Of a stretch of 61,400 nt of DNA, positions 1 to 61,400 are shown in pieces. Source of the DNA: Candidatus Saccharimonadales bacterium (GTDB taxonomy: Bacteria; Patescibacteriota; Saccharimonadia; Saccharimonadales; JACQNP01); NCBI GenBank assembly GCA_041742395.1, contig JBGSIS010000024.1, forward strand, positions 1 to 61,400. The letters run 5' to 3'. The notes beneath the pieces were generated by a model, which searched no databases, was not told where the DNA came from, and saw only the letters and a program-made list of their open reading frames with translations. Every line of letters starts with the position of its first letter. The stretch's first letter is position 1. A program made the translations under genes and the position numbers.

Positions 1-89
1 GTTTAGTTATTTTATTGCCACTTTTTTGTCTGGGAGTTTATTATATTTTAGTTTCACTAAACACAAAAAACAAAACAAACAAAATAATC

Positions 90-1199
90 ATGAAGAACAG
101 TAACTACAGCGTTTGTTTGTTATCTTCTCAAAACTTACTTAAGCTAGCCTTGAGTAACATTAACAACCAATTTGTTAAAATTGACCACAAAATTGCAAGC
201 GTTAGTAGTAATGGTATTTCATTTAACAGTGATATATATGCCAACAAATTAAAAAATATTTCAGAAAGTTCAAATACTTCTGATGAAAGTATAAATTTGC
301 CTGCAGAAAGAAAAAATTCCTCCAAATATTTATTTAAGAAGATGGTTTTATTACCGTACATTATTATATTTACATTTTGTCTTGTATTTAACACGATAAT
401 TTATCTTAGTGAAGAATCAAAACAAATGTACTCTAATCTAATATATTTAGTTGTTATTGGAGCTACAATATTCTTGTTTATAGATCTATCTTTTAATTAT
501 TATTTAAGAGTATTTATAAAACACCAGTCCACTTTGCTTAAAGAATCTAAAATTAATAAAAGTTTGAAAAATCAGTCAGATAATTCAAACAATTTCATAA
601 AATTAATCCACGACTATCTGGACACACTAGAACTGTATGCTTCTAAAATGGAAAATATTCAACAGGAAGATATAAGAAAAAATTATTTATCAATTGAAAA
701 ATACCGAGATCAATTAGTGTATATAAATGAAATTCTGAAAAATGATACTTACAAAACTGACTTTAATGAAGTAGTGCACAAAGTTTTAAAAACTTGCGAT
801 AAAGAAACGGAAGATTTAGGAATTAAAATCGAAGCTACTTCTGAACATCCGATATCTATCGATATAAGTGAGACTTCATTATTTTTTATACTAAGTGTAA
901 TAATCAATGAATCCATGAAAAAAAGCACAAAAGATTCATTGATAATTATTGAAGCTAGAAAAGAAAATAATAAAGTTAGGATAAGTGTAGTTGACGAGAA
1001 TGCCAAAATACCTAAAACACTAAAAGACAATGTCGACAAAAACGTAGAGTCTTTAGATCTTAAAAATATTCAACCTAGTGAAAATGGGTTTAGTTTTTAT
1101 GTAGTCAAAACTATTTTAGGTCGATATGGTGGTCAAATGATTCTAGGTTCAAATTTTTATGGTAACAATGTGCAAATTATACTTCCGCTACATAATTAA
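90..1199 (+). CDS. sensor histidine kinase-like membrane protein
   Basis: ORF 15..1199 opens with TTG at 15; first ATG is at 90 (MKNSNYS). Hydrophobic segments LLPYIIIFTFCLVF and VVIGATIFLFIDL. Candidate H-box LIHDYLDTL, N-box-like IINESMKK, G2-like GFSFYVVKTILGRYGGQMIL. G1 box looks degenerate (VVDENAK). No response regulator is adjacent. Confidence 0.55.
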   Translation: MKNSNYSVCLLSSQNLLKLALSNINNQFVKIDHKIASVSSNGISFNSDIYANKLKNISESSNTSDESINLPAERKNSSKYLFKKMVLLPYIIIFTFCLVFNTIIYLSEESKQMYSNLIYLVVIGATIFLFIDLSFNYYLRVFIKHQSTLLKESKINKSLKNQSDNSNNFIKLIHDYLDTLELYASKMENIQQEDIRKNYLSIEKYRDQLVYINEILKNDTYKTDFNEVVHKVLKTCDKETEDLGIKIEATSEHPISIDISETSLFFILSVIINESMKKSTKDSLIIIEARKENNKVRISVVDENAKIPKTLKDNVDKNVESLDLKNIQPSENGFSFYVVKTILGRYGGQMILGSNFYGNNVQIILPLHN

Positions 1200-1879
1200 T
1201 TTGTTTTTTTCGTGCCGGCAAGAGTTGCTGCATTATTGAACTGTGATTCTAGGGCAGTTTTAGTATTTTTTGAGCTCGTACCTTGATAGGCTGATTGAAG
1301 GGTTTTTGCGTAGTCAGTTAAGTCATCCCTTAATATTAATAAGAATACCTCATCGAAGTTATTCGCTTGTTCTGCTTGAGTCAATTTTTCATCTGTATCT
1401 TTGTCTGGTCCACCAATAGATTTAGCATCTGTTTTTACTCCAAGTCCCTTCAGTGCTGTCTGTAATTCAGATTGTTCACTAGTAAGGCTTATTTGGGTAG
1501 TTATTGCAAGGTTCTTAGCTTCATTGCTCCTGGCTTTTTTGACACCAATCTCAGATATTCTAATTAGTTCTTTCTGTTTATAAACAACATCCTTAAGTTG
1601 CTCTTTTTGGGCTTTGCTTTCTTGGCCAAGGAAACTTGATGCAATTATGAATATAAAAATTAGCAAAACTAAACCACCTAAAATTATAAAAATACGCTGT
1701 GACTTAGAATTTCCACCGGGAAGTTTAAATTTTTTAGATTTTTGGTCTCCAGGGTTAATAATAAAATCATAAGGGTTTTTTTCGGTTGGCATGTTCTGAG
1801 GATTAATTGGTGGAGGTGCAGGATTTGGATTGTTTGGTTGCATAACCATAAGCATACTATTTACAGAGGTAATTAACAA
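1196..1879 (-). CDS. hypothetical single-pass membrane protein with Pro-rich N-terminus
   Basis: 227-aa ORF. Has PNNPNPAPPPINPQNMP, then a TM segment IFIILGGLVLLIFIFIIASSF and a polar C-terminal domain. True start uncertain (in-frame Met codons at 1855, 1849, 1843). No family recognised. Confidence 0.5.
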   Translation of the reverse strand: MLITSVNSMLMVMQPNNPNPAPPPINPQNMPTEKNPYDFIINPGDQKSKKFKLPGGNSKSQRIFIILGGLVLLIFIFIIASSFLGQESKAQKEQLKDVVYKQKELIRISEIGVKKARSNEAKNLAITTQISLTSEQSELQTALKGLGVKTDAKSIGGPDKDTDEKLTQAEQANNFDEVFLLILRDDLTDYAKTLQSAYQGTSSKNTKTALESQFNNAATLAGTKKTN

Positions 1880-1953
1880 GACTAATGAGTATTGAGGGGG
1901 ATAGTAATATGGTTATGCTAGACCGTAGCATTTAAAACCTATAACCTATAACT

Positions 1954-3699
1954 ATGGATGCCGTAGAGGATGTAAAAAGTCGACTAAGTATTGAAGACGT
2001 TGTAGGAGAGTATGTTCAACTTAAGCGTGCCGGCAGAAATTATAAAGGCTTGAGCCCATTCACCTCGGAGAATACACCTAGTTTTATGGTTAGCCCGGAA
2101 AAACAAATATGGCATGATTTTAGTTCTGGCACTGGTGGAAATATGTTTAGCTTTATTATGGAAGTTGAAGGGCTAGACTTTAGGGGCGCACTTGAGCTTT
2201 TGGCTAGAAAAGCCGGAGTTGACCTAGATCAGTACAATAGCGGTAGAAACAAGGGGGTCGCGAAAAAGAAAGAAAGAGCTTACGAAATTCTTGAAACCGC
2301 TGCAAAATTTTACCAAGTACAGTTTTCTAAGAATCAAAAAGCACTGGAATATATTCTCAAAGACAGAAATTTCTCCAAACAGACTGCTCTTGAGTTTCGA
2401 ATCGGCTATTCTCCAAATACTGGAGATGCATTGGTAAAATACTTGATTAAAAGCGGTGTTACCGAGAATGAGTTAAAGACAGCTGGTTTGGCCACCAAGA
2501 CCATGAATGGTCTAGGTGATATGTTTCGAGGCAGAATTATGATTCCATTGTCAGATGCCAATGGTCGTGTAGTTGGATTTACGGCTAGATTATTGGAAGA
2601 TTTACCAAACTCCCCAAAGTATATAAATACTGCTCAAACTATTTTGTACGATAAGAGCAGAAATGTTTACGGGCTTCATTTGGCTAAGGAATCAATTAGA
2701 AAATTGGGGTACAGTGTTTTAGTGGAAGGTAATCTTGACGTGATTGCTAGTCATCAGGCAGGCGTGAAAAACGTAGTAGCCACCGCGGGAACCGCTTTAA
2801 CAGAAATGCAGCTAAAGACATTACAAAGATTTTCTAGTGAGGTCAGATTGGCTTTTGATCAGGATAGGGCAGGTATTCAAGCGGCAGAACGATCTATTCC
2901 AATTGCTGCAAAAACTGGAGTGAATCTTTCCGTAATAACTATTTCGGGGGGAAAAGATCCAGATGAGCTTATTAGAAAAGATCCTATTCTTTGGACAATT
3001 GCTATCGAAGATAAAGTACCAGCAGTCGATTGGCTGATTAATTTGTACGAATCTCAACTTGATCTAGAGACTGCAACTGGAAAAAGTCAATTTAGTAATA
3101 TCGTAATGAAGACAATAGACGGTTTAGAAGATAATGTTGAAAAAGAACATTATATTGAAAAAGTATCAAAAATTATTGGAGTGTCTAAAAACGCACTTAT
3201 GTCAAAAGTGGATGCAGGAACAAAAAAACAAAACTACAAAAAAACAAAAACCACCCATAAACTAACTGAAGATATAGAGACGGTTAAAATACAAAGTCAG
3301 TTGCTGGCTTTGGCAATAATGGTTCCTTCTCTTAGGAGTGAACTCAATATAGTGGATTCAAGCATGTTAATTGGCGATGACGCGAAGATAGTTTTAGACT
3401 TTTTGAAGCTTAATCCAGAGTTTAGTGGTAAGCCTGAAGAGATGAACGACTTGAGAAATGTTTCCGATTATGTCAAAATGTTGTTATTACAGTTTGAGAC
3501 GCTATATCATCAGCTCGATAACAAAGAGCTGAAATATGAGATAAAGATATTACAATCGCGTCTGATAGAAATTTATGTAAAGAATCAAAAACTTATTCTC
3601 GCTAAAGAATTCGATAGCGCAGACGAAAACAAAACTAGATCATTACTAGAAAAAGTTAAATCATTAGATTTGCTTTTGAATGAAATTCAAGGAGAATAA
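1954..3699 (+). CDS. dnaG: DNA primase DnaG (zinc-binding ligands all substituted)
   Basis: N-terminus is DnaG-like ([38 protein letters not shown]). Toprim region [16 protein letters not shown] and FDQDRAG. Lies immediately upstream of rpoD, the classical operon arrangement. The CHC2 zinc motif reads SPFT...DFSSG. Confidence 0.9.
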
Positions 3700-3701
3700 A
3701 T

Positions 3702-4784
3702 ATGGCCGATGACCCATTACAGTTAGCTAAAGAAGAACTGCTAGCAAAAGCAAAAAAAGACAATAAGATTAGTCAAAAAGATATCTTTAGTAAGATACCT
3801 GATACTCCAGAAAATATTGATATTTTGGATAGTTTATATACTGAATTGGCAGATTTAAATGTTGACGTAAAAGCAGCAGACGAACCAAATGTTGAATTTA
3901 TTGAAGAGGAAGAAGAAGAGATTGTCTTAAGTGATTCCACCTACTTAGAAGATATTGCCGATGATTCAGTTAGACTTTATCTTAGAGAGATTGGAAAAAT
4001 TCCGTTACTTAACGCCGAAGAAGAACTAGAACTTGCTAATAGAGTAGTTGCTGGCGATAAAGACGCAAAAGACAAAATGGCGGAAGCGAATATGCGTTTG
4101 GTCGTATCAATTGCAAAACGATATGTAGGTAGAGGTCTAGACTTGTTAGATCTAATTCAAGAAGGTAACACTGGTCTATTAAGAGCTGTTGAAAAATTTG
4201 ACCCTGATAAAGGTTTTAAGTTCTCGACATATGCCACATGGTGGATTAGGCAAGCTATAACTCGTGCAATTGCTGACCAAGCTCGTACTATTCGAATTCC
4301 TGTTCATATGGTTGAAACAATCAACAAGCTTCTAAGGACGCAGAGACGCCTTACTCAGGAACTTAACCGAGAACCAACCAATGAAGAAATTGCAAAGGCA
4401 ATGGAAATTGACGTCGACAAAGTCGAACATATTATGAAGATTAAGCAGGATATATCCAGTTTGGATGCTTCTGTTCGCGATGACGAAGAAGATTCTGTTT
4501 TAGCGGATTTTATTGAAGACGAAGATACTGTTTCCCCAGAAGAGTCGGCTACAGGACAATTACTTAAGGAACACGTTAAAGATATGCTTAGTAGTTTAAC
4601 TGAGCGTGAGCAAAAGATTCTTAAACTACGATTTGGTCTTGAAGACGGTAAAAGCCATACACTTGAAGAAGTCGGACAAGAGTTTAGCGTCACTCGTGAG
4701 AGAATTAGGCAAATTGAAGCTAAAGCTTTAGCAAAACTCCGGAAGCACAAAGACAGTAAGAAACTTCACGACTATATCAAGTAA
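3702..4784 (+). CDS. rpoD: primary RNA polymerase sigma-70 factor
   Basis: Region 2 [29 protein letters not shown]. Region 4.2 [24 protein letters not shown]. Starts 3 nt after the dnaG stop. Confidence 0.95.
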
Positions 4785-4802
4785 TAATCGCGTATTAATT
4801 TT

Positions 4803-4916
4803 ATGAAAGAGTTACTTTTATTTATATTTTTACCAAGCATAATCGCATGTATTATTTTAATTCCGTATATTATCTATAAAGATAGAAAAAAGAATAGAAA
4901 TAAAGATTTACAGTAA
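4803..4916 (+). CDS. possible 37-aa single-TM micro-protein
   Basis: Hand-translated: MKELLLFIFLPSIIACIILIPYIIYKDRKKNRNKDLQ, i.e. a TM helix plus a basic tail. Too short for the ORF track. No SD seen, so it could be chance in AT-rich DNA. Confidence 0.25.
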   Translation: MKELLLFIFLPSIIACIILIPYIIYKDRKKNRNKDLQ

Positions 4917-4946
4917 CTTTACTAATATGTTGGTAGAATATATATA

Positions 4947-6416
4947 GTGAGTAAAAAAGTTATTGTTATTGGTGCTGGTTTCGGCGGCCTTAGTGCCGCA
5001 GCATATTTAGGCCAATACGGCTACGACGTAACTATATTAGAAAAAAACCCATCTGCAGGTGGACGAGCGATGGTTAAAATGGCTCAGGGCTACACCTTTG
5101 ATTTGGGCCCTTCATGGTATCTAATGCCAGATGTTTTTGAGGAATTTTTTGGAGACTTTGGTAAAAAACCAAGTGATTTCTACGATTTAGTTGATCTAAA
5201 TCCGTCATATAAAGTCTTCGATCAGAAAGATACTTTCGAGGTGCTCACCACTCCTGATGTCTATCACTTATTCGAAGATTTGGAACCCGGTAGTACAAAG
5301 GAAATAAAAAAACTGTTAAGCAAAACCCAAAAAGAGTATGAGACAGTTAGGAAAAAGTTATTAATTACTCCCCAAAAAAGTATTACTGAAATTGGGAGAA
5401 ATCCAGAGTCACTCAAGTTTTTACTTAACCCAGAACTAACGCGTTCTTATCATTCAAGAATTAGTAAATATACTAGTAGTCCCGAAATACAGAGAATCTT
5501 AGAATTTATGACTGTATTTATGGGGGGCAGTCCAGAGAACATACCTGCAATGTACAGTTTATTGGCACATGTAGATTTGGGGATGGGCGTAAAATACCCC
5601 TTAGGTGGAATGGGTAAATTAGTCGATGCTTTTGTGAATGTCGCCAAGAAACAGGGTGTAAAAATAATCTATAATTCTGAAGTTAAATCCATAAAATCAA
5701 CAAAAAACATTGTTAGCAATGTAGAGACCTCAAAAGGTAAGTTGTTTGAAGCAGATATTGTTATTGCAAATGCTGACTATCATTATGTTGAAACAAAGAT
5801 GCTAGATACTAAAAATCAAAAATACTCCGAGGGATATTGGGATAAAAAAGTTCTGTCGCCAAGTGGTTTGCTAATTTATCTCGGGGTAAAAAAGAAATTA
5901 CCAAATTTACTTCACCACAACTTGTTTTTTGATGCTGACTGGCACAAACATTTCGACGAAGTATTTAATAAGCAGGTCTGGTCAGAAGAGCCACTGCTTT
6001 ATGTTTGCGTACCAAGCAAAACGGATAATAGTGTAGCGCCAGAGGGGAAAGAAAATATGTTTATTCTTGCTCCTGTTGCTAATGGTGATCAGCCATCAGA
6101 CGAAGTTATTAAAAAAACAGTTGATTCAATTATAAAAAGAATTGAGAAAAAAATAGGCACTAAATTTAGCCAAGATATTGAGTTTAAGGACGTAAGGGCT
6201 CACGATTACTTTAAAAATACTTTTAATGCGTACAGAGGCAATGCCTTTGGCTTGGCACATACTTTCATGCAATCAGGTCCTTTTAGACCAAAAATGCAAA
6301 GTACTAAGCTTAAGGGTCTGTATTATGTTGGTCAGTACACTAACCCAGGCACCGGTGTGCCACTAGTAACTTTGTCAGGAAAAGCAGTGAGTAATTTAAT
6401 ATTAGGTAGAAGATGA
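4947..6416 (+). CDS. crtI: phytoene desaturase family FAD oxidoreductase (CrtI/CrtN type)
   Basis: N-terminal dinucleotide fold KKVIVIGAGFGGLSAAAYL..V.ILEK....GGR. C-terminal YYVGQYTNPGTGVPLV is typical of CrtI. GTG start. Stop overlaps the crtB start (ATGA at 6413-6416). Confidence 0.8.
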   Translation: MSKKVIVIGAGFGGLSAAAYLGQYGYDVTILEKNPSAGGRAMVKMAQGYTFDLGPSWYLMPDVFEEFFGDFGKKPSDFYDLVDLNPSYKVFDQKDTFEVLTTPDVYHLFEDLEPGSTKEIKKLLSKTQKEYETVRKKLLITPQKSITEIGRNPESLKFLLNPELTRSYHSRISKYTSSPEIQRILEFMTVFMGGSPENIPAMYSLLAHVDLGMGVKYPLGGMGKLVDAFVNVAKKQGVKIIYNSEVKSIKSTKNIVSNVETSKGKLFEADIVIANADYHYVETKMLDTKNQKYSEGYWDKKVLSPSGLLIYLGVKKKLPNLLHHNLFFDADWHKHFDEVFNKQVWSEEPLLYVCVPSKTDNSVAPEGKENMFILAPVANGDQPSDEVIKKTVDSIIKRIEKKIGTKFSQDIEFKDVRAHDYFKNTFNAYRGNAFGLAHTFMQSGPFRPKMQSTKLKGLYYVGQYTNPGTGVPLVTLSGKAVSNLILGRR

Positions 6417-7267
6417 GTAAGTCCGTCGAGCAAGATATATTCAATAAAGGAAGTACAACTTATTATTGGAGTAGCAGGTTTTTTCCGAAAAGTGTTAGAG
6501 AAGACGTTTTTAGACTCTATAGTTTTGTTCGTGTAGTTGATGACTATGTCGATTCTGTACCTCAGCAAAAAGAAGAATATTTTAAAATAAAAAATCTTTA
6601 TCTTAAAAGGGTCAATGAAACTAATCTAGACACTTCAATCAAGGAGAGTGACAACATAGACACTAGAGTTATAAAAAACATAATTCAAGTTTCTAGAAAG
6701 TTTTCTTTTGATGAAGATTGGGTTGTCTCATTTTTTGATTCCATGGAAATGGATATTAACAAAAAAACTTATAGAACTATTGAAGAAGTTGCAGAATACA
6801 TTTATGGTTCAGCAGAAGTAATTGGGCTAATGATGTCAAAGATTATGGGACTAGATAAAGAGTCATATAAATATGCTCAACTTCAGGGCAGGGCAATGCA
6901 ATGGATAAATTTTTTAAGAGATATTGACGAAGATTTATCATTAGGCAGAGTTTATTTACCGGAGGAAGATTTAAAAAAATTCGGTTTCAATAGTTTCAAT
7001 AAAGAGAGTATTAATGGTAATCAAGAGGAGTTTATCGAATTAATTAAGTTTGAAATTGGCAGATATGAAGAATGGCAAAAAGAAGCATACCAAGGGTATA
7101 AATTTATACCCAAAAGACTTCGCATACCCCTAAAAACTGCGACAGACATGTATAATTGGACCTCACGATTGATATACGATAATCCTATGATTGTCTTTGA
7201 CGAAAAAGTTAAACCAAGAAAAAGAAGAGTGATTTTAGGAGCAGGAGCAAATTTGATTAATGGCTAA
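6413..7267 (+). CDS. crtB: phytoene/squalene synthase family protein
   Basis: Motifs YSFVRVVDDYVD (first Asp-rich motif) and NFLRDIDEDLSLGRVYLP (second Asp-rich motif). Translationally coupled to crtI and to the cyclase gene. Confidence 0.8.
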   Translation: MSKSVEQDIFNKGSTTYYWSSRFFPKSVREDVFRLYSFVRVVDDYVDSVPQQKEEYFKIKNLYLKRVNETNLDTSIKESDNIDTRVIKNIIQVSRKFSFDEDWVVSFFDSMEMDINKKTYRTIEEVAEYIYGSAEVIGLMMSKIMGLDKESYKYAQLQGRAMQWINFLRDIDEDLSLGRVYLPEEDLKKFGFNSFNKESINGNQEEFIELIKFEIGRYEEWQKEAYQGYKFIPKRLRIPLKTATDMYNWTSRLIYDNPMIVFDEKVKPRKRRVILGAGANLING

Positions 7268-7928
7268 TTATCTTTATCTGGTTATGAATTTATGTGTATT
7301 TGTACCTTTATTTATTGCTAGTTATTTTGGTTGGTTCGGTATCAGAGTAAGAAAACAAATATTATATTCATATCTACTCGTTTCTTTGCCGTTTATTATC
7401 TGGGACATTATCGTAACAAAACTGGGTCACTGGTCGTTTAGTCAAGATTATACTTTGGGTCTATCTTTGGCCGGAATACCATTTGAAGAAATACTATTCT
7501 TTTTCACTGTACCATTCGGGTGTATTTACGTTTGGGAAATTTTAAGAAAGTACCTAAAAGATGATAGGACATTTAAAAATAGTATTGCTACCCTTGCCGC
7601 ATTATTGTTGTCTGCTTTCGGATTCTTACTAATGGTTACGGGAGGCGGCTACAGTAATATAGCTGGCGCTTTGCTTATCCTGACTTCTTTTACGGCGTAT
7701 TACACGGGTTGGTTAAGTAGATATGATTTTTGGCGATTTCAAGTTGTAGTGTATTGTTTGTTCGTTGGTTTCAATCTGATTCTAACGGCTATACCAATAG
7801 TAACTTATAGTTCTGATGCCATCACTGGTTTGAGATTTATTACCATTCCAGTTGAAGATTTTGCCTATAATTTTGTTTTAATAAATGTTTCTCTTTTTGT
7901 CTACGAGGCTAAGAAAAAGTCTAAATAA
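7260..7928 (+). CDS. lycopene cyclase domain protein (fused CrtYc/CrtYd type)
   Basis: Polytopic 222-aa membrane protein with two PxE(E/D) motifs, one per half (GIPFEEILFF and TIPVEDFAYNF). This is the pattern in heterodimeric/fused lycopene beta-cyclases. Overlaps crtB by 8 nt. Confidence 0.7.
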   Translation: MANYLYLVMNLCVFVPLFIASYFGWFGIRVRKQILYSYLLVSLPFIIWDIIVTKLGHWSFSQDYTLGLSLAGIPFEEILFFFTVPFGCIYVWEILRKYLKDDRTFKNSIATLAALLLSAFGFLLMVTGGGYSNIAGALLILTSFTAYYTGWLSRYDFWRFQVVVYCLFVGFNLILTAIPIVTYSSDAITGLRFITIPVEDFAYNFVLINVSLFVYEAKKKSK

Positions 7929-8484
7929 AATTTTCTTTTTTGAGAATTATATCAACTGAGTTCAATAGGTCTTGCATGCTAGAGTTATTGCATACAGTAT
8001 AGTCAGCATTGGCTATTGGTCCGCCTTTTTCAAGATTTTCTATTTCAGCGTACTCTCTAGATGTTACTTCGACTTCTGTGAGTGGTCGCACAGGACGGTT
8101 GCTAAGTCTTTGATGACGAACTTTTCGGGGTGTGGCTATGGATATGACTAATGAGTTATTATCAAAAGTCTGCTTGAAAAGTTTATATTCTGTCCAGCTA
8201 TAAAGACCATCGGCTATAACAACTTGGTTGCCGCTTTCATAAAGAGAATATATTTTACTAATAATTCTTTTCGCATAAGCGTCCTTACCTTCTTTTTCTC
8301 TGATGTCCTCTCTAACTAGTTTCTCGTTTACTTCGTTTACTTCAAGTCCTCGGGCTTTAACTTCGTCAATGGTTATTCCACCAAAGTAAACAGAAGGGAT
8401 TCCAAGTTCTTCTAAGTGCTCGACACAAGAGCTTTTACCAGCACCAGGCATTCCTACTAAAACTATGACTTTTACTTCTTTCAC
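7921..8484 (-). CDS. P-loop nucleotide kinase-like protein (archaeal UPF0200-like)
   Basis: Walker A VGMPGAGKSS. The overall pattern (LGIP.V..G....E....G......N.......RE..G.DA.AKR..., ..DG.YS..E...FK) resembles the UPF0200 / dephospho-CoA-kinase-like family as I recall it. Confidence 0.55.
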   Translation of the reverse strand: MKEVKVIVLVGMPGAGKSSCVEHLEELGIPSVYFGGITIDEVKARGLEVNEVNEKLVREDIREKEGKDAYAKRIISKIYSLYESGNQVVIADGLYSWTEYKLFKQTFDNNSLVISIATPRKVRHQRLSNRPVRPLTEVEVTSREYAEIENLEKGGPIANADYTVCNNSSMQDLLNSVDIILKKENFI

Positions 8485-8529
8485 TACAATATTGTACTAA
8501 ATATGTAATTTAAAGCTATAATTGAATTA

Positions 8530-9630
8530 ATGAAAAATTCGACTAAGACTTCGAGTGGCTTTTTAGTTCAGTTATCCGAATACAAGAAATTGATTGATGA
8601 AGATATAAATCAATATGCTAAACAGGTAAGAAGAAGCACCTTACAGCAGTATGGAAGTAGCGCTAGATTAGAGATTGATGCATACTTGGATATTTTGGGC
8701 CGCGGAGGTAAGAGAATAAGGGGTGCATTAACAATTCTTGGTTACGAAATGTCTGGCGGTAAAGACATGGAAATGATAGTTCAGGCTGCTAGGGCAGTAG
8801 AAATGATACACGCCTATATCTTGATTATTGATGACATCCAAGACAGGTCATTAATGAGAAGGGGAGATAAGACCGCACACATCAAATTAGCAGATTATCA
8901 TTTGAAAAACGAGCTTGCAGGTAGTTCTGATCACTTCGGTATATCTATTGCTCTTGATTCAGCTCTGTCGGGCATGCATGCAGCCCAGATGATACTGGCA
9001 AACTTAAACGTTGACGAAGAACTAAAACTTAAAGTAATAAGTATTATTAATTTGACAATGACTGTGACTGCTCATGGCCAAACCTATGACATAATGAACG
9101 AAGTAGTAGCTGATGTTAGTCAGGAGGATTTGGATAGGGTACTACGGTGGAAGACTGCTCATTATACTTTTCTAAATCCACTTCATGTCGGTATGGTTCT
9201 GGCAGGAGCAGATTGTCAGGCAACTGACGCAATTACTGATTATGCAATTAACACTGGTATAGCCTTCCAGATAACTGACGATATTATTGGTGTTTTTGGA
9301 TCAGAACAAGAAACCGGCAAAAGCCCCATGGACGACATAAAAGAAGGAAAAAGAACTGTACTGGCAATGTATGCACTCAATAATTCTTCTTCAGCGGACA
9401 AGAACTTTCTCATACAAATGTTGGGTAATGCAAATTTAACTCCTGCTGAATTCCAGAGAGTAAAAGATATCTTGGTTGATACTGGAGCGCTCGATAACGC
9501 TCGAATATCCGCAAATCACTATATTTCAGTTGCACTAGAGTCACTTCAAAAAGAAATACAGAGATGGACTCCAAATGGAGTAGATTTTTTGCGTGATATG
9601 GCAGAGTTTATGCTTAAAAGAACTAACTAA
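8530..9630 (+). CDS. polyprenyl diphosphate synthase (GGPP synthase-like)
   Basis: First Asp-rich motif IIDDIQD and second ITDDIIG. GKRIRG substrate-binding motif. TATAAT at 8517-8522 lies 7 nt upstream of the ATG. Confidence 0.85.
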   Translation: MKNSTKTSSGFLVQLSEYKKLIDEDINQYAKQVRRSTLQQYGSSARLEIDAYLDILGRGGKRIRGALTILGYEMSGGKDMEMIVQAARAVEMIHAYILIIDDIQDRSLMRRGDKTAHIKLADYHLKNELAGSSDHFGISIALDSALSGMHAAQMILANLNVDEELKLKVISIINLTMTVTAHGQTYDIMNEVVADVSQEDLDRVLRWKTAHYTFLNPLHVGMVLAGADCQATDAITDYAINTGIAFQITDDIIGVFGSEQETGKSPMDDIKEGKRTVLAMYALNNSSSADKNFLIQMLGNANLTPAEFQRVKDILVDTGALDNARISANHYISVALESLQKEIQRWTPNGVDFLRDMAEFMLKRTN

Positions 9631-9671
9631 GTGCTTTAGGTTATAAAACAACAGTTATGTAAACTGTTTTT

Positions 9672-10271
9672 ATGTCTCATGAACAGCACTCTCATGAAGA
9701 GTCTAAAAAATTACTTGGTACTGCGACCATTGTAAATGGTTTATTGGGGGTGGGTGAAGTTATCGCTGGCATCGCTACTGGAAGTAATTTATTGCAAGCT
9801 GACGCACTTCATAACGCCGTTGATACTTCTATGTATGGTATGAAGTGGAAGCTGGCCAGTAACGAAAGTAAGGAGAGAGTAAATAAATACAGAAAAGCAA
9901 TTATGGGAATAGTATGCTTGGGCTCGTTAGCAATAGGGGTAAAGTCTGGTATAGAAATTATTAATAACGATTTTGATAAAACTCCACCAATTGTTGTTGG
10001 GGTTGCGGCATTAGCCGGGGCTGCAAATTTTTCGATAGCAAAAAAGCTACATGATAGTGCCCATGATAATGAAGGTGTTCATAAAGACGGTATGAGACAT
10101 GCTGCAAGCGATGCAGTTGGCTCTGTTATAACTGTTGGCTGCGCAGCAATGGCTTACAGGGGCTTTGAAGTTTCAGATCCCGCGGGTGCAATCACGACGT
10201 CTGCGGTCACTATAGCTATGAACTTTCCAACTAAAAAACGCCTTGGAACAGAATTAGTTACTGACTTGTGA
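9672..10271 (+). CDS. short cation diffusion facilitator-like membrane protein (TM domain only)
   Basis: His-rich N-terminus MSHEQHSHEE. CDF-like HxxxD motifs in predicted TM helices (ALHNAVD, RHAASDAVGS). No C-terminal cytoplasmic domain. Overlaps the convergent ATPase gene by 18 nt. Confidence 0.45.
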   Translation: MSHEQHSHEESKKLLGTATIVNGLLGVGEVIAGIATGSNLLQADALHNAVDTSMYGMKWKLASNESKERVNKYRKAIMGIVCLGSLAIGVKSGIEIINNDFDKTPPIVVGVAALAGAANFSIAKKLHDSAHDNEGVHKDGMRHAASDAVGSVITVGCAAMAYRGFEVSDPAGAITTSAVTIAMNFPTKKRLGTELVTDL

Positions 10272-13058
10272 GCGATGCAGTTCGACTACTTTATCTCGGT
10301 GGTCGTTTTTGCCGATACGTCCTACTTCTCTAAAAACTACAAAAATTAGCCCACAACCCAATGCTGTTAACCAGTCAGCTCCTGATATTGGCTGAGATCG
10401 GAAGAATGGGTAAATTAGAGGGTTATAGACTATATTAGCAATGCAGAATAACGATAATGCTACAGCAAATAGAAATCTGGGGCTATGAAGTTGATACATG
10501 GTAAATATGCCTTTTTGGCTTCTAATGTGAAGAATATTTAAAAGCTGACAAATCATAATTGTTACGTAAGTAAGGGTTGTTGCTTGCATGTGAATTTCGG
10601 AGTTATATTCAACAGTAGACGGATCGATACTTCTTCTTACGAAGAAATAAATAAAATTCATAAAACTCAATCCGCCAATTAAAATACCAACCCAGACTAT
10701 TTCCTTTAAGGACTTTTTATTTAGTATATGGTCATTAGGATCTCTTGGTTTTTCGGTCATTACGTTACCCTCTGCCTTATCCCAGCCAAGTGCAATCATT
10801 GGGAATAGCTCTGCAATTAAATCAATTGCCAATATTAACATTACGGTAATTGCAAGTGGCGTAGATAGCAGGGATGCGGCAACTAGGCTTAGTAAATTAA
10901 CCACTAGTTCTGAGATATTTGCATTAAATGCTACTAAAGTAATCTTTTTTATATTTTGAAATATCACTCTTCCTTGTTGGATAGCTTTTACAAGTGTCTT
11001 AAAACTATCATCAAGGAGCACTATTTCAGCGGACTGTTTGGCAACATCAGTCCCAGTTATACCCATTGCTACACCGATGTCTGCGCGTTTTAGGGCAGGT
11101 GCATCGTTAATGCCGTCACCCGTCACTGCAACAATATTGCCATTATCTTTTATAAGTCCAACTATTCTTAATTTATCTTCAGGACTAACTCTACTAAAAA
11201 TGACACTTTTTTGGAGTACGTTATCTACAATATCTTTGTCTGAAATAGTCTTAAGCTCTTCACCAGTGATTATCTTTATATCCTGACCTTTTTTTACGAG
11301 GCCTGCTTTTTCGGCTACAGCTTTAGCGGTTGTGGCGTAGTCTCCGGTAACTATCGACACTCGTATATTAGCCCTGCGGGCTGCATCCATAGCTTCTGGT
11401 ACGTCTTCTCTAACGGGATCTACCATTGAAACCATTCCAAGATAGATTAGTTTTGACTCAGTCTCTTCCATTTCTATTTTTTCAATTTTTTCTTTATCTT
11501 CAATTACTCTGTAGGCAAAAGCTAAATTTCTCATAGCTTTTTGAGCTAAGTTTTCGTTATTATCTAAAATAAATTTTTTGTCTTTTTCGGTGATTTTCCT
11601 GACATGTCCGTGATCCCAGATTTCTGTACAGTTTTTTAAGATTGATTCTGGGGCACCTTTTACGAATACATATTTTTTATTACTTTCACCCCAGGGCCTA
11701 ATTGAACTCATTAATTTACGACTAGAATCGAAAGAGAATTGTTTGATTTCTTTGTATCTTTCTTCATAACTTTCTACATTAATTTTTCCTTTATAAGACA
11801 AAGTTACCAGTGCACCTTCAGTAGGGTCGCCTACACAGTACCACCCTGCATGGTCATTATCTGGTCGTCCAATTTTTGCATTACTGGCAAATGATCCTGT
11901 GACTAATAATAGTTCTAGATCTTTGAGTTGTTTATCGTTTAATGATTTTCCGTTTAGCAGTATTTCTCCCTTATCTTCATACCCCTTACCGGAAACTTCG
12001 TAAGTTTCTCTACCAACAATAAATTGTTCGACAGTCATTTGATTTTTAGTTAAGGTTCCAGTTTTGTCGGTACAGATTACACTAGTTGCACCGAGAGTTT
12101 CTACTGAAGACAGTTTTTTTACGAGAGCTTTATCTTCAACCATTTTTTTTGCAGCTTGGGCCAGAACAGTAGCATAGGCGGCAGGTAATCCTTGTGGAAC
12201 TAGGGACATTGCTATCGCAACTGCAAGTAGTAGGCTTTCTTTTGCATCCAAGTCTAAGTTCATTGCAAATAGGACTAGGACAATAAATAAAAGCCCAATC
12301 GCTTTTGTTACTTTTGTGGAAATGTTGTTCATCTCTTTTTGAAGTGGACTTTCATCGACAGCAGTTGAGGTGCTTAAATTTGCTATACGGCCTAGCTCAG
12401 TACCCATTCCAGTGGCATGAACCACACCGTATCCTTTGCCGGTTGCTACTGTTGTCCCCATATATATCAAGTTATATCTATCGCCAATAGGAACTTCACC
12501 CTTAATGGGATCTATATTTTTTCGGCAAGGGTTAGATTCTCCTGTTAAGGCAAAGTCGTTTGTAGAAAGTTCAGATACTTCGATGACTCGAATGTCTGCA
12601 GGCACAGAATCACCTTCTTCTACGTAAACAATGTCTCCAGGAACTAAATCAGTAGAAGATATTTCTTCAATTTTTTGGTTTCTAATAACTTTGGCCTTTG
12701 GAACAACAAGTTTTTCTAAGCTTTCCATAATTTTTTCGGCTTTATACTCTTGCCTAAAGCCCATGTATGTATTTAGAAATACTATTGCCAATAGAGCTAT
12801 TCCAACCTGTTTGTCTTCGAATACGAAGGAGATGAAGCTGCTAACAAGTAGCAATATTATAAGTAAGTCTTTAAATTGCCTTAAATATTTTATATACCAA
12901 GGATCTTTTTTGTATTCTTCTAACTTATTTGGACCATGTTCTTCAAGGCGCTGCTTGGCTTCCTCTGTAGATAATCCGCCTCTCGAGGTTTTAAGACTCT
13001 TGAGAATTTCTTCTGAAGTTAGTTGGTATTGTTCTTTTGTAGTTTTATGTTCCACCAT
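10254..13058 (-). CDS. P-type cation-transporting ATPase (type II, Ca2+/Mg2+-like)
   Basis: Phosphorylation motif ICTDKTGTLT, TGES motif (LTGESNP), hinge VTGDGINDAPALKRADIG. 934 aa with multiple TM helices. Confidence 0.9.
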   Translation of the reverse strand: MVEHKTTKEQYQLTSEEILKSLKTSRGGLSTEEAKQRLEEHGPNKLEEYKKDPWYIKYLRQFKDLLIILLLVSSFISFVFEDKQVGIALLAIVFLNTYMGFRQEYKAEKIMESLEKLVVPKAKVIRNQKIEEISSTDLVPGDIVYVEEGDSVPADIRVIEVSELSTNDFALTGESNPCRKNIDPIKGEVPIGDRYNLIYMGTTVATGKGYGVVHATGMGTELGRIANLSTSTAVDESPLQKEMNNISTKVTKAIGLLFIVLVLFAMNLDLDAKESLLLAVAIAMSLVPQGLPAAYATVLAQAAKKMVEDKALVKKLSSVETLGATSVICTDKTGTLTKNQMTVEQFIVGRETYEVSGKGYEDKGEILLNGKSLNDKQLKDLELLLVTGSFASNAKIGRPDNDHAGWYCVGDPTEGALVTLSYKGKINVESYEERYKEIKQFSFDSSRKLMSSIRPWGESNKKYVFVKGAPESILKNCTEIWDHGHVRKITEKDKKFILDNNENLAQKAMRNLAFAYRVIEDKEKIEKIEMEETESKLIYLGMVSMVDPVREDVPEAMDAARRANIRVSIVTGDYATTAKAVAEKAGLVKKGQDIKIITGEELKTISDKDIVDNVLQKSVIFSRVSPEDKLRIVGLIKDNGNIVAVTGDGINDAPALKRADIGVAMGITGTDVAKQSAEIVLLDDSFKTLVKAIQQGRVIFQNIKKITLVAFNANISELVVNLLSLVAASLLSTPLAITVMLILAIDLIAELFPMIALGWDKAEGNVMTEKPRDPNDHILNKKSLKEIVWVGILIGGLSFMNFIYFFVRRSIDPSTVEYNSEIHMQATTLTYVTIMICQLLNILHIRSQKGIFTMYQLHSPRFLFAVALSLFCIANIVYNPLIYPFFRSQPISGADWLTALGCGLIFVVFREVGRIGKNDHRDKVVELHRSQVSN

Positions 13059-13105
13059 GTGCCCTCGATTTAATAAATATCTCTATATCAGAGTATACTA
13101 AACAT

Positions 13106-15757
13106 ATGGAAAAAACTGATAAAAAACGGCTTGTGGTTATAGATGGAAAATCAGTTTTCTACCGTGGCTACTATGCAATGTCTTACTTAAGCATGAAGGA
13201 TGGCACACCAACGGGGGGTGTTTATGGATTTGCTGTAATGGCACTTGAGGTTATTAAGCGATTAAGCCCTGACTATGTATGTGTAGCCTGGGATAAGCCA
13301 AAAACAAATATAAGAAAGAGACTAGAGCTTTATTCAGAATATAAAGCTGGTCGAAAACCTGCTCCACCTGATTTCTATGAACAAATACCAATTTTGCATG
13401 AACTTTTGGACGCTTTTGGTTGGCCACTTTACGAACTAGATGATTACGAAGCCGATGATATTATGGGAACACTTGCCGTTAAAGCTAAAGAATCTGGTAT
13501 AGAGACAATCTTAGTAACAAGTGATCTTGATTTATTGCAAATGATAAATGATAGTGTTCATGTTTATGCTCTGAAGAAAGGGCTGAGTAACATCGAGCTT
13601 TTTCACCCTGAATCATTTACAGAAAAATATGGAATAGATGTTAGTCAATTCCTGGATTTAAAAGCTCTTAAAGGAGATAGTTCAGATAATATACCTGGAG
13701 TGCCTGGAATAGGCGAGAAAGGTGCGACAGAGCTTCTCAAGCAATATGAAACACTAGACGGTGTATACGAAAATATTAATCTTATTAAAGATTCTATTAA
13801 ATCAAAACTTGTCGCCGGTAAAGAATCCGCATATTTGAGCAAAAAAATTGCCGCTATCTGGACGGATGCTCCGGTTGATTTAGATTTAGAATCGCTCGAT
13901 GTCGCAAACTGTAATCCTGAGAAGGTTAGAGAAATATTACAAAAGCTTGAATTCAAGACTCTTGTTAGACAATTACCAGAGGTTATGCAAGTGCAAGAGC
14001 AACACATGCATCAAGTAGATGTTAATTTGCCACTTCCGAAAAACATTATAATCGATAACGATGATCTGCTCTCTCAAAGTTTAGATATTGAAGACGCCTC
14101 TGAGGTGATTGTCTATAGTTACTCTGAGGGCAAGCATGGGAAAAAACCAAAATTATTGCTCATTAGCCCATCTCCGAATCTACTGTATACAATAATTATA
14201 GATAAAATTGATATAAAGGTTTTGACTTCTAAAATTTCAGAATTGTTTGAAAAAGAAACTACTTTAAAAATTGGTTATGATATCAAAAATACTATCAAAG
14301 TTATTTTTGAACTTGGTATTAAGTTTGATGGTGTTGGTCACGATGTATTAATTGGAGCATTTTTATTGAATAGTCTTAGGAGAGAGCAAAGTTTGAGCGA
14401 ATTAGCTTTGGCTGATCTTGGATATCAGGGTTCTGAGTTTGATAATTTGCCACCTGAAGAAGTTATCGATAGAGCCCCAGAAATAATCGCAGTAATTAGA
14501 GGGCTTTATGAGCAACAAGTTACTAAACTGGCAGAGTTTCCTAAACTCAACGAACTTGCTCAGTCTATAGAGTGGCCAGTTATACAGGTGTTGGCTGCTA
14601 TGGAATACGAGGGTATAAAGTTAGATACATCTTACCTCGATAAAATGTCAGTTGAGTTAGCTGATCAGATTAGCGATATAGAGCAAGAAGTTTTTGGTTA
14701 TGCTAATCAAGAATTTAATGTAAGTTCTCCCTCCCAGTTGGCAGAGGTACTTTTTAGTAACTTGGAGCTACCGACAGCAGGTATTAAAAAAGGAAAAACC
14801 GGGTTTTCTACTGCTGCAAAAGAACTTGATAAGCTTCGTGGTCAACACCCAATAATTGACTTAATTACTGAGTATCGAGAGTATACCAAGTTAAAAAATA
14901 CCTACATTGATACTTTGCCTAAAATGATCGACAGTAATTCTCGACTCCATACTACTTTTAACCTTACTATCGCTCAAACTGGCAGGCTAAGCAGCATAGA
15001 CCCTAATCTACAGAATATCCCGGTTAGAACTGAATTAGGTAATCGCATTCGTAAGGCATTCGTTGCTGGGGAAGGTAATGTTTTTGTTAGTGCAGATTAT
15101 TCACAATTTGAACTCCGTCTTGCTTCATTTCTCGCAAATGATCAAGATCTTATGGATATGTTCAACCAAGACGTCGACATACATACCGCCACAGCATCTC
15201 AAATTTACGGAAGAAATCCAGAAGACGTTACTAAGAACATGAGGCGAGACGCAAAAGTAATTAACTTTGGAATACTATATGGAATGAGCCCGCATGGCTT
15301 AAGCGTAGCTACTGGAATGTCAATGCAGCAGGCTAAGACATTTATTGATAAATATTTTGAACTTAGAAAACCAATTCTGATTTATATGGATAACCTAAAA
15401 AAACAAGCAAAGATTGACGGATATGTAGAGACGTTGTTTGGACGAAGAAGGCCAATGCCAGATATAAATTCTTCAAATTTTATTGTTAGACAGGCAGCTG
15501 AAAGGGCGGCAATAAATATGCCAATTCAAGGAACTGAAGCCGATTTAATGAAGATGGCAATGATAGTTGTAGAAGATAGATTAGACAACGATTGTAAGCA
15601 GTTACTACAGATCCATGATTCAATTATGGTGGAGTGCCCAGAGTCAAAAGCAAAAGATGTGGCCAATTTGTTAAAACATACTATGGAAAATATTCATAAA
15701 CTTCCAGTTAAGCTAACAGTAGATACTGCAACTGGTAAAACATGGGGAGACTTATAG
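13106..15757 (+). CDS. polA: DNA polymerase I
   Basis: 5-prime nuclease domain (LVVIDGKSVFYRGYYA, GIPGVPGIGEKGA). Pol motif A VSADYSQFELRL and motif B RRDAKVINFGILYGMS. Motif C reads QIHDS instead of QVHDE. No DxE exo-I motif seen in the middle domain. Confidence 0.95.
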   Translation: MEKTDKKRLVVIDGKSVFYRGYYAMSYLSMKDGTPTGGVYGFAVMALEVIKRLSPDYVCVAWDKPKTNIRKRLELYSEYKAGRKPAPPDFYEQIPILHELLDAFGWPLYELDDYEADDIMGTLAVKAKESGIETILVTSDLDLLQMINDSVHVYALKKGLSNIELFHPESFTEKYGIDVSQFLDLKALKGDSSDNIPGVPGIGEKGATELLKQYETLDGVYENINLIKDSIKSKLVAGKESAYLSKKIAAIWTDAPVDLDLESLDVANCNPEKVREILQKLEFKTLVRQLPEVMQVQEQHMHQVDVNLPLPKNIIIDNDDLLSQSLDIEDASEVIVYSYSEGKHGKKPKLLLISPSPNLLYTIIIDKIDIKVLTSKISELFEKETTLKIGYDIKNTIKVIFELGIKFDGVGHDVLIGAFLLNSLRREQSLSELALADLGYQGSEFDNLPPEEVIDRAPEIIAVIRGLYEQQVTKLAEFPKLNELAQSIEWPVIQVLAAMEYEGIKLDTSYLDKMSVELADQISDIEQEVFGYANQEFNVSSPSQLAEVLFSNLELPTAGIKKGKTGFSTAAKELDKLRGQHPIIDLITEYREYTKLKNTYIDTLPKMIDSNSRLHTTFNLTIAQTGRLSSIDPNLQNIPVRTELGNRIRKAFVAGEGNVFVSADYSQFELRLASFLANDQDLMDMFNQDVDIHTATASQIYGRNPEDVTKNMRRDAKVINFGILYGMSPHGLSVATGMSMQQAKTFIDKYFELRKPILIYMDNLKKQAKIDGYVETLFGRRRPMPDINSSNFIVRQAAERAAINMPIQGTEADLMKMAMIVVEDRLDNDCKQLLQIHDSIMVECPESKAKDVANLLKHTMENIHKLPVKLTVDTATGKTWGDL

Positions 15758-15900
15758 AAAACGTGAAGGTTGAAATATTTAGGGGTTGATCCACCAGGTT
15801 CAAGCAATGGCGAGAATCATTTGGGCAAAGTATTGATGCAGGTTAGAGATGAATTATCAGAATCTAGTTTTTCGTAAGCTACCACTTTCTAACAAAAAGC

Positions 15901-15929
15901 TTGAAAAAATAGCGTAAATGTGATACAAT
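15901..15929 (+). promoter_or_regulatory. sigma-70-like promoter, apparently leaderless (TTGAAA-17-TACAAT, 6 nt to ATG)
   Basis: TTGAAA 15901-15906, 17-nt spacer ending TGa, TACAAT 15924-15929. ATG at 15936. Confidence 0.5.
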
Positions 15930-15935
15930 AACAAC

Positions 15936-16508
15936 ATGAAATACTTATTGGGATTAGTAGGAATAGTGGTATTTGGAATTATAGCTGTAGTTCTATTTGG
16001 TAACGCAGTTGATAAAACGAACGATAATGCTCCTCAGGAGACTACTAAATCTGTTAAAACTACAGATTATATAAACGATACTTCTTCTGTTCAGTACACA
16101 AAGTACGGACAAATAGTTTCTAATCAAGAACGAAAAACGATGAAAATTACTGTCAGTCAGAAAGAATCTGTGATAGAGATATTTGATGGTTATCAAGAGA
16201 CTGTTCAAGAAAGAAGGACTTACGCCAATAATTACGAATCTTACAAAAACTTCATGTATGCTTTAGATAAACTTGGCTACACAAACAAAAAAGAAACATC
16301 TGTAGAAAATCCCACAGGAATTTGTCCCGGTGGCTATACATATTTCTATAAATTAAATAACTCTGGCGGTGATCTGTCGAACCTTTGGAATTCTAGCTGT
16401 AAATTACTTGGGGGTGACTTGGGTAATAACGGATCAAAAATTAGAAGTCTATTCACAAAACAAATACCTGAATACAATGATATTGTAAAAAATGTATCAT
16501 TCAACTAA
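15936..16508 (+). CDS. hypothetical secreted/membrane-anchored protein
   Basis: N-terminal signal/anchor LLGLVGIVVFGIIAVVLFG. 190 aa. No family recognised. Confidence 0.55.
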   Translation: MKYLLGLVGIVVFGIIAVVLFGNAVDKTNDNAPQETTKSVKTTDYINDTSSVQYTKYGQIVSNQERKTMKITVSQKESVIEIFDGYQETVQERRTYANNYESYKNFMYALDKLGYTNKKETSVENPTGICPGGYTYFYKLNNSGGDLSNLWNSSCKLLGGDLGNNGSKIRSLFTKQIPEYNDIVKNVSFN

Positions 16509-16535
16509 CTCTAAGCTCTAACATGTTACCATTTT

Positions 16536-17111
16536 ATGGTGTACAAAGCCGTATTTTTTGATTGTTTTGGAGTTTTAACTACCGACTACTGGAAAGATTT
16601 TGTTAGTAAATTTGATCAACAAAATATAATTGAAAAGTTATCAGAGATTAACCGTCAACTTGACGCAGGGTTTATTGATAAAAATGAATTTATTTTAGAA
16701 ATCGAGGAAATTACTGGATTAAAACCTCCTGAAGTAGAAACGCTTAAAAGTAACCAAATAGTTAAAAATAGTGAATTATTGGACTATATTAGGAAACTTA
16801 AATTAAGTGGTTTAAAAGTAGGAATGATAAGTAATATTTCATCAAACTGGGTAAGGGAATCATTTCTAGAACTTTCAGAGCAGGAAATGTTTGATGATAT
16901 GGTATTTTCTTACGAGGTTGGAGTAGTTAAACCAGACGAAAGAATTTTTAATTTTGCAATCAATAGAATGAATGTTGAGGCACATGAAAGTATATTCATT
17001 GATGACATTGAACTAAACTGCGAAATAGCAGCTGAGATAGGCTTCAAATCCATTCATTTTGTTGATAATAATCAATTGTATAAAGAAATAAATAAAATAA
17101 TAAAGGAGTAG
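16536..17111 (+). CDS. HAD superfamily hydrolase
   Basis: Motif I VFFDCFGVLT (D-x-aromatic, haloacid-dehalogenase-like variant). Motif II MISNIS. Motif IV FIDD. Confidence 0.7.
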   Translation: MVYKAVFFDCFGVLTTDYWKDFVSKFDQQNIIEKLSEINRQLDAGFIDKNEFILEIEEITGLKPPEVETLKSNQIVKNSELLDYIRKLKLSGLKVGMISNISSNWVRESFLELSEQEMFDDMVFSYEVGVVKPDERIFNFAINRMNVEAHESIFIDDIELNCEIAAEIGFKSIHFVDNNQLYKEINKIIKE

Positions 17112-17114
17112 GTT

Positions 17115-17288
17115 ATGCCTGAATCAACAAAGCATGAAGATTTTAATGATGTCCCAATGGAAAGAGTAGGAAAAATGGTTTTGGTAGGGCGTGGTGCCGT
17201 CGAGGCATACGTTAGGGAGTTTGTAGAACAAGAACAAACAGATAAAGACAATTCGGCATCTGAATTATCTACCGATTCTGACAAATAG
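17115..17288 (+). CDS. possible 57-aa acidic small protein
   Basis: Hand-translated: MPESTKHEDFNDVPMERVGKMVLVGRGAVEAYVREFVEQEQTDKDNSASELSTDSDK. Preceded by AAGGAG 7 nt upstream. Below the ORF-track length cutoff. Confidence 0.45.
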   Translation: MPESTKHEDFNDVPMERVGKMVLVGRGAVEAYVREFVEQEQTDKDNSASELSTDSDK

Positions 17289-17507
17289 TCTCTTATCGGT
17301 TTTGCATAGTTTTTTCAATTCTAACAATTCCATTCGTAAGGTGTTTGCTAAAGCAGAGCTGGTAACTAAGATAGTTATTTGTTGATGGCCAATCTTAACT
17401 TTTGCTTTAGACTGATAATTCTCAAATACATAGTTTTTGATGATTCTTATTTCTTCTGGTTCAGCGTACGAGTTGCTGTCTAGTATGTCTTTTATTGAGT
17501 TACCCAT
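17265..17507 (-). CDS. small DUF721/DciA-like protein (tentative)
   Basis: 80-aa ORF. The pattern ...V.IGHQQITILVTSSALANTLRMELLELKK... resembles DUF721 proteins as I recall them. Weak call. Confidence 0.4.
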   Translation of the reverse strand: MGNSIKDILDSNSYAEPEEIRIIKNYVFENYQSKAKVKIGHQQITILVTSSALANTLRMELLELKKLCKTDKRLFVRIGR

Positions 17508-17579
17508 GAATTTTGATTATACAGTTATTGACACCCGAGAGTATAATTATGTATAGATAAAATTACTCAAAACACAATT

Positions 17580-17819
17580 ATGAATTTGATTCAACAAAAC
17601 GATAATACAGAAATATATATTGAAACTTTAGTTGAAGTAGGACTAGTAAGGGAAGCATTTGTCGAACTGGAAGAGTTTGGGGAAGGTTGTGGCTCGGTTT
17701 TGGATTTAAGTAGATGCTATGAAGATATTGGCAACTTACCGTTTAGACTAATCGGTAAAGAAGCGTTAGTGGCTTTTTATGCGCTACATGATAATTATAC
17801 AAACGTTGCTTTTGCTTAA
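17580..17819 (+). CDS. hypothetical protein
   Basis: 79-aa ORF in an otherwise empty interval. No motif recognised. Confidence 0.4.
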   Translation: MNLIQQNDNTEIYIETLVEVGLVREAFVELEEFGEGCGSVLDLSRCYEDIGNLPFRLIGKEALVAFYALHDNYTNVAFA

Positions 17820-17849
17820 TGAGTTTCAATTCTGTCATACTATTTGTGT

Positions 17850-18725
17850 ATGCCAGAGTTACCTGAAGTTGAAACCGTAAAAAGAGGATTATCAAAATTA
17901 ATTGTTGGTAAAAAAATTATTTCGGTAAGTTTCGATTGGCCAAAAAGTTTTCCGAATGAACAAGATAAAGTTAATGAATTTTTAATTGGCTCAGAAATTT
18001 CTAGTGTAGAGAGAAGAGCAAAAGTACTTATTATTAATTTACTAAGCGATTATAGCCTAGTAGCACATTTAAAAATGACAGGTCAGTTCGTTTATAGAGG
18101 AAAAGAAAATTTTGGTGCAGGGCATCCTAGTGATAGTTTGGTGGGTAAATTGCCAGATAGGTCAACCAGGGTTATTTTTGAATTTGAAGACGATAGTAAG
18201 CTATTTTTTAACGATCAGCGAAAATTTGGATGGGTAAGATTTTTTCCGACAGTTGAGGTGCCAAATATAAATTTTATGCAAAAACTGGGACCCGAACCAC
18301 TTAACGATAGTTTCACATCTCAAATTTTTATTCAGAGATTAAACCGTAGGTCTAATTCAGCTATAAAAGCAGTTTTACTTGATCAGACTGTACTAGCGGG
18401 TATCGGAAATATTTATGCTGATGAGTCTCTATGGGCAGCCATGATTCATCCAAGAACCTTAGTTAAGAACATACCTGTAAGCAATATTAAGCTGCTTCAT
18501 AAAGAAATAAAAAATGTGCTACAGTTATCAATTGAAAAAGGTGGTTCTACAGATAGGAATTATGTAAATGCAGAGGGTAAAAAAGGATCTTATATTGAAT
18601 TTGCTAGTGTTTTTCGGCGCGAGGGTCAGCCATGCAAAAGATGTGGTACTGAAATAGTTAAGATTAGAGTTGCTGGGCGAGGAACTCACATTTGCCCAAA
18701 ATGCCAGAAAGAGATCATTAAATGA
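17850..18725 (+). CDS. mutM: formamidopyrimidine-DNA glycosylase
   Basis: MPELPEVETV N-terminus; the catalytic Pro2 requires the ATG at 17850 rather than the TTG at 17844. H2TH region. C-terminal zinc finger CKRCGT...CPKCQ. Confidence 0.9.
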   Translation: MPELPEVETVKRGLSKLIVGKKIISVSFDWPKSFPNEQDKVNEFLIGSEISSVERRAKVLIINLLSDYSLVAHLKMTGQFVYRGKENFGAGHPSDSLVGKLPDRSTRVIFEFEDDSKLFFNDQRKFGWVRFFPTVEVPNINFMQKLGPEPLNDSFTSQIFIQRLNRRSNSAIKAVLLDQTVLAGIGNIYADESLWAAMIHPRTLVKNIPVSNIKLLHKEIKNVLQLSIEKGGSTDRNYVNAEGKKGSYIEFASVFRREGQPCKRCGTEIVKIRVAGRGTHICPKCQKEIIK

Positions 18726-19642
18726 TTACTACACTAATAGGAGAAAATGATTTTCTAATAAAAGAATATATCAACAAATTTAAAAATCAATATATTGATG
18801 ACTATGGTGAAATGTCTGTTGAGCAGATTGATTGTGAGGAGTCTGAGGTTGATAAAATAACCGAGAGTCTAATAAACTTACCATTTTTAGTACCAAAGAA
18901 GTTGGTAACTCTTTTTTATCCTAGTAAAAATAAGCAATTTACTGATATTTTGGAAAATATTATTGATCTAGTTCCAGAAACTGTAAGAGTGATATTTATC
19001 GATACTAAAATTGATAAACGCTCCATTTACTATAAATTTATTAAAAATAAAACTGAGCTAATTGAATTTAATAAAATAAACGACTTTGAAATACATAGCT
19101 GGATTATTGAATATGTGGAAGGATTAGAAGGGAAAATATCTCAATCTGATGCAAAGTATCTAGCTGATTACGTTGGTAATAGTCAGATTAAACTTAGTAA
19201 CGAGATTAAAAAATTAATTACATATGACAAATCAATAACAAGAGAGAACATTAATAAATTATCCGTACCTTCAATTAATAGTACGATTTTCGAACTCATA
19301 GAAGTAACACTTTCAGGTCAAATCAATAAAGCGCTAGAACTCTATGATGAGCAGAAACTTTTAAATGTTGACCCAGTACAAATTGTAAATCTGCTGTCTT
19401 GGCAGCTAAACATAATTGCTATCATAAAAACTTCGAAAGGAAAGTCGATGGGTGAAATCGCCAGTGCGGCTAAAATTAATCCTTATTCTCTTAATAAATC
19501 AAAAAAACTTGCAGATAATATTACTTATGAGCGACTCAAGATCTTTATTAACGAACTCTATGAAATAGATAAAAGACAAAAGACAACAATTTTTGATACT
19601 GATCAGGCTCTTCAGGCATATATAATGTCTTTAGCTGAATAA
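18722..19642 (+). CDS. holA: DNA polymerase III delta subunit
   Basis: 306 aa, coupled to fpg (ATGA overlap). HolA-like layout (clamp-loader delta N-domain, ..KKL...D....N...L.... pattern). Moderate confidence. Confidence 0.65.
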   Translation: MITTLIGENDFLIKEYINKFKNQYIDDYGEMSVEQIDCEESEVDKITESLINLPFLVPKKLVTLFYPSKNKQFTDILENIIDLVPETVRVIFIDTKIDKRSIYYKFIKNKTELIEFNKINDFEIHSWIIEYVEGLEGKISQSDAKYLADYVGNSQIKLSNEIKKLITYDKSITRENINKLSVPSINSTIFELIEVTLSGQINKALELYDEQKLLNVDPVQIVNLLSWQLNIIAIIKTSKGKSMGEIASAAKINPYSLNKSKKLADNITYERLKIFINELYEIDKRQKTTIFDTDQALQAYIMSLAE

Positions 19643-19656
19643 AATCAGAATAATAA

Positions 19657-20016
19657 CTATTTTTTGGTAGTTTTCTTTGTGGCTGGCTTTTTAGTAGTAG
19701 TTTTAGTTGTAGTTTTCTTAGTCGTAGTCTTAGTAGTAGCTTTTTTTGTACTTGTTTTAGCACCACTTGATTTTGCCTTGGTCGATAATTGACTCTTCTT
19801 ACGGGCAGCTTTGTTCTTGCTAATAACGCCTTTTTTAACAGCCTTATCTAAGTTACTCTGTGCTGTTCTTTGAGCTTCGCTTACACCTTTGCCACTAGTT
19901 AAAGCAGCTTGAAAAGATTTAAGAGCACCTTTTAAGCTACGTTTTGTCTTAACATTTCTTACAGTTGCTTTTCTAGCAACCTTAACTCGCTTTTTTGCTG
20001 ATTTTATAATCGGCAT
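19657..20016 (-). CDS. rpsT: 30S ribosomal protein S20 with Lys/Thr-rich C-terminal extension
   Basis: MPIIKSAKKRVKVARKATVRNVKTKRSLK is canonical S20. About 35 extra residues of TTKK-type low complexity follow. Confidence 0.9.
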   Translation of the reverse strand: MPIIKSAKKRVKVARKATVRNVKTKRSLKGALKSFQAALTSGKGVSEAQRTAQSNLDKAVKKGVISKNKAARKKSQLSTKAKSSGAKTSTKKATTKTTTKKTTTKTTTKKPATKKTTKK

Positions 20017-20169
20017 CTAAAATCCTTTTTTAAATTTAATAGTATTTAGAAGTAAGACTATAGCTTAAAAGAGAAAATATTGCAAAAAATTGTGGAAACA
20101 TAGTGGACAAGCCTGTTTATATATGCTAATGTGCAGGAGTAGATTTTAACATAAACAAAAAACAACAAA

Positions 20170-21903
20170 ATGAACGAAAACAGGGTACAAGTAATAGAAA
20201 GACTTAAGCAGGCCAATAATATATTGGTTACTGTTAACAACAATCCTACTATTGATCAGTTGTCTGCCTGTTTAGGGATTACTTTGCTGCTAAATAAGAT
20301 TGGAAAGCATGCAAGTGCTGTTTATAGCGGTAAAACTCCTTCAACCATCGAATTCTTAAAACCTGAAACTACATTCCAGAAAAATACCGACTCACTAAGA
20401 GACTTTATTATTGCTCTTGATAAATCTAAGGCCGACAAACTTCGCTACAAAGTTGAAGATACTATGGTGAAAATATTTATTACGCCCTACAGGACGTCAA
20501 TAAGTGATAAGGATCTTGAATTTAGTCAGGGTGACTTCAATGTTGATGTTGTTTTGGCGCTTGGTATCCATGACAGAAGTCAGGTAGACCAAGCTATTAT
20601 GGCTCATGGAAGGATACTTCACGATGCAATTGTTATTTGCATAGATAATACTCCAGGAGATAGCTTAGGAACAATTAATTGGGTTGAAGAGATGGCAAGT
20701 AGCTTGAGTGAGATGATTACTAGTATAGCTGATGAAATTCAGGCTAAAGTTCTTGACGAACAGATTTCAACAGCTCTTTTGACTGGAATTGTTTCTGAGA
20801 CCGAAAGATTTAGAAACGATAAAACAACCTCTATAACCATGAGTATGAGCTCAAAGCTAATGGCTACTGGAGCTAATCAGCAGCTTGTTGCAACCGAGTT
20901 AGATCCAGAGCCAGTAAATGAACCAGAAATTGCAGAAAACAGCGTTGATGCCAATCAAGAAAACAAAAGTGATACTGAAAGTGAAGACAAGAATAACGAT
21001 GGCCATCAAGAGCAGAATATTACTGATAATCAAGAGACAAGTGATGACTCTGGGTCTAATTCTGCTTCTGTTGCCGACGGAGAAATAAAGATTTCACACC
21101 TCGATGGACTCCAGGTAAAAGAAGAGGAACCGGAACTTCCAGAAGTTGACCCTAACGAGATACATATAAATGAGGAAGGTGAGTTAAAACGCTTAACTGA
21201 AGTTGAGGAAGAAAAATCTAGGCTAGAAAAAGAGGCCAAGGAAAAAGTCGCTCAGGAAGTCGAAGCCGAAGATAATACTAAGAAAGATTCCAGATTAGTG
21301 ATTCAGCCGCCAACTCTAGGGGGTACTTTAACCGCAAATAGTCGACCAGAAGATTTGGAGCCAACTACAGATCCTCTTAGTAAAGCCCAAGAAGACCAAC
21401 AGCCGATACTGGAAAGAAAGTCATTTATTGATGATCAGACTATAGATAAGATTGAAGAAGCAGTTCATCAAGACGAAAATAATCAAAACCAGGTTATAGA
21501 TAAGACTGAAGAACCGCAACAACCTTACCCATCGTCCTATTTTGATAATCAGCAAATTGTCTCTCAGCAGCAAAACAGTGCTAATCTTGATGCCGAGAAT
21601 GCTAGGAATGCAATTAATGATGCAATAAATCAAGCAGATGCCGCCGGGATATCTCAGCCAGAACCTCAAGTTTCTGTTGGTTCTACTCCAGTTGATTTAG
21701 ATCTAAATCACGATCAGGATACCACCAGTCAGCAGCCACCTCAGCAAAATTTATCAACACCTCCAACTAACTTTCCGCCAAATTTAGTACCACCTAATGC
21801 TCCTTTACCTTTAGAAAATACGGCTACAGATGTAGTTAACCCTCAGTCACCGCCTCCAGTACCTCCACCAATGATGCCACCAACTGGACCTTTCAGCAGC
21901 TAA
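20170..21903 (+). CDS. degenerate DHH-like domain protein with long acidic/Pro-rich disordered tail
   Basis: The N-terminal ~230 aa follow the NrnA/DHH layout, but catalytic motifs are substituted: ILVTVNNNPTIDQLSA replaces ...H..PDGDA.GS, and ICIDNTP replaces IDHH. The C-terminal ~340 aa are E/D/Q/P-rich. Confidence 0.45.
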   Translation: MNENRVQVIERLKQANNILVTVNNNPTIDQLSACLGITLLLNKIGKHASAVYSGKTPSTIEFLKPETTFQKNTDSLRDFIIALDKSKADKLRYKVEDTMVKIFITPYRTSISDKDLEFSQGDFNVDVVLALGIHDRSQVDQAIMAHGRILHDAIVICIDNTPGDSLGTINWVEEMASSLSEMITSIADEIQAKVLDEQISTALLTGIVSETERFRNDKTTSITMSMSSKLMATGANQQLVATELDPEPVNEPEIAENSVDANQENKSDTESEDKNNDGHQEQNITDNQETSDDSGSNSASVADGEIKISHLDGLQVKEEEPELPEVDPNEIHINEEGELKRLTEVEEEKSRLEKEAKEKVAQEVEAEDNTKKDSRLVIQPPTLGGTLTANSRPEDLEPTTDPLSKAQEDQQPILERKSFIDDQTIDKIEEAVHQDENNQNQVIDKTEEPQQPYPSSYFDNQQIVSQQQNSANLDAENARNAINDAINQADAAGISQPEPQVSVGSTPVDLDLNHDQDTTSQQPPQQNLSTPPTNFPPNLVPPNAPLPLENTATDVVNPQSPPPVPPPMMPPTGPFSS

Positions 21904-22044
21904 CTCAAAATTATAAGAGTTTTACTCTGTTCTAATATAGTTATTTTTAATGATTTAAAGTATTAGGCAGAGAAATATAGACAAACTACAAAACTCATCT
22001 TTTTAAGAATAATACCAGTAGATTTGTAGTAGAATTTAAAATAC

Positions 22045-22743
22045 ATGAATGGATATTTATTGATTGATAAACCCAAGGGTTGGACAAGCTTTGATGTAGT
22101 TAATAAAGTAAGGGGTTTAATACAAAACTCAGAGTATAACCATACTAATAAAAAAAGATTTCCAGTTGGCCATACTGGTACACTCGATCCTTTAGCGACG
22201 GGATTAATGGTTATACTTATTGGAAACTACACAAAAAAATCGGATAGTTTAATGAAGTTCGACAAGACATACGTGACTACTATTAAAATGGGCCAAGAAA
22301 GTTTAACGGGAGACGAAGAGGGTCAGAAAACTTATATATCAAACATTGAGCCTACAGTTGATGATATAAATAAAACTGTAAAAAGTTTTATCGGTGATAT
22401 TAAGCAAGTTCCCCCGGCATTCTCTGCAATTAAGATCAATGGCAAAAAGGCTTATGAACTTGCCAGGCAAGGCAAAAAAGTCGTAATTAAACCCAGAGAA
22501 GTTCATATTTATGATATTAAAATTTTGGATTACAATTATCCAGAATTAGAAATAAAAACTATGGTTTCAAGTGGAACATACATCAGGACTTTAGCTGAAG
22601 ACATAGGCAGAGAACTTGGAACCGGTGCTTATATGAGCGATCTGAGAAGAATGCAAATTGGTAATTTTAAGCTGGAACAATCAATCACTTTAGAAGGTAT
22701 AGATATACAAAAAATAAAAAATAATTTACAAACACTTGATTAA
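22045..22743 (+). CDS. truB: tRNA pseudouridine-55 synthase
   Basis: GYLLIDKPKGWTSFDVV and catalytic GHTGTLDPLATGLMVILIG. Confidence 0.9.
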   Translation: MNGYLLIDKPKGWTSFDVVNKVRGLIQNSEYNHTNKKRFPVGHTGTLDPLATGLMVILIGNYTKKSDSLMKFDKTYVTTIKMGQESLTGDEEGQKTYISNIEPTVDDINKTVKSFIGDIKQVPPAFSAIKINGKKAYELARQGKKVVIKPREVHIYDIKILDYNYPELEIKTMVSSGTYIRTLAEDIGRELGTGAYMSDLRRMQIGNFKLEQSITLEGIDIQKIKNNLQTLD

Positions 22744-22773
22744 CAGATTAAGATTTGATAGAATAACACCTAC

Positions 22774-23040
22774 ATGATTACAAACGAGAAGAAAAAAGCA
22801 GTTATTTCTGATCTAGCAAAGAGCAAGAATGACACTGGAAGCAGTGCTGTTCAGGTTGGTATTTTGACTAAAAGAATTGAAGAGATTACCGATCATCTTA
22901 AAGGAAACAAGCATGATCACATGGCCCGAAGGGGTTTATTGCAGCTTGTTGGCCAAAGAAAGCGACATCTTAAATTTATTGCTGAAAAAGACAGTCAAGA
23001 ATACTTAGATTTAATCAAGAAACTTGGTTTAAGAAGGTAA
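22774..23040 (+). CDS. rpsO: 30S ribosomal protein S15
   Basis: GSSAVQVGILTKRIEEITDHLK.NKHDH..RRGLL.LVGQRKR.L. Confidence 0.92.
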   Translation: MITNEKKKAVISDLAKSKNDTGSSAVQVGILTKRIEEITDHLKGNKHDHMARRGLLQLVGQRKRHLKFIAEKDSQEYLDLIKKLGLRR

Positions 23041-23062
23041 GTTTACTAATTCGTTAGTAAAC
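23041..23062 (+). terminator. perfect 9-bp hairpin immediately after the rpsO stop (attenuator/processing site in the rpsO-pnp spacer)
   Basis: GTTTACTAA-TTCG-TTAGTAAAC. No clean T-tract follows, so this is more likely a partial terminator or RNase target than a strong terminator. Confidence 0.45.
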
Positions 23063-23229
23063 TAGTGTGTTTGCAAAATCGAACATCCTAGCCCACTAAC
23101 GAAAAACCCTAAAAAGTGCTGCAGTTGGTGGCGCAACTTAAATTATTGTTCGTTGTAGGACACAGGTATCCTTGCTTTTCACTATAGCTAAGGAAACTTG
23201 AATCTTGCAGACGAACAGAAAGGAATGGA

Positions 23230-25377
23230 ATGTCAGGAATAGTTAACCCTTATGGAAAAAAAATAACAATAGTAAAAACAGAGTTTTGCGGAAAAGAGCT
23301 GAGTTTAGAAATTAATAGAGTTGGCTTTAGAGCATCAGCATCAGTGTTAGTAAAATATGGAGACACAGTTGTACTTGGTACGGCTATGGTTGGAAAAAAG
23401 CCAATAAGTGGTATGGACTATTTTCCGTTGTCTATTGATTACGAAGAAAAAATGTATGCAGCAGGCAAAATAAGCGGATCTAGATTTATAAAGAGAGAAG
23501 GACGACCTAGTGATGACGCAATTCTAATAGGTAGACTTATAGATAGACCAATTAGACCTTTATGGCCTAAAGGATATCGGCATGAAGTACAAGGAATCGC
23601 GACTGTTTTAAGTTTAGACCCTGACTTTAGGCCTGATATGGTTGCCATGATTGCTGTAAGTGCGGCTCTTATGCTAACGGGCGCACCTTTTGATGGTCCA
23701 GTAGCAGGACTTAGGATCGGTTTAATTGATGGCGAATATGTACCTTTTGCAAGTTCAGAACAACTAGACAATGGTAAATTAGACATTGTAGTTGCTGGAA
23801 AAGAAGGCGCGATTATGATGGTTGAAGCTGGTGCTAATGAGGCTACCGAAGAAGAGGTAGCTGGAGCAATTGAGTTTGCTCAAGAAGCACTATTGCCTGC
23901 AATAAAGGCTCAAAAAGAATTAGTTGAAAAGGTCGGCGTTATACAGCAAGAGTTTCAACTTACGCTACCTGACGAAGCTGTTCAAGAAAAGGTTGATAAG
24001 TGGGTTCATGGAAAATTGGGTGAACCACTAAGAGTACCTTATCCAGAAAGAAATGAAATGATTCAGGAACTTCGCGATACTATGCACGAAGAGTTTGAGC
24101 AAGAAATCGGAGAAGAAGAGTTTTCGACAGTCCGAAAAGAATATGATGAAGCATTTACTCTTGCCGTGCATAAAGATGTCAGGAGAGGAATATTAGAAGA
24201 TAATATTCGTCCTGACGGTAGAAAGTTCGATGAGATTAGGTCTCTTTCAAGTGAAATCGGATTCTTACCTAGAGCACATGGATCTAGTATATTTACTAGG
24301 GGTGTAACTCAAGCGATGAACATCGTCACTTTAGCACCTCTAAGTTATGCTCAGATAGTCGACACAATGGAAAGGGATAGCGAAAGACGCTACTTGCATC
24401 ACTACAATGCACCATCTTGGACTGTTGGAGAAGTAGGTCGTCTTGGAAGTCCAGGTAGAAGAGAAATTGGCCATGGCTATTTGGCTGAGAGGGCACTTTC
24501 GCCAGTTCTACCTGACGAGTCGGATTTTCCGTACACTATTCGATCAGTAACCGAAATTATGAGCCAAAACGGAAGTACTAGCATGGCAGCAACATGTTCA
24601 AGTTGTTTGGCGTTAATGGATGCTGGAGTGCCACTCATTAGACCTGTAAGCGGAATTGCTATGGGCTTAATGAAGGACGGCGATAAAACATTTATTATTA
24701 GCGACATAGCAGATGCAGAAGATTTTGCTGGTGACATGGACTTTAAGGTTGCCGGAACTGAAAAGGGAATCACAGCTCTTCAGATGGATATGAAAGTTCA
24801 TGGTTTGCCAGTCTCTGTATTACGAGAAGCTCTAGATAAAGCAAAAACTGGTCGCTCACAAATCTTAGACCATATGATTAGTGTTATAGGTAAGCCAAGA
24901 ACTGAGATGAGCGCCTATGCTCCAAGAGTTGAATCTATAAGTGTAAAACCAGAAAAAATTAGAGAGATTATCGGTAAAGGTGGTGAGACTATCAACAAGA
25001 TTATTGCTGAAACAGGCGCTGAAATTGACATTAAAGACGATGGAAGTGTATTCATCTCTAGCCCAGATAAAAGTTCAATTGATGCTGCTATTACTATGAT
25101 AAATAACATTGTTGCTGAGCCAGAAGTTGGCAAAATTTATGAAAACTGCAAGGTAGTGAGCGTATTGGATTTTGGAGCATTTGTGGAAATATTACCTGGT
25201 AAGGACGGCTTAGTTCATGTATCTGAAATGAGTGATGAAAGAGTCAATAAACCAAGTGATGTTGTTAGTGAAGGTGACCTTGTAGATGTAAAACTAGTTG
25301 CAATAGATGATAAAGGAAGATTAAACTTAAGTATGAAAGCAGCAAAACACGAGCAAGGAAATGCCGACAAAAAATAA
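23230..25377 (+). CDS. pnp: polyribonucleotide nucleotidyltransferase (PNPase)
   Basis: Two RNase PH-like domains, KH (IREIIGKGGETINKI) and S1 (GKIYENCKVVSVLDFGAFVEILPGKDGLVHVSE). 715 aa. Confidence 0.95.
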   Translation: MSGIVNPYGKKITIVKTEFCGKELSLEINRVGFRASASVLVKYGDTVVLGTAMVGKKPISGMDYFPLSIDYEEKMYAAGKISGSRFIKREGRPSDDAILIGRLIDRPIRPLWPKGYRHEVQGIATVLSLDPDFRPDMVAMIAVSAALMLTGAPFDGPVAGLRIGLIDGEYVPFASSEQLDNGKLDIVVAGKEGAIMMVEAGANEATEEEVAGAIEFAQEALLPAIKAQKELVEKVGVIQQEFQLTLPDEAVQEKVDKWVHGKLGEPLRVPYPERNEMIQELRDTMHEEFEQEIGEEEFSTVRKEYDEAFTLAVHKDVRRGILEDNIRPDGRKFDEIRSLSSEIGFLPRAHGSSIFTRGVTQAMNIVTLAPLSYAQIVDTMERDSERRYLHHYNAPSWTVGEVGRLGSPGRREIGHGYLAERALSPVLPDESDFPYTIRSVTEIMSQNGSTSMAATCSSCLALMDAGVPLIRPVSGIAMGLMKDGDKTFIISDIADAEDFAGDMDFKVAGTEKGITALQMDMKVHGLPVSVLREALDKAKTGRSQILDHMISVIGKPRTEMSAYAPRVESISVKPEKIREIIGKGGETINKIIAETGAEIDIKDDGSVFISSPDKSSIDAAITMINNIVAEPEVGKIYENCKVVSVLDFGAFVEILPGKDGLVHVSEMSDERVNKPSDVVSEGDLVDVKLVAIDDKGRLNLSMKAAKHEQGNADKK

Positions 25378-25621
25378 TCAAACAATTTCTAATTCTCAAT
25401 CTGGATTAGTCTACAAGCTGATGCACGCTAAACAAGGACTGGTGTTTAGGGGAGTTTTGGGAATTGTAATTGGATATGCATTTCTTTCTAGAGCTTTCGA
25501 TACAGGTAGTTGGATTCAGTACTTTTGCTCTGTAGTCTTTGCAGTTTTAGGGATTAGGTTAATTAAGCGTTCTTTTACAGTAGAATATAATGGCAAAAGC
25601 AAAACAAGAAAATCTAGATAA
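25361..25621 (+). CDS. small two-TM membrane protein
   Basis: 86 aa with GVLGIVIGYAFL and YFCSVVFAVLGI hydrophobic segments. Overlaps the pnp end and the udg start. Confidence 0.4.
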   Translation: MPTKNNQTISNSQSGLVYKLMHAKQGLVFRGVLGIVIGYAFLSRAFDTGSWIQYFCSVVFAVLGIRLIKRSFTVEYNGKSKTRKSR

Positions 25622-26210
25622 GATTAAGCAGCTTATAATCGATAATAAAGTTTGTAATGAACTTTCAGAGCAGGCTACTAATTTGGTTTTTGGTAAAGGT
25701 AATCCTGACGCAGAAATATTTATAATTGGTGAAGCTCCCGGTAAGAATGAAGACTTGACCGGAGAACCTTTCGTTGGTGCAGCTGGTAAATTTCTTAATG
25801 AAATGCTAGATGGAATTGGGTTCAATAGGGATGATGTCTACATAACTAACATAGTTAAATATAGACCTCCAGAAAATCGTGATCCTCTACCAGAAGAAAA
25901 AAAAGAGTTTTTGCCATACTTACATGCCCAGCTAGAAGTTATTCAACCAAAAGTAATAGTTACTTTAGGTAGACATAGCATGAATTGCTTCTTGCCGGGT
26001 ATGCAAATCAGTAAGATTCATGGTCAAACCCAGATAATTAACGCAGTTAAATCACCTAGGTTGATAGAAATTACTGGCCATAAACCGGATCAAGTAGAAA
26101 ATAAGTGGGTAATAATGCCCCTCTATCATCCAGCGGCAGCATTATATAACGGCGGAATGAGACAGACGTTAATTGAAGACTTTACTAAGTTAACCCAAAT
26201 AGTAAATTAA
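25590..26210 (+). CDS. uracil-DNA glycosylase, family 4
   Basis: GEAPGKNEDLTGEPFVGAAGKFL motif; HPAA near the C-terminus. Confidence 0.85.
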   Translation: MAKAKQENLDKIKQLIIDNKVCNELSEQATNLVFGKGNPDAEIFIIGEAPGKNEDLTGEPFVGAAGKFLNEMLDGIGFNRDDVYITNIVKYRPPENRDPLPEEKKEFLPYLHAQLEVIQPKVIVTLGRHSMNCFLPGMQISKIHGQTQIINAVKSPRLIEITGHKPDQVENKWVIMPLYHPAAALYNGGMRQTLIEDFTKLTQIVN

Positions 26211-26250
26211 ATTGAAATTAAATAATAAATCCTTAAAAGAAGGGAAAGAA

Positions 26251-28299
26251 ATGAATAAACCTAATAATAAACCAAAGAGAGATAACTCAAAAGCTAGTCC
26301 TTCTAGAACTGTTTCTAGAGGAGCTGCCATTAGAGCTCAAAGAAGAAACCACGAAGACGCACATAAAATAGTAAGTCAGTATTCAGATGCGTCTGATTTT
26401 AAATATGATGAACAATCTAAAAGAAGAGCTAACTCTATCGACAACAACCCCAGATTAAAAATAATTGGTCTGGGAGGCATGGACGGTGGTGGTTCAAAAA
26501 ACACCATGCTTGTTGAATACATGAATGACGCTGTAATTATCGATTGTGGAAACGAACTTGGCGTTGACTTGCCAGGAATAAATTATGGAATTGCCGATAT
26601 GACTTACCTGGAGAAAATTAAACACAAGCTCCGGGCTTATATTATTACTCATGGTCATTTAGACCATATTGGGGCATTACCTCACATTGTACCTAAGTTT
26701 CCTGCGCCAATTTATGGATCCAAATTTACTATTGGAAGAGTAGAGGAGATTTTTGGAAATTTTGGTTTACCAATGCCAGATGGTTTTGAGCTTCATACCA
26801 TAATGATGAATGAAAATACTCACGAAAGATTGAAGATTGGGCAATTTTTTGTCGAATTAGTTAGAGTAACCCATTCAATTCCAGGAAGTACCGTTGTGGT
26901 ACTAGATACTCCGGTGGGTAGAATTATTAACACTGGTGACTTTAAATTGGATCCAAACCCACTAGATCATGAAAGAACCGATATCGAACGTCTTAAAGAA
27001 CTTGGCAATGAGGGAGTGTTGGCATTGATGAGTGAGAGTACTACTGCCGATCGTCTTGGACGAACACCGAGCGAAAGTAGTATAGAACCTACATTTGTGG
27101 AGGTTTTGGACAGAGCCCCAGGAAGAATTTTTATGGCGATGTTTTCTACTAACATCAACAGAGTTCAGTCTATAATTAACGCTGCAGTTCATCACAATAA
27201 AAAGATCGCTTTAGACGGAAGAAGCCTAGTGAGTACTCTAGAAATGGCAATTCGTCATGGATTTGTTAAGATCCCTAAAGGTACAATTGTTCCAATTGCT
27301 AGCGTGCCTAACATGAAAGACCATGATGTAGTTGTTGTATGTACGGGTAGTCAGGGCGAACCAAATTCAGCATTGCAGAGAATGGCTGCAGGTGAACATA
27401 AACATATAAAACTTAAAGAACAAGATACAGTCGTATTATGTTCAAGCCCTATTCCGGAAAGTGGCAACGATGCACTAGTTGGTAGAATGGTTGACGACAT
27501 GGTTCGTAAAGATGTTCATGTTTTTGAGCACCGTACTCATGATCTTGATGGTTTAGGACCACTTCATACGTCTGGACATGCATCGCAGGATGAATATGCT
27601 GAAATGATTAATATGACAAAACCAAAGTTTTTCATTCCAATATATGGTGCTCATAGAGTAAAGCAACGACACATTGAGTTAGCAATAGAGCAGGGCATAC
27701 CTAGAAAAAATTGTGTGAACGCTGAAAACGGTGACGTAATTGAGCTAAGTCCTGAGACAATGGAAGTCACCAATAAAGTTCCATGTGGAACTGTGCTAGT
27801 TGATCAAACCGGTGCAATTGTAAGTAATGTTGTAATCAAAGATAGATTAATGCTTTCTGAAGAAGGACTAGTTGTAATAATTCTGACCCTAGATAAGAAA
27901 ACCGGCAATCTATTAACCAGTCCTGACATTATTAGTCGTGGATTCATCTATATGAGGGATAGTGAAGAGCTAATGAATACTTTCAGAACAGAACTAAGAC
28001 GAGCCGTTGGGCAGAGATTTAAGCGAGTTGAGCTTGATAGATTCAAGCAAGAAATTAAAGAACATGCAACACACTTTCTGTATGAATATACTCAGAGAAG
28101 CCCGATTGTAATACCGGTGGTTAATGTAGTTGGCGGTGGAAAGCCTCAAAACCAAGAGAATAACAACAATAAAGGTAATAAACCAAATAACAAAAAGCCA
28201 GAAATTGATAAGTCTCCAGATCAAGTAGTCGCAGATCAACAAAAACGATTTGAAGAAATGAGAGCTAGGCTTTTAGGTCAAGACCCCAGAACAGACTAG
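26251..28299 (+). CDS. rnj: ribonuclease J
   Basis: Metallo-beta-lactamase HGHLDHIGALP, beta-CASP layout, HTSGHASQDE. The ORF opens at 26212 (TTG), but the ATG at 26251 follows a purine-rich GAAGGGAAAG. Basic low-complexity N- and C-termini. Confidence 0.9.
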   Translation: MNKPNNKPKRDNSKASPSRTVSRGAAIRAQRRNHEDAHKIVSQYSDASDFKYDEQSKRRANSIDNNPRLKIIGLGGMDGGGSKNTMLVEYMNDAVIIDCGNELGVDLPGINYGIADMTYLEKIKHKLRAYIITHGHLDHIGALPHIVPKFPAPIYGSKFTIGRVEEIFGNFGLPMPDGFELHTIMMNENTHERLKIGQFFVELVRVTHSIPGSTVVVLDTPVGRIINTGDFKLDPNPLDHERTDIERLKELGNEGVLALMSESTTADRLGRTPSESSIEPTFVEVLDRAPGRIFMAMFSTNINRVQSIINAAVHHNKKIALDGRSLVSTLEMAIRHGFVKIPKGTIVPIASVPNMKDHDVVVVCTGSQGEPNSALQRMAAGEHKHIKLKEQDTVVLCSSPIPESGNDALVGRMVDDMVRKDVHVFEHRTHDLDGLGPLHTSGHASQDEYAEMINMTKPKFFIPIYGAHRVKQRHIELAIEQGIPRKNCVNAENGDVIELSPETMEVTNKVPCGTVLVDQTGAIVSNVVIKDRLMLSEEGLVVIILTLDKKTGNLLTSPDIISRGFIYMRDSEELMNTFRTELRRAVGQRFKRVELDRFKQEIKEHATHFLYEYTQRSPIVIPVVNVVGGGKPQNQENNNNKGNKPNNKKPEIDKSPDQVVADQQKRFEEMRARLLGQDPRTD

Positions 28300-28336
28300 T
28301 TGACAGAAACAGTCAAAGTTTAATAGTATTATCTTT

Positions 28337-28738
28337 ATGGAAGAGGACACTCTTTGCAGAAGTTGTACGGCTGCTTGTTGTCGGTCTGGTGTTACTATGG
28401 AACTTAACGATACTGAAGTTAAATTTTTAACAGATGCTGGCGCAAATTTGGAAATGATAAATCAGGGATCAAAACGAGGCTTACTCGCTAACATCAGTAA
28501 AAGGATTCTTAGCCAGGACGTAGTTAAGGATTATGTAATGATTGAAGATTGCGTATTTTTAAAAGAAAACGAAGAAACTGGTGTTAATGAGTGTTCTATA
28601 TATTCTGAATCTAGTAGACCTGCAATTTGTTCAAGATTTAAAGCAGGAGAATACGGTTGTATGTTAATCAGAGCAATTAACGGGATAGATCCACCAGAAG
28701 TTTTTGTGGAGTGGAAACTAAGAACACAGAGATACTAG
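28337..28738 (+). CDS. YkgJ-family (UPF0153) Cys-cluster zinc/iron-binding protein
   Basis: CRSCTAACC N-terminal cluster plus C-terminal Cys residues (C..Y....RP..C..F), as in the YkgJ family. Confidence 0.6.
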   Translation: MEEDTLCRSCTAACCRSGVTMELNDTEVKFLTDAGANLEMINQGSKRGLLANISKRILSQDVVKDYVMIEDCVFLKENEETGVNECSIYSESSRPAICSRFKAGEYGCMLIRAINGIDPPEVFVEWKLRTQRY

Positions 28739-28759
28739 ATTTAAAGCTATATAAACATA

Positions 28760-28788
28760 TTGACAAAAAAGATAATGTGTAGTAATAT
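28760..28788 (+). promoter_or_regulatory. near-consensus sigma-70 promoter (TTGACA-17-TAATAT)
   Basis: TTGACA 28760-28765, 17-nt spacer, TAATAT 28783-28788. ATG at 28799. Confidence 0.55.
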
Positions 28789-28798
28789 ATAAAGTACT

Positions 28799-28891
28799 AT
28801 GAAACCAAAAAATTACTCAAACCCAATAAAAAGTAAAACAAAAGAACTTGGTGAACAATTTATTTTGGATATACCATACGATCAAATCTAG
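28799..28891 (+). CDS. 30-aa Lys-rich micro-ORF (or small RNA) between a consensus promoter and a perfect terminator
   Basis: Hand-translated: MKPKNYSNPIKSKTKELGEQFILDIPYDQI. Its stop codon lies inside the terminator stem. Confidence 0.35.
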   Translation: MKPKNYSNPIKSKTKELGEQFILDIPYDQI

Positions 28892-28915
28892 TCTTTTTAA
28901 AAAGACTAGATTTTT
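28886..28915 (+). terminator. intrinsic terminator (perfect 13-bp palindrome + T4)
   Basis: ATCTAGTCTTTTT/AAAAAGACTAGAT followed by TTTT. Confidence 0.75.
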
Positions 28916-28995
28916 GTTTGAGTATACGCAATCTGTAGTAATTTAGGCATAACAAGGGTGACAACCCGTAAACAATGGTATAATATGTAACGGTT

Positions 28996-31200
28996 ATGGC
29001 AAAAAAGAAAAAACAAACTAGAACTAGAAAACCAAAATTAGAAGAAGCCGAAAAAGAGAAGTCGGCATTTTGGTCGATTACTGGTTCAGTGCTTTTAATG
29101 ATCGTTGGTATTTTTTTAATATTGGGTATGTTTGGCACCGGAGGCTCGCTTCCTACCTATATGTATGGCGTATTTTTTGGAGTTCTTGGTTTTGGTGCGG
29201 TGCTTGCTCCAGTAGCTGCGGTTTACTGGGGCTACTTAAAGTTCAGAAATGAAGATCGAAGGATTCCGTTATCAAAACTTGTTGGGATGACTCTACTTAT
29301 AATTTCTGTTGCAAGTTTTATGCATGTAGTTACCGCATCAAGAGAAACACTGACTGATACATTTACTGGTGGAAATGGTGGAGGACTTGGAGAAGTTTTG
29401 GGCGGCGCAGTTTTGAATGCTCTTGATAAAATTCCTGCAGCAATTGCGTTTTTTGTAATTGCGCTATTTTCATTTTTCTGGACTTTTGGTATATCTCCAA
29501 AAATTCTTCTAAAGCCATTTGAGAGGAATAAGGATAAAGATACTGACATTGAAGACCTGAAGAAAAACGATACTGGGTTTAAACTCAACGAGGGTGTACC
29601 AGTTGTACATCATACTCGTGATGAGAAAAATAAAATGTCTAATGCCAAGAACTTACCCCAAAAGCCGTTAAATATCGAAACTCATAATGAACATGCTCTT
29701 ACTGTTGCAAGTGACCCTGACTGGAAGTACCCAGACCAAAAGTTACTTAATCAAAAACAAGATAAAGCAGATGCAGGCGATATACAGGGAAACGCTACTA
29801 TCATAAAAGAGACTTTCGAAAACTTTAATTTCAATGTTGAAATGGAGGGGGCAAATATTGGTCCTAGAATAACTCAATTTACTTTAAGGCCTCCAACTGG
29901 AGTAAAACTTACTAAACTAACGGCATTAGAGAATAATCTTGCTTTAGACTTGGCAGCTACATCAATTCGTATGGAGGCACCAATACCAGGAAAGCGACTA
30001 GTGGGAATTGAAGTGCCTAATATAAAATCAGCAACAGTTACTATACATGGCATATTAAACAGTCGGGAATGGCAATCAGTTAATAGTCCTCTTGGCTTTG
30101 CGATTGGTAAGGGTATTTCTGGAGCGCCAATAGTTGCAGATCTAGAAGAAATGCCACACCTTTTGATTGCTGGTCAAACCAAATCAGGTAAGTCAGTTAT
30201 GATAAACACGCTTTTAGGAAGCTTACTTTACAGGAATAGCCCGTCTGACCTTAAATTGATTTTAATTGATCCTAAGCATGTAGAAATGGCTCCTTACGAA
30301 GATATACCGCACCTTATTGCACCTGTGATAACTGATTCTGAAAAAAGTATTAGCGCTTTAAAATGGACTGTTGCAGAAATGGAAAGAAGACTAAAGACTT
30401 TTGCGGGGGTTAAGCAGCGAGATATCCAAGGATACAATAAACTTAAGAAAGAAGAAGGCATGCCGTATATAGTAGTTGTTATAGATGAACTTGCCGATCT
30501 TATGATGATGGCCGCGCGCGATGTTGAATCGTTAGTCGTTAGAATTGCTCAGAAAGCTAGAGCTGCTGGAATACATTTAGTTCTTGCTACTCAACGTCCA
30601 GATGCTAGCACAGTTACAGGTCTTATTAAGGCAAACGTACCGGCTCGAATAGCTTTTGCAGTCCAGGATCAAATAAACAGTCGCATTATTATAGATTCTA
30701 TGGGTGCTGAAAAACTATTAGGTAAGGGAGATATGCTTTATAAGACTACTGATATCCCTCGTCCAATTCGTGTTCAGGGAGCGCTTATAACAGGCGAAGA
30801 GACTAATAAATTATGTGATTTTCTAAGAATGCAAAGACCACCAAACTATAATGACGATGTAATGTCTCAACCTGTACAGTTGAGTGGACGAGGTGGACTT
30901 CTTGCTAATGATCACGGTGGCTCAGAAACTGATAGTGAAATATATAAAGACGCAGTAAGCGTAGTTATAGATGGCGGAAAAGCCAGCACTAGCTTGCTTC
31001 AGCGTAGACTAAGAATTGGATACGGCAAGGCCGCTAGGTTAATTGAGACAATGGAAGAACAGGGAATAATTAGTTCTGCTGACGGAAATAGGCCCAGAGA
31101 AGTATTAGTTAGTTCGCTAGATGACGTATTTGGCTCTACAGGTTCTCCATCAGATGACGAACTTTATGACGAAAATTTTCCAGAAGAAAAACTTAGCTAG
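28996..31200 (+). CDS. ftsK: DNA translocase FtsK/SpoIIIE
   Basis: N-terminal TM helices. Walker A GQTKSGKSVMINT, Walker B VVVIDELADL. C-terminal gamma winged helix (LLQRRLRIGYGKAARLIE.ME..GI). Confidence 0.92.
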   Translation: MAKKKKQTRTRKPKLEEAEKEKSAFWSITGSVLLMIVGIFLILGMFGTGGSLPTYMYGVFFGVLGFGAVLAPVAAVYWGYLKFRNEDRRIPLSKLVGMTLLIISVASFMHVVTASRETLTDTFTGGNGGGLGEVLGGAVLNALDKIPAAIAFFVIALFSFFWTFGISPKILLKPFERNKDKDTDIEDLKKNDTGFKLNEGVPVVHHTRDEKNKMSNAKNLPQKPLNIETHNEHALTVASDPDWKYPDQKLLNQKQDKADAGDIQGNATIIKETFENFNFNVEMEGANIGPRITQFTLRPPTGVKLTKLTALENNLALDLAATSIRMEAPIPGKRLVGIEVPNIKSATVTIHGILNSREWQSVNSPLGFAIGKGISGAPIVADLEEMPHLLIAGQTKSGKSVMINTLLGSLLYRNSPSDLKLILIDPKHVEMAPYEDIPHLIAPVITDSEKSISALKWTVAEMERRLKTFAGVKQRDIQGYNKLKKEEGMPYIVVVIDELADLMMMAARDVESLVVRIAQKARAAGIHLVLATQRPDASTVTGLIKANVPARIAFAVQDQINSRIIIDSMGAEKLLGKGDMLYKTTDIPRPIRVQGALITGEETNKLCDFLRMQRPPNYNDDVMSQPVQLSGRGGLLANDHGGSETDSEIYKDAVSVVIDGGKASTSLLQRRLRIGYGKAARLIETMEEQGIISSADGNRPREVLVSSLDDVFGSTGSPSDDELYDENFPEEKLS

Positions 31201-31900
31201 CAATTTGCCAGCGGTAGTCGATTATTTTGTCGGCTGCAATTCTACCTAATCTTTTTGCAACAATTCGTGGCGGTCCGCTTATGTCTACAATTCTATGTTC
31301 TTCGGGTATTGATTCTTGTTTTACAAGTAATTGTTCGTATGAGCTGAAATGCTTGTGTAATATCTCAAACATAATTTCTTCGCCAATAATATCTTGACCA
31401 TTAAACCCTTCTTTTAAAATTGAAGGATTGTTTTTTACGAATTCACGTCTTTTTTTCTGAATCTTTTCCCATTGAATGGTTTTTCGGGCTGTTTTAAATA
31501 AATTTTTAGCAACATGCCAAGATTCAATGCGATATTGCATTACCTCTCTATCGGGAACTGGTGGAGGAAGAGTGACTCTATGAAGAACGTTTTCGAACTC
31601 TCTCAAGACAATACCCGTACTGATCGGAAGATTTATGAATTTATAGGGTATATAATCTCCGTTCAATCTTGAAGATGTATACCAGTTATCTGGCCATTGA
31701 AAGTGATGTAGGCTTGTTTGGTTATCCCATTCATAACTTGGGTCGATACATGCTTTTACTAATTCAATTGTCGCATGTATATCAACAACACCGTTGTGGT
31801 CTAATTCTGTTGGGATTCTATCTGAATACTTTTTGGGCAGATAAAGAAAGGCATCTCTTGGTGGCAGCCCTACATCTTCGTGCAAGACTTCGCCACTCAC
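31193..31900 (-). CDS. hypothetical protein
   Basis: 235-aa ORF convergent with ftsK (8-nt overlap). No family recognised (HHFQWPDNWY, LPPPVPDREV). Confidence 0.5.
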   Translation of the reverse strand: MSGEVLHEDVGLPPRDAFLYLPKKYSDRIPTELDHNGVVDIHATIELVKACIDPSYEWDNQTSLHHFQWPDNWYTSSRLNGDYIPYKFINLPISTGIVLREFENVLHRVTLPPPVPDREVMQYRIESWHVAKNLFKTARKTIQWEKIQKKRREFVKNNPSILKEGFNGQDIIGEEIMFEILHKHFSSYEQLLVKQESIPEEHRIVDISGPPRIVAKRLGRIAADKIIDYRWQIAS

Positions 31901-31977
31901 CTTTAAATTAGCTTTCTATTTTTTACTTGGATCATCTTAACTAATTAAAACAATTTTTTATTCATATATCAACCGTA

Positions 31978-32006
31978 TTGACTAACAGAGGTAAATGAGG
32001 TAAAAT
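31978..32006 (+). promoter_or_regulatory. rpsF operon promoter (TTGACT-17-TAAAAT) followed by a ~65-nt leader
   Basis: TTGACT 31978-31983, 17-nt spacer, TAAAAT 32001-32006. The leader ends in the strong SD GAGGAGG before the ATG at 32072. Confidence 0.55.
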
Positions 32007-32071
32007 TGTTACATTATTAACTCGGCTTGCAACATATGTGGGTGCAGGCTTTAACCAGAGGAGGATTCTAA

Positions 32072-32455
32072 ATGAATCAATACGAAATAGCCGTGTTGTA
32101 TCACCCGAGTCTAGAAGTTGATTTGACGAAAGCTGAAGAGCGCGTTAAAAAAATCTTTTCAGACAATGGCGGTAAGGTTACAGATACGGATAATTGGGGC
32201 AAACGTAAGCTTGCATACCCTATTAAGAAAGAAGAACATGCCGTATATGTTTTTTATAAAGTAGACTTAACAGGTGAAAGTGTTAAAAAGGTTGAGTCAA
32301 CCCTTAATATTACTGATGAGGTTATTCGTTATCTAATTGTTCGTCCAGACTTAAAAGCAATCGATAAGGCTGAAAAAACCAAAGCCGAAAAAGCTAAAAA
32401 AGCTGCTGAACGAGCAAGCAACAACGATCGAGAAGAAGCAGAAGAAGACGAGTAG
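32072..32455 (+). CDS. rpsF: 30S ribosomal protein S6
   Basis: MNQYEIAVLYHPSLE...WGKRKLAYPI. Acidic C-terminus. Confidence 0.92.
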   Translation: MNQYEIAVLYHPSLEVDLTKAEERVKKIFSDNGGKVTDTDNWGKRKLAYPIKKEEHAVYVFYKVDLTGESVKKVESTLNITDEVIRYLIVRPDLKAIDKAEKTKAEKAKKAAERASNNDREEAEEDE

Positions 32456-32476
32456 ATTTAAGAATAGGAGTAAACA

Positions 32477-32932
32477 ATGGCACGAAGTCTCAATCAAGTA
32501 ACAATCATGGGTAACTTAACAAGAGACCCAGAGCTAAGACAAACACCTAACGGCCAAAGTGTATGCAGCTTTAGTCTGGCACTAAATAGAAGCTACAAAG
32601 ATTCTAGTGGTGAGTGGCAAGAAGCCACAGACTATATAGATGTAGTTGCTTGGTCAACTCTAGCTGAAAGAATCGCTCAATACCTTAGTAAGGGTAGACG
32701 TGCCTTAGTGCAAGGTAGACTGCAAAGCAGAAACTGGGAGCAAGATGGACAAAAGAGGAGTAAAGTAGAAGTTTTAGCTAATGACGTTACTTTCTTAGAT
32801 AGTCGCGGTGGCGGTGATTCGAGTAATGAGACTAATGAAGAAGCTCCAAAAAAATCTAATTCAAGTAAAAAAGATACAGTTGTCGAAGACATTGGCGATG
32901 AACCAATCAACCTTGACGACATCCCATTTTAG
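32477..32932 (+). CDS. ssb: single-stranded DNA-binding protein
   Basis: OB-fold N-terminus NQVTIMGNLTRDPELRQTPNG. C-terminal acidic tip DDIPF. Confidence 0.92.
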   Translation: MARSLNQVTIMGNLTRDPELRQTPNGQSVCSFSLALNRSYKDSSGEWQEATDYIDVVAWSTLAERIAQYLSKGRRALVQGRLQSRNWEQDGQKRSKVEVLANDVTFLDSRGGGDSSNETNEEAPKKSNSSKKDTVVEDIGDEPINLDDIPF

Positions 32933-32945
32933 AAAGGAATATTAT

Positions 32946-33149
32946 ATGGCGAAGATTTTTAAACACCGAACAGATGTAGCATATTTTGACTACAAAGATT
33001 TCAAGACATTACAAAGATATGTAAACGGTTTTGGGCAAATTGAAACACGTAAGAAAACTGGTCTTAAAGAGAACGAACAGAGAAAACTAGCAGCTGCAAT
33101 CAAGCGTGCTAGACATATTGCTCTATTACCATTTGTATCTAATAATTAA
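32946..33149 (+). CDS. rpsR: 30S ribosomal protein S18
   Basis: DYKDFKTLQRYV...G.I..RK.TGL....QRKLA.AIKRAR..ALLPF. The true start is the ATG at 32946. The track ORF from 32808 is an overlap extension into ssb. Confidence 0.9.
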   Translation: MAKIFKHRTDVAYFDYKDFKTLQRYVNGFGQIETRKKTGLKENEQRKLAAAIKRARHIALLPFVSNN

Positions 33150-33160
33150 TTTTTATTCAA

Positions 33161-33577
33161 ATGTCTGAACTTGAAATTGCAATTTGTGTAATTGAGCAAG
33201 AGAGTAATTACTTATTTCAGTTCCGTAACGGAGACCCTAGTATTGGGGCGGTTGGGCTTTTTGGATGCTATGGTGGTAAAGTTGAAAAAAACGAAAACCC
33301 TATACAGGCGATCATTAGAGAATTATCAGAAGAAACAAACATTTCACTAAACTTAGAAAGTTTAAGTAAACTTGGTGAGGTTACGGTAGAATCTGATTAT
33401 AAAAATAAACCAATTATAGTTAAGGCTTATGTTTTTTTAACCATTCTAGATAGTAAACATAAGGTTATTTCAAAAGAAGGTAAGCTTTTCGCTATTCATA
33501 AAGATAAGATAAAAGAATATTATGACAAGATGACCCCAGCAACCTCTGAGACTTTTAAGAAACTAATGGAAGGATAA
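33161..33577 (+). CDS. NUDIX hydrolase
   Basis: Nudix box GGKVEKNENPIQAIIRELSEETN. Confidence 0.8.
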   Translation: MSELEIAICVIEQESNYLFQFRNGDPSIGAVGLFGCYGGKVEKNENPIQAIIRELSEETNISLNLESLSKLGEVTVESDYKNKPIIVKAYVFLTILDSKHKVISKEGKLFAIHKDKIKEYYDKMTPATSETFKKLMEG

Positions 33578-33580
33578 ATA

Positions 33581-34144
33581 ATGGCGTTTGGAATAACAGA
33601 TTTAAAAAAAGGAACACTTTTTGTATATGAGGGTCAGCCATATAAGGTAACAGAATATTCTCAGAAAGTTATGGGTCGAGGCGGGTCAATTGTAAACGTC
33701 AAAATTAAGAGTTTAATCGATGGAAAAGTTTTAGATAAAACTTTTAAGGGTAACGAATCAATTGAGCCAGCAGATGTGACTAACCAAACTGTTCAATATC
33801 TTTATAATGACGCTTCAGTATATTATTTTATGAACGAGGAAACCTACGATCAAATAGAAGTTTCAACAGACATGATTGGCGATCAGTCTGGTTTCATGAA
33901 AGAGGGTGACAAAGTAATTGCCCAAAGTTTTGATGGAAAAGTAATTAATATTGAATTTCCAAAAAATGTCCCATTAAAAGTAATTTACGCTGAAGACGTA
34001 GTAAAAGGTGATACTACAAGTAACGTAATGAAAGACGCAGAGCTAGAAACAGGCATAACTATCAAAGTTCCAGCTTTTGTTAAAACTGGCGATCTCGTAA
34101 GTGTTGATACAACAACTGGCGCATACCGTGAACGCGTAAAGTAA
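33581..34144 (+). CDS. efp: elongation factor P (Arg at loop tip)
   Basis: DLKKGTLFVYEGQPYKV.EY. The beta3-beta4 loop reads KVMGRGGS, aligning Arg where E. coli has Lys34. Confidence 0.9.
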   Translation: MAFGITDLKKGTLFVYEGQPYKVTEYSQKVMGRGGSIVNVKIKSLIDGKVLDKTFKGNESIEPADVTNQTVQYLYNDASVYYFMNEETYDQIEVSTDMIGDQSGFMKEGDKVIAQSFDGKVINIEFPKNVPLKVIYAEDVVKGDTTSNVMKDAELETGITIKVPAFVKTGDLVSVDTTTGAYRERVK

Positions 34145-34151
34145 TTTTAAA

Positions 34152-34886
34152 ATGAACAAAATCAGACTAGATAATTTATTAGTAGCAAGAGGATTGATGC
34201 AAAATCGCTCAAAGGCGGAAAATTCAATCAAGCTAGGTGAGGTTCTGGTCGAAGGAAGGTCAATTACTAAACCTGGTTTTTTTGTTCGAGAAGACGCAAA
34301 GGTTGAAGTTAAATCCAATGGAATATACGTATCTAGAGCTGCATTAAAACTAAAGTCTGTAAGTGAAGCACTTGGCGCTTACTTCAAAGACAAAACTGTG
34401 TTAGACGTTGGTTCATCAACTGGTGGGTTTACGGATTTTGCGTTGCAAAACGGTGCAAAAAAAGTTTATGCAGTTGAGCTCGGTACGGAGCAGATGGATA
34501 AAATTCTTAAGCAAGATCCAAAAATTGAGCTTTATGAAAAAACTGACATTAGAGATTTTACTGAAAAGTTCGAGGGAAAAATTCAGGTTGATGTAATAGT
34601 TATAGACGTTTCTTTCGTTAGTTTAAGGAGTATTTTACCTTCACTCTTAAGAGTTTCGAATAAAAGTACAAAAATTTATGCAATGGTAAAGCCTCAGTTT
34701 GAAGCTGTAAATTCAGACCTCAAACACAAAGGCGTAATAAAGAACGACAAGATTAGGCGTCAAATTCTAAAAGACTTTGAAATATGGGCACAGGGTAAGT
34801 TTGTGATAGTGGATAAAGCCGACTCAAAAATAGCGGGTGCGAAAGGTAACCTAGAGCGATTCTATCATCTTAAATTCAAGAGTTAG
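34152..34886 (+). CDS. tlyA: TlyA-family rRNA 2-prime-O-methyltransferase
   Basis: S4 domain RLDNLLVARGL..RSKAE..I..G.V.V. FtsJ-like SAM motif VLDVGSSTGGFTDFAL. Confidence 0.85.
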   Translation: MNKIRLDNLLVARGLMQNRSKAENSIKLGEVLVEGRSITKPGFFVREDAKVEVKSNGIYVSRAALKLKSVSEALGAYFKDKTVLDVGSSTGGFTDFALQNGAKKVYAVELGTEQMDKILKQDPKIELYEKTDIRDFTEKFEGKIQVDVIVIDVSFVSLRSILPSLLRVSNKSTKIYAMVKPQFEAVNSDLKHKGVIKNDKIRRQILKDFEIWAQGKFVIVDKADSKIAGAKGNLERFYHLKFKS

Positions 34887-34914
34887 ATCAAATCGCTTAT
34901 GCTATAATTTTTAC

Positions 34915-35571
34915 ATGTATTTTAATAACAGGGCCGAAGCCGGTAGATTACTGGCTAAGTTACTTAATGACTATGGAACTCAGAATACGGCTGTAGTTTC
35001 GCTCAATACTGGTGGAGTATTGGTGGGAGCGCAAATTGCCATGAAGATACATGCTTCATTGAATATGTTACTGACAAAAGATATATTTCTTCCGGGTGAA
35101 AATGATCCACTTGGAGCAGTTTCATCAGGAAATATATTTACTTATAATCGAATGTTTTCAGTAGGTCAGTTAGATGAAATGATCCAGGATTACCACAGTT
35201 ACATTGAACAATCCAGGATGCAAGGATTACACGAACTGAATGTCATATTGGGTAGCGACGGAGAAATAGATAAGCATAAACTGCAAAGAAAAGTAATTAT
35301 TCTAACTTCTGATGGTTTTCAGAATGGTTTTAGTCTAGATGTAGCAGCAGATTTCCTAAAGCCAGTTAATGTGAAAAAGATTGTAATTGCGGCCCCGTTC
35401 GCAACTATAAATGCCTTGGATAGAATACATCTTTTGGCAGATGAAATACATTGTTTGGATATTATTGATAATTTTCTAGGAACTGATCACTATTATGATG
35501 ACAACACTATGCCTAAAACTGATGACTTATTAAAGGTGATTAGAAATACGCCTATTCATTGGCATAGATAA
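34915..35571 (+). CDS. phosphoribosyltransferase-like protein (degenerate PRPP motif)
   Basis: FNNRAEAGRLLA..L and VVSLNTGGVLVGAQIA resemble the putative-PRTase family. The PRPP loop reads VIILTSDGFQNG. Extended -10 TGcTATAAT lies 6 nt before the ATG. Confidence 0.5.
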   Translation: MYFNNRAEAGRLLAKLLNDYGTQNTAVVSLNTGGVLVGAQIAMKIHASLNMLLTKDIFLPGENDPLGAVSSGNIFTYNRMFSVGQLDEMIQDYHSYIEQSRMQGLHELNVILGSDGEIDKHKLQRKVIILTSDGFQNGFSLDVAADFLKPVNVKKIVIAAPFATINALDRIHLLADEIHCLDIIDNFLGTDHYYDDNTMPKTDDLLKVIRNTPIHWHR

Positions 35572-35667
35572 TACTTGCATAAGCGCAATAAATGATGTAT
35601 CGTTTAGACATAAAGACTTAAAAACGCACATCTAAAAATAAATAAAAATAAAAAAGGGAAAGCAAAT

Positions 35668-36597
35668 ATGAAATATTCATATTTGTATGGTTCTGTTGGC
35701 AAGCCATTGGCTTATCAGAATGTTCCGTACAAAAACAAAAAGTTTTTAATTGTTTCAATTGTATTGTTATTGGTGTTTATAATTGGAACATCAGTTTCGC
35801 AGTTTACCAAAACAAACTACAACATTGTTGAAGCTTCTCCTAACAATCTTACTGTCCAAAATAATGAGAGCACCGTTAATGAAGCTCTCGAATCAAATGA
35901 TCAAGTTACAGAAGCTGAGGTCGCTACTAACTACACCATAGATATTAGTCCTTGGTTGGCTACGCACAAAGGTGACTATTCAGTTGCGGTTTTTGATGGC
36001 GAAAACAAAATCGTAAACCACCAAACGAATAAACAGTTTTATATGGCTAGTATCTATAAACTATACACAGCTTATATTGGTTACCAAAAAATTGATTCCG
36101 GAGAATGGAATGAAAACGAAATATATATGAATGGTTGGACCAGGGGAAAGTGTCTAACTGAGATGATCAGAACATCGAATAACGAATGTGGAGAGAAAAT
36201 GGCTTCTGAAATCGGGTATGCATTTTTGCAAACGAAACTTAAGTACTACGGCATGTTAAATACTTCATTTGATTATGATTTTGTTACTACAGTAGATGAT
36301 GCTTCAATTGTATTGAAGAGAATTTACGATAAAATGGATTTAAGTGAAGATTCAACTAATAAACTAATTGATTCAATGAAGCTCCAGATTCATAGAGACG
36401 TTCTACCAAGAGGTCTGGGAGGCGATTGGCAAGTTAGTAATAAAGTTGGTTTTAGAAGCTCTGATGCTATTTATAACGACGTAGGTATTGCTACAAACAA
36501 AGACGGCAAGGCTATAATTTTTAGTATTTTCAGCAAGGATGCGGGGACTAACAACTTATCTAATTTGGCAAGTTATATAAGAGAAAATCTAAAATAA
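35668..36597 (+). CDS. membrane-anchored serine hydrolase (class A beta-lactamase / PBP-like)
   Basis: N-terminal TM FLIVSIVLLLVFIIGT. SxxK motif ASIYK. KVG (KTG-like) near the C-terminus (NKVGF). Confidence 0.6.
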   Translation: MKYSYLYGSVGKPLAYQNVPYKNKKFLIVSIVLLLVFIIGTSVSQFTKTNYNIVEASPNNLTVQNNESTVNEALESNDQVTEAEVATNYTIDISPWLATHKGDYSVAVFDGENKIVNHQTNKQFYMASIYKLYTAYIGYQKIDSGEWNENEIYMNGWTRGKCLTEMIRTSNNECGEKMASEIGYAFLQTKLKYYGMLNTSFDYDFVTTVDDASIVLKRIYDKMDLSEDSTNKLIDSMKLQIHRDVLPRGLGGDWQVSNKVGFRSSDAIYNDVGIATNKDGKAIIFSIFSKDAGTNNLSNLASYIRENLK

Positions 36598-37680
36598 TTA
36601 TTTAGTAACATTAAACCTAAATTCGACTACATCATTGGGTTGCATGACGTAATCTTTGCCTTCGGTTCTGACTTTACCAGAAGATTTGGCAGCTTGTTCT
36701 GACCCAGATTCTATTAGATCGTTGTAGTCCACGACTTGAGCAGCTATAAATCCTTTCTCAAAATCTCCATGAATTACTCCGGCGGCTTGAGGAGCAGTGT
36801 GTCCTTTTTTTATTGTCCAAGCCCTGACTTCTTGTTCGCCAGCTGTTAGATAGCTCTGTAGTCCTAGAATGTCATATGCATTGTGAATTACCTTTACCAG
36901 TCCAGACTCATTTACTCCGTAGCTTTCTAATAATTCTAGTCGATCGGGTTCGTCTAGTCCTCTTAACTCACTTTCAATTTTGGCGCAGACAAATAATGCA
37001 TGAGAAGATCCCACTAAATTCTGGAGTTCTTTTTTCTTTGCATCATCACTAAGTGTTTCTTCGTCGACATTGAATAGGTATATGACTGGCTTCATAGTCA
37101 AAAGATGTAAATCCTGAACATATTCTTCGTTAATTTTTTCGCCCGACCCAGAAAGGGGCGTGTCATTATCTAGAATTGATTTAATTTTTATCAGTTCATC
37201 AACTTGTGGTTTTAGTTTAGGATTAGACTTTGCTTCTTTTTGAATTTTTGGCAGTCTGTTTTCTACGGTCTGCAAGTCAGCCAAGACAAGTTCGGTATTG
37301 ATTACCTCAATATCTTTTTGGGGTGAGCGGTTATTATCGACATGTTGAACATCTGAATCTTCAAACGCTCGAACAACATGACAAATAGCATTACAGCTTC
37401 TAATATTTGCTAAAAATTGATTACCTAGTCCTTCACCTTTGCTGGCGCCGGCAACTAATCCGGCAATATCTACAAAAGTTACAGTCGCAGGCTTGATTGG
37501 CGCATTGCTGTACATTTCACTAAGTTTGTTAAGGCGATTATCTGGTACTGGTACTATTCCAGTATTTGGCTCAATTGTGGCAAAAGGGTAGTTTGCCGCC
37601 AATATATTATTGTCAGTTAGTGCGTTAAAAAGCGTAGATTTGCCTACATTTGGTAATCCTACTATTCCAATGCTTAGCAT
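36598..37680 (-). CDS. ychF: ribosome-binding ATPase YchF
   Basis: MLSIGIVGLPNVGKSTLFNALT G1 motif, DIAGLV, TGS-like C-terminal domain. Confidence 0.95.
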   Translation of the reverse strand: MLSIGIVGLPNVGKSTLFNALTDNNILAANYPFATIEPNTGIVPVPDNRLNKLSEMYSNAPIKPATVTFVDIAGLVAGASKGEGLGNQFLANIRSCNAICHVVRAFEDSDVQHVDNNRSPQKDIEVINTELVLADLQTVENRLPKIQKEAKSNPKLKPQVDELIKIKSILDNDTPLSGSGEKINEEYVQDLHLLTMKPVIYLFNVDEETLSDDAKKKELQNLVGSSHALFVCAKIESELRGLDEPDRLELLESYGVNESGLVKVIHNAYDILGLQSYLTAGEQEVRAWTIKKGHTAPQAAGVIHGDFEKGFIAAQVVDYNDLIESGSEQAAKSSGKVRTEGKDYVMQPNDVVEFRFNVTK

Positions 37681-39328
37681 CTAACCCAACCTCTCTATCA
37701 GAATTATGTTGTGTTGTGTCTCTTGTATCGCTATGCTCAACATCTAACCCTACCTTTTTTACAGTTAATGATGTTGCATACGCTGGAATCTTTCCGCATA
37801 TTCTTACTTTCTCCTTCGTTGCTATTACTTTATCAACTATTTTACGTACCGTAAAAAGCTTTTCATCGTAGCCCAGATTTTCTAGGTACTTCTTAAAAGG
37901 CTCTACAGACGATTCTAGATCTATCTCTCGCAGTTGGGCTAACTTATTCGCCTCTGGCTTATTGATCATGTCTAGCAGCTCTTTACGACGCCTCGCAACG
38001 CTATTCATCTGATCGGTATACACATCTTCAGACATTGTGCCCAGTCCCCAAGCTTTCACGTAACGACGTTCTTCTTGCTCAAGTGCTTTTTTCTGCATGA
38101 GTAGTTCGTCTTTTTTAGGGCTTTGTCCTACAAGTAGCTTTTTTTCTTCTGCGTAACGATCGAGCTGTTTCTGTAGTAGGGTAGGGTCTGTCATCAATTC
38201 GCACAGTTTAGCCCAACCCACTGCATCTAGTACCTGTACGTTTACTCCTGCTTCAAAACAGGTACGTGGCTTAGGGAACTTAAGTAGACGGTCAGTACAA
38301 CGGTAGTAGAAATGACCATTCTGACCCTCGCCAGTACGAGAAGTGCCGCAAGTACACTTTATCAAGCCACCGAACAGGTAAGGATTCTTCTTAAAGCGTT
38401 GGCTGAGTTTGCCATTACTCTTAATCTGAGATTGAACTTTTTGATAAAGCTCATCACTAATAATACGTGGTGCTTCTACTTCAAGCCATTCTTCACGAGG
38501 TCTGGTTTTACGGCTACCTTTCAATGAATGACGATGTTGATATTTCTTCTGGGTTTTAGCCATAGGATATTTGCTAATAACACTCTCAGACTTATAGTAA
38601 AAGTGCTTACCAATATATGTTTCGTTTTTCAGCATACGGTGTATTGGACCATTCGACCATGTGTCACGCTTCTGCTTTTTCGGTGGAATACCCATATCAT
38701 ATAAGCGACGGATTACTTCCTTAATAGATACACACTCGATACCAATCCATTCGAAGATCATTCTGACTACTTTGGCTTCTTCATCATTTATAACGAACTT
38801 ACCGTTGATCTTGTCATGACCTTTGCCTTTAATGGGTATGTAATCATACCCGTATGCAGCTTGATAACCGAGTAATTTTCCAGAACGAACCTTATTGAGT
38901 TTTCCAATACGAAAGCGTTCAGAAATTTTCATACGCTCATATTCATGGAACATTCCCATTACGCCGCCCATGAGCTTTTCTTCTGGTGATACACCGTTAA
39001 TGTCGTGTAAGCTATGAAACTCTATGCCTAACTGGCTTAGTTCATCTATTACTATTTCCTGATGGAAGAATATACGGGCAAGGCGGCCCTTGTCATAGAC
39101 ATATAAAATATCAAACTTCTTTTCGAGTGCGTCAGCCCTCATAAGATCAAGTGAGGGACGTTCTAGTATTGCACCTGACCAACCTTCATCAACATATATA
39201 CAGCTTTCAAGAAGAGAATTGCCATCTGATTCAATTTTTGGCTTAATCTCTGAAAGTTGGTTTTGTACAGTTTGTTCGTCTTTTTGAAGTTCGGTACTTA
39301 CCCTAGCGTAAAGTGCTGCACGTAACAT
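37625..39328 (-). CDS. large serine recombinase (integrase)
   Basis: Resolvase catalytic N-terminus AALYARVSTELQ. Recombinase domain. Zinc beta-ribbon CTCG...YYRC...C. Coiled-coil region. 567 aa. The 3-prime end runs 56 nt into ychF in another frame. Confidence 0.9.
   Translation of the reverse strand: MLRAALYARVSTELQKDEQTVQNQLSEIKPKIESDGNSLLESCIYVDEGWSGAILERPSLDLMRADALEKKFDILYVYDKGRLARIFFHQEIVIDELSQLGIEFHSLHDINGVSPEEKLMGGVMGMFHEYERMKISERFRIGKLNKVRSGKLLGYQAAYGYDYIPIKGKGHDKINGKFVINDEEAKVVRMIFEWIGIECVSIKEVIRRLYDMGIPPKKQKRDTWSNGPIHRMLKNETYIGKHFYYKSESVISKYPMAKTQKKYQHRHSLKGSRKTRPREEWLEVEAPRIISDELYQKVQSQIKSNGKLSQRFKKNPYLFGGLIKCTCGTSRTGEGQNGHFYYRCTDRLLKFPKPRTCFEAGVNVQVLDAVGWAKLCELMTDPTLLQKQLDRYAEEKKLLVGQSPKKDELLMQKKALEQEERRYVKAWGLGTMSEDVYTDQMNSVARRRKELLDMINKPEANKLAQLREIDLESSVEPFKKYLENLGYDEKLFTVRKIVDKVIATKEKVRICGKIPAYATSLTVKKVGLDVEHSDTRDTTQHNSDREVGLDAKHWNSRITKCRQIYAF
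37668..37692. repeat. direct repeat copy 1 (spans the ychF start codon and RBS-proximal region)
   Basis: CAATGCTTAGCATCTAACCCAACCT. 21 of 25 positions are identical to 37731-37755, offset 63 nt. Confidence 0.7.
37731..37755. repeat. direct repeat copy 2 (diverged duplicate of the ychF 5-prime end, inside the recombinase ORF)
   Basis: CTATGCTCAACATCTAACCCTACCT. On the minus strand this reads GGGTTAGATGTTGAGCATAGCGATA (MLSIAI), versus the ychF sequence GGGTTAGATGCTAAGCATTGGAATA (MLSIGI). Confidence 0.7.
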
Positions 39329-39534
39329 TATTTTGTTTCCTTAGATTTTTTAGTACTGCGTTTGGAGATGAAGCCGTCTAGTGCTTTTTGGCTGATGCGG
39401 TAACCCTTACCAAGTTTCAGAGCTTCTAATTCGCCATTCTTTATATAAGTAAGCACACTTTGCCAGTGTAATTTCAACAAATCTGCTACTTCTTGTACGG
39501 TGTAATATGTTTTATCTACCATGATGTTTACCAT
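39328..39534 (-). CDS. excisionase-family HTH DNA-binding protein (candidate directionality factor or regulator)
   Basis: YYTVQEVADLLKLHWQSVLTYIKNGELEALKLGKGYRI matches the excisionase/MerR-type HTH_17 pattern. Its stop overlaps the recombinase start by 1 nt. Confidence 0.75.
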   Translation of the reverse strand: MVNIMVDKTYYTVQEVADLLKLHWQSVLTYIKNGELEALKLGKGYRISQKALDGFISKRSTKKSKETK

Positions 39535-39563
39535 TATAAGCTTTTATAAACAAATATCAATGG

Positions 39564-39701
39564 TTACTCCTTAGTTAATTTTTCTATATATAGTAAGTAA
39601 CGGTCAAATAAATAGTTGAAAGCATCGTCAACAGCCTGAGTATCACCGTCATCGACGTACTCGTACTCAATTTCAGGTGGTGATACAGGCTTTCGGGGCA
39701 T
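39564..39701 (-). CDS. possible 45-aa acidic micro-protein
   Basis: Hand-translated: MPRKPVSPPEIEYEYVDDGDTQAVDDAFNYLFDRYLLYIEKLTKE. Starts 3 nt after the upstream stop codon. Confidence 0.3.
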   Translation of the reverse strand: MPRKPVSPPEIEYEYVDDGDTQAVDDAFNYLFDRYLLYIEKLTKE

Positions 39702-39703
39702 GA

Positions 39704-41881
39704 CTAAGCTTTCGGTTGCTCCTGAGTAGCTGACCCACCATGCTCACCACTATATTGTTCTGGTTCGAGGAGCTGAGGGAAAATCAGTTTGTTACGCTTA
39801 TCATTCGGGTCTTTTTCTTGTGTGATCAGACCTGCCGCTTCAAGCATAGGTAAGATTTGACGGCGTAGAATATCGTCGTTTGGTAAGCGTTGCTCTAGTT
39901 CATAGTGACGTTTGATTATCTCTTTACGACTAACACCTTCATCATTGACTGTTTGATGACCTGAGTTCTTTGCCATGTAGATCGGTAGTATGAATTTCTT
40001 ATAGAATTCATACGTGTAGGGGGGAATATTCAGCTCTTGGCTCTTATTAATCTTCTGCCAGACCTCAAAGCCCTGATCTACGTCAGTTGGTTGGGCTACT
40101 ATGTTACCTTTGTCATCACGACGAAACCAAACATTTAGTAACGCAATACATTTGATTATTGAAAGCAGGTGACTGACATCACGCTGGTGGCGTGGTTTAG
40201 TTGATTGAACATGGCTGAGAAAGCGACGCTCAATTTCATTAGGGTTGGGAACTATAACGTCATCGACGTGCTCAAGTTTAATTGCAAGAACACGGTCTTT
40301 TAGCTGTTGACGTTCAGGATTCGATTCAATATTCGCTAAGAATTCAACCTTATTGGCACTACGATGCGTCGCCATATGGATGCCTTCTTTTACTTTTTCA
40401 ATATTTGTCTCAGGGCTGAGTAAGATTGCACGAGTTGCTTCTTGTTCATCTAGACGCATACCTGCTGAACAAAATATTGTTGCAGGGAAGCCACGAATAA
40501 TTATATTCTTCGCACGGTTCGAACCCTTTTGATTCTTATCTGTTATTTTGTAGGAAATTTCTTTTTTATCGTGCGACATTACAGGACGTAGATTCTCCTG
40601 AAGCTTAGGGTTTGGTTGCTCCAAGAAGATTAAAATCTTACGTTCAAGATCAACGATGTGTACGTTACGTTCTTTATCAAAGCTTGCGTTGTCGTGGAAG
40701 AATGCCGTTGGAGACGCACCACCAAATTGACGTACATCTGCATCAGGGAAGTACTGTGCCACTTGCGTTGGAATGTATGTCTTACCAGTTGAGGATGGTG
40801 CGTTAAAGCTTACATTGAGCTGGCAGTCTTCTGTATATGCTGAGAGCATACATAAGAAGCTAACGAGCTTGTTCTCGTTGTCGTGCTTTATGGTGAGGTC
40901 GAGGATTGATGCGAGGTCGGTTGTGGTTATTTCTTCAAACGAGCTAACGTCTATCGGTTTTGGACCAGAGCGTAGCACCCCATTCTTAAATAAATGATCA
41001 GGGTCGGCGTAAGGTAACTTAAGATAATCTGTAATGTCACCATGTTCACCAACTTCATCAGGTAGAGTAATTTGCAGTACAGATGTTGAGGGAAGTGCTT
41101 TAGACAGTTTTTCAATTAGCTCATCTGCACCTTGTTTCCCTGCATCATCGTTGTCGTAACAAACGTATAAATGACGAACAAAGCTGAGCTGCTCGATCCA
41201 CTCATTTTTGAAGGTACGAGCACCTGCCGTTGATGATATGGCTGGTATACCGAAAGCACGAAGTACAAGACAATCAAATTCACCTTCACAGATGATAAGT
41301 TGATCGGGCATATCTTTAAGTACTTCTACGTTGAATAATGCTGCTTCACCACCCGTGCCCATATACTTTGGACCATCAGAGGGTAGGAAAGGGTCTTGAC
41401 GTAGCTTCATGAAAAGCACGTTGCCTGTAGCATCACGAACGGGTATTGTTATCCAGCTACTTCCATAAAAAACTCCATAACCTAACTGAAAATCGTCAAT
41501 ATCTTCATCTAATAAGAGACGCTCATTCTTCAACCATTCACGAATGTTGAGGGGTAGTTGCTTGTGGTAGTTCAGGGCAAGTTTTGTCTTACTCGTAACA
41601 GGATTGTTGTTTTGACGAGGCAGGTCGGATGTATTTAGACCTAAGCTTTCACGTAAGCCCTTCATACCACCTTTTTCACCACACTTGTGACAGAAGTATT
41701 GACCTGTATCTGCGTTAATATACAGGTGAGCTTCATTACCACGACTATCAGCATCACAGTTATTGAAGATACAGTGAGTGACAAGTTCTTGACCACGTTC
41801 ACGGTAGTCGATGTTTTTAGAATCTAAAAGTTCTTTGGGGTTATTATTTGGATTTTCGTGCATTACGTTCCTCTGTTTCAT
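39704..41881 (-). CDS. replication protein: zinc-finger + Toprim primase domain fused to a P-loop NTPase (helicase-like)
   Basis: Cys motifs CIFNNCDAD...FCHKCGEKGG. Toprim LIICEGEFDCL and VCYDNDDAGKQG. Walker A-like NAPSSTGKTY. 725 aa. Confidence 0.75.
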   Translation of the reverse strand: MKQRNVMHENPNNNPKELLDSKNIDYRERGQELVTHCIFNNCDADSRGNEAHLYINADTGQYFCHKCGEKGGMKGLRESLGLNTSDLPRQNNNPVTSKTKLALNYHKQLPLNIREWLKNERLLLDEDIDDFQLGYGVFYGSSWITIPVRDATGNVLFMKLRQDPFLPSDGPKYMGTGGEAALFNVEVLKDMPDQLIICEGEFDCLVLRAFGIPAISSTAGARTFKNEWIEQLSFVRHLYVCYDNDDAGKQGADELIEKLSKALPSTSVLQITLPDEVGEHGDITDYLKLPYADPDHLFKNGVLRSGPKPIDVSSFEEITTTDLASILDLTIKHDNENKLVSFLCMLSAYTEDCQLNVSFNAPSSTGKTYIPTQVAQYFPDADVRQFGGASPTAFFHDNASFDKERNVHIVDLERKILIFLEQPNPKLQENLRPVMSHDKKEISYKITDKNQKGSNRAKNIIIRGFPATIFCSAGMRLDEQEATRAILLSPETNIEKVKEGIHMATHRSANKVEFLANIESNPERQQLKDRVLAIKLEHVDDVIVPNPNEIERRFLSHVQSTKPRHQRDVSHLLSIIKCIALLNVWFRRDDKGNIVAQPTDVDQGFEVWQKINKSQELNIPPYTYEFYKKFILPIYMAKNSGHQTVNDEGVSRKEIIKRHYELEQRLPNDDILRRQILPMLEAAGLITQEKDPNDKRNKLIFPQLLEPEQYSGEHGGSATQEQPKA

Positions 41882-42134
41882 ATGTCTTATACACGTTTTT
41901 CATTGCGGCCATGAGCTTGTCTGTAGCAGTTCCTTTTTTCTGCCCGTAGTAATCCGTAACAGCTTTCTCAATACTGCTAGTTATTACGAAATGGTAGATT
42001 AGATGACGAGTTCCTTCTTTCGGGTGCATACAAATTAGCTTGTAGCCTGAATTCATCAACCACATAGCCAAATCTGCTTCTTCGGTATCGAAGCTGCTGA
42101 TGCCCTCATTCTTATTTCTTATTACTGTCCCCAT
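41844..42134 (-). CDS. hypothetical small protein (DUF5659-like, tentative)
   Basis: The ORF opens at 42158 (GTG), but the ATG at 42134 follows AAGGA. ADLAMWLMNSGYKLICMHPKEGTRHLIYHF resembles small phage/plasmid proteins of that family as I recall them. Confidence 0.4.
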   Translation of the reverse strand: MGTVIRNKNEGISSFDTEEADLAMWLMNSGYKLICMHPKEGTRHLIYHFVITSSIEKAVTDYYGQKKGTATDKLMAAMKNVYKTYETEERNARKSK

Positions 42135-42339
42135 TGTTTGTCCTTTCTTAAGACGCACTGAACAAGCCGTTAGGGCGTATAGCTCTACCGTTCTGTTCGT
42201 TAATATTTAGTTTGTGACCACCAAGTTTTAGATAACTTAATGTTACCTTCTAATTTTATAACACCATAAAAAATCCCGCTGTCAATGCCGAGCTAAAACG
42301 AAAAATCAATGATTAAAATCGAGCTACCACGAATTTCAG

Positions 42340-43131
42340 TTATGCTTTAGCTAATCTGATCAGCTCGATCTGCTCGTCGCTAAGTTCAACAGTCGATCTC
42401 ACAATTACAGCTTTCGGAAATGCGGTCACAAAAGGAGATAATGGTTTGCCAGCACCAAAATGTGAAGTCCTGATTTGGTCTTTAATATTAAATTTCGCAG
42501 GGACTTTAATTTTAAGCTCCTTGAGTTCTGACTTGATAGTGTCAAAATCAATCTGTTCATTTGGGTGATTAGATAAGCAATGAGCAATTATGCTAAGTAT
42601 TGGTCCGTCTCTCATTGAGCTGAAATGGTACTTCGTCTCACCAACAGTTACTACAGGTATTGAGAAGCCTTCTATAGATAGTTTGGCGTTCATCTTGTCC
42701 AGTTCATACTGAAAAGCTTTGATGTTGTTGTCAGCTTCAGATAGAAGCTTCTGTATTATTGGCGGAATTACTGGCTTTGATATACCCGCTTTAATACAGA
42801 GAGTTGTTACGTCTGCATTATGTTGTTGACCGTAGTCTGACCCTGAATTTGCATATTCAAAAGCTATCGTTTTGTACTCTCCAATATTTTCATGAAATAA
42901 TTCGATATTTGGCATTACCCGCCAGCAAATATCGCCACGAACATTCTGAAGTTCTGGTTGGCGGTCGTAGATTTGTATGAGTTCTTCTCTCAGTAAGACG
43001 TAACTATGATTAAGAGCTGAAAAGTCGGGTAGTTCTTTCAGTGTATCCAAGAGGTAGAACATATGAATCTCACGTTCGTTGAGAACTCTTGCTAAGGCGT
43101 AATCATTGGCAGTTTCAGTATTTTCACTCAT
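42340..43131 (-). CDS. hypothetical island protein
   Basis: 263 aa from the ATG at 43131 (MSENTETAN). On the minus strand TATAAT (43146-43141) lies 9 nt upstream. No family recognised. Confidence 0.5.
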   Translation of the reverse strand: MSENTETANDYALARVLNEREIHMFYLLDTLKELPDFSALNHSYVLLREELIQIYDRQPELQNVRGDICWRVMPNIELFHENIGEYKTIAFEYANSGSDYGQQHNADVTTLCIKAGISKPVIPPIIQKLLSEADNNIKAFQYELDKMNAKLSIEGFSIPVVTVGETKYHFSSMRDGPILSIIAHCLSNHPNEQIDFDTIKSELKELKIKVPAKFNIKDQIRTSHFGAGKPLSPFVTAFPKAVIVRSTVELSDEQIELIRLAKA

Positions 43132-43225
43132 TTGGTAACTATTATAAGTGATTTGTAACAACTTACAGAATAGCCAATCTGAGATAATAGAAAGAGGGGA
43201 CTAATACAAAAAAGAGGAGTCTAAT

Positions 43226-43456
43226 ATGATTAAAAAGACAATCAGCAATCGTCATAAAATAACCTACTTGACATTAGTCAACATTGCCGACGATATTCAA
43301 CACAATAATAGCGTGGCTGAGGTTTGTAGGAAAAACCGAATCAGCCGCCAAACATTCTATTATTACTTAAATAATGAACCCGAATTCACGCAGTTAATAA
43401 TTAAAGCCTACGAGTACCAAAGCAAAATTCCGACACCATTTTTTACGACTCGTTGA
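43226..43456 (+). CDS. small HTH DNA-binding protein
   Basis: VAEVCRKNRISRQTFYYYL helix-turn-helix. SD AGAGGAG upstream. Divergent from the 42340-43131 gene. Confidence 0.6.
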   Translation: MIKKTISNRHKITYLTLVNIADDIQHNNSVAEVCRKNRISRQTFYYYLNNEPEFTQLIIKAYEYQSKIPTPFFTTR

Positions 43457-43941
43457 TCTGACACTTTAGCGAAAACTTGCACCCTTTCACTGGGTTTTTA
43501 ATAGATTTCTGTCAGATAACCATGCTCGTATATTTCGTCAATCGCATTAGTCCTGTTACGATCAAAATATGAAACCACCGAAAAGAAAAAAACCGCCAGT
43601 TGATACTGACGAAATAATTACGGTTATATTACCCATAATTAACAGTTAAAAAATGGCGTTAGGCGTAAATAGCTCCAAAAAAATTCTTAGGGTATCACTC
43701 ATTGATTTTCAAAAATTAATAATGAACGAGATACTCTGTTAATATACATGCTTTGTGGCGCATTTACAGCATCGTGGAGCGGTTTCTGACCCAAAGATGA
43801 GTATATGTTCGTCTTTGATTTTTGTACTCTGTTTTCAGGGTGCTTTTGTGATATAGTAAGTATCAATTATGACAACAGTTTCAGGCTAACAAAAAGTGTG
43901 CCCATAACATATTATTTTCCTAGACCCATTATTGCAACGGA

Positions 43942-44337
43942 TTAGTGGAAAATAATACCAGTCACTACTAAGGCATTTGCAGTCACAAGTGGTATATACA
44001 CCATCATTAGTGGTTTAGTTTTATGCTTAATGGCGTAGATTGCCATAGTTGATGATGCAAACAGCATAAGTGACCAAGTAATAATTGATAATCCTTCGCC
44101 CTTACCAAGCACCCACACGTTGTATGCCTGTATAAATACGGCCAGTGGGATAAGTGGACCGCTAAATACAATTAGATGGTCGATAAAGCTTATTTGCGTA
44201 TCACCACTGCGTTTTCTCAAGCTGAGGTGATGGTCTGCTACAGTACATTTATCGATTTGTTTTTTGTTATTTGTTTTGACTTTGCCATTTATTGATACTC
44301 TGGATTTTCGCTTTTTGCATTGGTAACGTGTTGCCAT
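43942..44337 (-). CDS. PQ-loop/SemiSWEET-like small membrane protein
   Basis: FIQAYNVWVLGKGEGLSIITWSLMLFASSTMAIYAI resembles the PQ-loop repeat. Three TM helices. The ATG at 44337 overlaps the upstream gene by 49 nt. The alternative TTG at 44220 gives a 92-aa product. Confidence 0.45.
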   Translation of the reverse strand: MATRYQCKKRKSRVSINGKVKTNNKKQIDKCTVADHHLSLRKRSGDTQISFIDHLIVFSGPLIPLAVFIQAYNVWVLGKGEGLSIITWSLMLFASSTMAIYAIKHKTKPLMMVYIPLVTANALVVTGIIFH

Positions 44338-45026
44338 CCCTCAGTAGTATTGCCGACATCAGGTATCCCGCCATTATCTTTGAGCATACGCGCAGTATGC
44401 ATAAGGTTCCATGCCATGAAAGTGGTGTTTCGGTTGGTGAAGTCATTATTAAAACCTACTGGTGGGTTAATTTTCTTGCCATCCCACTCGGTATCTCCGT
44501 AGCTTGCTCCTGGGCCTGCTTCGCCAATCCAACCACAATCTGCTTGCGGTGGAACCATATAACCAATGTGCTGCAGTGCATATAGAATATCCATAGCACA
44601 GTGCTTTATGCCATCTTCATTGCCAGTAATTACACAGCCACCTGTTTTGCCATAGTAGAGGTACTGGCCTTTGTCGTTTCTATCACCGCTATAGGCATAC
44701 ATACGCTCAATAAGAAGTGTCGCTACACTAGACTTAACACCCAGCCAAATCGGCGTACCAATTACCAAAATATCTGCTTCTAGTATTTTCTGCTGGATTT
44801 TAGGCCAATCATCTTTTTGACCTTCGTCTTTGCCATCTTTAATCATTCCAAACGCTATTTCATTGTCCAGGGCGTAGACATGCTCTACTTGGACGCCTTG
44901 TGCCTCCATTATTCTTGCTGACTTATTCATCAGTAGTTGGGTATGAGATTTGGTCTTATCTTTTTTGATGGAGCAGTTAATAAATAACGCTTTCAAATCA
45001 TTGTATGTAGTTTTTGGATCATTCAT
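44289..45026 (-). CDS. flavodoxin-like fold NAD(P)H-dependent oxidoreductase
   Basis: ADILVIGTPIWLGVKSSVATLLIERM and GKTGGCVITGNEDG are typical of the FMN-reductase/flavodoxin family. Confidence 0.7.
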   Translation of the reverse strand: MNDPKTTYNDLKALFINCSIKKDKTKSHTQLLMNKSARIMEAQGVQVEHVYALDNEIAFGMIKDGKDEGQKDDWPKIQQKILEADILVIGTPIWLGVKSSVATLLIERMYAYSGDRNDKGQYLYYGKTGGCVITGNEDGIKHCAMDILYALQHIGYMVPPQADCGWIGEAGPGASYGDTEWDGKKINPPVGFNNDFTNRNTTFMAWNLMHTARMLKDNGGIPDVGNTTEGWQHVTNAKSENPEYQ

Positions 45027-45129
45027 TGTTTTTTATTATACCGCTTTTGGTCTTTATCCTCAGTTTTGATATTATAGTTTAGTAGTTGCTAAAGTATTTA
45101 ATAACTATATCAATTGTACACCCATTTAT

Positions 45130-45834
45130 ATGAACAGAAAATACATAACATTGATTGTACTTATTATTTTAGCCATCGTTGGCTGGTTCCTGTTTAGTTT
45201 TCTAAATAATGGCGTGCAAAATAACGACTTGGAGCCAATCTCTAGGTCTGAAACTACAATAGACACCCAAGGTAGTACTGATACTCAATCGGCTATATTA
45301 ACAATCGGCAATCCGAATGCAAAAGTAACAATTATTGAGTACGCAGACTATAAGTGTCCCGAATGCGGAAAGTATCATCAAAGTGCCGGTCAACAGATTC
45401 GAAAAGACTACGTCGATACCGGACGTGCAAAGATTGTTTTTCGACCATATCCTGTTTATGCAGAAGATGGTGCTAAGGCTCTAGCTGGCTCGTACTGCGC
45501 TCAAAATCAAGGCAAGTTTGTTGAATACCATGACGCTCTATTTGAATATATGTGGGTTAATCATTTTAGACAAAAGGATTACCAGAAAGCAATCGACCCT
45601 GTGTTAACCGAACCAGTTATGAGAGATATACTAAAAACACTCGGGATGAACTTTGATACATATACCGCATGCTTGAACAGCGAAGCGACCAAGAAGGCCT
45701 ATGAAGACGATATATACCTCGCAGCCCCTGACGAGATTCAGGGTACTCCAAGCTTTATTATTGGCGGCCAGAAGATTGTTGGGCCGCAGCCGTACAACGT
45801 GTTTAAAACATTATTGGATATACAACTACGATGA
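45130..45834 (+). CDS. membrane-anchored DsbA-like thiol:disulfide oxidoreductase
   Basis: N-terminal anchor ITLIVLIILAIVGWFLF. Active site YKCPECGKYH. cis-Pro region GTPSFIIGG. Confidence 0.8.
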   Translation: MNRKYITLIVLIILAIVGWFLFSFLNNGVQNNDLEPISRSETTIDTQGSTDTQSAILTIGNPNAKVTIIEYADYKCPECGKYHQSAGQQIRKDYVDTGRAKIVFRPYPVYAEDGAKALAGSYCAQNQGKFVEYHDALFEYMWVNHFRQKDYQKAIDPVLTEPVMRDILKTLGMNFDTYTACLNSEATKKAYEDDIYLAAPDEIQGTPSFIIGGQKIVGPQPYNVFKTLLDIQLR

Positions 45835-46424
45835 AATTACCACTAAAGCTCAAGTTTAAAATTGTGTTGCGTGCCGTTGTCACAGTTCTGAGAAGGCCAA
45901 AGTATATTATTTTGTCGATTATCTCTACGCTTGCTATGGCCGGAATTATAATATGGTCGCTGAACTTGGAACTACTCGGCTATATACTGTTCCAAGCACC
46001 ACTTGATCTGTTCGGTAAAATTGATTTTATTGCCTACGGTTATCAGAGTCTTTTTACCACCTACGATAATTTACTTTCGCTCGGCATCATAGTATTTACG
46101 GTATTCTTCGGTATTAACATAGCAATGTTGGTGTACGTTATTAAACGTCAAGGCATGAAGGCAGTCCCAAAAAAGAGTGGCGGCGGTGCCTTTATATTTG
46201 CAATATTAGGTGGTGGTTGCGTAGCCTGCGGTACTTCATTAGTTGCCCCTCTGTTAGCGTCATTCGGCGCTGTGTCTGCACCATTCTTAAGAGATCTGGG
46301 GGCTATCTTCAACTGGCTAGGCAGCCTTCTAATTATCTACTCAATTTATAAATTAAGTTTGCTTATATCTGTACCACCAGTAACCAACACGGTGCACAGT
46401 GGCAATAAAAGTAACAGTGAATAG
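45831..46424 (+). CDS. polytopic membrane protein with a single intramembrane CxxC (GGGCVACGT)
   Basis: About 4 predicted TM helices. The only two Cys are C130/C133. Start overlaps the upstream DsbA stop (ATGA). The second DsbA gene follows 12 nt later. Confidence 0.6.
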   Translation: MKLPLKLKFKIVLRAVVTVLRRPKYIILSIISTLAMAGIIIWSLNLELLGYILFQAPLDLFGKIDFIAYGYQSLFTTYDNLLSLGIIVFTVFFGINIAMLVYVIKRQGMKAVPKKSGGGAFIFAILGGGCVACGTSLVAPLLASFGAVSAPFLRDLGAIFNWLGSLLIIYSIYKLSLLISVPPVTNTVHSGNKSNSE

Positions 46425-46435
46425 AAGGAGCCTGT

Positions 46436-47125
46436 ATGGTCAAGAAGATTAGTATCGGAGTAATCGTGATAGCCGTTTTAGTTGTAGGCTGGCAATTATT
46501 ACCCAGTACGAATAAGCAAACTGCGAGTACCCAGCAGAATGAATCCAGTTCAACGACCACTCAAGCTGCAATTCAAGACGATGACCTGGTCATTGGAGAC
46601 AAAGTCGCACCAGCTACAATAACTGAATATGGAGATTTTAAATGTCCGTCATGTGGACAGTTCCATCAAGAGGCAGGAAAACAATTAAGGGATGGTTACA
46701 TTAAAGAAAATAAGCTAAAGATTGTATTTCGTCCGATAGCAGTCATTGGCCCAGACTCAGAACGCTCGGCTATCGGAGCTTACTGTGCCAAGAGCCATGG
46801 TAAGTTTACGGAATATCACGACGCTATATATAACTATATGTGGGATAACTACTATGAAGCCCGGAACTTCTCGGCGGAATACAAGGATATACTTACGAGC
46901 AAACTACTATCGACTATTGCACAGGAACTTGGCCTTGATACTGCGACTTTTGAAAGTTGTTTGAATGAATTATCGCAAGCTCAAAAGGTTGCAAACAATC
47001 AAAAGACGGCGCAAGAAATTGGTGTAAGGGGCACACCGACGTTTAGTATCAATAGCCAATTAGTGGTTGGCCCGCAACCATACAATGTATTTAAATCATT
47101 GGTTGATATACAGCTGAAGCAATAG
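46436..47125 (+). CDS. membrane-anchored DsbA-like thiol:disulfide oxidoreductase (paralogue)
   Basis: Anchor ISIGVIVIAVLVVGW. Active site FKCPSCGQFH. GTPTFSINS. Its C-terminus PQPYNVFKSLVDIQLK closely matches that of the first copy. Confidence 0.8.
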   Translation: MVKKISIGVIVIAVLVVGWQLLPSTNKQTASTQQNESSSTTTQAAIQDDDLVIGDKVAPATITEYGDFKCPSCGQFHQEAGKQLRDGYIKENKLKIVFRPIAVIGPDSERSAIGAYCAKSHGKFTEYHDAIYNYMWDNYYEARNFSAEYKDILTSKLLSTIAQELGLDTATFESCLNELSQAQKVANNQKTAQEIGVRGTPTFSINSQLVVGPQPYNVFKSLVDIQLKQ

Positions 47126-47130
47126 GCTAG

Positions 47131-47159
47131 TTGACATATGTTTAAGTGATTGCTAAAAT
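47131..47159 (+). promoter_or_regulatory. consensus sigma-70 promoter with extended -10, leaderless arsR-family gene
   Basis: TTGACA 47131-47136, 17-nt spacer ending TGc, TAAAAT 47154-47159. ATG at 47166, 6 nt downstream. Confidence 0.6.
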
Positions 47160-47165
47160 ACTTAT

Positions 47166-47483
47166 ATGCAAATATTCAAGAAAAAGAATAACGTTACACT
47201 TTCCCAGTCTGAAGAGCATCTTATACGTGCGATGCAGTTATTGGGAGACAAAACGAGGTTTAAGATATTCAAACTACTGATGTCGAACGATGAATTATGC
47301 GTCACTGAAATAGCCGAAGAACTCGGCATAACCGTATCCGCCGTGTCGCAGCATTTCCGTAATTTTGAAATGGTGGGACTAGTAGATAAGGAACGTATGG
47401 GTCAGAAGATTTGCTATATGTTGAAAAATAATGACGACCTTGTAAGTGAGCTCATCAAAGTCGCAAATAAACGCAAATCATAA
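47166..47483 (+). CDS. ArsR/SmtB-family transcriptional regulator
   Basis: DELCVTEIAEELGITVSAVSQHFRNFEMVGLV winged HTH. Only one Cys in the ELCV motif. Confidence 0.85.
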   Translation: MQIFKKKNNVTLSQSEEHLIRAMQLLGDKTRFKIFKLLMSNDELCVTEIAEELGITVSAVSQHFRNFEMVGLVDKERMGQKICYMLKNNDDLVSELIKVANKRKS

Positions 47484-47507
47484 AAGAACAATTCTAAGGA
47501 GGGTTAC

Positions 47508-47759
47508 ATGGCAAAGATAACAATTTACAGTACAGCGACTTGCGCATACTGCAAGATGCTCAAAAGCTATTTGCAGAGCAAAGATATTGCCTACAATGAA
47601 AAACACGCCGACCAGGATCAAAAACTCGCTGAAGAACTTTACGAAAAGAGCGGTCAGCTAGGTGTGCCTTTTACTATTATAGAAAAAGAAGACGGTACTG
47701 AGGAAAAGGTACTGGGTTTTGACCGGCAGAAGATCAACGCAATACTAGGAATTGCCTAA
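47508..47759 (+). CDS. glutaredoxin-like (NrdH/Grx family) protein
   Basis: ITIYSTATCAYCKMLKSYL CxxC active site. GVPFTII. 83 aa. SD AAGGAGG upstream. Confidence 0.8.
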   Translation: MAKITIYSTATCAYCKMLKSYLQSKDIAYNEKHADQDQKLAEELYEKSGQLGVPFTIIEKEDGTEEKVLGFDRQKINAILGIA

Positions 47760-47763
47760 ATTC

Positions 47764-48060
47764 ATGAAGGCTATCTGGAAAGGAAAAACCATTGCTGAAA
47801 GTGACCAGACAATACTCATTGAAGGCAACTACTATTTTCCACCAGATTCAGTTGCATTTGAGTATCTAAAGAAAAACAAACGACACTCGCTTTGCTACTG
47901 GAAGGGGCTTGCCAGCTACTATGACGGGATAGATGGTGACTACAAGGAAAAGAGCATAGCTTGGTTCTACCCAAAGGCTACTTGGGCATCAAGAAAAATC
48001 ATGGGTATAGACTTTTCAAACTATGTCGCCTTTTGGGGTAACGTCAAGCTAACACAATAA
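47764..48060 (+). CDS. DUF427 domain protein (island copy 1)
   Basis: MKAIWKGKTIAESDQTILIEGNYYFPPDSV...CYWKG.ASYYD matches the DUF427 pattern. ATG lies 4 nt after the Grx stop. The track ORF opens at a TTG at 47752. Confidence 0.75.
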   Translation: MKAIWKGKTIAESDQTILIEGNYYFPPDSVAFEYLKKNKRHSLCYWKGLASYYDGIDGDYKEKSIAWFYPKATWASRKIMGIDFSNYVAFWGNVKLTQ

Positions 48061-48074
48061 ATAAAAGGAGAATT

Positions 48075-48377
48075 ATGCAAGCTATTTGGAACAACAAAGT
48101 CATCGCGGAAGCAAAAAAAGACGAATTGATTTACATTGAAGGCAACTGGTACTTCCCACCTGATGCAGTAAAGAAAGACTACTTCAAGCCAAACAGTGAA
48201 CACACTACTTGCTTCTGGAAGGGAGAAGCCAGCTACTACAACATTGATGTAGACGAAAATGTGAATGAAGGTGGAGCTTGGTATTACCCAGCACCTATGA
48301 GTGGATCAGTGGAGCGTGTTAAAAAGGATTTCACTAACTACGTAGCGTTTTGGCGTGGTGTGGAAGTAAAGGAGTAA
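48075..48377 (+). CDS. DUF427 domain protein (island copy 2)
   Basis: MQAIWNNKVIAEA...IEGNWYFPPDAV...CFWKGEASYYN. 64/100 identical to the chromosomal copy at 57520 by my hand alignment. Confidence 0.8.
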   Translation: MQAIWNNKVIAEAKKDELIYIEGNWYFPPDAVKKDYFKPNSEHTTCFWKGEASYYNIDVDENVNEGGAWYYPAPMSGSVERVKKDFTNYVAFWRGVEVKE

Positions 48378-48380
48378 ATA

Positions 48381-49724
48381 ATGGCTAAGCAATACGATCT
48401 TATTGTTTTAGGAACGGGGGGCGCTGGTTATCAGGTTGCGATGCGATGCAAGAAAGCTGGCTGGCATGTTGCCGTCGTTAATGATGGCCTGATTGGCGGC
48501 ACATGCTCAGTGCGCGGATGTATTCCTAAGAAAGTACTGGCTGGCACAGCCGAAATTGCCGATATTAACCGACGGTTAGGCGAGATAGGTATCATCACTG
48601 ACCAACCTGCCATGAGTTGGTCAGAACTTATCAAGTTTAAACGAACGTTTACTGATCTAGTACCGCCAAGCACTGAAAAGGCTCTGAAAGACGCTGGAAT
48701 AGACGTGTATACTGGCAGTCCAAAATTTACAGGTAATCTTAGTATTACCGTTGGGGATCATGTACTTAATGGAGAAAAAGTACATATTGCGGTAGGTGCC
48801 AAGCCAGCGAAACTATCGCTAGACGGTGCTGAGCATCTAATAACGAGTGATGACTTTTTAGAGCTTGACGCACTTCCTGAACGGATCGTATTTGTAGGCG
48901 GTGGTTATGTGTCTTTTGAGTTTGCCCATGTTGCGGCTCGTTTTGGAGCACAGGTGACGATTCTACACGTTGACGATAAGCCACTTGCAATGTTTGACCC
49001 CGACATTATCAAGAGCCTACTTGAAGCTACAAAAGATGTTGGTATTAATGTGGTCTTGAATGCTGGTGCCCAGAAAATCGAGAAACAAAACGACCTGTTC
49101 GTTGTGTCGACTACAGACGGACAGGTATTTGAAGCCGATATGGTGATTAATGGTGCGGGACGACCTCCAGCTATTGATGAGCTAAACCTAGAAGCTGCTG
49201 GTATAGATTACGATCCACGAAGGGGCGTATTGGTAAATGAGCATCTGCGTAGCACGTCTAACGAGAATGTTTACGCTGCAGGTGATGCAGCGGCCTCTGG
49301 CCCACCACTCTCACCAGTAGCCGGTGTGCAAGGAGGAATTGTGGCCGACAATCTGCTCGGCACAGAACACAAACAACCAGATTACCGCTCAACACCCAGC
49401 GTTATTTTTACGACTCCTACTGCCGCTAAGGTTGGACTGCTGGAGGGTGAAGCGGTTGAAAAAGGTCTTCAGTTTGATGTGGTGAATACTGACCTCAGTG
49501 GTTGGTTTGACAGTAAACGACTGGGTGTCAAGCATGCCATGAGTAAAATCATTGTCGAAAGAGACAGTAAAAAAATACTGGGAGCTCACCTGATAGGCAA
49601 TCACGCTGAAGATCTCATCAACATCTATAGTCTGGCAATAGAGTTTGGCCTAACCACTGAACAGCTTAGGACCCCAATCATGGCGTTCCCTACTGCAAGC
49701 GACGATATGAGGTCAATGTTTTGA
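48381..49724 (+). CDS. class I pyridine nucleotide-disulfide oxidoreductase (glutathione-reductase-like, atypical C-terminus)
   Basis: FAD fold DLIVLGTGGAGY. Redox-active GGTCSVRGCIPKK. NAD(P)H fold VFVGGGYVSFEFA. The C-terminal dimer-interface motif reads AFPTASDD instead of HPTxxE. No C-terminal Cys pair. Confidence 0.85.
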   Translation: MAKQYDLIVLGTGGAGYQVAMRCKKAGWHVAVVNDGLIGGTCSVRGCIPKKVLAGTAEIADINRRLGEIGIITDQPAMSWSELIKFKRTFTDLVPPSTEKALKDAGIDVYTGSPKFTGNLSITVGDHVLNGEKVHIAVGAKPAKLSLDGAEHLITSDDFLELDALPERIVFVGGGYVSFEFAHVAARFGAQVTILHVDDKPLAMFDPDIIKSLLEATKDVGINVVLNAGAQKIEKQNDLFVVSTTDGQVFEADMVINGAGRPPAIDELNLEAAGIDYDPRRGVLVNEHLRSTSNENVYAAGDAAASGPPLSPVAGVQGGIVADNLLGTEHKQPDYRSTPSVIFTTPTAAKVGLLEGEAVEKGLQFDVVNTDLSGWFDSKRLGVKHAMSKIIVERDSKKILGAHLIGNHAEDLINIYSLAIEFGLTTEQLRTPIMAFPTASDDMRSMF

Positions 49725-50113
49725 TGCAGGCAGATAACAGCAGCCCAACACTAATTTTCATCTATAACGCCAAGGCAGGGTTTATGCACGGTATGATGGA
49801 TCTAGTACATAAAACGGCTAGTCCCAAGACCTACCCCTGCAAATTATGCATGGTTACCTTTAGTGGCGCGACTATGAATAAGTTATGGAAGCAATATGTT
49901 GCGGGCTTAGGCATACCCGCAATATTTATGCACCGTGATGAATTTACGAAAGCATATCCAAATCAGCATGTAACTTTTCCGGTTGTCTTACTCGTGAGGA
50001 ATGGCTCAATCAGTACACTTATCAGTAGTGATGAGTTCAAGACCATAACTGACTTATCTGAACTCATGAACGTGCTTACCTTGAAATTAAATAAAACACA
50101 GCTTAAAAAATGA
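49724..50113 (+). CDS. small CxxC protein of unknown family
   Basis: YPCKLCMVTF CxxC after a beta-strand-like LIFIYNAK; possibly a thioredoxin-like fold. ATG overlaps the reductase stop (TGATG). Confidence 0.55.
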   Translation: MQADNSSPTLIFIYNAKAGFMHGMMDLVHKTASPKTYPCKLCMVTFSGATMNKLWKQYVAGLGIPAIFMHRDEFTKAYPNQHVTFPVVLLVRNGSISTLISSDEFKTITDLSELMNVLTLKLNKTQLKK

Positions 50114-50120
50114 TACAGCT

Positions 50121-50618
50121 ATGACGTACCTGCTTTTGACGATATTTAGTTTTAACTTGGCTATTTTTGTTAACAGCATGAGCGTATATCTTCAGAGGCA
50201 TAATCATAGTTATGATAGGTTTGAAAACAGCTTATTAGTGCACAGCCTGATTATTACCCCTTTTTGGGTTTTGTTTGTGCTATTAGTAGGTGGGCTTGAT
50301 CAGGCTTATAAGATAGATATGCCCAATTTTTCGGTTATTGGTTACGCCCTTGTTCTTGCAGCAGTGGGTCTGTTCGCATTATCGATCAAAGAGATTGGTT
50401 CTGGAGCATTGGTCAACGCCAACTTATTTCGCAAGAATAAAACGAAACCTACACTGTCGGGAGTTTATAGGTACTTGAAAAATCCAATCTATGATAGTTA
50501 TCTCTTGTTATTCATTGGGGTTGGCTTCGCTCTATCAAACGCCATATTTTTCATAATCGCTGCTACTAGTTTCTTTGGTCTTAATATTATTGAAAGTAGA
50601 GTCGAAAGGATAAGATAA
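50121..50618 (+). CDS. ICMT/PEMT-family membrane methyltransferase-like protein
   Basis: Polytopic membrane protein. C-terminal GVYRYLKNPIYDSYLLLFIGVGF resembles the isoprenylcysteine carboxyl / phospholipid methyltransferase signature. Confidence 0.55.
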   Translation: MTYLLLTIFSFNLAIFVNSMSVYLQRHNHSYDRFENSLLVHSLIITPFWVLFVLLVGGLDQAYKIDMPNFSVIGYALVLAAVGLFALSIKEIGSGALVNANLFRKNKTKPTLSGVYRYLKNPIYDSYLLLFIGVGFALSNAIFFIIAATSFFGLNIIESRVERIR

Positions 50619-50622
50619 GTAT

Positions 50623-50787
50623 ATGGACGAGAAAAAAATATACCAATGCCTTGAGTGCGGCCTTCACTATGAAGACGAAACTATCGCAAAACAGTGCGAA
50701 GCATTCTGTAAAGAGAACAATGCTTGCAGCCTGGAAATTACTCGACATTCAATCGAGACTAGTCAAAGGCAAGGAACAGTGACCTAA
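50623..50787 (+). CDS. 54-aa zinc-ribbon-like micro-protein
   Basis: Hand-translated: MDEKKIYQCLECGLHYEDETIAKQCEAFCKENNACSLEITRHSIETSQRQGTVT (CxxC ... CxxxC ... C). Below the ORF-track cutoff. Confidence 0.45.
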   Translation: MDEKKIYQCLECGLHYEDETIAKQCEAFCKENNACSLEITRHSIETSQRQGTVT

Positions 50788-50798
50788 CCTGTTCTATA

Positions 50799-51620
50799 AT
50801 GCTGTTTCAAATGAATGAGGGTCGTTTTCATAAAAGACTAAAAGAGATTCTTTCTGCTAATCGTGGTCCAAATAATAGCCCCGACGAGCAGTTTCATGAT
50901 GTTATGCATAATGAAGTACTTGGGCGATCGAAAAAGGGTTGGGACGAAAATGCTGCAGCACAGGTTATAAGAGAATTTGAGTGGGCTACAGGAACTCAGC
51001 CCAAAAGTAATGAGCTTCCTGAAGGTGAGATAAAAGCCATATTTAAGAAGTTCTTGGAAGACCGTGACTGTACGTTCACTGCAATACCTGAAGACAAAAG
51101 AAAAACACCCGATAATTACATAGAGGGCAACAAACTAAAGTATATCTGCGAAATCAAATCACCTGAGTTGAAGCTAGATCTAGAAACCCAACTCTATAAA
51201 TTTAAGACTACTCATAGAAAAATATTGGGCTTCATTCACACTGCGGTTAAGCAATTCGAATCTTTGGACTCAAAGCATCATCTACCAAGGGTATTAGTAT
51301 TCACTTCGATTACACCACAACTAAATTGGAAATCATTTACAGATGCAATACAGGGTGGCGTTATAGATCAGAAAGGTAGTCGCTCACCTGATTTTTCTAA
51401 AACACCTGTGTATACGAGTACTCTGCCCTTATTATCAGACGTGGATTTATTCACTTGGTTTCAAGTAAGCGGAGCGGGTGATAAATTTTATCAAGTAAGC
51501 TATTTCATCAATGAAAAATCAACACAGAGTAAAGCATGTTTGGAGTTGGTTAATAATCTGTCACGTATTAAGGTTTCTAGCATGAATATGGATAACATAT
51601 TCTCACTAATCAGTGCGTAA
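50799..51620 (+). CDS. cassette protein A: predicted PD-(D/E)xK nuclease-fold protein
   Basis: KTPDNYIEGNKLKYICEIKSPE gives D (51111-51113) ... E-I-K (51150-51158), the canonical PD-x(n)-ExK spacing. TATAAT at 50795-50800 suggests the real start is the second ATG at 50811 (MNEGRF). No named family recognised. Confidence 0.6.
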   Translation: MLFQMNEGRFHKRLKEILSANRGPNNSPDEQFHDVMHNEVLGRSKKGWDENAAAQVIREFEWATGTQPKSNELPEGEIKAIFKKFLEDRDCTFTAIPEDKRKTPDNYIEGNKLKYICEIKSPELKLDLETQLYKFKTTHRKILGFIHTAVKQFESLDSKHHLPRVLVFTSITPQLNWKSFTDAIQGGVIDQKGSRSPDFSKTPVYTSTLPLLSDVDLFTWFQVSGAGDKFYQVSYFINEKSTQSKACLELVNNLSRIKVSSMNMDNIFSLISA

Positions 51621-51646
51621 ATACTTTAGTCAGTTAGAATAACAAT

Positions 51647-52636
51647 ATGGAAAATACTCTTGGAGTTAAGTCATTCATAACGTGGCATCCGCCCACTAAA
51701 GATGTTGTCGTCGGTAATATCAAATTGTCTAATGGCAACGGAGTAAAGATAACCACAAAAACCACTAATTCGAGTGGTTACTCGCAGCGGTCTACTGTGA
51801 GTCTTGAGTACGCAACTTTGGCTCAGGGTGAGCTAGATATGTGGGTGCTATTTCACGCTTTTATTCTGGGTGACCCGTGGGTTCTCCCGTCGTATATGGG
51901 AACCATTCATGGAGTTGTTGAGTGGCTAGACAAGCCCTTTGGCTCGGAGAAGGATTATGACGATTTCTTGAATACTGCATATCAAACAGAGGGCATCACT
52001 CAGAAAATGAGCTATCAAGAGCTGTACAAAAGGTTCGTTGGAATTAGCGAACAACAAAGCGGCATGGCAAATAATTGGCTTCTTGATTTGAAGCCTGGCG
52101 ACGGCTGGTCGCATGGTGAGATGGCTGACTACTCGTATTGGAGAATGGTTATTGATTTCTCGATAGTCGAAGCAATAATGGGGCGGCAACCGTTTTGTGA
52201 AGAAGCTCATGAATGCTCAAAGTGTCATAAGACTAACATCCAACACAATCCAGAAGATGCAAAGGTATGGGCTAACAATAGGTTGTTGGAGATAATTGGT
52301 GACTCCGAGAAAACAGACCAGTATATGAAAGTTATTTGGACTGTACGACAGAATATACGACATAAAACCGCACACGAGAGTGATTATCCGCATCAAAGAC
52401 CTTCAAGCCCGCTTCAGCATGGTGACAATGAGTTCGATATTGATACGGTCGTAAATAATTTCAAGACCGATAGCCATGCACTGACCGCACTAGAGAATAA
52501 TATGCATGAGGTTACACGAATATTATTACTGGACGATATTCTGCAAACGAAAGTCTTCCCTGACATACGCCCATATATGATTCGATCAGGCGGGATGAGC
52601 TATGAGGAGTTCATGAAGTTAGTGGAGCAAAAATAG
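51647..52636 (+). CDS. cassette protein B: Cys/His cluster + HEPN-like Rx4H motif protein
   Basis: CEEAHECSKCHK metal-binding-like cluster, followed by VRQNIRHKTAHES (R-x4-H twice, nt 52346-52375). TAGAAT at 51635-51640 lies 6 nt before the ATG. No named family recognised. Confidence 0.6.
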   Translation: MENTLGVKSFITWHPPTKDVVVGNIKLSNGNGVKITTKTTNSSGYSQRSTVSLEYATLAQGELDMWVLFHAFILGDPWVLPSYMGTIHGVVEWLDKPFGSEKDYDDFLNTAYQTEGITQKMSYQELYKRFVGISEQQSGMANNWLLDLKPGDGWSHGEMADYSYWRMVIDFSIVEAIMGRQPFCEEAHECSKCHKTNIQHNPEDAKVWANNRLLEIIGDSEKTDQYMKVIWTVRQNIRHKTAHESDYPHQRPSSPLQHGDNEFDIDTVVNNFKTDSHALTALENNMHEVTRILLLDDILQTKVFPDIRPYMIRSGGMSYEEFMKLVEQK

Positions 52637-52639
52637 TAA

Positions 52640-53350
52640 ATGCCACGTATAAAAGGTTTTGATGAGATTGAGGCTGAGCTTTCACACCATCCTGGGAAAA
52701 TGGCTCACGATGAGTGGCAGAACTTAGCCAGAATCTTCTATGATATTTATCAAAAAAACAGAACAGAACTCATCAGGCTCTTAGAGGAGCCGTCAAAAAA
52801 GGATGAGCTATCCACTGAGCTATTTCAAAATGTAAGACCACCTACTGTAAGAGAAGCGTATACTAACGAGCTTCTGCGAAGTTTGTTTAATTATTTGTCG
52901 AGCCTAAGTTCTCTAGTAGATGCGAGTATGCGGCTTACTAGCAAATATAATAGCGAACAAATGGCTGGGTATAACGCCCAAAGGGAAATAATCACCAACT
53001 CGGATATAAATGATTTTTTCGGGAAGCTACGCAACTACATCCAACACTATGGGATTCCACCGCTAGATTGGACCATACAGCTGAACAATAACAAGCTAAA
53101 TACATGTACATACTTTTTATCCAATGGTAAGTTGCTGGCTTGGAAGGGATGGAGTTCGAAAGCAAAGACGTATATTGGAGATCAAGATGTAGATTTACTC
53201 AAATCAATTCAGTTACATGGAGAGATGATAGATAAAGCTCTTCTTGCACTACTAACTCTTTTCCCAAACATTCACTCAGCAGATACTGAGTCATATAACA
53301 AGCTAATGCATCGTAGGAATGACATCTTATCGGGGAAAATCAAGCTCTAA
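52640..53350 (+). CDS. cassette protein C: HEPN-like (RNxxxH) protein
   Basis: FFGKLRNYIQHYG (R 53030-53032, H 53045-53047) matches the HEPN/Abi-type RNxxxH signature. Starts 3 nt after the stop of protein B. Confidence 0.6.
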   Translation: MPRIKGFDEIEAELSHHPGKMAHDEWQNLARIFYDIYQKNRTELIRLLEEPSKKDELSTELFQNVRPPTVREAYTNELLRSLFNYLSSLSSLVDASMRLTSKYNSEQMAGYNAQREIITNSDINDFFGKLRNYIQHYGIPPLDWTIQLNNNKLNTCTYFLSNGKLLAWKGWSSKAKTYIGDQDVDLLKSIQLHGEMIDKALLALLTLFPNIHSADTESYNKLMHRRNDILSGKIKL

Positions 53351-53391
53351 GGATTGTAAAAATATAGTGGTGAGTGTGGTGGGTCTGTAAT

Positions 53392-53577
53392 TTACCACTT
53401 ACCGCCAGCAGTCTCTTGTAGTTCTTTAATCTGTTGAGGCGTATAGCCTCGTGTTCTTTTATCTAGTGGAGGCATCGAGAAGGTTATATCAAATGGTATT
53501 GTTGCGTCTTGTGAATACCAATTGATAAACTCATTAGATATTATCATAACAGAAGAGGCTGAAATTGACGAAATCAC
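53392..53577 (-). CDS. questionable 61-aa ORF at the right island boundary
   Basis: GTG start directly preceded by an in-frame TAA. No motif recognised. It occupies an otherwise non-coding 230-nt interval. Confidence 0.25.
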   Translation of the reverse strand: MISSISASSVMIISNEFINWYSQDATIPFDITFSMPPLDKRTRGYTPQQIKELQETAGGKW

Positions 53578-53652
53578 TTAAGTATGATACTATATAAAGA
53601 CAAAAATACTAAAATAAAAAATGTCAGAAAAAGCGCCACAGCCATAAGTAAG

Positions 53653-53680
53653 GCAACATTTCTAAATTTAGAAGCGTTGC
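53653..53680. repeat. 28-bp near-perfect palindrome followed by an 11-bp palindrome TGACAGTGTCA (53681-53691)
   Basis: GCAACATTTCTAAA/TTTAGAAGCGTTGC, with 12 of 14 arm positions complementary. Lies between the island and the IMPase gene. Confidence 0.6.
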
Positions 53681-53757
53681 TGACAGTGTCATTTTGTTGT
53701 TACTATCAACAGATTAAAAATTTCTTCGATAATTACAGAGGTGATAATATGTATATT

Positions 53758-54567
53758 ATGAATGATGAAAAACTTGAAAAAGCTTTGCAGGTAGCAATTG
53801 ACGCCTCCAAGGAAGCTGGAACTAAGCTAAAGAAGCACTACGGTAGGGTTGAATCAGAGGCTAAAAGTGATAGTGGTAATCATGCTGGTGATGTAGTAAC
53901 TCAGTTAGACAGATTGACCGAAAGTTTCTTGTCCAAACAATTTAAGAAATTTGATCCAAAGATTGGTTTTAGGGGAGAGGAGTTTGGTGTCGAAAACCAT
54001 GCAGATACCACTTGGTTGGTAGATCCTATTGATGGAACTAGTCACTTTGTTCGAGGAATTCCATTTTGTACTACAATGATTGCCCTTGTTCAGAATGGTG
54101 AAGTTGTGATGTCGGTAATAAATGACTTCATTAGAGATGAAGTTTATTGGGCAATAAAAGGTAAAGGATCTTATAAAGACGGAGCTAGAATATATGTCAG
54201 TGACAGATCACTTAAACAGGCTGTTTTATCTTTCGAGACAAGACTAGAGAACCTTGAGAATATGGAAACATACTTGAATGTAAGGGAGTTAGCAGGGGGT
54301 ATTGTTAGTACTGTAAACTGTGGCTTTGAATTTTCATTGATTGCATCCGGCAAATTGGATGCGAGAATTACCAAAGACCCTTATGGTTTCGACTGGGACT
54401 ATGCTCCAGGAACGTTGCTAGTAGAAGAAGCTGGGGGTATTGTCAGAAATCACGGAAGTGATAACTACGACTTTACCAATCATGAATTTATTGCGGCAAA
54501 CCCAGTTATTTTTGCCGAGTTAACAGAAGGTCGAGATGCAATATTTCCTAAGAGTGGTCAAAAATGA
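53758..54567 (+). CDS. inositol monophosphatase family protein
   Basis: FRGEEFG and WLVDPIDGTSHFVRG motifs, and WDYAPG. The start is taken at the ATG at 53758, just downstream of GATAAT (53743-53748). The track ORF from 53584 is an upstream extension. Confidence 0.85.
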   Translation: MNDEKLEKALQVAIDASKEAGTKLKKHYGRVESEAKSDSGNHAGDVVTQLDRLTESFLSKQFKKFDPKIGFRGEEFGVENHADTTWLVDPIDGTSHFVRGIPFCTTMIALVQNGEVVMSVINDFIRDEVYWAIKGKGSYKDGARIYVSDRSLKQAVLSFETRLENLENMETYLNVRELAGGIVSTVNCGFEFSLIASGKLDARITKDPYGFDWDYAPGTLLVEEAGGIVRNHGSDNYDFTNHEFIAANPVIFAELTEGRDAIFPKSGQK

Positions 54568-55037
54568 GAACCATAAACAGAGAAATAGTCGGTGCATTAC
54601 TTATTTCAAAAGACAACAAGATATTGCTGGGAAAAACCGCAGAAACTGCCGGTGGAGTATACTCGGGTAGCTGGGTTATTCCTGGTGGGGGAGTAGACGA
54701 CGGAGAAACTAGGGAGCAGGCAGTAATTCGCGAAGTTTCAGAAGAAACACATTTCGATATTTCAGGATTAAAACTTGAGCTAATTGATGATACGGCAACT
54801 GGAGAAAGTGAAAAAACACTTAAAACATCGGGCGAACGAGTTTTGGTAAAAATGAATTTCCATGAGTTTAAAATAGTTTTCGATAAGACTGCTATAGAAT
54901 TACGCGAAAATCCTTCAGAAGAGTTAGTTGAGTTAAAGTGGTTTACTCCAGAAGAGCTTGAAACCGTTAAACTGTCTAAGCCAACTAGGGAGTTGCTTGT
55001 TAAAGTTGGCATTTTTGCAGACTATTCTGGTATATAG
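54564..55037 (+). CDS. NUDIX hydrolase
   Basis: Nudix box GGGVDDGETREQAVIREVSEETH. ATGA overlap with the IMPase gene. Confidence 0.8.
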   Translation: MRTINREIVGALLISKDNKILLGKTAETAGGVYSGSWVIPGGGVDDGETREQAVIREVSEETHFDISGLKLELIDDTATGESEKTLKTSGERVLVKMNFHEFKIVFDKTAIELRENPSEELVELKWFTPEELETVKLSKPTRELLVKVGIFADYSGI

Positions 55038-55130
55038 AAAATAAGAAATAAGACTCATCTAGCATTAAATTATGAATAGTTATTGTGCTTATAAATATTT
55101 AAAGATATAGTTTTATATAAGAGAACTATA

Positions 55131-56315
55131 ATGAAAAAAATGTCAGGCAATATAATCTCAACAAGAAAATTCATAAAAGTTAATAAATTATATTTTTTAT
55201 TTGTTTTTGCAGTAGCGGGGTCTCTTTTAATAATTTTATCTAATGCGGCATCTCCATTTTCTTCAGCAGAGGCAGAAAACGCCGTTCTAAGTGGAACAGT
55301 TCAAAAAGTAACTGATGTTAGCTCATCAAATGGGCAGGCGTTACAGTTCGGCACAATAGGCTCCCCTGTAGGTGCAAAAAAAATAATAAGTAGGTCAGAT
55401 GTTGGGCCTCAATCTTCTACAAACGGCCATTCACCAGTAACCGTATTTAAAACGTGGCCATATGGAGGTTCAATCGAAGAAACACATTTACCTCGAACAA
55501 ATGGCTATATGGTAATTGATGGTTATCAGTTTAATGGCCCTATAAAACTTAATACTGGAAACGTTATAATTAAAAACTCTTACTTTGCACCTGGAACTCA
55601 AACCGGGACAAGTAGTACCGCTTCAGATGGCTCTCTAAAATGCTATGGAAATAATGGGATGTTGTTTAATGGCTATTCTTCACCTCCTGGTGAAGTTATT
55701 CTCGAGTATGTACATATTAATATGGGTCCGACTGGGTGGACAAATGGCGGAATAAATCTAAGTGGTAAAGTTACTGTTAGAAATAATTATGTTGAAGGTA
55801 CTTCTGATGGAGCGAAAGTCGGTAGTAATAGTTTGTATGAGAACAATTACTTTCAGTCTACTGGATCTGGCACGGAGTGCGCGCCTGGCCACATAGATGG
55901 CCTTCAGGCAGACTATGACAAAGTTAATTATGTTATCAGGAATAACGTTATAATTGCTGGCGCTGGCGTAACGAGACAGCAACTCTATGGCAATATCTGT
56001 GTTTGGGGTGCGGTCTCCGCATGGAGAGGTGCACCTCTTCGTAACTCTGGGGGCTTAGTAGAGAACAACTATTGTGACGGTTTTGGCACTGGCATATCAA
56101 TGCAGGGAACGGATGCCAATAGCCCCCACATAGTAAGGAATAACTATTTCGGGACCGACTACAGGTATAATGGAGTATATCGCATTAGAACCTGGGGAGA
56201 ATTTCCTCATACATCAGTAGAAAACAACAATAAATCAAACTACGATTACAATCCGCTAACTGGAGAGGTCAAGCCAGCAACTCAAAATTTGCTATCCAAA
56301 TTCTCTTGGGAATAA
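55131..56315 (+). CDS. secreted right-handed beta-helix (pectin-lyase-fold-like) protein
   Basis: Signal/anchor LYFLFVFAVAGSLLIILSNA. Periodic N-rich turns (IKNSYF, VRNNYV, ENNYF, IRNNVI, ENNYC, VRNNYF). Confidence 0.55.
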   Translation: MKKMSGNIISTRKFIKVNKLYFLFVFAVAGSLLIILSNAASPFSSAEAENAVLSGTVQKVTDVSSSNGQALQFGTIGSPVGAKKIISRSDVGPQSSTNGHSPVTVFKTWPYGGSIEETHLPRTNGYMVIDGYQFNGPIKLNTGNVIIKNSYFAPGTQTGTSSTASDGSLKCYGNNGMLFNGYSSPPGEVILEYVHINMGPTGWTNGGINLSGKVTVRNNYVEGTSDGAKVGSNSLYENNYFQSTGSGTECAPGHIDGLQADYDKVNYVIRNNVIIAGAGVTRQQLYGNICVWGAVSAWRGAPLRNSGGLVENNYCDGFGTGISMQGTDANSPHIVRNNYFGTDYRYNGVYRIRTWGEFPHTSVENNNKSNYDYNPLTGEVKPATQNLLSKFSWE

Positions 56316-56335
56316 GAACTCTAGCATTGTCTATA

Positions 56336-56364
56336 TTGACAAAAACAACTATTCTTGCTATAAT
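56336..56364 (+). promoter_or_regulatory. consensus sigma-70 promoter (TTGACA-17-TATAAT, extended TGc)
   Basis: TTGACA 56336-56341, TATAAT 56359-56364. A ~50-nt A-rich leader runs to the ATG at 56414. Confidence 0.6.
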
Positions 56365-56413
56365 GTATTCATTAAGTAATTAAAAAACAAAAAAAACAAC
56401 GAAAGAAGATAAT

Positions 56414-57460
56414 ATGCCATCAACTAATAGCGAACTACCACAAGATCCACAAATAATAGATACAACAGCAACTGTAAAGCCAGATGCTGGAGTTATTGAA
56501 GATTTTCAAGCTGGAACACCTATAAGTGGGGAAACTATAGAAAATGATTCAGCAGCCATTGAATCACCAGATCTTGATGACCCCAATCTAAGAGTTGTTC
56601 GTCCTCCACGACCCGAAGCAAATTCAAGAAAAATGGGTCCTAGGGGTTGGTTAGCGGCGGTTGTTGGTGGTGCAGTTCTAGCTGGAGGAGTTGCGGCTGG
56701 GGCAAATGCACTATCAAGTAACAATGATTCTGAGCCAATAAATAATGGCGATAAAAAAGAGCAAGTAGATAAAGTCACTACTATTACAGAAATGCCCATT
56801 TCTCCGACAACAGATGTAGAGGTTGACGGAGTTGATCCAAACTCTCCCGTAACTTCAATCAACGATAATTTACCCACGCCGACTACTACAGAACAAAGCG
56901 TGGATGATCCAGTTGTTGATGTTACTCCTTCACAAGGTGATAGTCCTAACATGATGGAAAGAACTCCTGGACCGGGCGAAGTTTCAACACCTATATCTAA
57001 CGAACAAGTTGATAGTTCTGAAACGTATGAAGGCCAGACGTCTGTAAGGGATGCTGTAATGTTAGTAGATTATATGATAGGCAATCAGGCTTTAACCGGT
57101 GTAAGTCCAACAATAGAGATTGGTCCTAACGGCACGGGAACTCTAACATTTAGCAGCCCAAAATATTCAATCTCTGCTTACGCAAATTTTGATGCGAAAA
57201 ACGGTACACTATTGCTAGATCAGCCAACTAGTTACACTAGAGGAATAAAAAGTATAGAAGTGACATATAATGGGCAAATTGTTAGAATAAAGTCCGACGA
57301 TTTTAACGAAATACCGTCATTATACGTCTTTTCCGAAGGCAAAAATGTCACTACTAATCCGATTGAATTCGAGGGATCGGATAATGACCCTAAATTAGCA
57401 TCTAGACTCGCTCGTGATATTATCGATGGTGTTAATAGAGAAGCTAGAGATACGAAATAG
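56414..57460 (+). CDS. membrane-anchored surface protein with Pro/Thr/Asp-rich linker
   Basis: TM GWLAAVVGGAVLAGGVAAGANAL, a low-complexity linker, then a C-terminal globular region. No family recognised. Confidence 0.55.
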   Translation: MPSTNSELPQDPQIIDTTATVKPDAGVIEDFQAGTPISGETIENDSAAIESPDLDDPNLRVVRPPRPEANSRKMGPRGWLAAVVGGAVLAGGVAAGANALSSNNDSEPINNGDKKEQVDKVTTITEMPISPTTDVEVDGVDPNSPVTSINDNLPTPTTTEQSVDDPVVDVTPSQGDSPNMMERTPGPGEVSTPISNEQVDSSETYEGQTSVRDAVMLVDYMIGNQALTGVSPTIEIGPNGTGTLTFSSPKYSISAYANFDAKNGTLLLDQPTSYTRGIKSIEVTYNGQIVRIKSDDFNEIPSLYVFSEGKNVTTNPIEFEGSDNDPKLASRLARDIIDGVNREARDTK

Positions 57461-57519
57461 ATACTTAAACTCAGACAGCCAGTTTACATTACTTACATTA
57501 GGTAATAGAATTAGATTAG

Positions 57520-57822
57520 ATGAAAGCAGTTTGGAATAATCAAGTAATAGCAGAAGCTGATAAAGCAGATTTAATTTATATAGAAGGCAATTGGTATTTT
57601 CCTCCATCAGCAATAAACAAAGAATTTTATAAATCTAGCGTTACACATACAACGTGTTTTTGGAAAGGCGAGGCAAGTTACTACAATGTAGAAATAGATG
57701 GTCAGACCAATGAGGACGCAGCTTGGTATTATCCCGAACCTAAAGAAGGTTCGACAGAAAAGGTAGGAAAAAACTTCAAGGATTATGTCGCTTTTTGGCG
57801 AGGCATACAGGTTAGTGAGTAA
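57520..57822 (+). CDS. DUF427 domain protein (chromosomal copy)
   Basis: MKAVWNNQVIAEADKADLIYIEGNWYFPPSAI...CFWKGEASYYN. Confidence 0.8.
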   Translation: MKAVWNNQVIAEADKADLIYIEGNWYFPPSAINKEFYKSSVTHTTCFWKGEASYYNVEIDGQTNEDAAWYYPEPKEGSTEKVGKNFKDYVAFWRGIQVSE

Positions 57823-58402
57823 TTTATTTATACCAATTTTAGTAGGCACTAAAAGAGAACAGAGGTTGAGTATAAATGCGGCTCGATTAGTCGCTGAAGT
57901 AGGAAATTCAATCGATGGAGTTGAGACTATATTGGTAGATCCTAAGGACTTTAATTTTGCTGGCGATGGTAATGACCCCGAGGGAAAAGACCCGAAATAT
58001 ACAGAAATTGTTCAACGCGCTGACGCATTCTTCATCGTTACTCCAGAATATAATCATAGTTTTCCAGGAACTCTAAAAAGAATGTTAGATAGCGAATTGC
58101 GTTTATATATTCATAAACCAGTGGCTTTGGCTGGTGTATCTAACGGTCAGTGGGGAGGAGTTAGGGTAATTGAATCGCTGCTTTCGCCACTCAGAACAAT
58201 GGGACTAACGACGACTTTTACAGATATGCAGTTTCCTAAAGTAGAGGAAGTATTTGATGAGCAAGGGAACTTATTAAAACCAGAGTACCGCGAATTTATA
58301 TTAAAATCTTACGAAGAGCTAATCTGGATGGCGAAGGTAATGAAATATGGCCGCGAAAATATTGATAGCAAATATCACCAACCAGACGCTTCTATAGTTT
58401 AG
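57815..58402 (+). CDS. NADPH-dependent FMN reductase family protein
   Basis: FIVTPEYNHSFPGTLKRMLD signature. The GTG at 57815 gives MSNLFIPILVGTKREQRLS (an I.GS.R..S.N-like N-terminus) and an 8-nt overlap with the DUF427 gene. The track ORF opens at the ATG at 57785. Confidence 0.75.
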   Translation: MSNLFIPILVGTKREQRLSINAARLVAEVGNSIDGVETILVDPKDFNFAGDGNDPEGKDPKYTEIVQRADAFFIVTPEYNHSFPGTLKRMLDSELRLYIHKPVALAGVSNGQWGGVRVIESLLSPLRTMGLTTTFTDMQFPKVEEVFDEQGNLLKPEYREFILKSYEELIWMAKVMKYGRENIDSKYHQPDASIV

Positions 58403-58407
58403 AGACA

Positions 58408-58436
58408 TTGACAAATAACTAAAAATTTGCTATAAT
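58408..58436 (+). promoter_or_regulatory. consensus sigma-70 promoter (TTGACA-17-TATAAT, extended TGc)
   Basis: TTGACA 58408-58413, TATAAT 58431-58436. ATG at 58463. Confidence 0.6.
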
Positions 58437-58462
58437 GTGTTTGTAAAATTAAAAACAAAAAT

Positions 58463-59227
58463 ATGATACAAATAGAAAATAATAGTCAAAACACGACACC
58501 GGAATTCGATCCAAACGAGGAGAGTCTATTGCCAATTGCATTGGCTTCATTAAGAAATTATGTCGAAACTAACACCTTAAAGAATGAACTTCATGAAGCT
58601 ATTGAAGCAATGGAAGCTATGAAACTAGAACTTTATGAAGAAAGAGAAAAAACAAATCTAGAAAGAGAAAAAGGAAGAAGAGATATTTTAACAGGATTAT
58701 TTAATCAAGGTGCTTTTGAAGAAAAATACCAATCCATATTTGAAAACATTGAAGATAACCAAGTTATGTTTATGTATTTTGATTTAGATAAGTTTAAGCA
58801 ACTGAATGATACACACGGTCATGATGAGGGCGATAAGGCACTAAAATTATTTTCAGAAATTATGATAGGAGTTCTTGATGACGTTGTAAGAAAAGATGAT
58901 GTATTTGCCGCACGTAAAGGTGGAGATGAATTCGCTGTTATTATTGAGCCTGAAGCTAAAAAGAATGACGAAAATATTGATGGAAGAAGAAATCATGTAG
59001 ACATGAATGCTATGAAAAGCCGTATACAGACAGAATTAGTTAGAAGAACAATAGACACAAAAATGCAAGGATTAGGCGTTAGTATAGGTTTTGCTAGTTT
59101 TAGGGAAGAAGGATTTGAAGAAGAAACACCATTAGAATTCAGAAAACGGGTAGATAGTAGACTTTATCATGATAAAGAAACCAAAGACTCACGAAATAAA
59201 CAAATTCTTGAATTGGTTAAAGATTAA
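58463..59227 (+). CDS. GGDEF-domain diguanylate cyclase
   Basis: MYFDLDKFKQLNDTHGHDEGDKAL and RKGGDEFAVII. RKDD lies upstream of GGDEF (I-site-like). Coiled-coil N-terminus, with no obvious sensor domain. Confidence 0.8.
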   Translation: MIQIENNSQNTTPEFDPNEESLLPIALASLRNYVETNTLKNELHEAIEAMEAMKLELYEEREKTNLEREKGRRDILTGLFNQGAFEEKYQSIFENIEDNQVMFMYFDLDKFKQLNDTHGHDEGDKALKLFSEIMIGVLDDVVRKDDVFAARKGGDEFAVIIEPEAKKNDENIDGRRNHVDMNAMKSRIQTELVRRTIDTKMQGLGVSIGFASFREEGFEEETPLEFRKRVDSRLYHDKETKDSRNKQILELVKD

Positions 59228-59275
59228 ATTAATTGCCATTAATTAAGCTTAAGCATAAAATATAGATTAATAACT

Positions 59276-59851
59276 ATGAAAAGTAAAAGCCCCCAACAGG
59301 ATAATCATAAAAACAGTATAAAAGCAGTTTCTAAAACTGTAGATATTATTGAAGACAAAAATAACTCGATTAAAACAATGTATTCAATAAAAATAGTAAT
59401 GCTGGTATCTGTATTGTTGTTAGTTTTTGCAGTAGGATCTTTTTGTACATATAATTATTTTAATTCATCTAGAGTAGACAATATTGATATGGTTTGTGCT
59501 CAAGACGAAGAACTTATTCGCAGCTCAGCTGGTGCAATTGCAAAGAGTAGCAAGGATGAGTTAAAGCAATATGTTGATGTAGTAAAATCTTTAAAAGGTA
59601 ACGAAACAGATCAAAATTGTCTGTATATTTATTTGAACTATTTTTTACTAGAAGGCGATTTAAATAATTCAAAAATAGAATATGATAATTTTATAGCAAT
59701 TTATAAAACTGAAAATGATAAATTTAATGAGTTCGGGTTAAGGGTTACGACTAACAAACAGTTAGAAAGTAATGTAAAATTTTTAAGTAAATTCGATAAT
59801 GAATTAGTAGAGAATGCACGTATAAGAGGACAAAATGTTGGTAACCAGTAA
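59276..59851 (+). CDS. hypothetical membrane-anchored protein
   Basis: TM IKIVMLVSVLLLVFAVGSFC. 191 aa. No family recognised. Confidence 0.5.
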   Translation: MKSKSPQQDNHKNSIKAVSKTVDIIEDKNNSIKTMYSIKIVMLVSVLLLVFAVGSFCTYNYFNSSRVDNIDMVCAQDEELIRSSAGAIAKSSKDELKQYVDVVKSLKGNETDQNCLYIYLNYFLLEGDLNNSKIEYDNFIAIYKTENDKFNEFGLRVTTNKQLESNVKFLSKFDNELVENARIRGQNVGNQ

Positions 59852-61400
59852 AAAGTATAATGTGAATATTAAAACTAAATTAATTTTAATTTTTTACTTT
59901 TTAATAACCTTTTTTTTATTAATTACTCTAACATCGAAAAAATCTGAGGCTGTTACTTCATTTGAAAACGGAAGTAGTTATCCCTGGGCTGTTAGAAACC
60001 AATTAGAATTTTTTTGTAGGGGTTCTATTGACATCAGTAATCCCACGGCACATCCAATTACTCAACCTTCTGCAGAAACAAATTGGCTATCCATTGCAGG
60101 TAATCCTGGTCAATTGACCGCTAATGTCCAAAGAGGAGATCCATTGTCAATAGACTTGAATGTAGTAACTTCAAGATGTAGCCCAACTCAAAACACAGGT
60201 ATTTTTTGGAACTATTGGAAACCTTTTAGTGGCGCATACAACGTTGTTGATGATTCGGGTAGTACATTAGCGTCTAATGTTAATATACCTACACTTTCAC
60301 CCTCGAACCCTATTACTACGACTCCCCCAAACGTATTTACGGCAAAATTTGGTAGAGATAATTGGAGATTTCCAGTAAATACAAATTTATTTCCTGCTTC
60401 TGGTGGGACTATAACATTAGAAATTAGCGCTGTGACAAAACAGTATGCACACAGAGATTCTTGGTTTAATTTTGTTTGTATTATGGGATCCCCTCAGACT
60501 GTTATGAGTACCCATCCGGATTATACTGTAGCTCCCAACACAGATATTGACAATATATGTCCAGATGTAACTGTTAATTTGAGTATTATTATAAATGTTT
60601 TACCTCAAGATGAAGAACCTGAGCTGACATTAAATGCAATAGCCGACTGTACAGCAGGCGACATTGTTATTTCAGGAAAAGCAACTGATTCGCAGGGAAC
60701 TCCTGTTGTTGAGGTGCGTATTAGGAACAACGATAATAATGGTTGGATACTATTGCCTAACCCAATTCCAGATGTAAATGGTGATTTTAGCGTTACCGTT
60801 TCAGATTCATATAAAGACGCTCACACAAGATCTGTTTTAGTGACAGTTAAAAATAACTCTAGTGGTTCAGCAGGAGGCGCAAGTGACATCGATGAATATA
60901 CAGGAATCCCTAGATGTATCGTGCCTGAATGTAATATAGGTACAAATCCATCTCCACCAGAAGCTGGAATTGCTTTTACTCCTGTACTTAATTGGACATA
61001 TGATGGAGTTGGTACTTTAGGTAGGCCAGTTAATCCTAATGGAAGAATTTCTTCAGCAGTTCCAGCAATCGGTAATAGAGGACCAGTAACAATTCCTCCA
61101 ACTACTCTTCTCTCAGGCGGAACGCATTCTTTCGGCCCCCCAGTATCATTAATAACAGCGGGAACGTACACTATTAATGGGAATATTCAATACAATGACG
61201 CTATTTTACCTGGGTTGGTTTATACAAATAACTGCACTGACAATATAAACATTTCCACTAGACCCTACTTCAAAATATACGGCAACGATGCTGCAGCAGG
61301 TAGTACCTTCGCTAGCGGAAATACATGTTCTACTCCTCCCAGAAATGATGCGACATTCATAGGTTTTAATGAAGGTTTGGCTACCGTACCTAATGGTACT
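59835..61400 (+). CDS. large secreted protein, 3-prime partial (runs off the window)
   Basis: Hand-read open frame from the ATG at 59835 (MLVTSKKYNVNIKTKLILIFYFLITFFLLITLTSKKSEA...) with no stop through 61400 (522 codons). Absent from the ORF track, presumably because it has no stop. Signal peptide plus a Cys-containing, Asn/Thr/Pro-rich extracellular sequence. Confidence 0.6.
   Translation, partial: MLVTSKKYNVNIKTKLILIFYFLITFFLLITLTSKKSEAVTSFENGSSYPWAVRNQLEFFCRGSIDISNPTAHPITQPSAETNWLSIAGNPGQLTANVQRGDPLSIDLNVVTSRCSPTQNTGIFWNYWKPFSGAYNVVDDSGSTLASNVNIPTLSPSNPITTTPPNVFTAKFGRDNWRFPVNTNLFPASGGTITLEISAVTKQYAHRDSWFNFVCIMGSPQTVMSTHPDYTVAPNTDIDNICPDVTVNLSIIINVLPQDEEPELTLNAIADCTAGDIVISGKATDSQGTPVVEVRIRNNDNNGWILLPNPIPDVNGDFSVTVSDSYKDAHTRSVLVTVKNNSSGSAGGASDIDEYTGIPRCIVPECNIGTNPSPPEAGIAFTPVLNWTYDGVGTLGRPVNPNGRISSAVPAIGNRGPVTIPPTTLLSGGTHSFGPPVSLITAGTYTINGNIQYNDAILPGLVYTNNCTDNINISTRPYFKIYGNDAAAGSTFASGNTCSTPPRNDATFIGFNEGLATVPNGT

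Follow-up and report, generated by a model that had tools for sequence, protein, structure and literature searches.

ApeA is a single-gene defence protein in which an N-terminal domain is followed by a C-terminal HEPN domain, and the PADLOC library probably holds an ApeA model. Hotspots of P2/P4-like integrative elements carry defence cargo such as DUF4238. The PD-(D/E)xK superfamily includes VRR-NUC (4qbo), the N-terminal domain of TnsA and REase-ARP. HEPN RNases as a rule dimerise to form a composite active site. HEPN proteins, which include Abi-type RNases such as AbiD/AbiF (Abi_2), are defined by an Rx4-6H motif in which R is followed by N, D or H, placed at the end of helix-3 before a loop, and many HEPN families sit beside restriction-modification (R-M) operons (Anantharaman et al. 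2013, PMC3710099). Here we compare with these systems a block of three adjacent genes, A, B and C, located in a 61,400-nt stretch of Saccharibacteria DNA (the window). In the reading that we favour, at a probability of about 0.5, the block is a mosaic stack of three separately mobile, Saccharibacteria-restricted genes for probable nucleases, carried as cargo of a variable defence region, and not an obligate three-component machine.

A preliminary description of the window had reported three co-directional genes of 273, 329 and 236 aa. These are present in the list of open reading frames (ORFs) on the + strand at 50799-51620, 51647-52636 and 52640-53350, and the features of the locus are as follows.

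50795-50800, + strand: TATAAT hexamer, 10 nt 5' of the probable A start codon at 50811
50811-51620, + strand: gene A, 269 aa (longest ORF 50799-51620, 273 aa), from the ORF list
51108-51158, + strand: putative catalytic motif of A, P104-D105-x12-E118-x-K120, from an alignment of 65 superfamily members
51647-52636, + strand: gene B, 329 aa, from the ORF list
52196-52246, + strand: Cys/His cluster of B (C184, H188, C190, C193, H194, H200)
52346-52375, + strand: R234-QNI-R238-H239-KTA-H243 of B, with the conserved core R238-H239-x3-H243 (Rx4H, H after R)
52640-53350, + strand: gene C, 236 aa, from the ORF list
52865-52887, + strand: weak terminator-like stem inside C, the only other + strand match in the terminator scan
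53030-53047, + strand: R131-N132-Y-I-Q-H136 of C (RNxxxH), from an alignment of 23 homologues
53358-53385, + strand: 28-nt sequence, an inverted copy of 39732-39759 (25/28 identical)
53435-53461, + strand: GC-rich terminator-like hairpin with a T-run downstream of C, from the terminator scan

Every A homologue begins at the fifth codon of the longest ORF (MNE...), so that the real start of A is probably 50811. A and B are separated by 26 nt and B and C by the 3 nt described earlier, the B stop codon TAG being followed by TAA and then by the ATG of C. As for the -10 elements proposed before A and B, TATAAT is present before A, and before B there is only TAGAAT. A sigma-70 two-hexamer promoter scan returned no site before A or B and no -35 partner for TATAAT, and its total of promoter sites showed no excess over shuffles, which leaves the promoter claim unsupported either way. 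Rfam and tRNA scans gave nothing relevant.

The trio recurs in two further loci, L001 and L016, with identical A-B-C order and spacing. DNA homology delimits a discrete block of 2.56 kb, from 50790 to 53349 by comparison with L001 and from 50806 to 53534 by comparison with L016, with unrelated flanks; the hairpin downstream of C falls within the segment conserved with L016. A 54-aa Cys-rich ORF upstream (50623-50787) was considered as a further member of the cassette and rejected, being outside the block common to L001 and L016. A working operon in this lineage is consistent with the short gaps (26 and 3 nt), the single terminator-like site downstream of C and the occurrence of the trio in three independent copies. 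Comparison with L001 and L016 shows purifying selection on each of the genes (dN/dS 0.06-0.14 overall; A 0.07, B 0.06-0.10, C 0.11-0.14). With 62, 63 and 33 homologous clusters for A, B and C, respectively, these values and the conservation of motifs described below, the three are real genes, more than chance ORFs.

The preliminary description proposed A, B and C as a candidate defence or abortive-infection system; read strictly, as one obligate three-component system, one DNase and two RNases would serve in it as sensor and effectors. The constant order and spacing in three unrelated flanks speaks for this view, as do the purifying selection on all three genes and the terminator scan, which gave no strong (GC-rich) + strand site between the genes and a clear one after C. 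The neighbourhoods of the relatives, however, argue strongly against an obligate A-B-C linkage. About 24 distinct B contexts were counted, and 3 of them contain the trio, so that the co-occurrence on which the one-system claim had been made to depend is largely absent. A adjoins B without C in three more of these contexts, in either order, and the remaining contexts lack both A and C. Counted from the other two genes, B stands upstream of C in 3 of the 7 C contexts and A adjoins B in 6 of the 10 A contexts, A standing before B in four of them and after it in L005/6 and L031. Moreover, the dS values of A, B and C relative to L016 are 0.77, 0.55 and 0.14, respectively, and a five-fold difference between A and C in the same genome pair indicates that the block itself is mosaic. 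A single obligate system is thus very unlikely. Because the trio genes are mostly apart in relatives and beside different known anti-phage genes, they appear to be candidate defence genes that move separately. According to our favoured reading, the genes are exchanged one by one through recombination, and the trio has been transferred as one block into three unrelated contexts; in the other loci B stands behind other nuclease-like genes, C behind restriction enzymes and A behind DUF4238 or a DUF2779-510aa pair.

B is preceded, in most of its contexts, by a gene on the same strand that overlaps B or ends 4-100 nt short of it. Besides A, these preceding genes are f3 (in at least 5 contigs), f64 (2), f161, f195, f215 and f31 (1 each). 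It is possible, on a tentative view, that B is the hub of a modular two-gene system with a swappable nuclease neighbour that is either PD-(D/E)xK-like (A, f195, f215) or R-x-x-x-x-H-bearing (f3, f64, f161), the two proteins acting as sensor/regulator and effector, either way round, and C being an unrelated add-on. Beyond the close spacing, this is suggested by nuclease-type motifs read by eye in several partners, by the weak AbiD match of f64 (6e-4), by the C terminus of f215, which repeats the N-terminal module of A (E 1.6e-7), and by the A proteins at least 59% identical to A of the window, whose contigs match those of B homologues in length and whose adjacency to B was confirmed in fetched loci; in L005/6 and L031 the neighbour A follows B instead. 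Against it, B has no co-directional partner in L002, L003 and L039, where the upstream gene is on the opposite strand, most of the partner motifs are without a profile match, and defence islands cluster unrelated nucleases anyway. All partner loci were fetched through the B search, and because most loci overall were retrieved through B, the partner statistics are biased. Pairwise comparison rejected a relationship of B to f64 or f3, and of C to f64. An A clade about 51-57% identical to A of the window never adjoins B. In one subclade of A, the gene is found next to B on either side, which makes a functional A-B pairing plausible in this lineage.

The preliminary description had also stated that A, B and C belong to no recognised family, and this holds: none of the three proteins has a match at E<=1 in Pfam, NCBIfam or PADLOC, the last of these (PADLOC-DB v2) including the named-system families, and none matches PDB sequences. 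The nuclease-type residues that it had pointed out are present and conserved among homologues, including distant relatives of B and C (25-27% identical).

Protein A begins with a helical module of about 68 aa, after which comes a core of about 200 aa with PD-(D/E)xK-type residues. The motif described as TPD-x12-EIK is KTPD105-x12-E118-I-K120, with the three residues at nt 51111, 51150 and 51156. The A superfamily comprises 142 representative clusters, most of which match positions 70-265 only. Among 65 superfamily members (17-49% identity), E118 and K120 show no variation, and at least 90% carry P104, D105 and Q152. A helix and a strand-like segment precede P-D-x12-E-x-K, and the conserved Q lies in the next helix. 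Searches of PDB sequences with A, as a single protein and as a family profile, gave nothing significant; the best match of the profile was 4qbo, 'Nuclease', at a non-significant E of 0.18, in which PD aligned with PD and EVK with EVK. The only nuclease-related Pfam matches among the 65 members were Tn7_TnsA-like_N (6.9e-5) and REase-ARP (5e-3), in one member each. A thus shares with the PD-(D/E)xK superfamily the P-D-x12-E-x-K residues and the alignment of motifs, and its weak best matches are all to such families. It differs from them in the lack of a significant profile match, in the additional N-terminal module, which recurs in f215 as described above, and in its C-terminal half, about 110 conserved aa that have no known counterpart. 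Judged by these residues, A is very probably a PD-(D/E)xK enzyme.

For protein B, an AlphaFold2 model (pLDDT 79.6, pTM 0.79) predicts a helical domain preceded by a beta-rich one at the N terminus (roughly residues 1-55). The Cys/His cluster noted earlier, FCEEAHECSKCHKTNIQH, is present, comprises the six residues listed above and is found in 23 of 27 aligned homologues; it is cleanly deleted in the other four (P0030, P0034, P0036 and P0048). In the protein of locus L040, which is 27% identical to B, C-x6-C-x2-C...H of the cluster is kept. The cluster is probably a zinc knuckle inserted between two helices. The second motif, described as VRQNIRHKTAH, is VR234QNIR238H239KTAH243. R234, R238, H239 and H243 are invariant in the 27 homologues, and the distant L040 protein keeps IRHxTAH, with Y in place of R234. 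The model puts the motif at the C-terminal end of helix 220-244, after which a long loop follows (241-273, low confidence). A PDB profile search with B gave no match. Foldseek of the B model against PDB gave no match at E<=0.001 and no HEPN protein among the top 50.

Protein C is modelled as helical with one beta-hairpin, at residues 142-160 (AlphaFold2, pLDDT 91.1). Its motif, given earlier as KLRNYIQH, is KLR131N132YIQH136, and R131, N132 and H136 each occur in 90% or more of the 23 homologues, the sole exception being a truncated sequence. A Miltoncostaea plasmid protein 25% identical to C keeps the motif as LRNFTLH. The motif forms the C-terminal end of helix 122-137, and the beta-hairpin comes after it in the model. 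In a PDB profile search C had no match, in PHROGs it weakly matched only phrog_30874 (1.7e-4), a family without known function, and Foldseek of the model against PDB and BFVD returned nothing at E<=0.001.

Whether B and C are HEPN-like, as the preliminary description had called them, receives a divided answer. Both have Rx4-6H with a polar residue after R (R238-H239 in B, R131-N132 in C), and this part of the claim stands. In the models the conserved R-[H/N]-x3-H lies at a helix end, which would suit a HEPN placement, and no profile or Foldseek search gave a HEPN match. When 19 diverse members of the two families were searched against Pfam, no HEPN family was found, and there were only weak Cupin_NOL9 and zinc-finger matches. 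Comparison by hhalign between B, C and the partner genes gave no placement in HEPN or another family, and a paralogous relationship of B and C was rejected at an hhalign probability of 5%. The top Foldseek matches of both models are generic helical bundles; whole-chain Foldseek is weak for helical bundles, and we nonetheless count the negative result as negative. Like HEPN Abi-type RNases, B and C have Rx4H with H or N after R, in the models at a helix end that a loop follows, their domains are predicted to be all-helical and to carry inserts, and C stands beside R-M operons (PMC3710099). Unlike them, B and C have no HEPN match in Pfam, PADLOC or Foldseek, and we saw no clear Ex3[K/R] motif. 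A literature search on Saccharibacteria and HEPN, and on DUF2779 and defence, found nothing relevant. On the tentative proposal given below, B and C might also be new in structure, since their confident models are unlike any solved structure.

B resembles ApeA in having a non-helical N-terminal domain before a helical Rx4H domain and in standing often alone in defence islands. It differs by the zinc-knuckle insert, by the usual second nuclease-like neighbour and by the lack of a PADLOC match at E<=1.

The absence of a family or fold match for B and C, together with high sequence conservation within the phylum, could also be expected if A, B and C were ordinary Saccharibacteria proteins, either of nucleic-acid metabolism or repair or non-enzymatic, and the motif resemblance of B and C were coincidental. 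This is highly improbable, given that R and H persist unchanged even in relatives of 25-27% identity, that the contexts are variable with recurring known defence genes, and that the distribution is very patchy: B was found in 3 of 185,579 species representatives in a genome scan that used two short peptide patterns and may under-count.

The defence-island and serine-recombinase contexts of the preliminary description were borne out in that both recur for these families across unrelated loci. Known defence genes near A, B or C homologues are GmrSD, an EcoRI-type methyltransferase, type I and II R-M systems, DUF4297-HerA, TIR, SLFN/AlbA_2, HsdR with a reverse transcriptase, DUF4238 and PLD. C is found next to AlwI and two methyltransferases, next to a type II restriction endonuclease (PADLOC 3.5e-82) with a C5 methyltransferase, and next to a 339-aa gene of unknown family. 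Genes upstream of A elsewhere are DUF4238 (PADLOC 2e-7) or a DUF2779-510aa pair. This recurrent adjacency to defence genes in unrelated contexts is an observed association, and it is this gene neighbourhood that makes A, B and C candidates for a defence role.

The 3' end of a large serine recombinase gene directly abuts B or A in L004, L029, L007 and the P0154 locus, and in L004 a relaxase and a coupling protein are also nearby. Such adjacency, and the high nucleotide identity between contigs with unrelated flanks, would also fit A, B and C being addiction or toxin modules, or other selfish nucleases, that stabilise serine-recombinase-borne elements or spread with them and give the host no phage protection. 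In the window, the serine recombinase lies 11.5 kb from the A-B-C block, and the placement of the cassette in the recombinase island, as described earlier, is at most putative. We consider the selfish-module reading unlikely, since no conserved antitoxin-like small partner stands beside A, B or C, many of the R-M and other defence contexts have no recombinase in view, and the families are absent from viral contigs. The last observation, made on IMG/VR, also led us to reject a phage-borne origin. A plasmid search gave no match for B, one distant match for C and weak, core-only matches for A, and the contexts of the plasmid matches were uninformative.

The 28-nt sequence at 53358-53385 starts 8 nt after the C stop codon, and its inverted partner at 39732-39759 is inside the 3' end of a primase-like gene. 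Such an inverted match was expected 0 times in shuffles, and a copy is also found 3' of C in L016. Transposon ends were considered for this repeat and rejected: the outer flanks, read by eye, have no matching target-site duplication, the left arm lies within the primase-like gene, and the recombinase gene is outside the arms.

Like the cargo of P2/P4-like hotspots, A, B and C are exchanged singly or in small cassettes at the margin of elements that carry a recombinase, and here R-M, GmrSD, HerA-type and TIR genes stand beside them too. The differences are the host, which belongs to the Saccharibacteria (CPR), the large serine recombinases and the unnamed families of the cargo.

The enzymatic activities and anti-phage role that we infer for the three proteins would be as follows. 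A may be a PD-(D/E)xK-type DNase in which D105, E118 and K120 bind the catalytic metal. B and C, as orphan helical proteins with an invariant R-[H/N]-x3-H at a helix end as in HEPN RNases, would most likely be metal-independent RNases that cut host or invader RNA upon a trigger, in the manner of abortive infection. With due reserve, B might represent a new Saccharibacteria-specific modular defence family, a zinc-knuckle/RHxxxH protein often translationally overlapping an interchangeable nuclease of PD-(D/E)xK type (A, f195, f215) or HEPN-like type (f3, f64, f161), and C a second new HEPN-like family that serves as a back-up effector of R-M operons; we put this forward as a tentative proposal.

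Saccharibacteria and other CPR bacteria have tiny genomes. To our knowledge, very few defence systems have been recognised in these bacteria, and experimental study of their phages has just begun. In conclusion, we delimit here three unnamed protein families that are under strong purifying selection, almost entirely restricted to one phylum and moving as single-gene modules. Together with the repeated R-M, GmrSD, HerA-type and TIR neighbours, this selection, restriction and mobility make them good candidates for lineage-specific immunity genes, which current tools (PADLOC, Pfam) miss. Rather than as a three-gene system, the locus is better filed as three candidate genes, with A-B, or B and another partner, as a possible pair. 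Should B and C prove to be HEPN RNases, the superfamily would gain two families; otherwise, their confident models would be of interest in themselves for having no structural neighbours.

On the forward strand of the window, the ORF listing confirmed three co-directional genes, here called A, B and C, with the motifs quoted in the preliminary description at the codons cited there.

Genes and terminator-like sites on the forward strand
50799-51620, +: A, longest ORF, 273 aa
51647-52636, +: B, ORF, 329 aa
52640-53350, +: C, ORF, 236 aa
52865-52887, +: weaker terminator-like stem within C, 3 of 10 pairs GC
53435-53451, +: terminator-like hairpin downstream of C, the clearest on this strand

Translation of A probably starts at 50811, because every A homologue begins at the fifth codon of the window ORF (MNE...). 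Of the −10 elements proposed ahead of A and B, TATAAT is present at 50795-50800, 10 nt ahead of the probable A start; a two-hexamer promoter scan placed no site before A or B, and its total was not above shuffles. The gap of 3 nt between B and C is as described (B stop TAG, then TAA, then the C ATG). The stem within C was the only other forward-strand terminator match in the window scan, which placed none between the genes. Values of dN/dS were 0.06-0.14 for all three genes in comparisons of the window with two other copies of the trio A-B-C, and A, B and C are thus real, constrained genes. Two small ORFs flank them. One, 54 aa and Cys-rich (CxxC ... C ... C; 50623-50787, +), ends 12 nt 5' of A, has a below-threshold DUF7128 match (1.3e-3) and falls outside the block common to the window and the contig loci L001 and L016. 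The other, 61 aa (53392-53577, −), lies inside a 185-nt downstream segment conserved with L016; it may be either a spurious ORF or what is left of a gene.

The three proteins had been said to belong to no recognized family, and we agree: Pfam, PADLOC and NCBIfam gave zero matches at E<=1, and PDB sequences gave no significant match with single sequences or family profiles. Only C had a weak match, to a PHROG of unknown function. Homologues form 62 (A), 63 (B) and 33 (C) clusters at 90% identity, all annotated "hypothetical", and their named source organisms are mostly Saccharibacteria or Patescibacteria. B occurred in only 3 of 185,579 species representatives, among them one MAG assigned to Candidatus Saccharibacteria and one to Patescibacteria. 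Searches of IMG/VR viral contigs detected no member of the A, B or C families. B was also absent from the plasmid search, which recovered one relative of C (25% identical, on a Miltoncostaea megaplasmid) and, on Leptospira plasmids, relatives of the A core at about 30% identity.

A profile of A run against 1.8 billion representative proteins retrieved 142 relatives, most of about 200 aa and aligned only to positions 70-265, besides a few short ones for which the match was confined to the N-terminal 65-105 residues. Among 65 relatives with 17-49% identity, E118 and K120 are invariant and P104, D105 and Q152 are conserved in at least 90%, and the only nuclease-related Pfam matches were Tn7_TnsA-like_N (6.9e-5) and REase-ARP. 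The best PDB profile match, the small nuclease 4qbo, was not significant (E 0.18); it aligned PD to PD and EVK to EVK. From these results we consider it very probable that A is, as first suggested, an enzyme of the PD-(D/E)xK type, in a family that lacks annotation. The N-terminal module of A (...SGKxWDxxVAAxxxxQxEW...; residues 1-68, window 50799-51000) has further matches among short, free-standing proteins of the representative library, and a copy of it (E 1.6e-7, local set) ends f215, a SEC-C/ExK protein unrelated to A that sits just upstream of a B homologue (L035, about 4870-4980).

B and C had been described as HEPN-like. In 27 aligned B sequences, R234, R238, H239 and H243 are invariant, and the Cys/His cluster (C184...H200), cleanly deleted in 4 of the 27, is therefore an optional insert. 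A 27%-identical relative in L040 retains the Cys cluster and IRHxTAH but has Y at position 234, which narrows the conserved core to R238-H239-x3-H243. R131, N132 and H136 are conserved in the C alignment and in the 25%-identical Miltoncostaea protein; the motif residues thus held up in homologues of all three proteins. AlphaFold2 models were usable (pLDDT 79.6 for B, 91.1 for C). In the B model, an N-terminal beta domain precedes helices and the motif closes helix 220-244 ahead of a long loop; the C model is helical, its motif closing helix 122-137 ahead of a beta-hairpin. As modeled, both would fit the motif placement in the HEPN definition (PMC3710099), which sets the motif where helix-3 ends, ahead of the loop, with N, D or H following the R. 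However, Foldseek gave no significant match for either model against PDB, or for C against BFVD, with no HEPN structure among the top matches, and a Pfam scan of 19 diverse family members returned no HEPN family. HEPN membership is thus a reasonable hypothesis that fails its statistical tests. A relationship between B and C was also considered and was not detectable.

The proposal that A, B and C form one obligate system is hard to reconcile with their distribution, and we consider it quite unlikely. With the families mapped by tblastn and HMMs across 52 fetched loci, the complete trio was confined to three places, namely the window, L001 and L016, and elsewhere A, B and C mostly have other neighbors. 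DNA homology covers exactly 50790-53349 with L001 and 50806-53534 with L016, with unrelated flanks, so the trio is a discrete block introduced into three contexts. The block is itself mosaic, because dS between the window (50811-53350) and L016 (585-3124) is 0.77 for A, 0.55 for B and 0.14 for C, a five-fold spread that indicates recent recombination inside the trio. A precedes B without the trio in L021, and the order is B-A in L005/6 and L031.

Neighbors of B and A homologues in other contigs
L023 902-1897 and L049 5989-6996: f3, immediately upstream of B
L019 3765-4970: f64, immediately upstream of B
L017 4451-4996: f161, immediately upstream of B
L029 1145-2404: f195, immediately upstream of B
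L035 3556-4986: f215, immediately upstream of B
L046-L048 4107-7828, L007 6195-8828 and the locus of protein P0154: cassette of DUF2779 (Cas4-like PD-(D/E)xK), a 510-aa protein and A

The most interesting alternative is a two-gene system centered on B with interchangeable nuclease partners, which we regard as possible but doubtful. Unrelated gene families precede B: f3 in at least five contigs (including L049), f64 in L019 and L030, and f161, f195, f215 and f31 (L004) in one each. By eye, three of the five unnamed families listed carry R-x-x-x-x-H (RHGWNVAH, RRNHLAH, HRNALH) and two are PD...ExK-like, and f215 carries a SEC-C motif. Profile support for these motifs came from f64 alone, a weak AbiD match (6e-4) across the VRRNHLAHES region, and B has no co-directional partner in L002, L003 and L039.

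C has varied company: it adjoins AlwI and two D12 methyltransferases in L008/9, and in L010-12 it begins 5 nt downstream of a type II REase (PADLOC 3.5e-82) that is accompanied by a C5 methyltransferase. In L013-15 it comes after an unknown, membrane-like gene close to a serine recombinase, and in L051 after an unknown 339-aa gene. A clade of A 51-57% identical to the window protein overlaps the end of a DUF4238 gene (PADLOC 2e-7) and stands last in the DUF2779-510aa-A cassette, whose junctions are a 3-nt gap and then a 4-nt overlap. This cassette recurs by GmrSD, by HsdR with a reverse transcriptase and by serine recombinases, and is itself a candidate system.

Known defense genes near the three families are GmrSD, an EcoRI-type methyltransferase, DUF4297-HerA, TIR, SLFN/AlbA_2, PLD and type I and type II R-M systems. 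Large serine recombinases lie tail-to-tail against B or A in four contexts; that of the window (37625-39328, −; Resolvase and Recombinase domains) is 11.5 kb from the trio. Its ORF and the first part of the YchF GTPase gene (36598-37680, −) share 56 nt, which suggests an element inserted right at the ychF 5' end.

Imperfect inverted repeat of 28 nt (25/28)
39732-39759: arm inside the 3' end of a Toprim/primase-like gene adjoining the serine recombinase
53358-53385: arm 8 nt past the C stop
L016 3135-3158: same sequence after C

This repeat, for which 100 shuffles gave 0 matches, may serve as a site for recombination or regulation; the flanking sequence read at its outer ends showed no matching target-site duplication. 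The variable region is bracketed by a Beta-lactamase2-like gene (35668-36597) and a NUDIX gene (54564-55037), and homologues of or genes similar to these near A, B or C loci (L010, L046, L013, L008, L049) hint that Saccharibacteria genomes share a conserved hotspot for integration. DUF427 (NTP_transf_9) is represented by three paralogues, two in tandem (47752-48060, 48075-48377) and one 9.4 kb downstream (about 57520-57820; repeat family D1), which lie among redox genes (two DsbA-like, two FMN reductases and a pyridine-nucleotide disulfide oxidoreductase) in a run of raised GC (0.42-0.46 vs about 0.36). An Rfam SNORD36 match inside a long ORF (13542-13616, +; 31.3 bits, E 0.49, just over the gathering score) is almost certainly chance in a bacterial genome.

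We favor, at a probability of roughly 0.5, a mosaic stack of separately mobile, Saccharibacteria-specific candidate defense nucleases, in which A would act as a PD-(D/E)xK DNase and B and C would be orphans with HEPN-like active-site motifs. For all three we infer the enzymatic activities and an anti-phage role; A, B and C would move separately and stack as candidate defense nucleases in the genomes of these bacteria.
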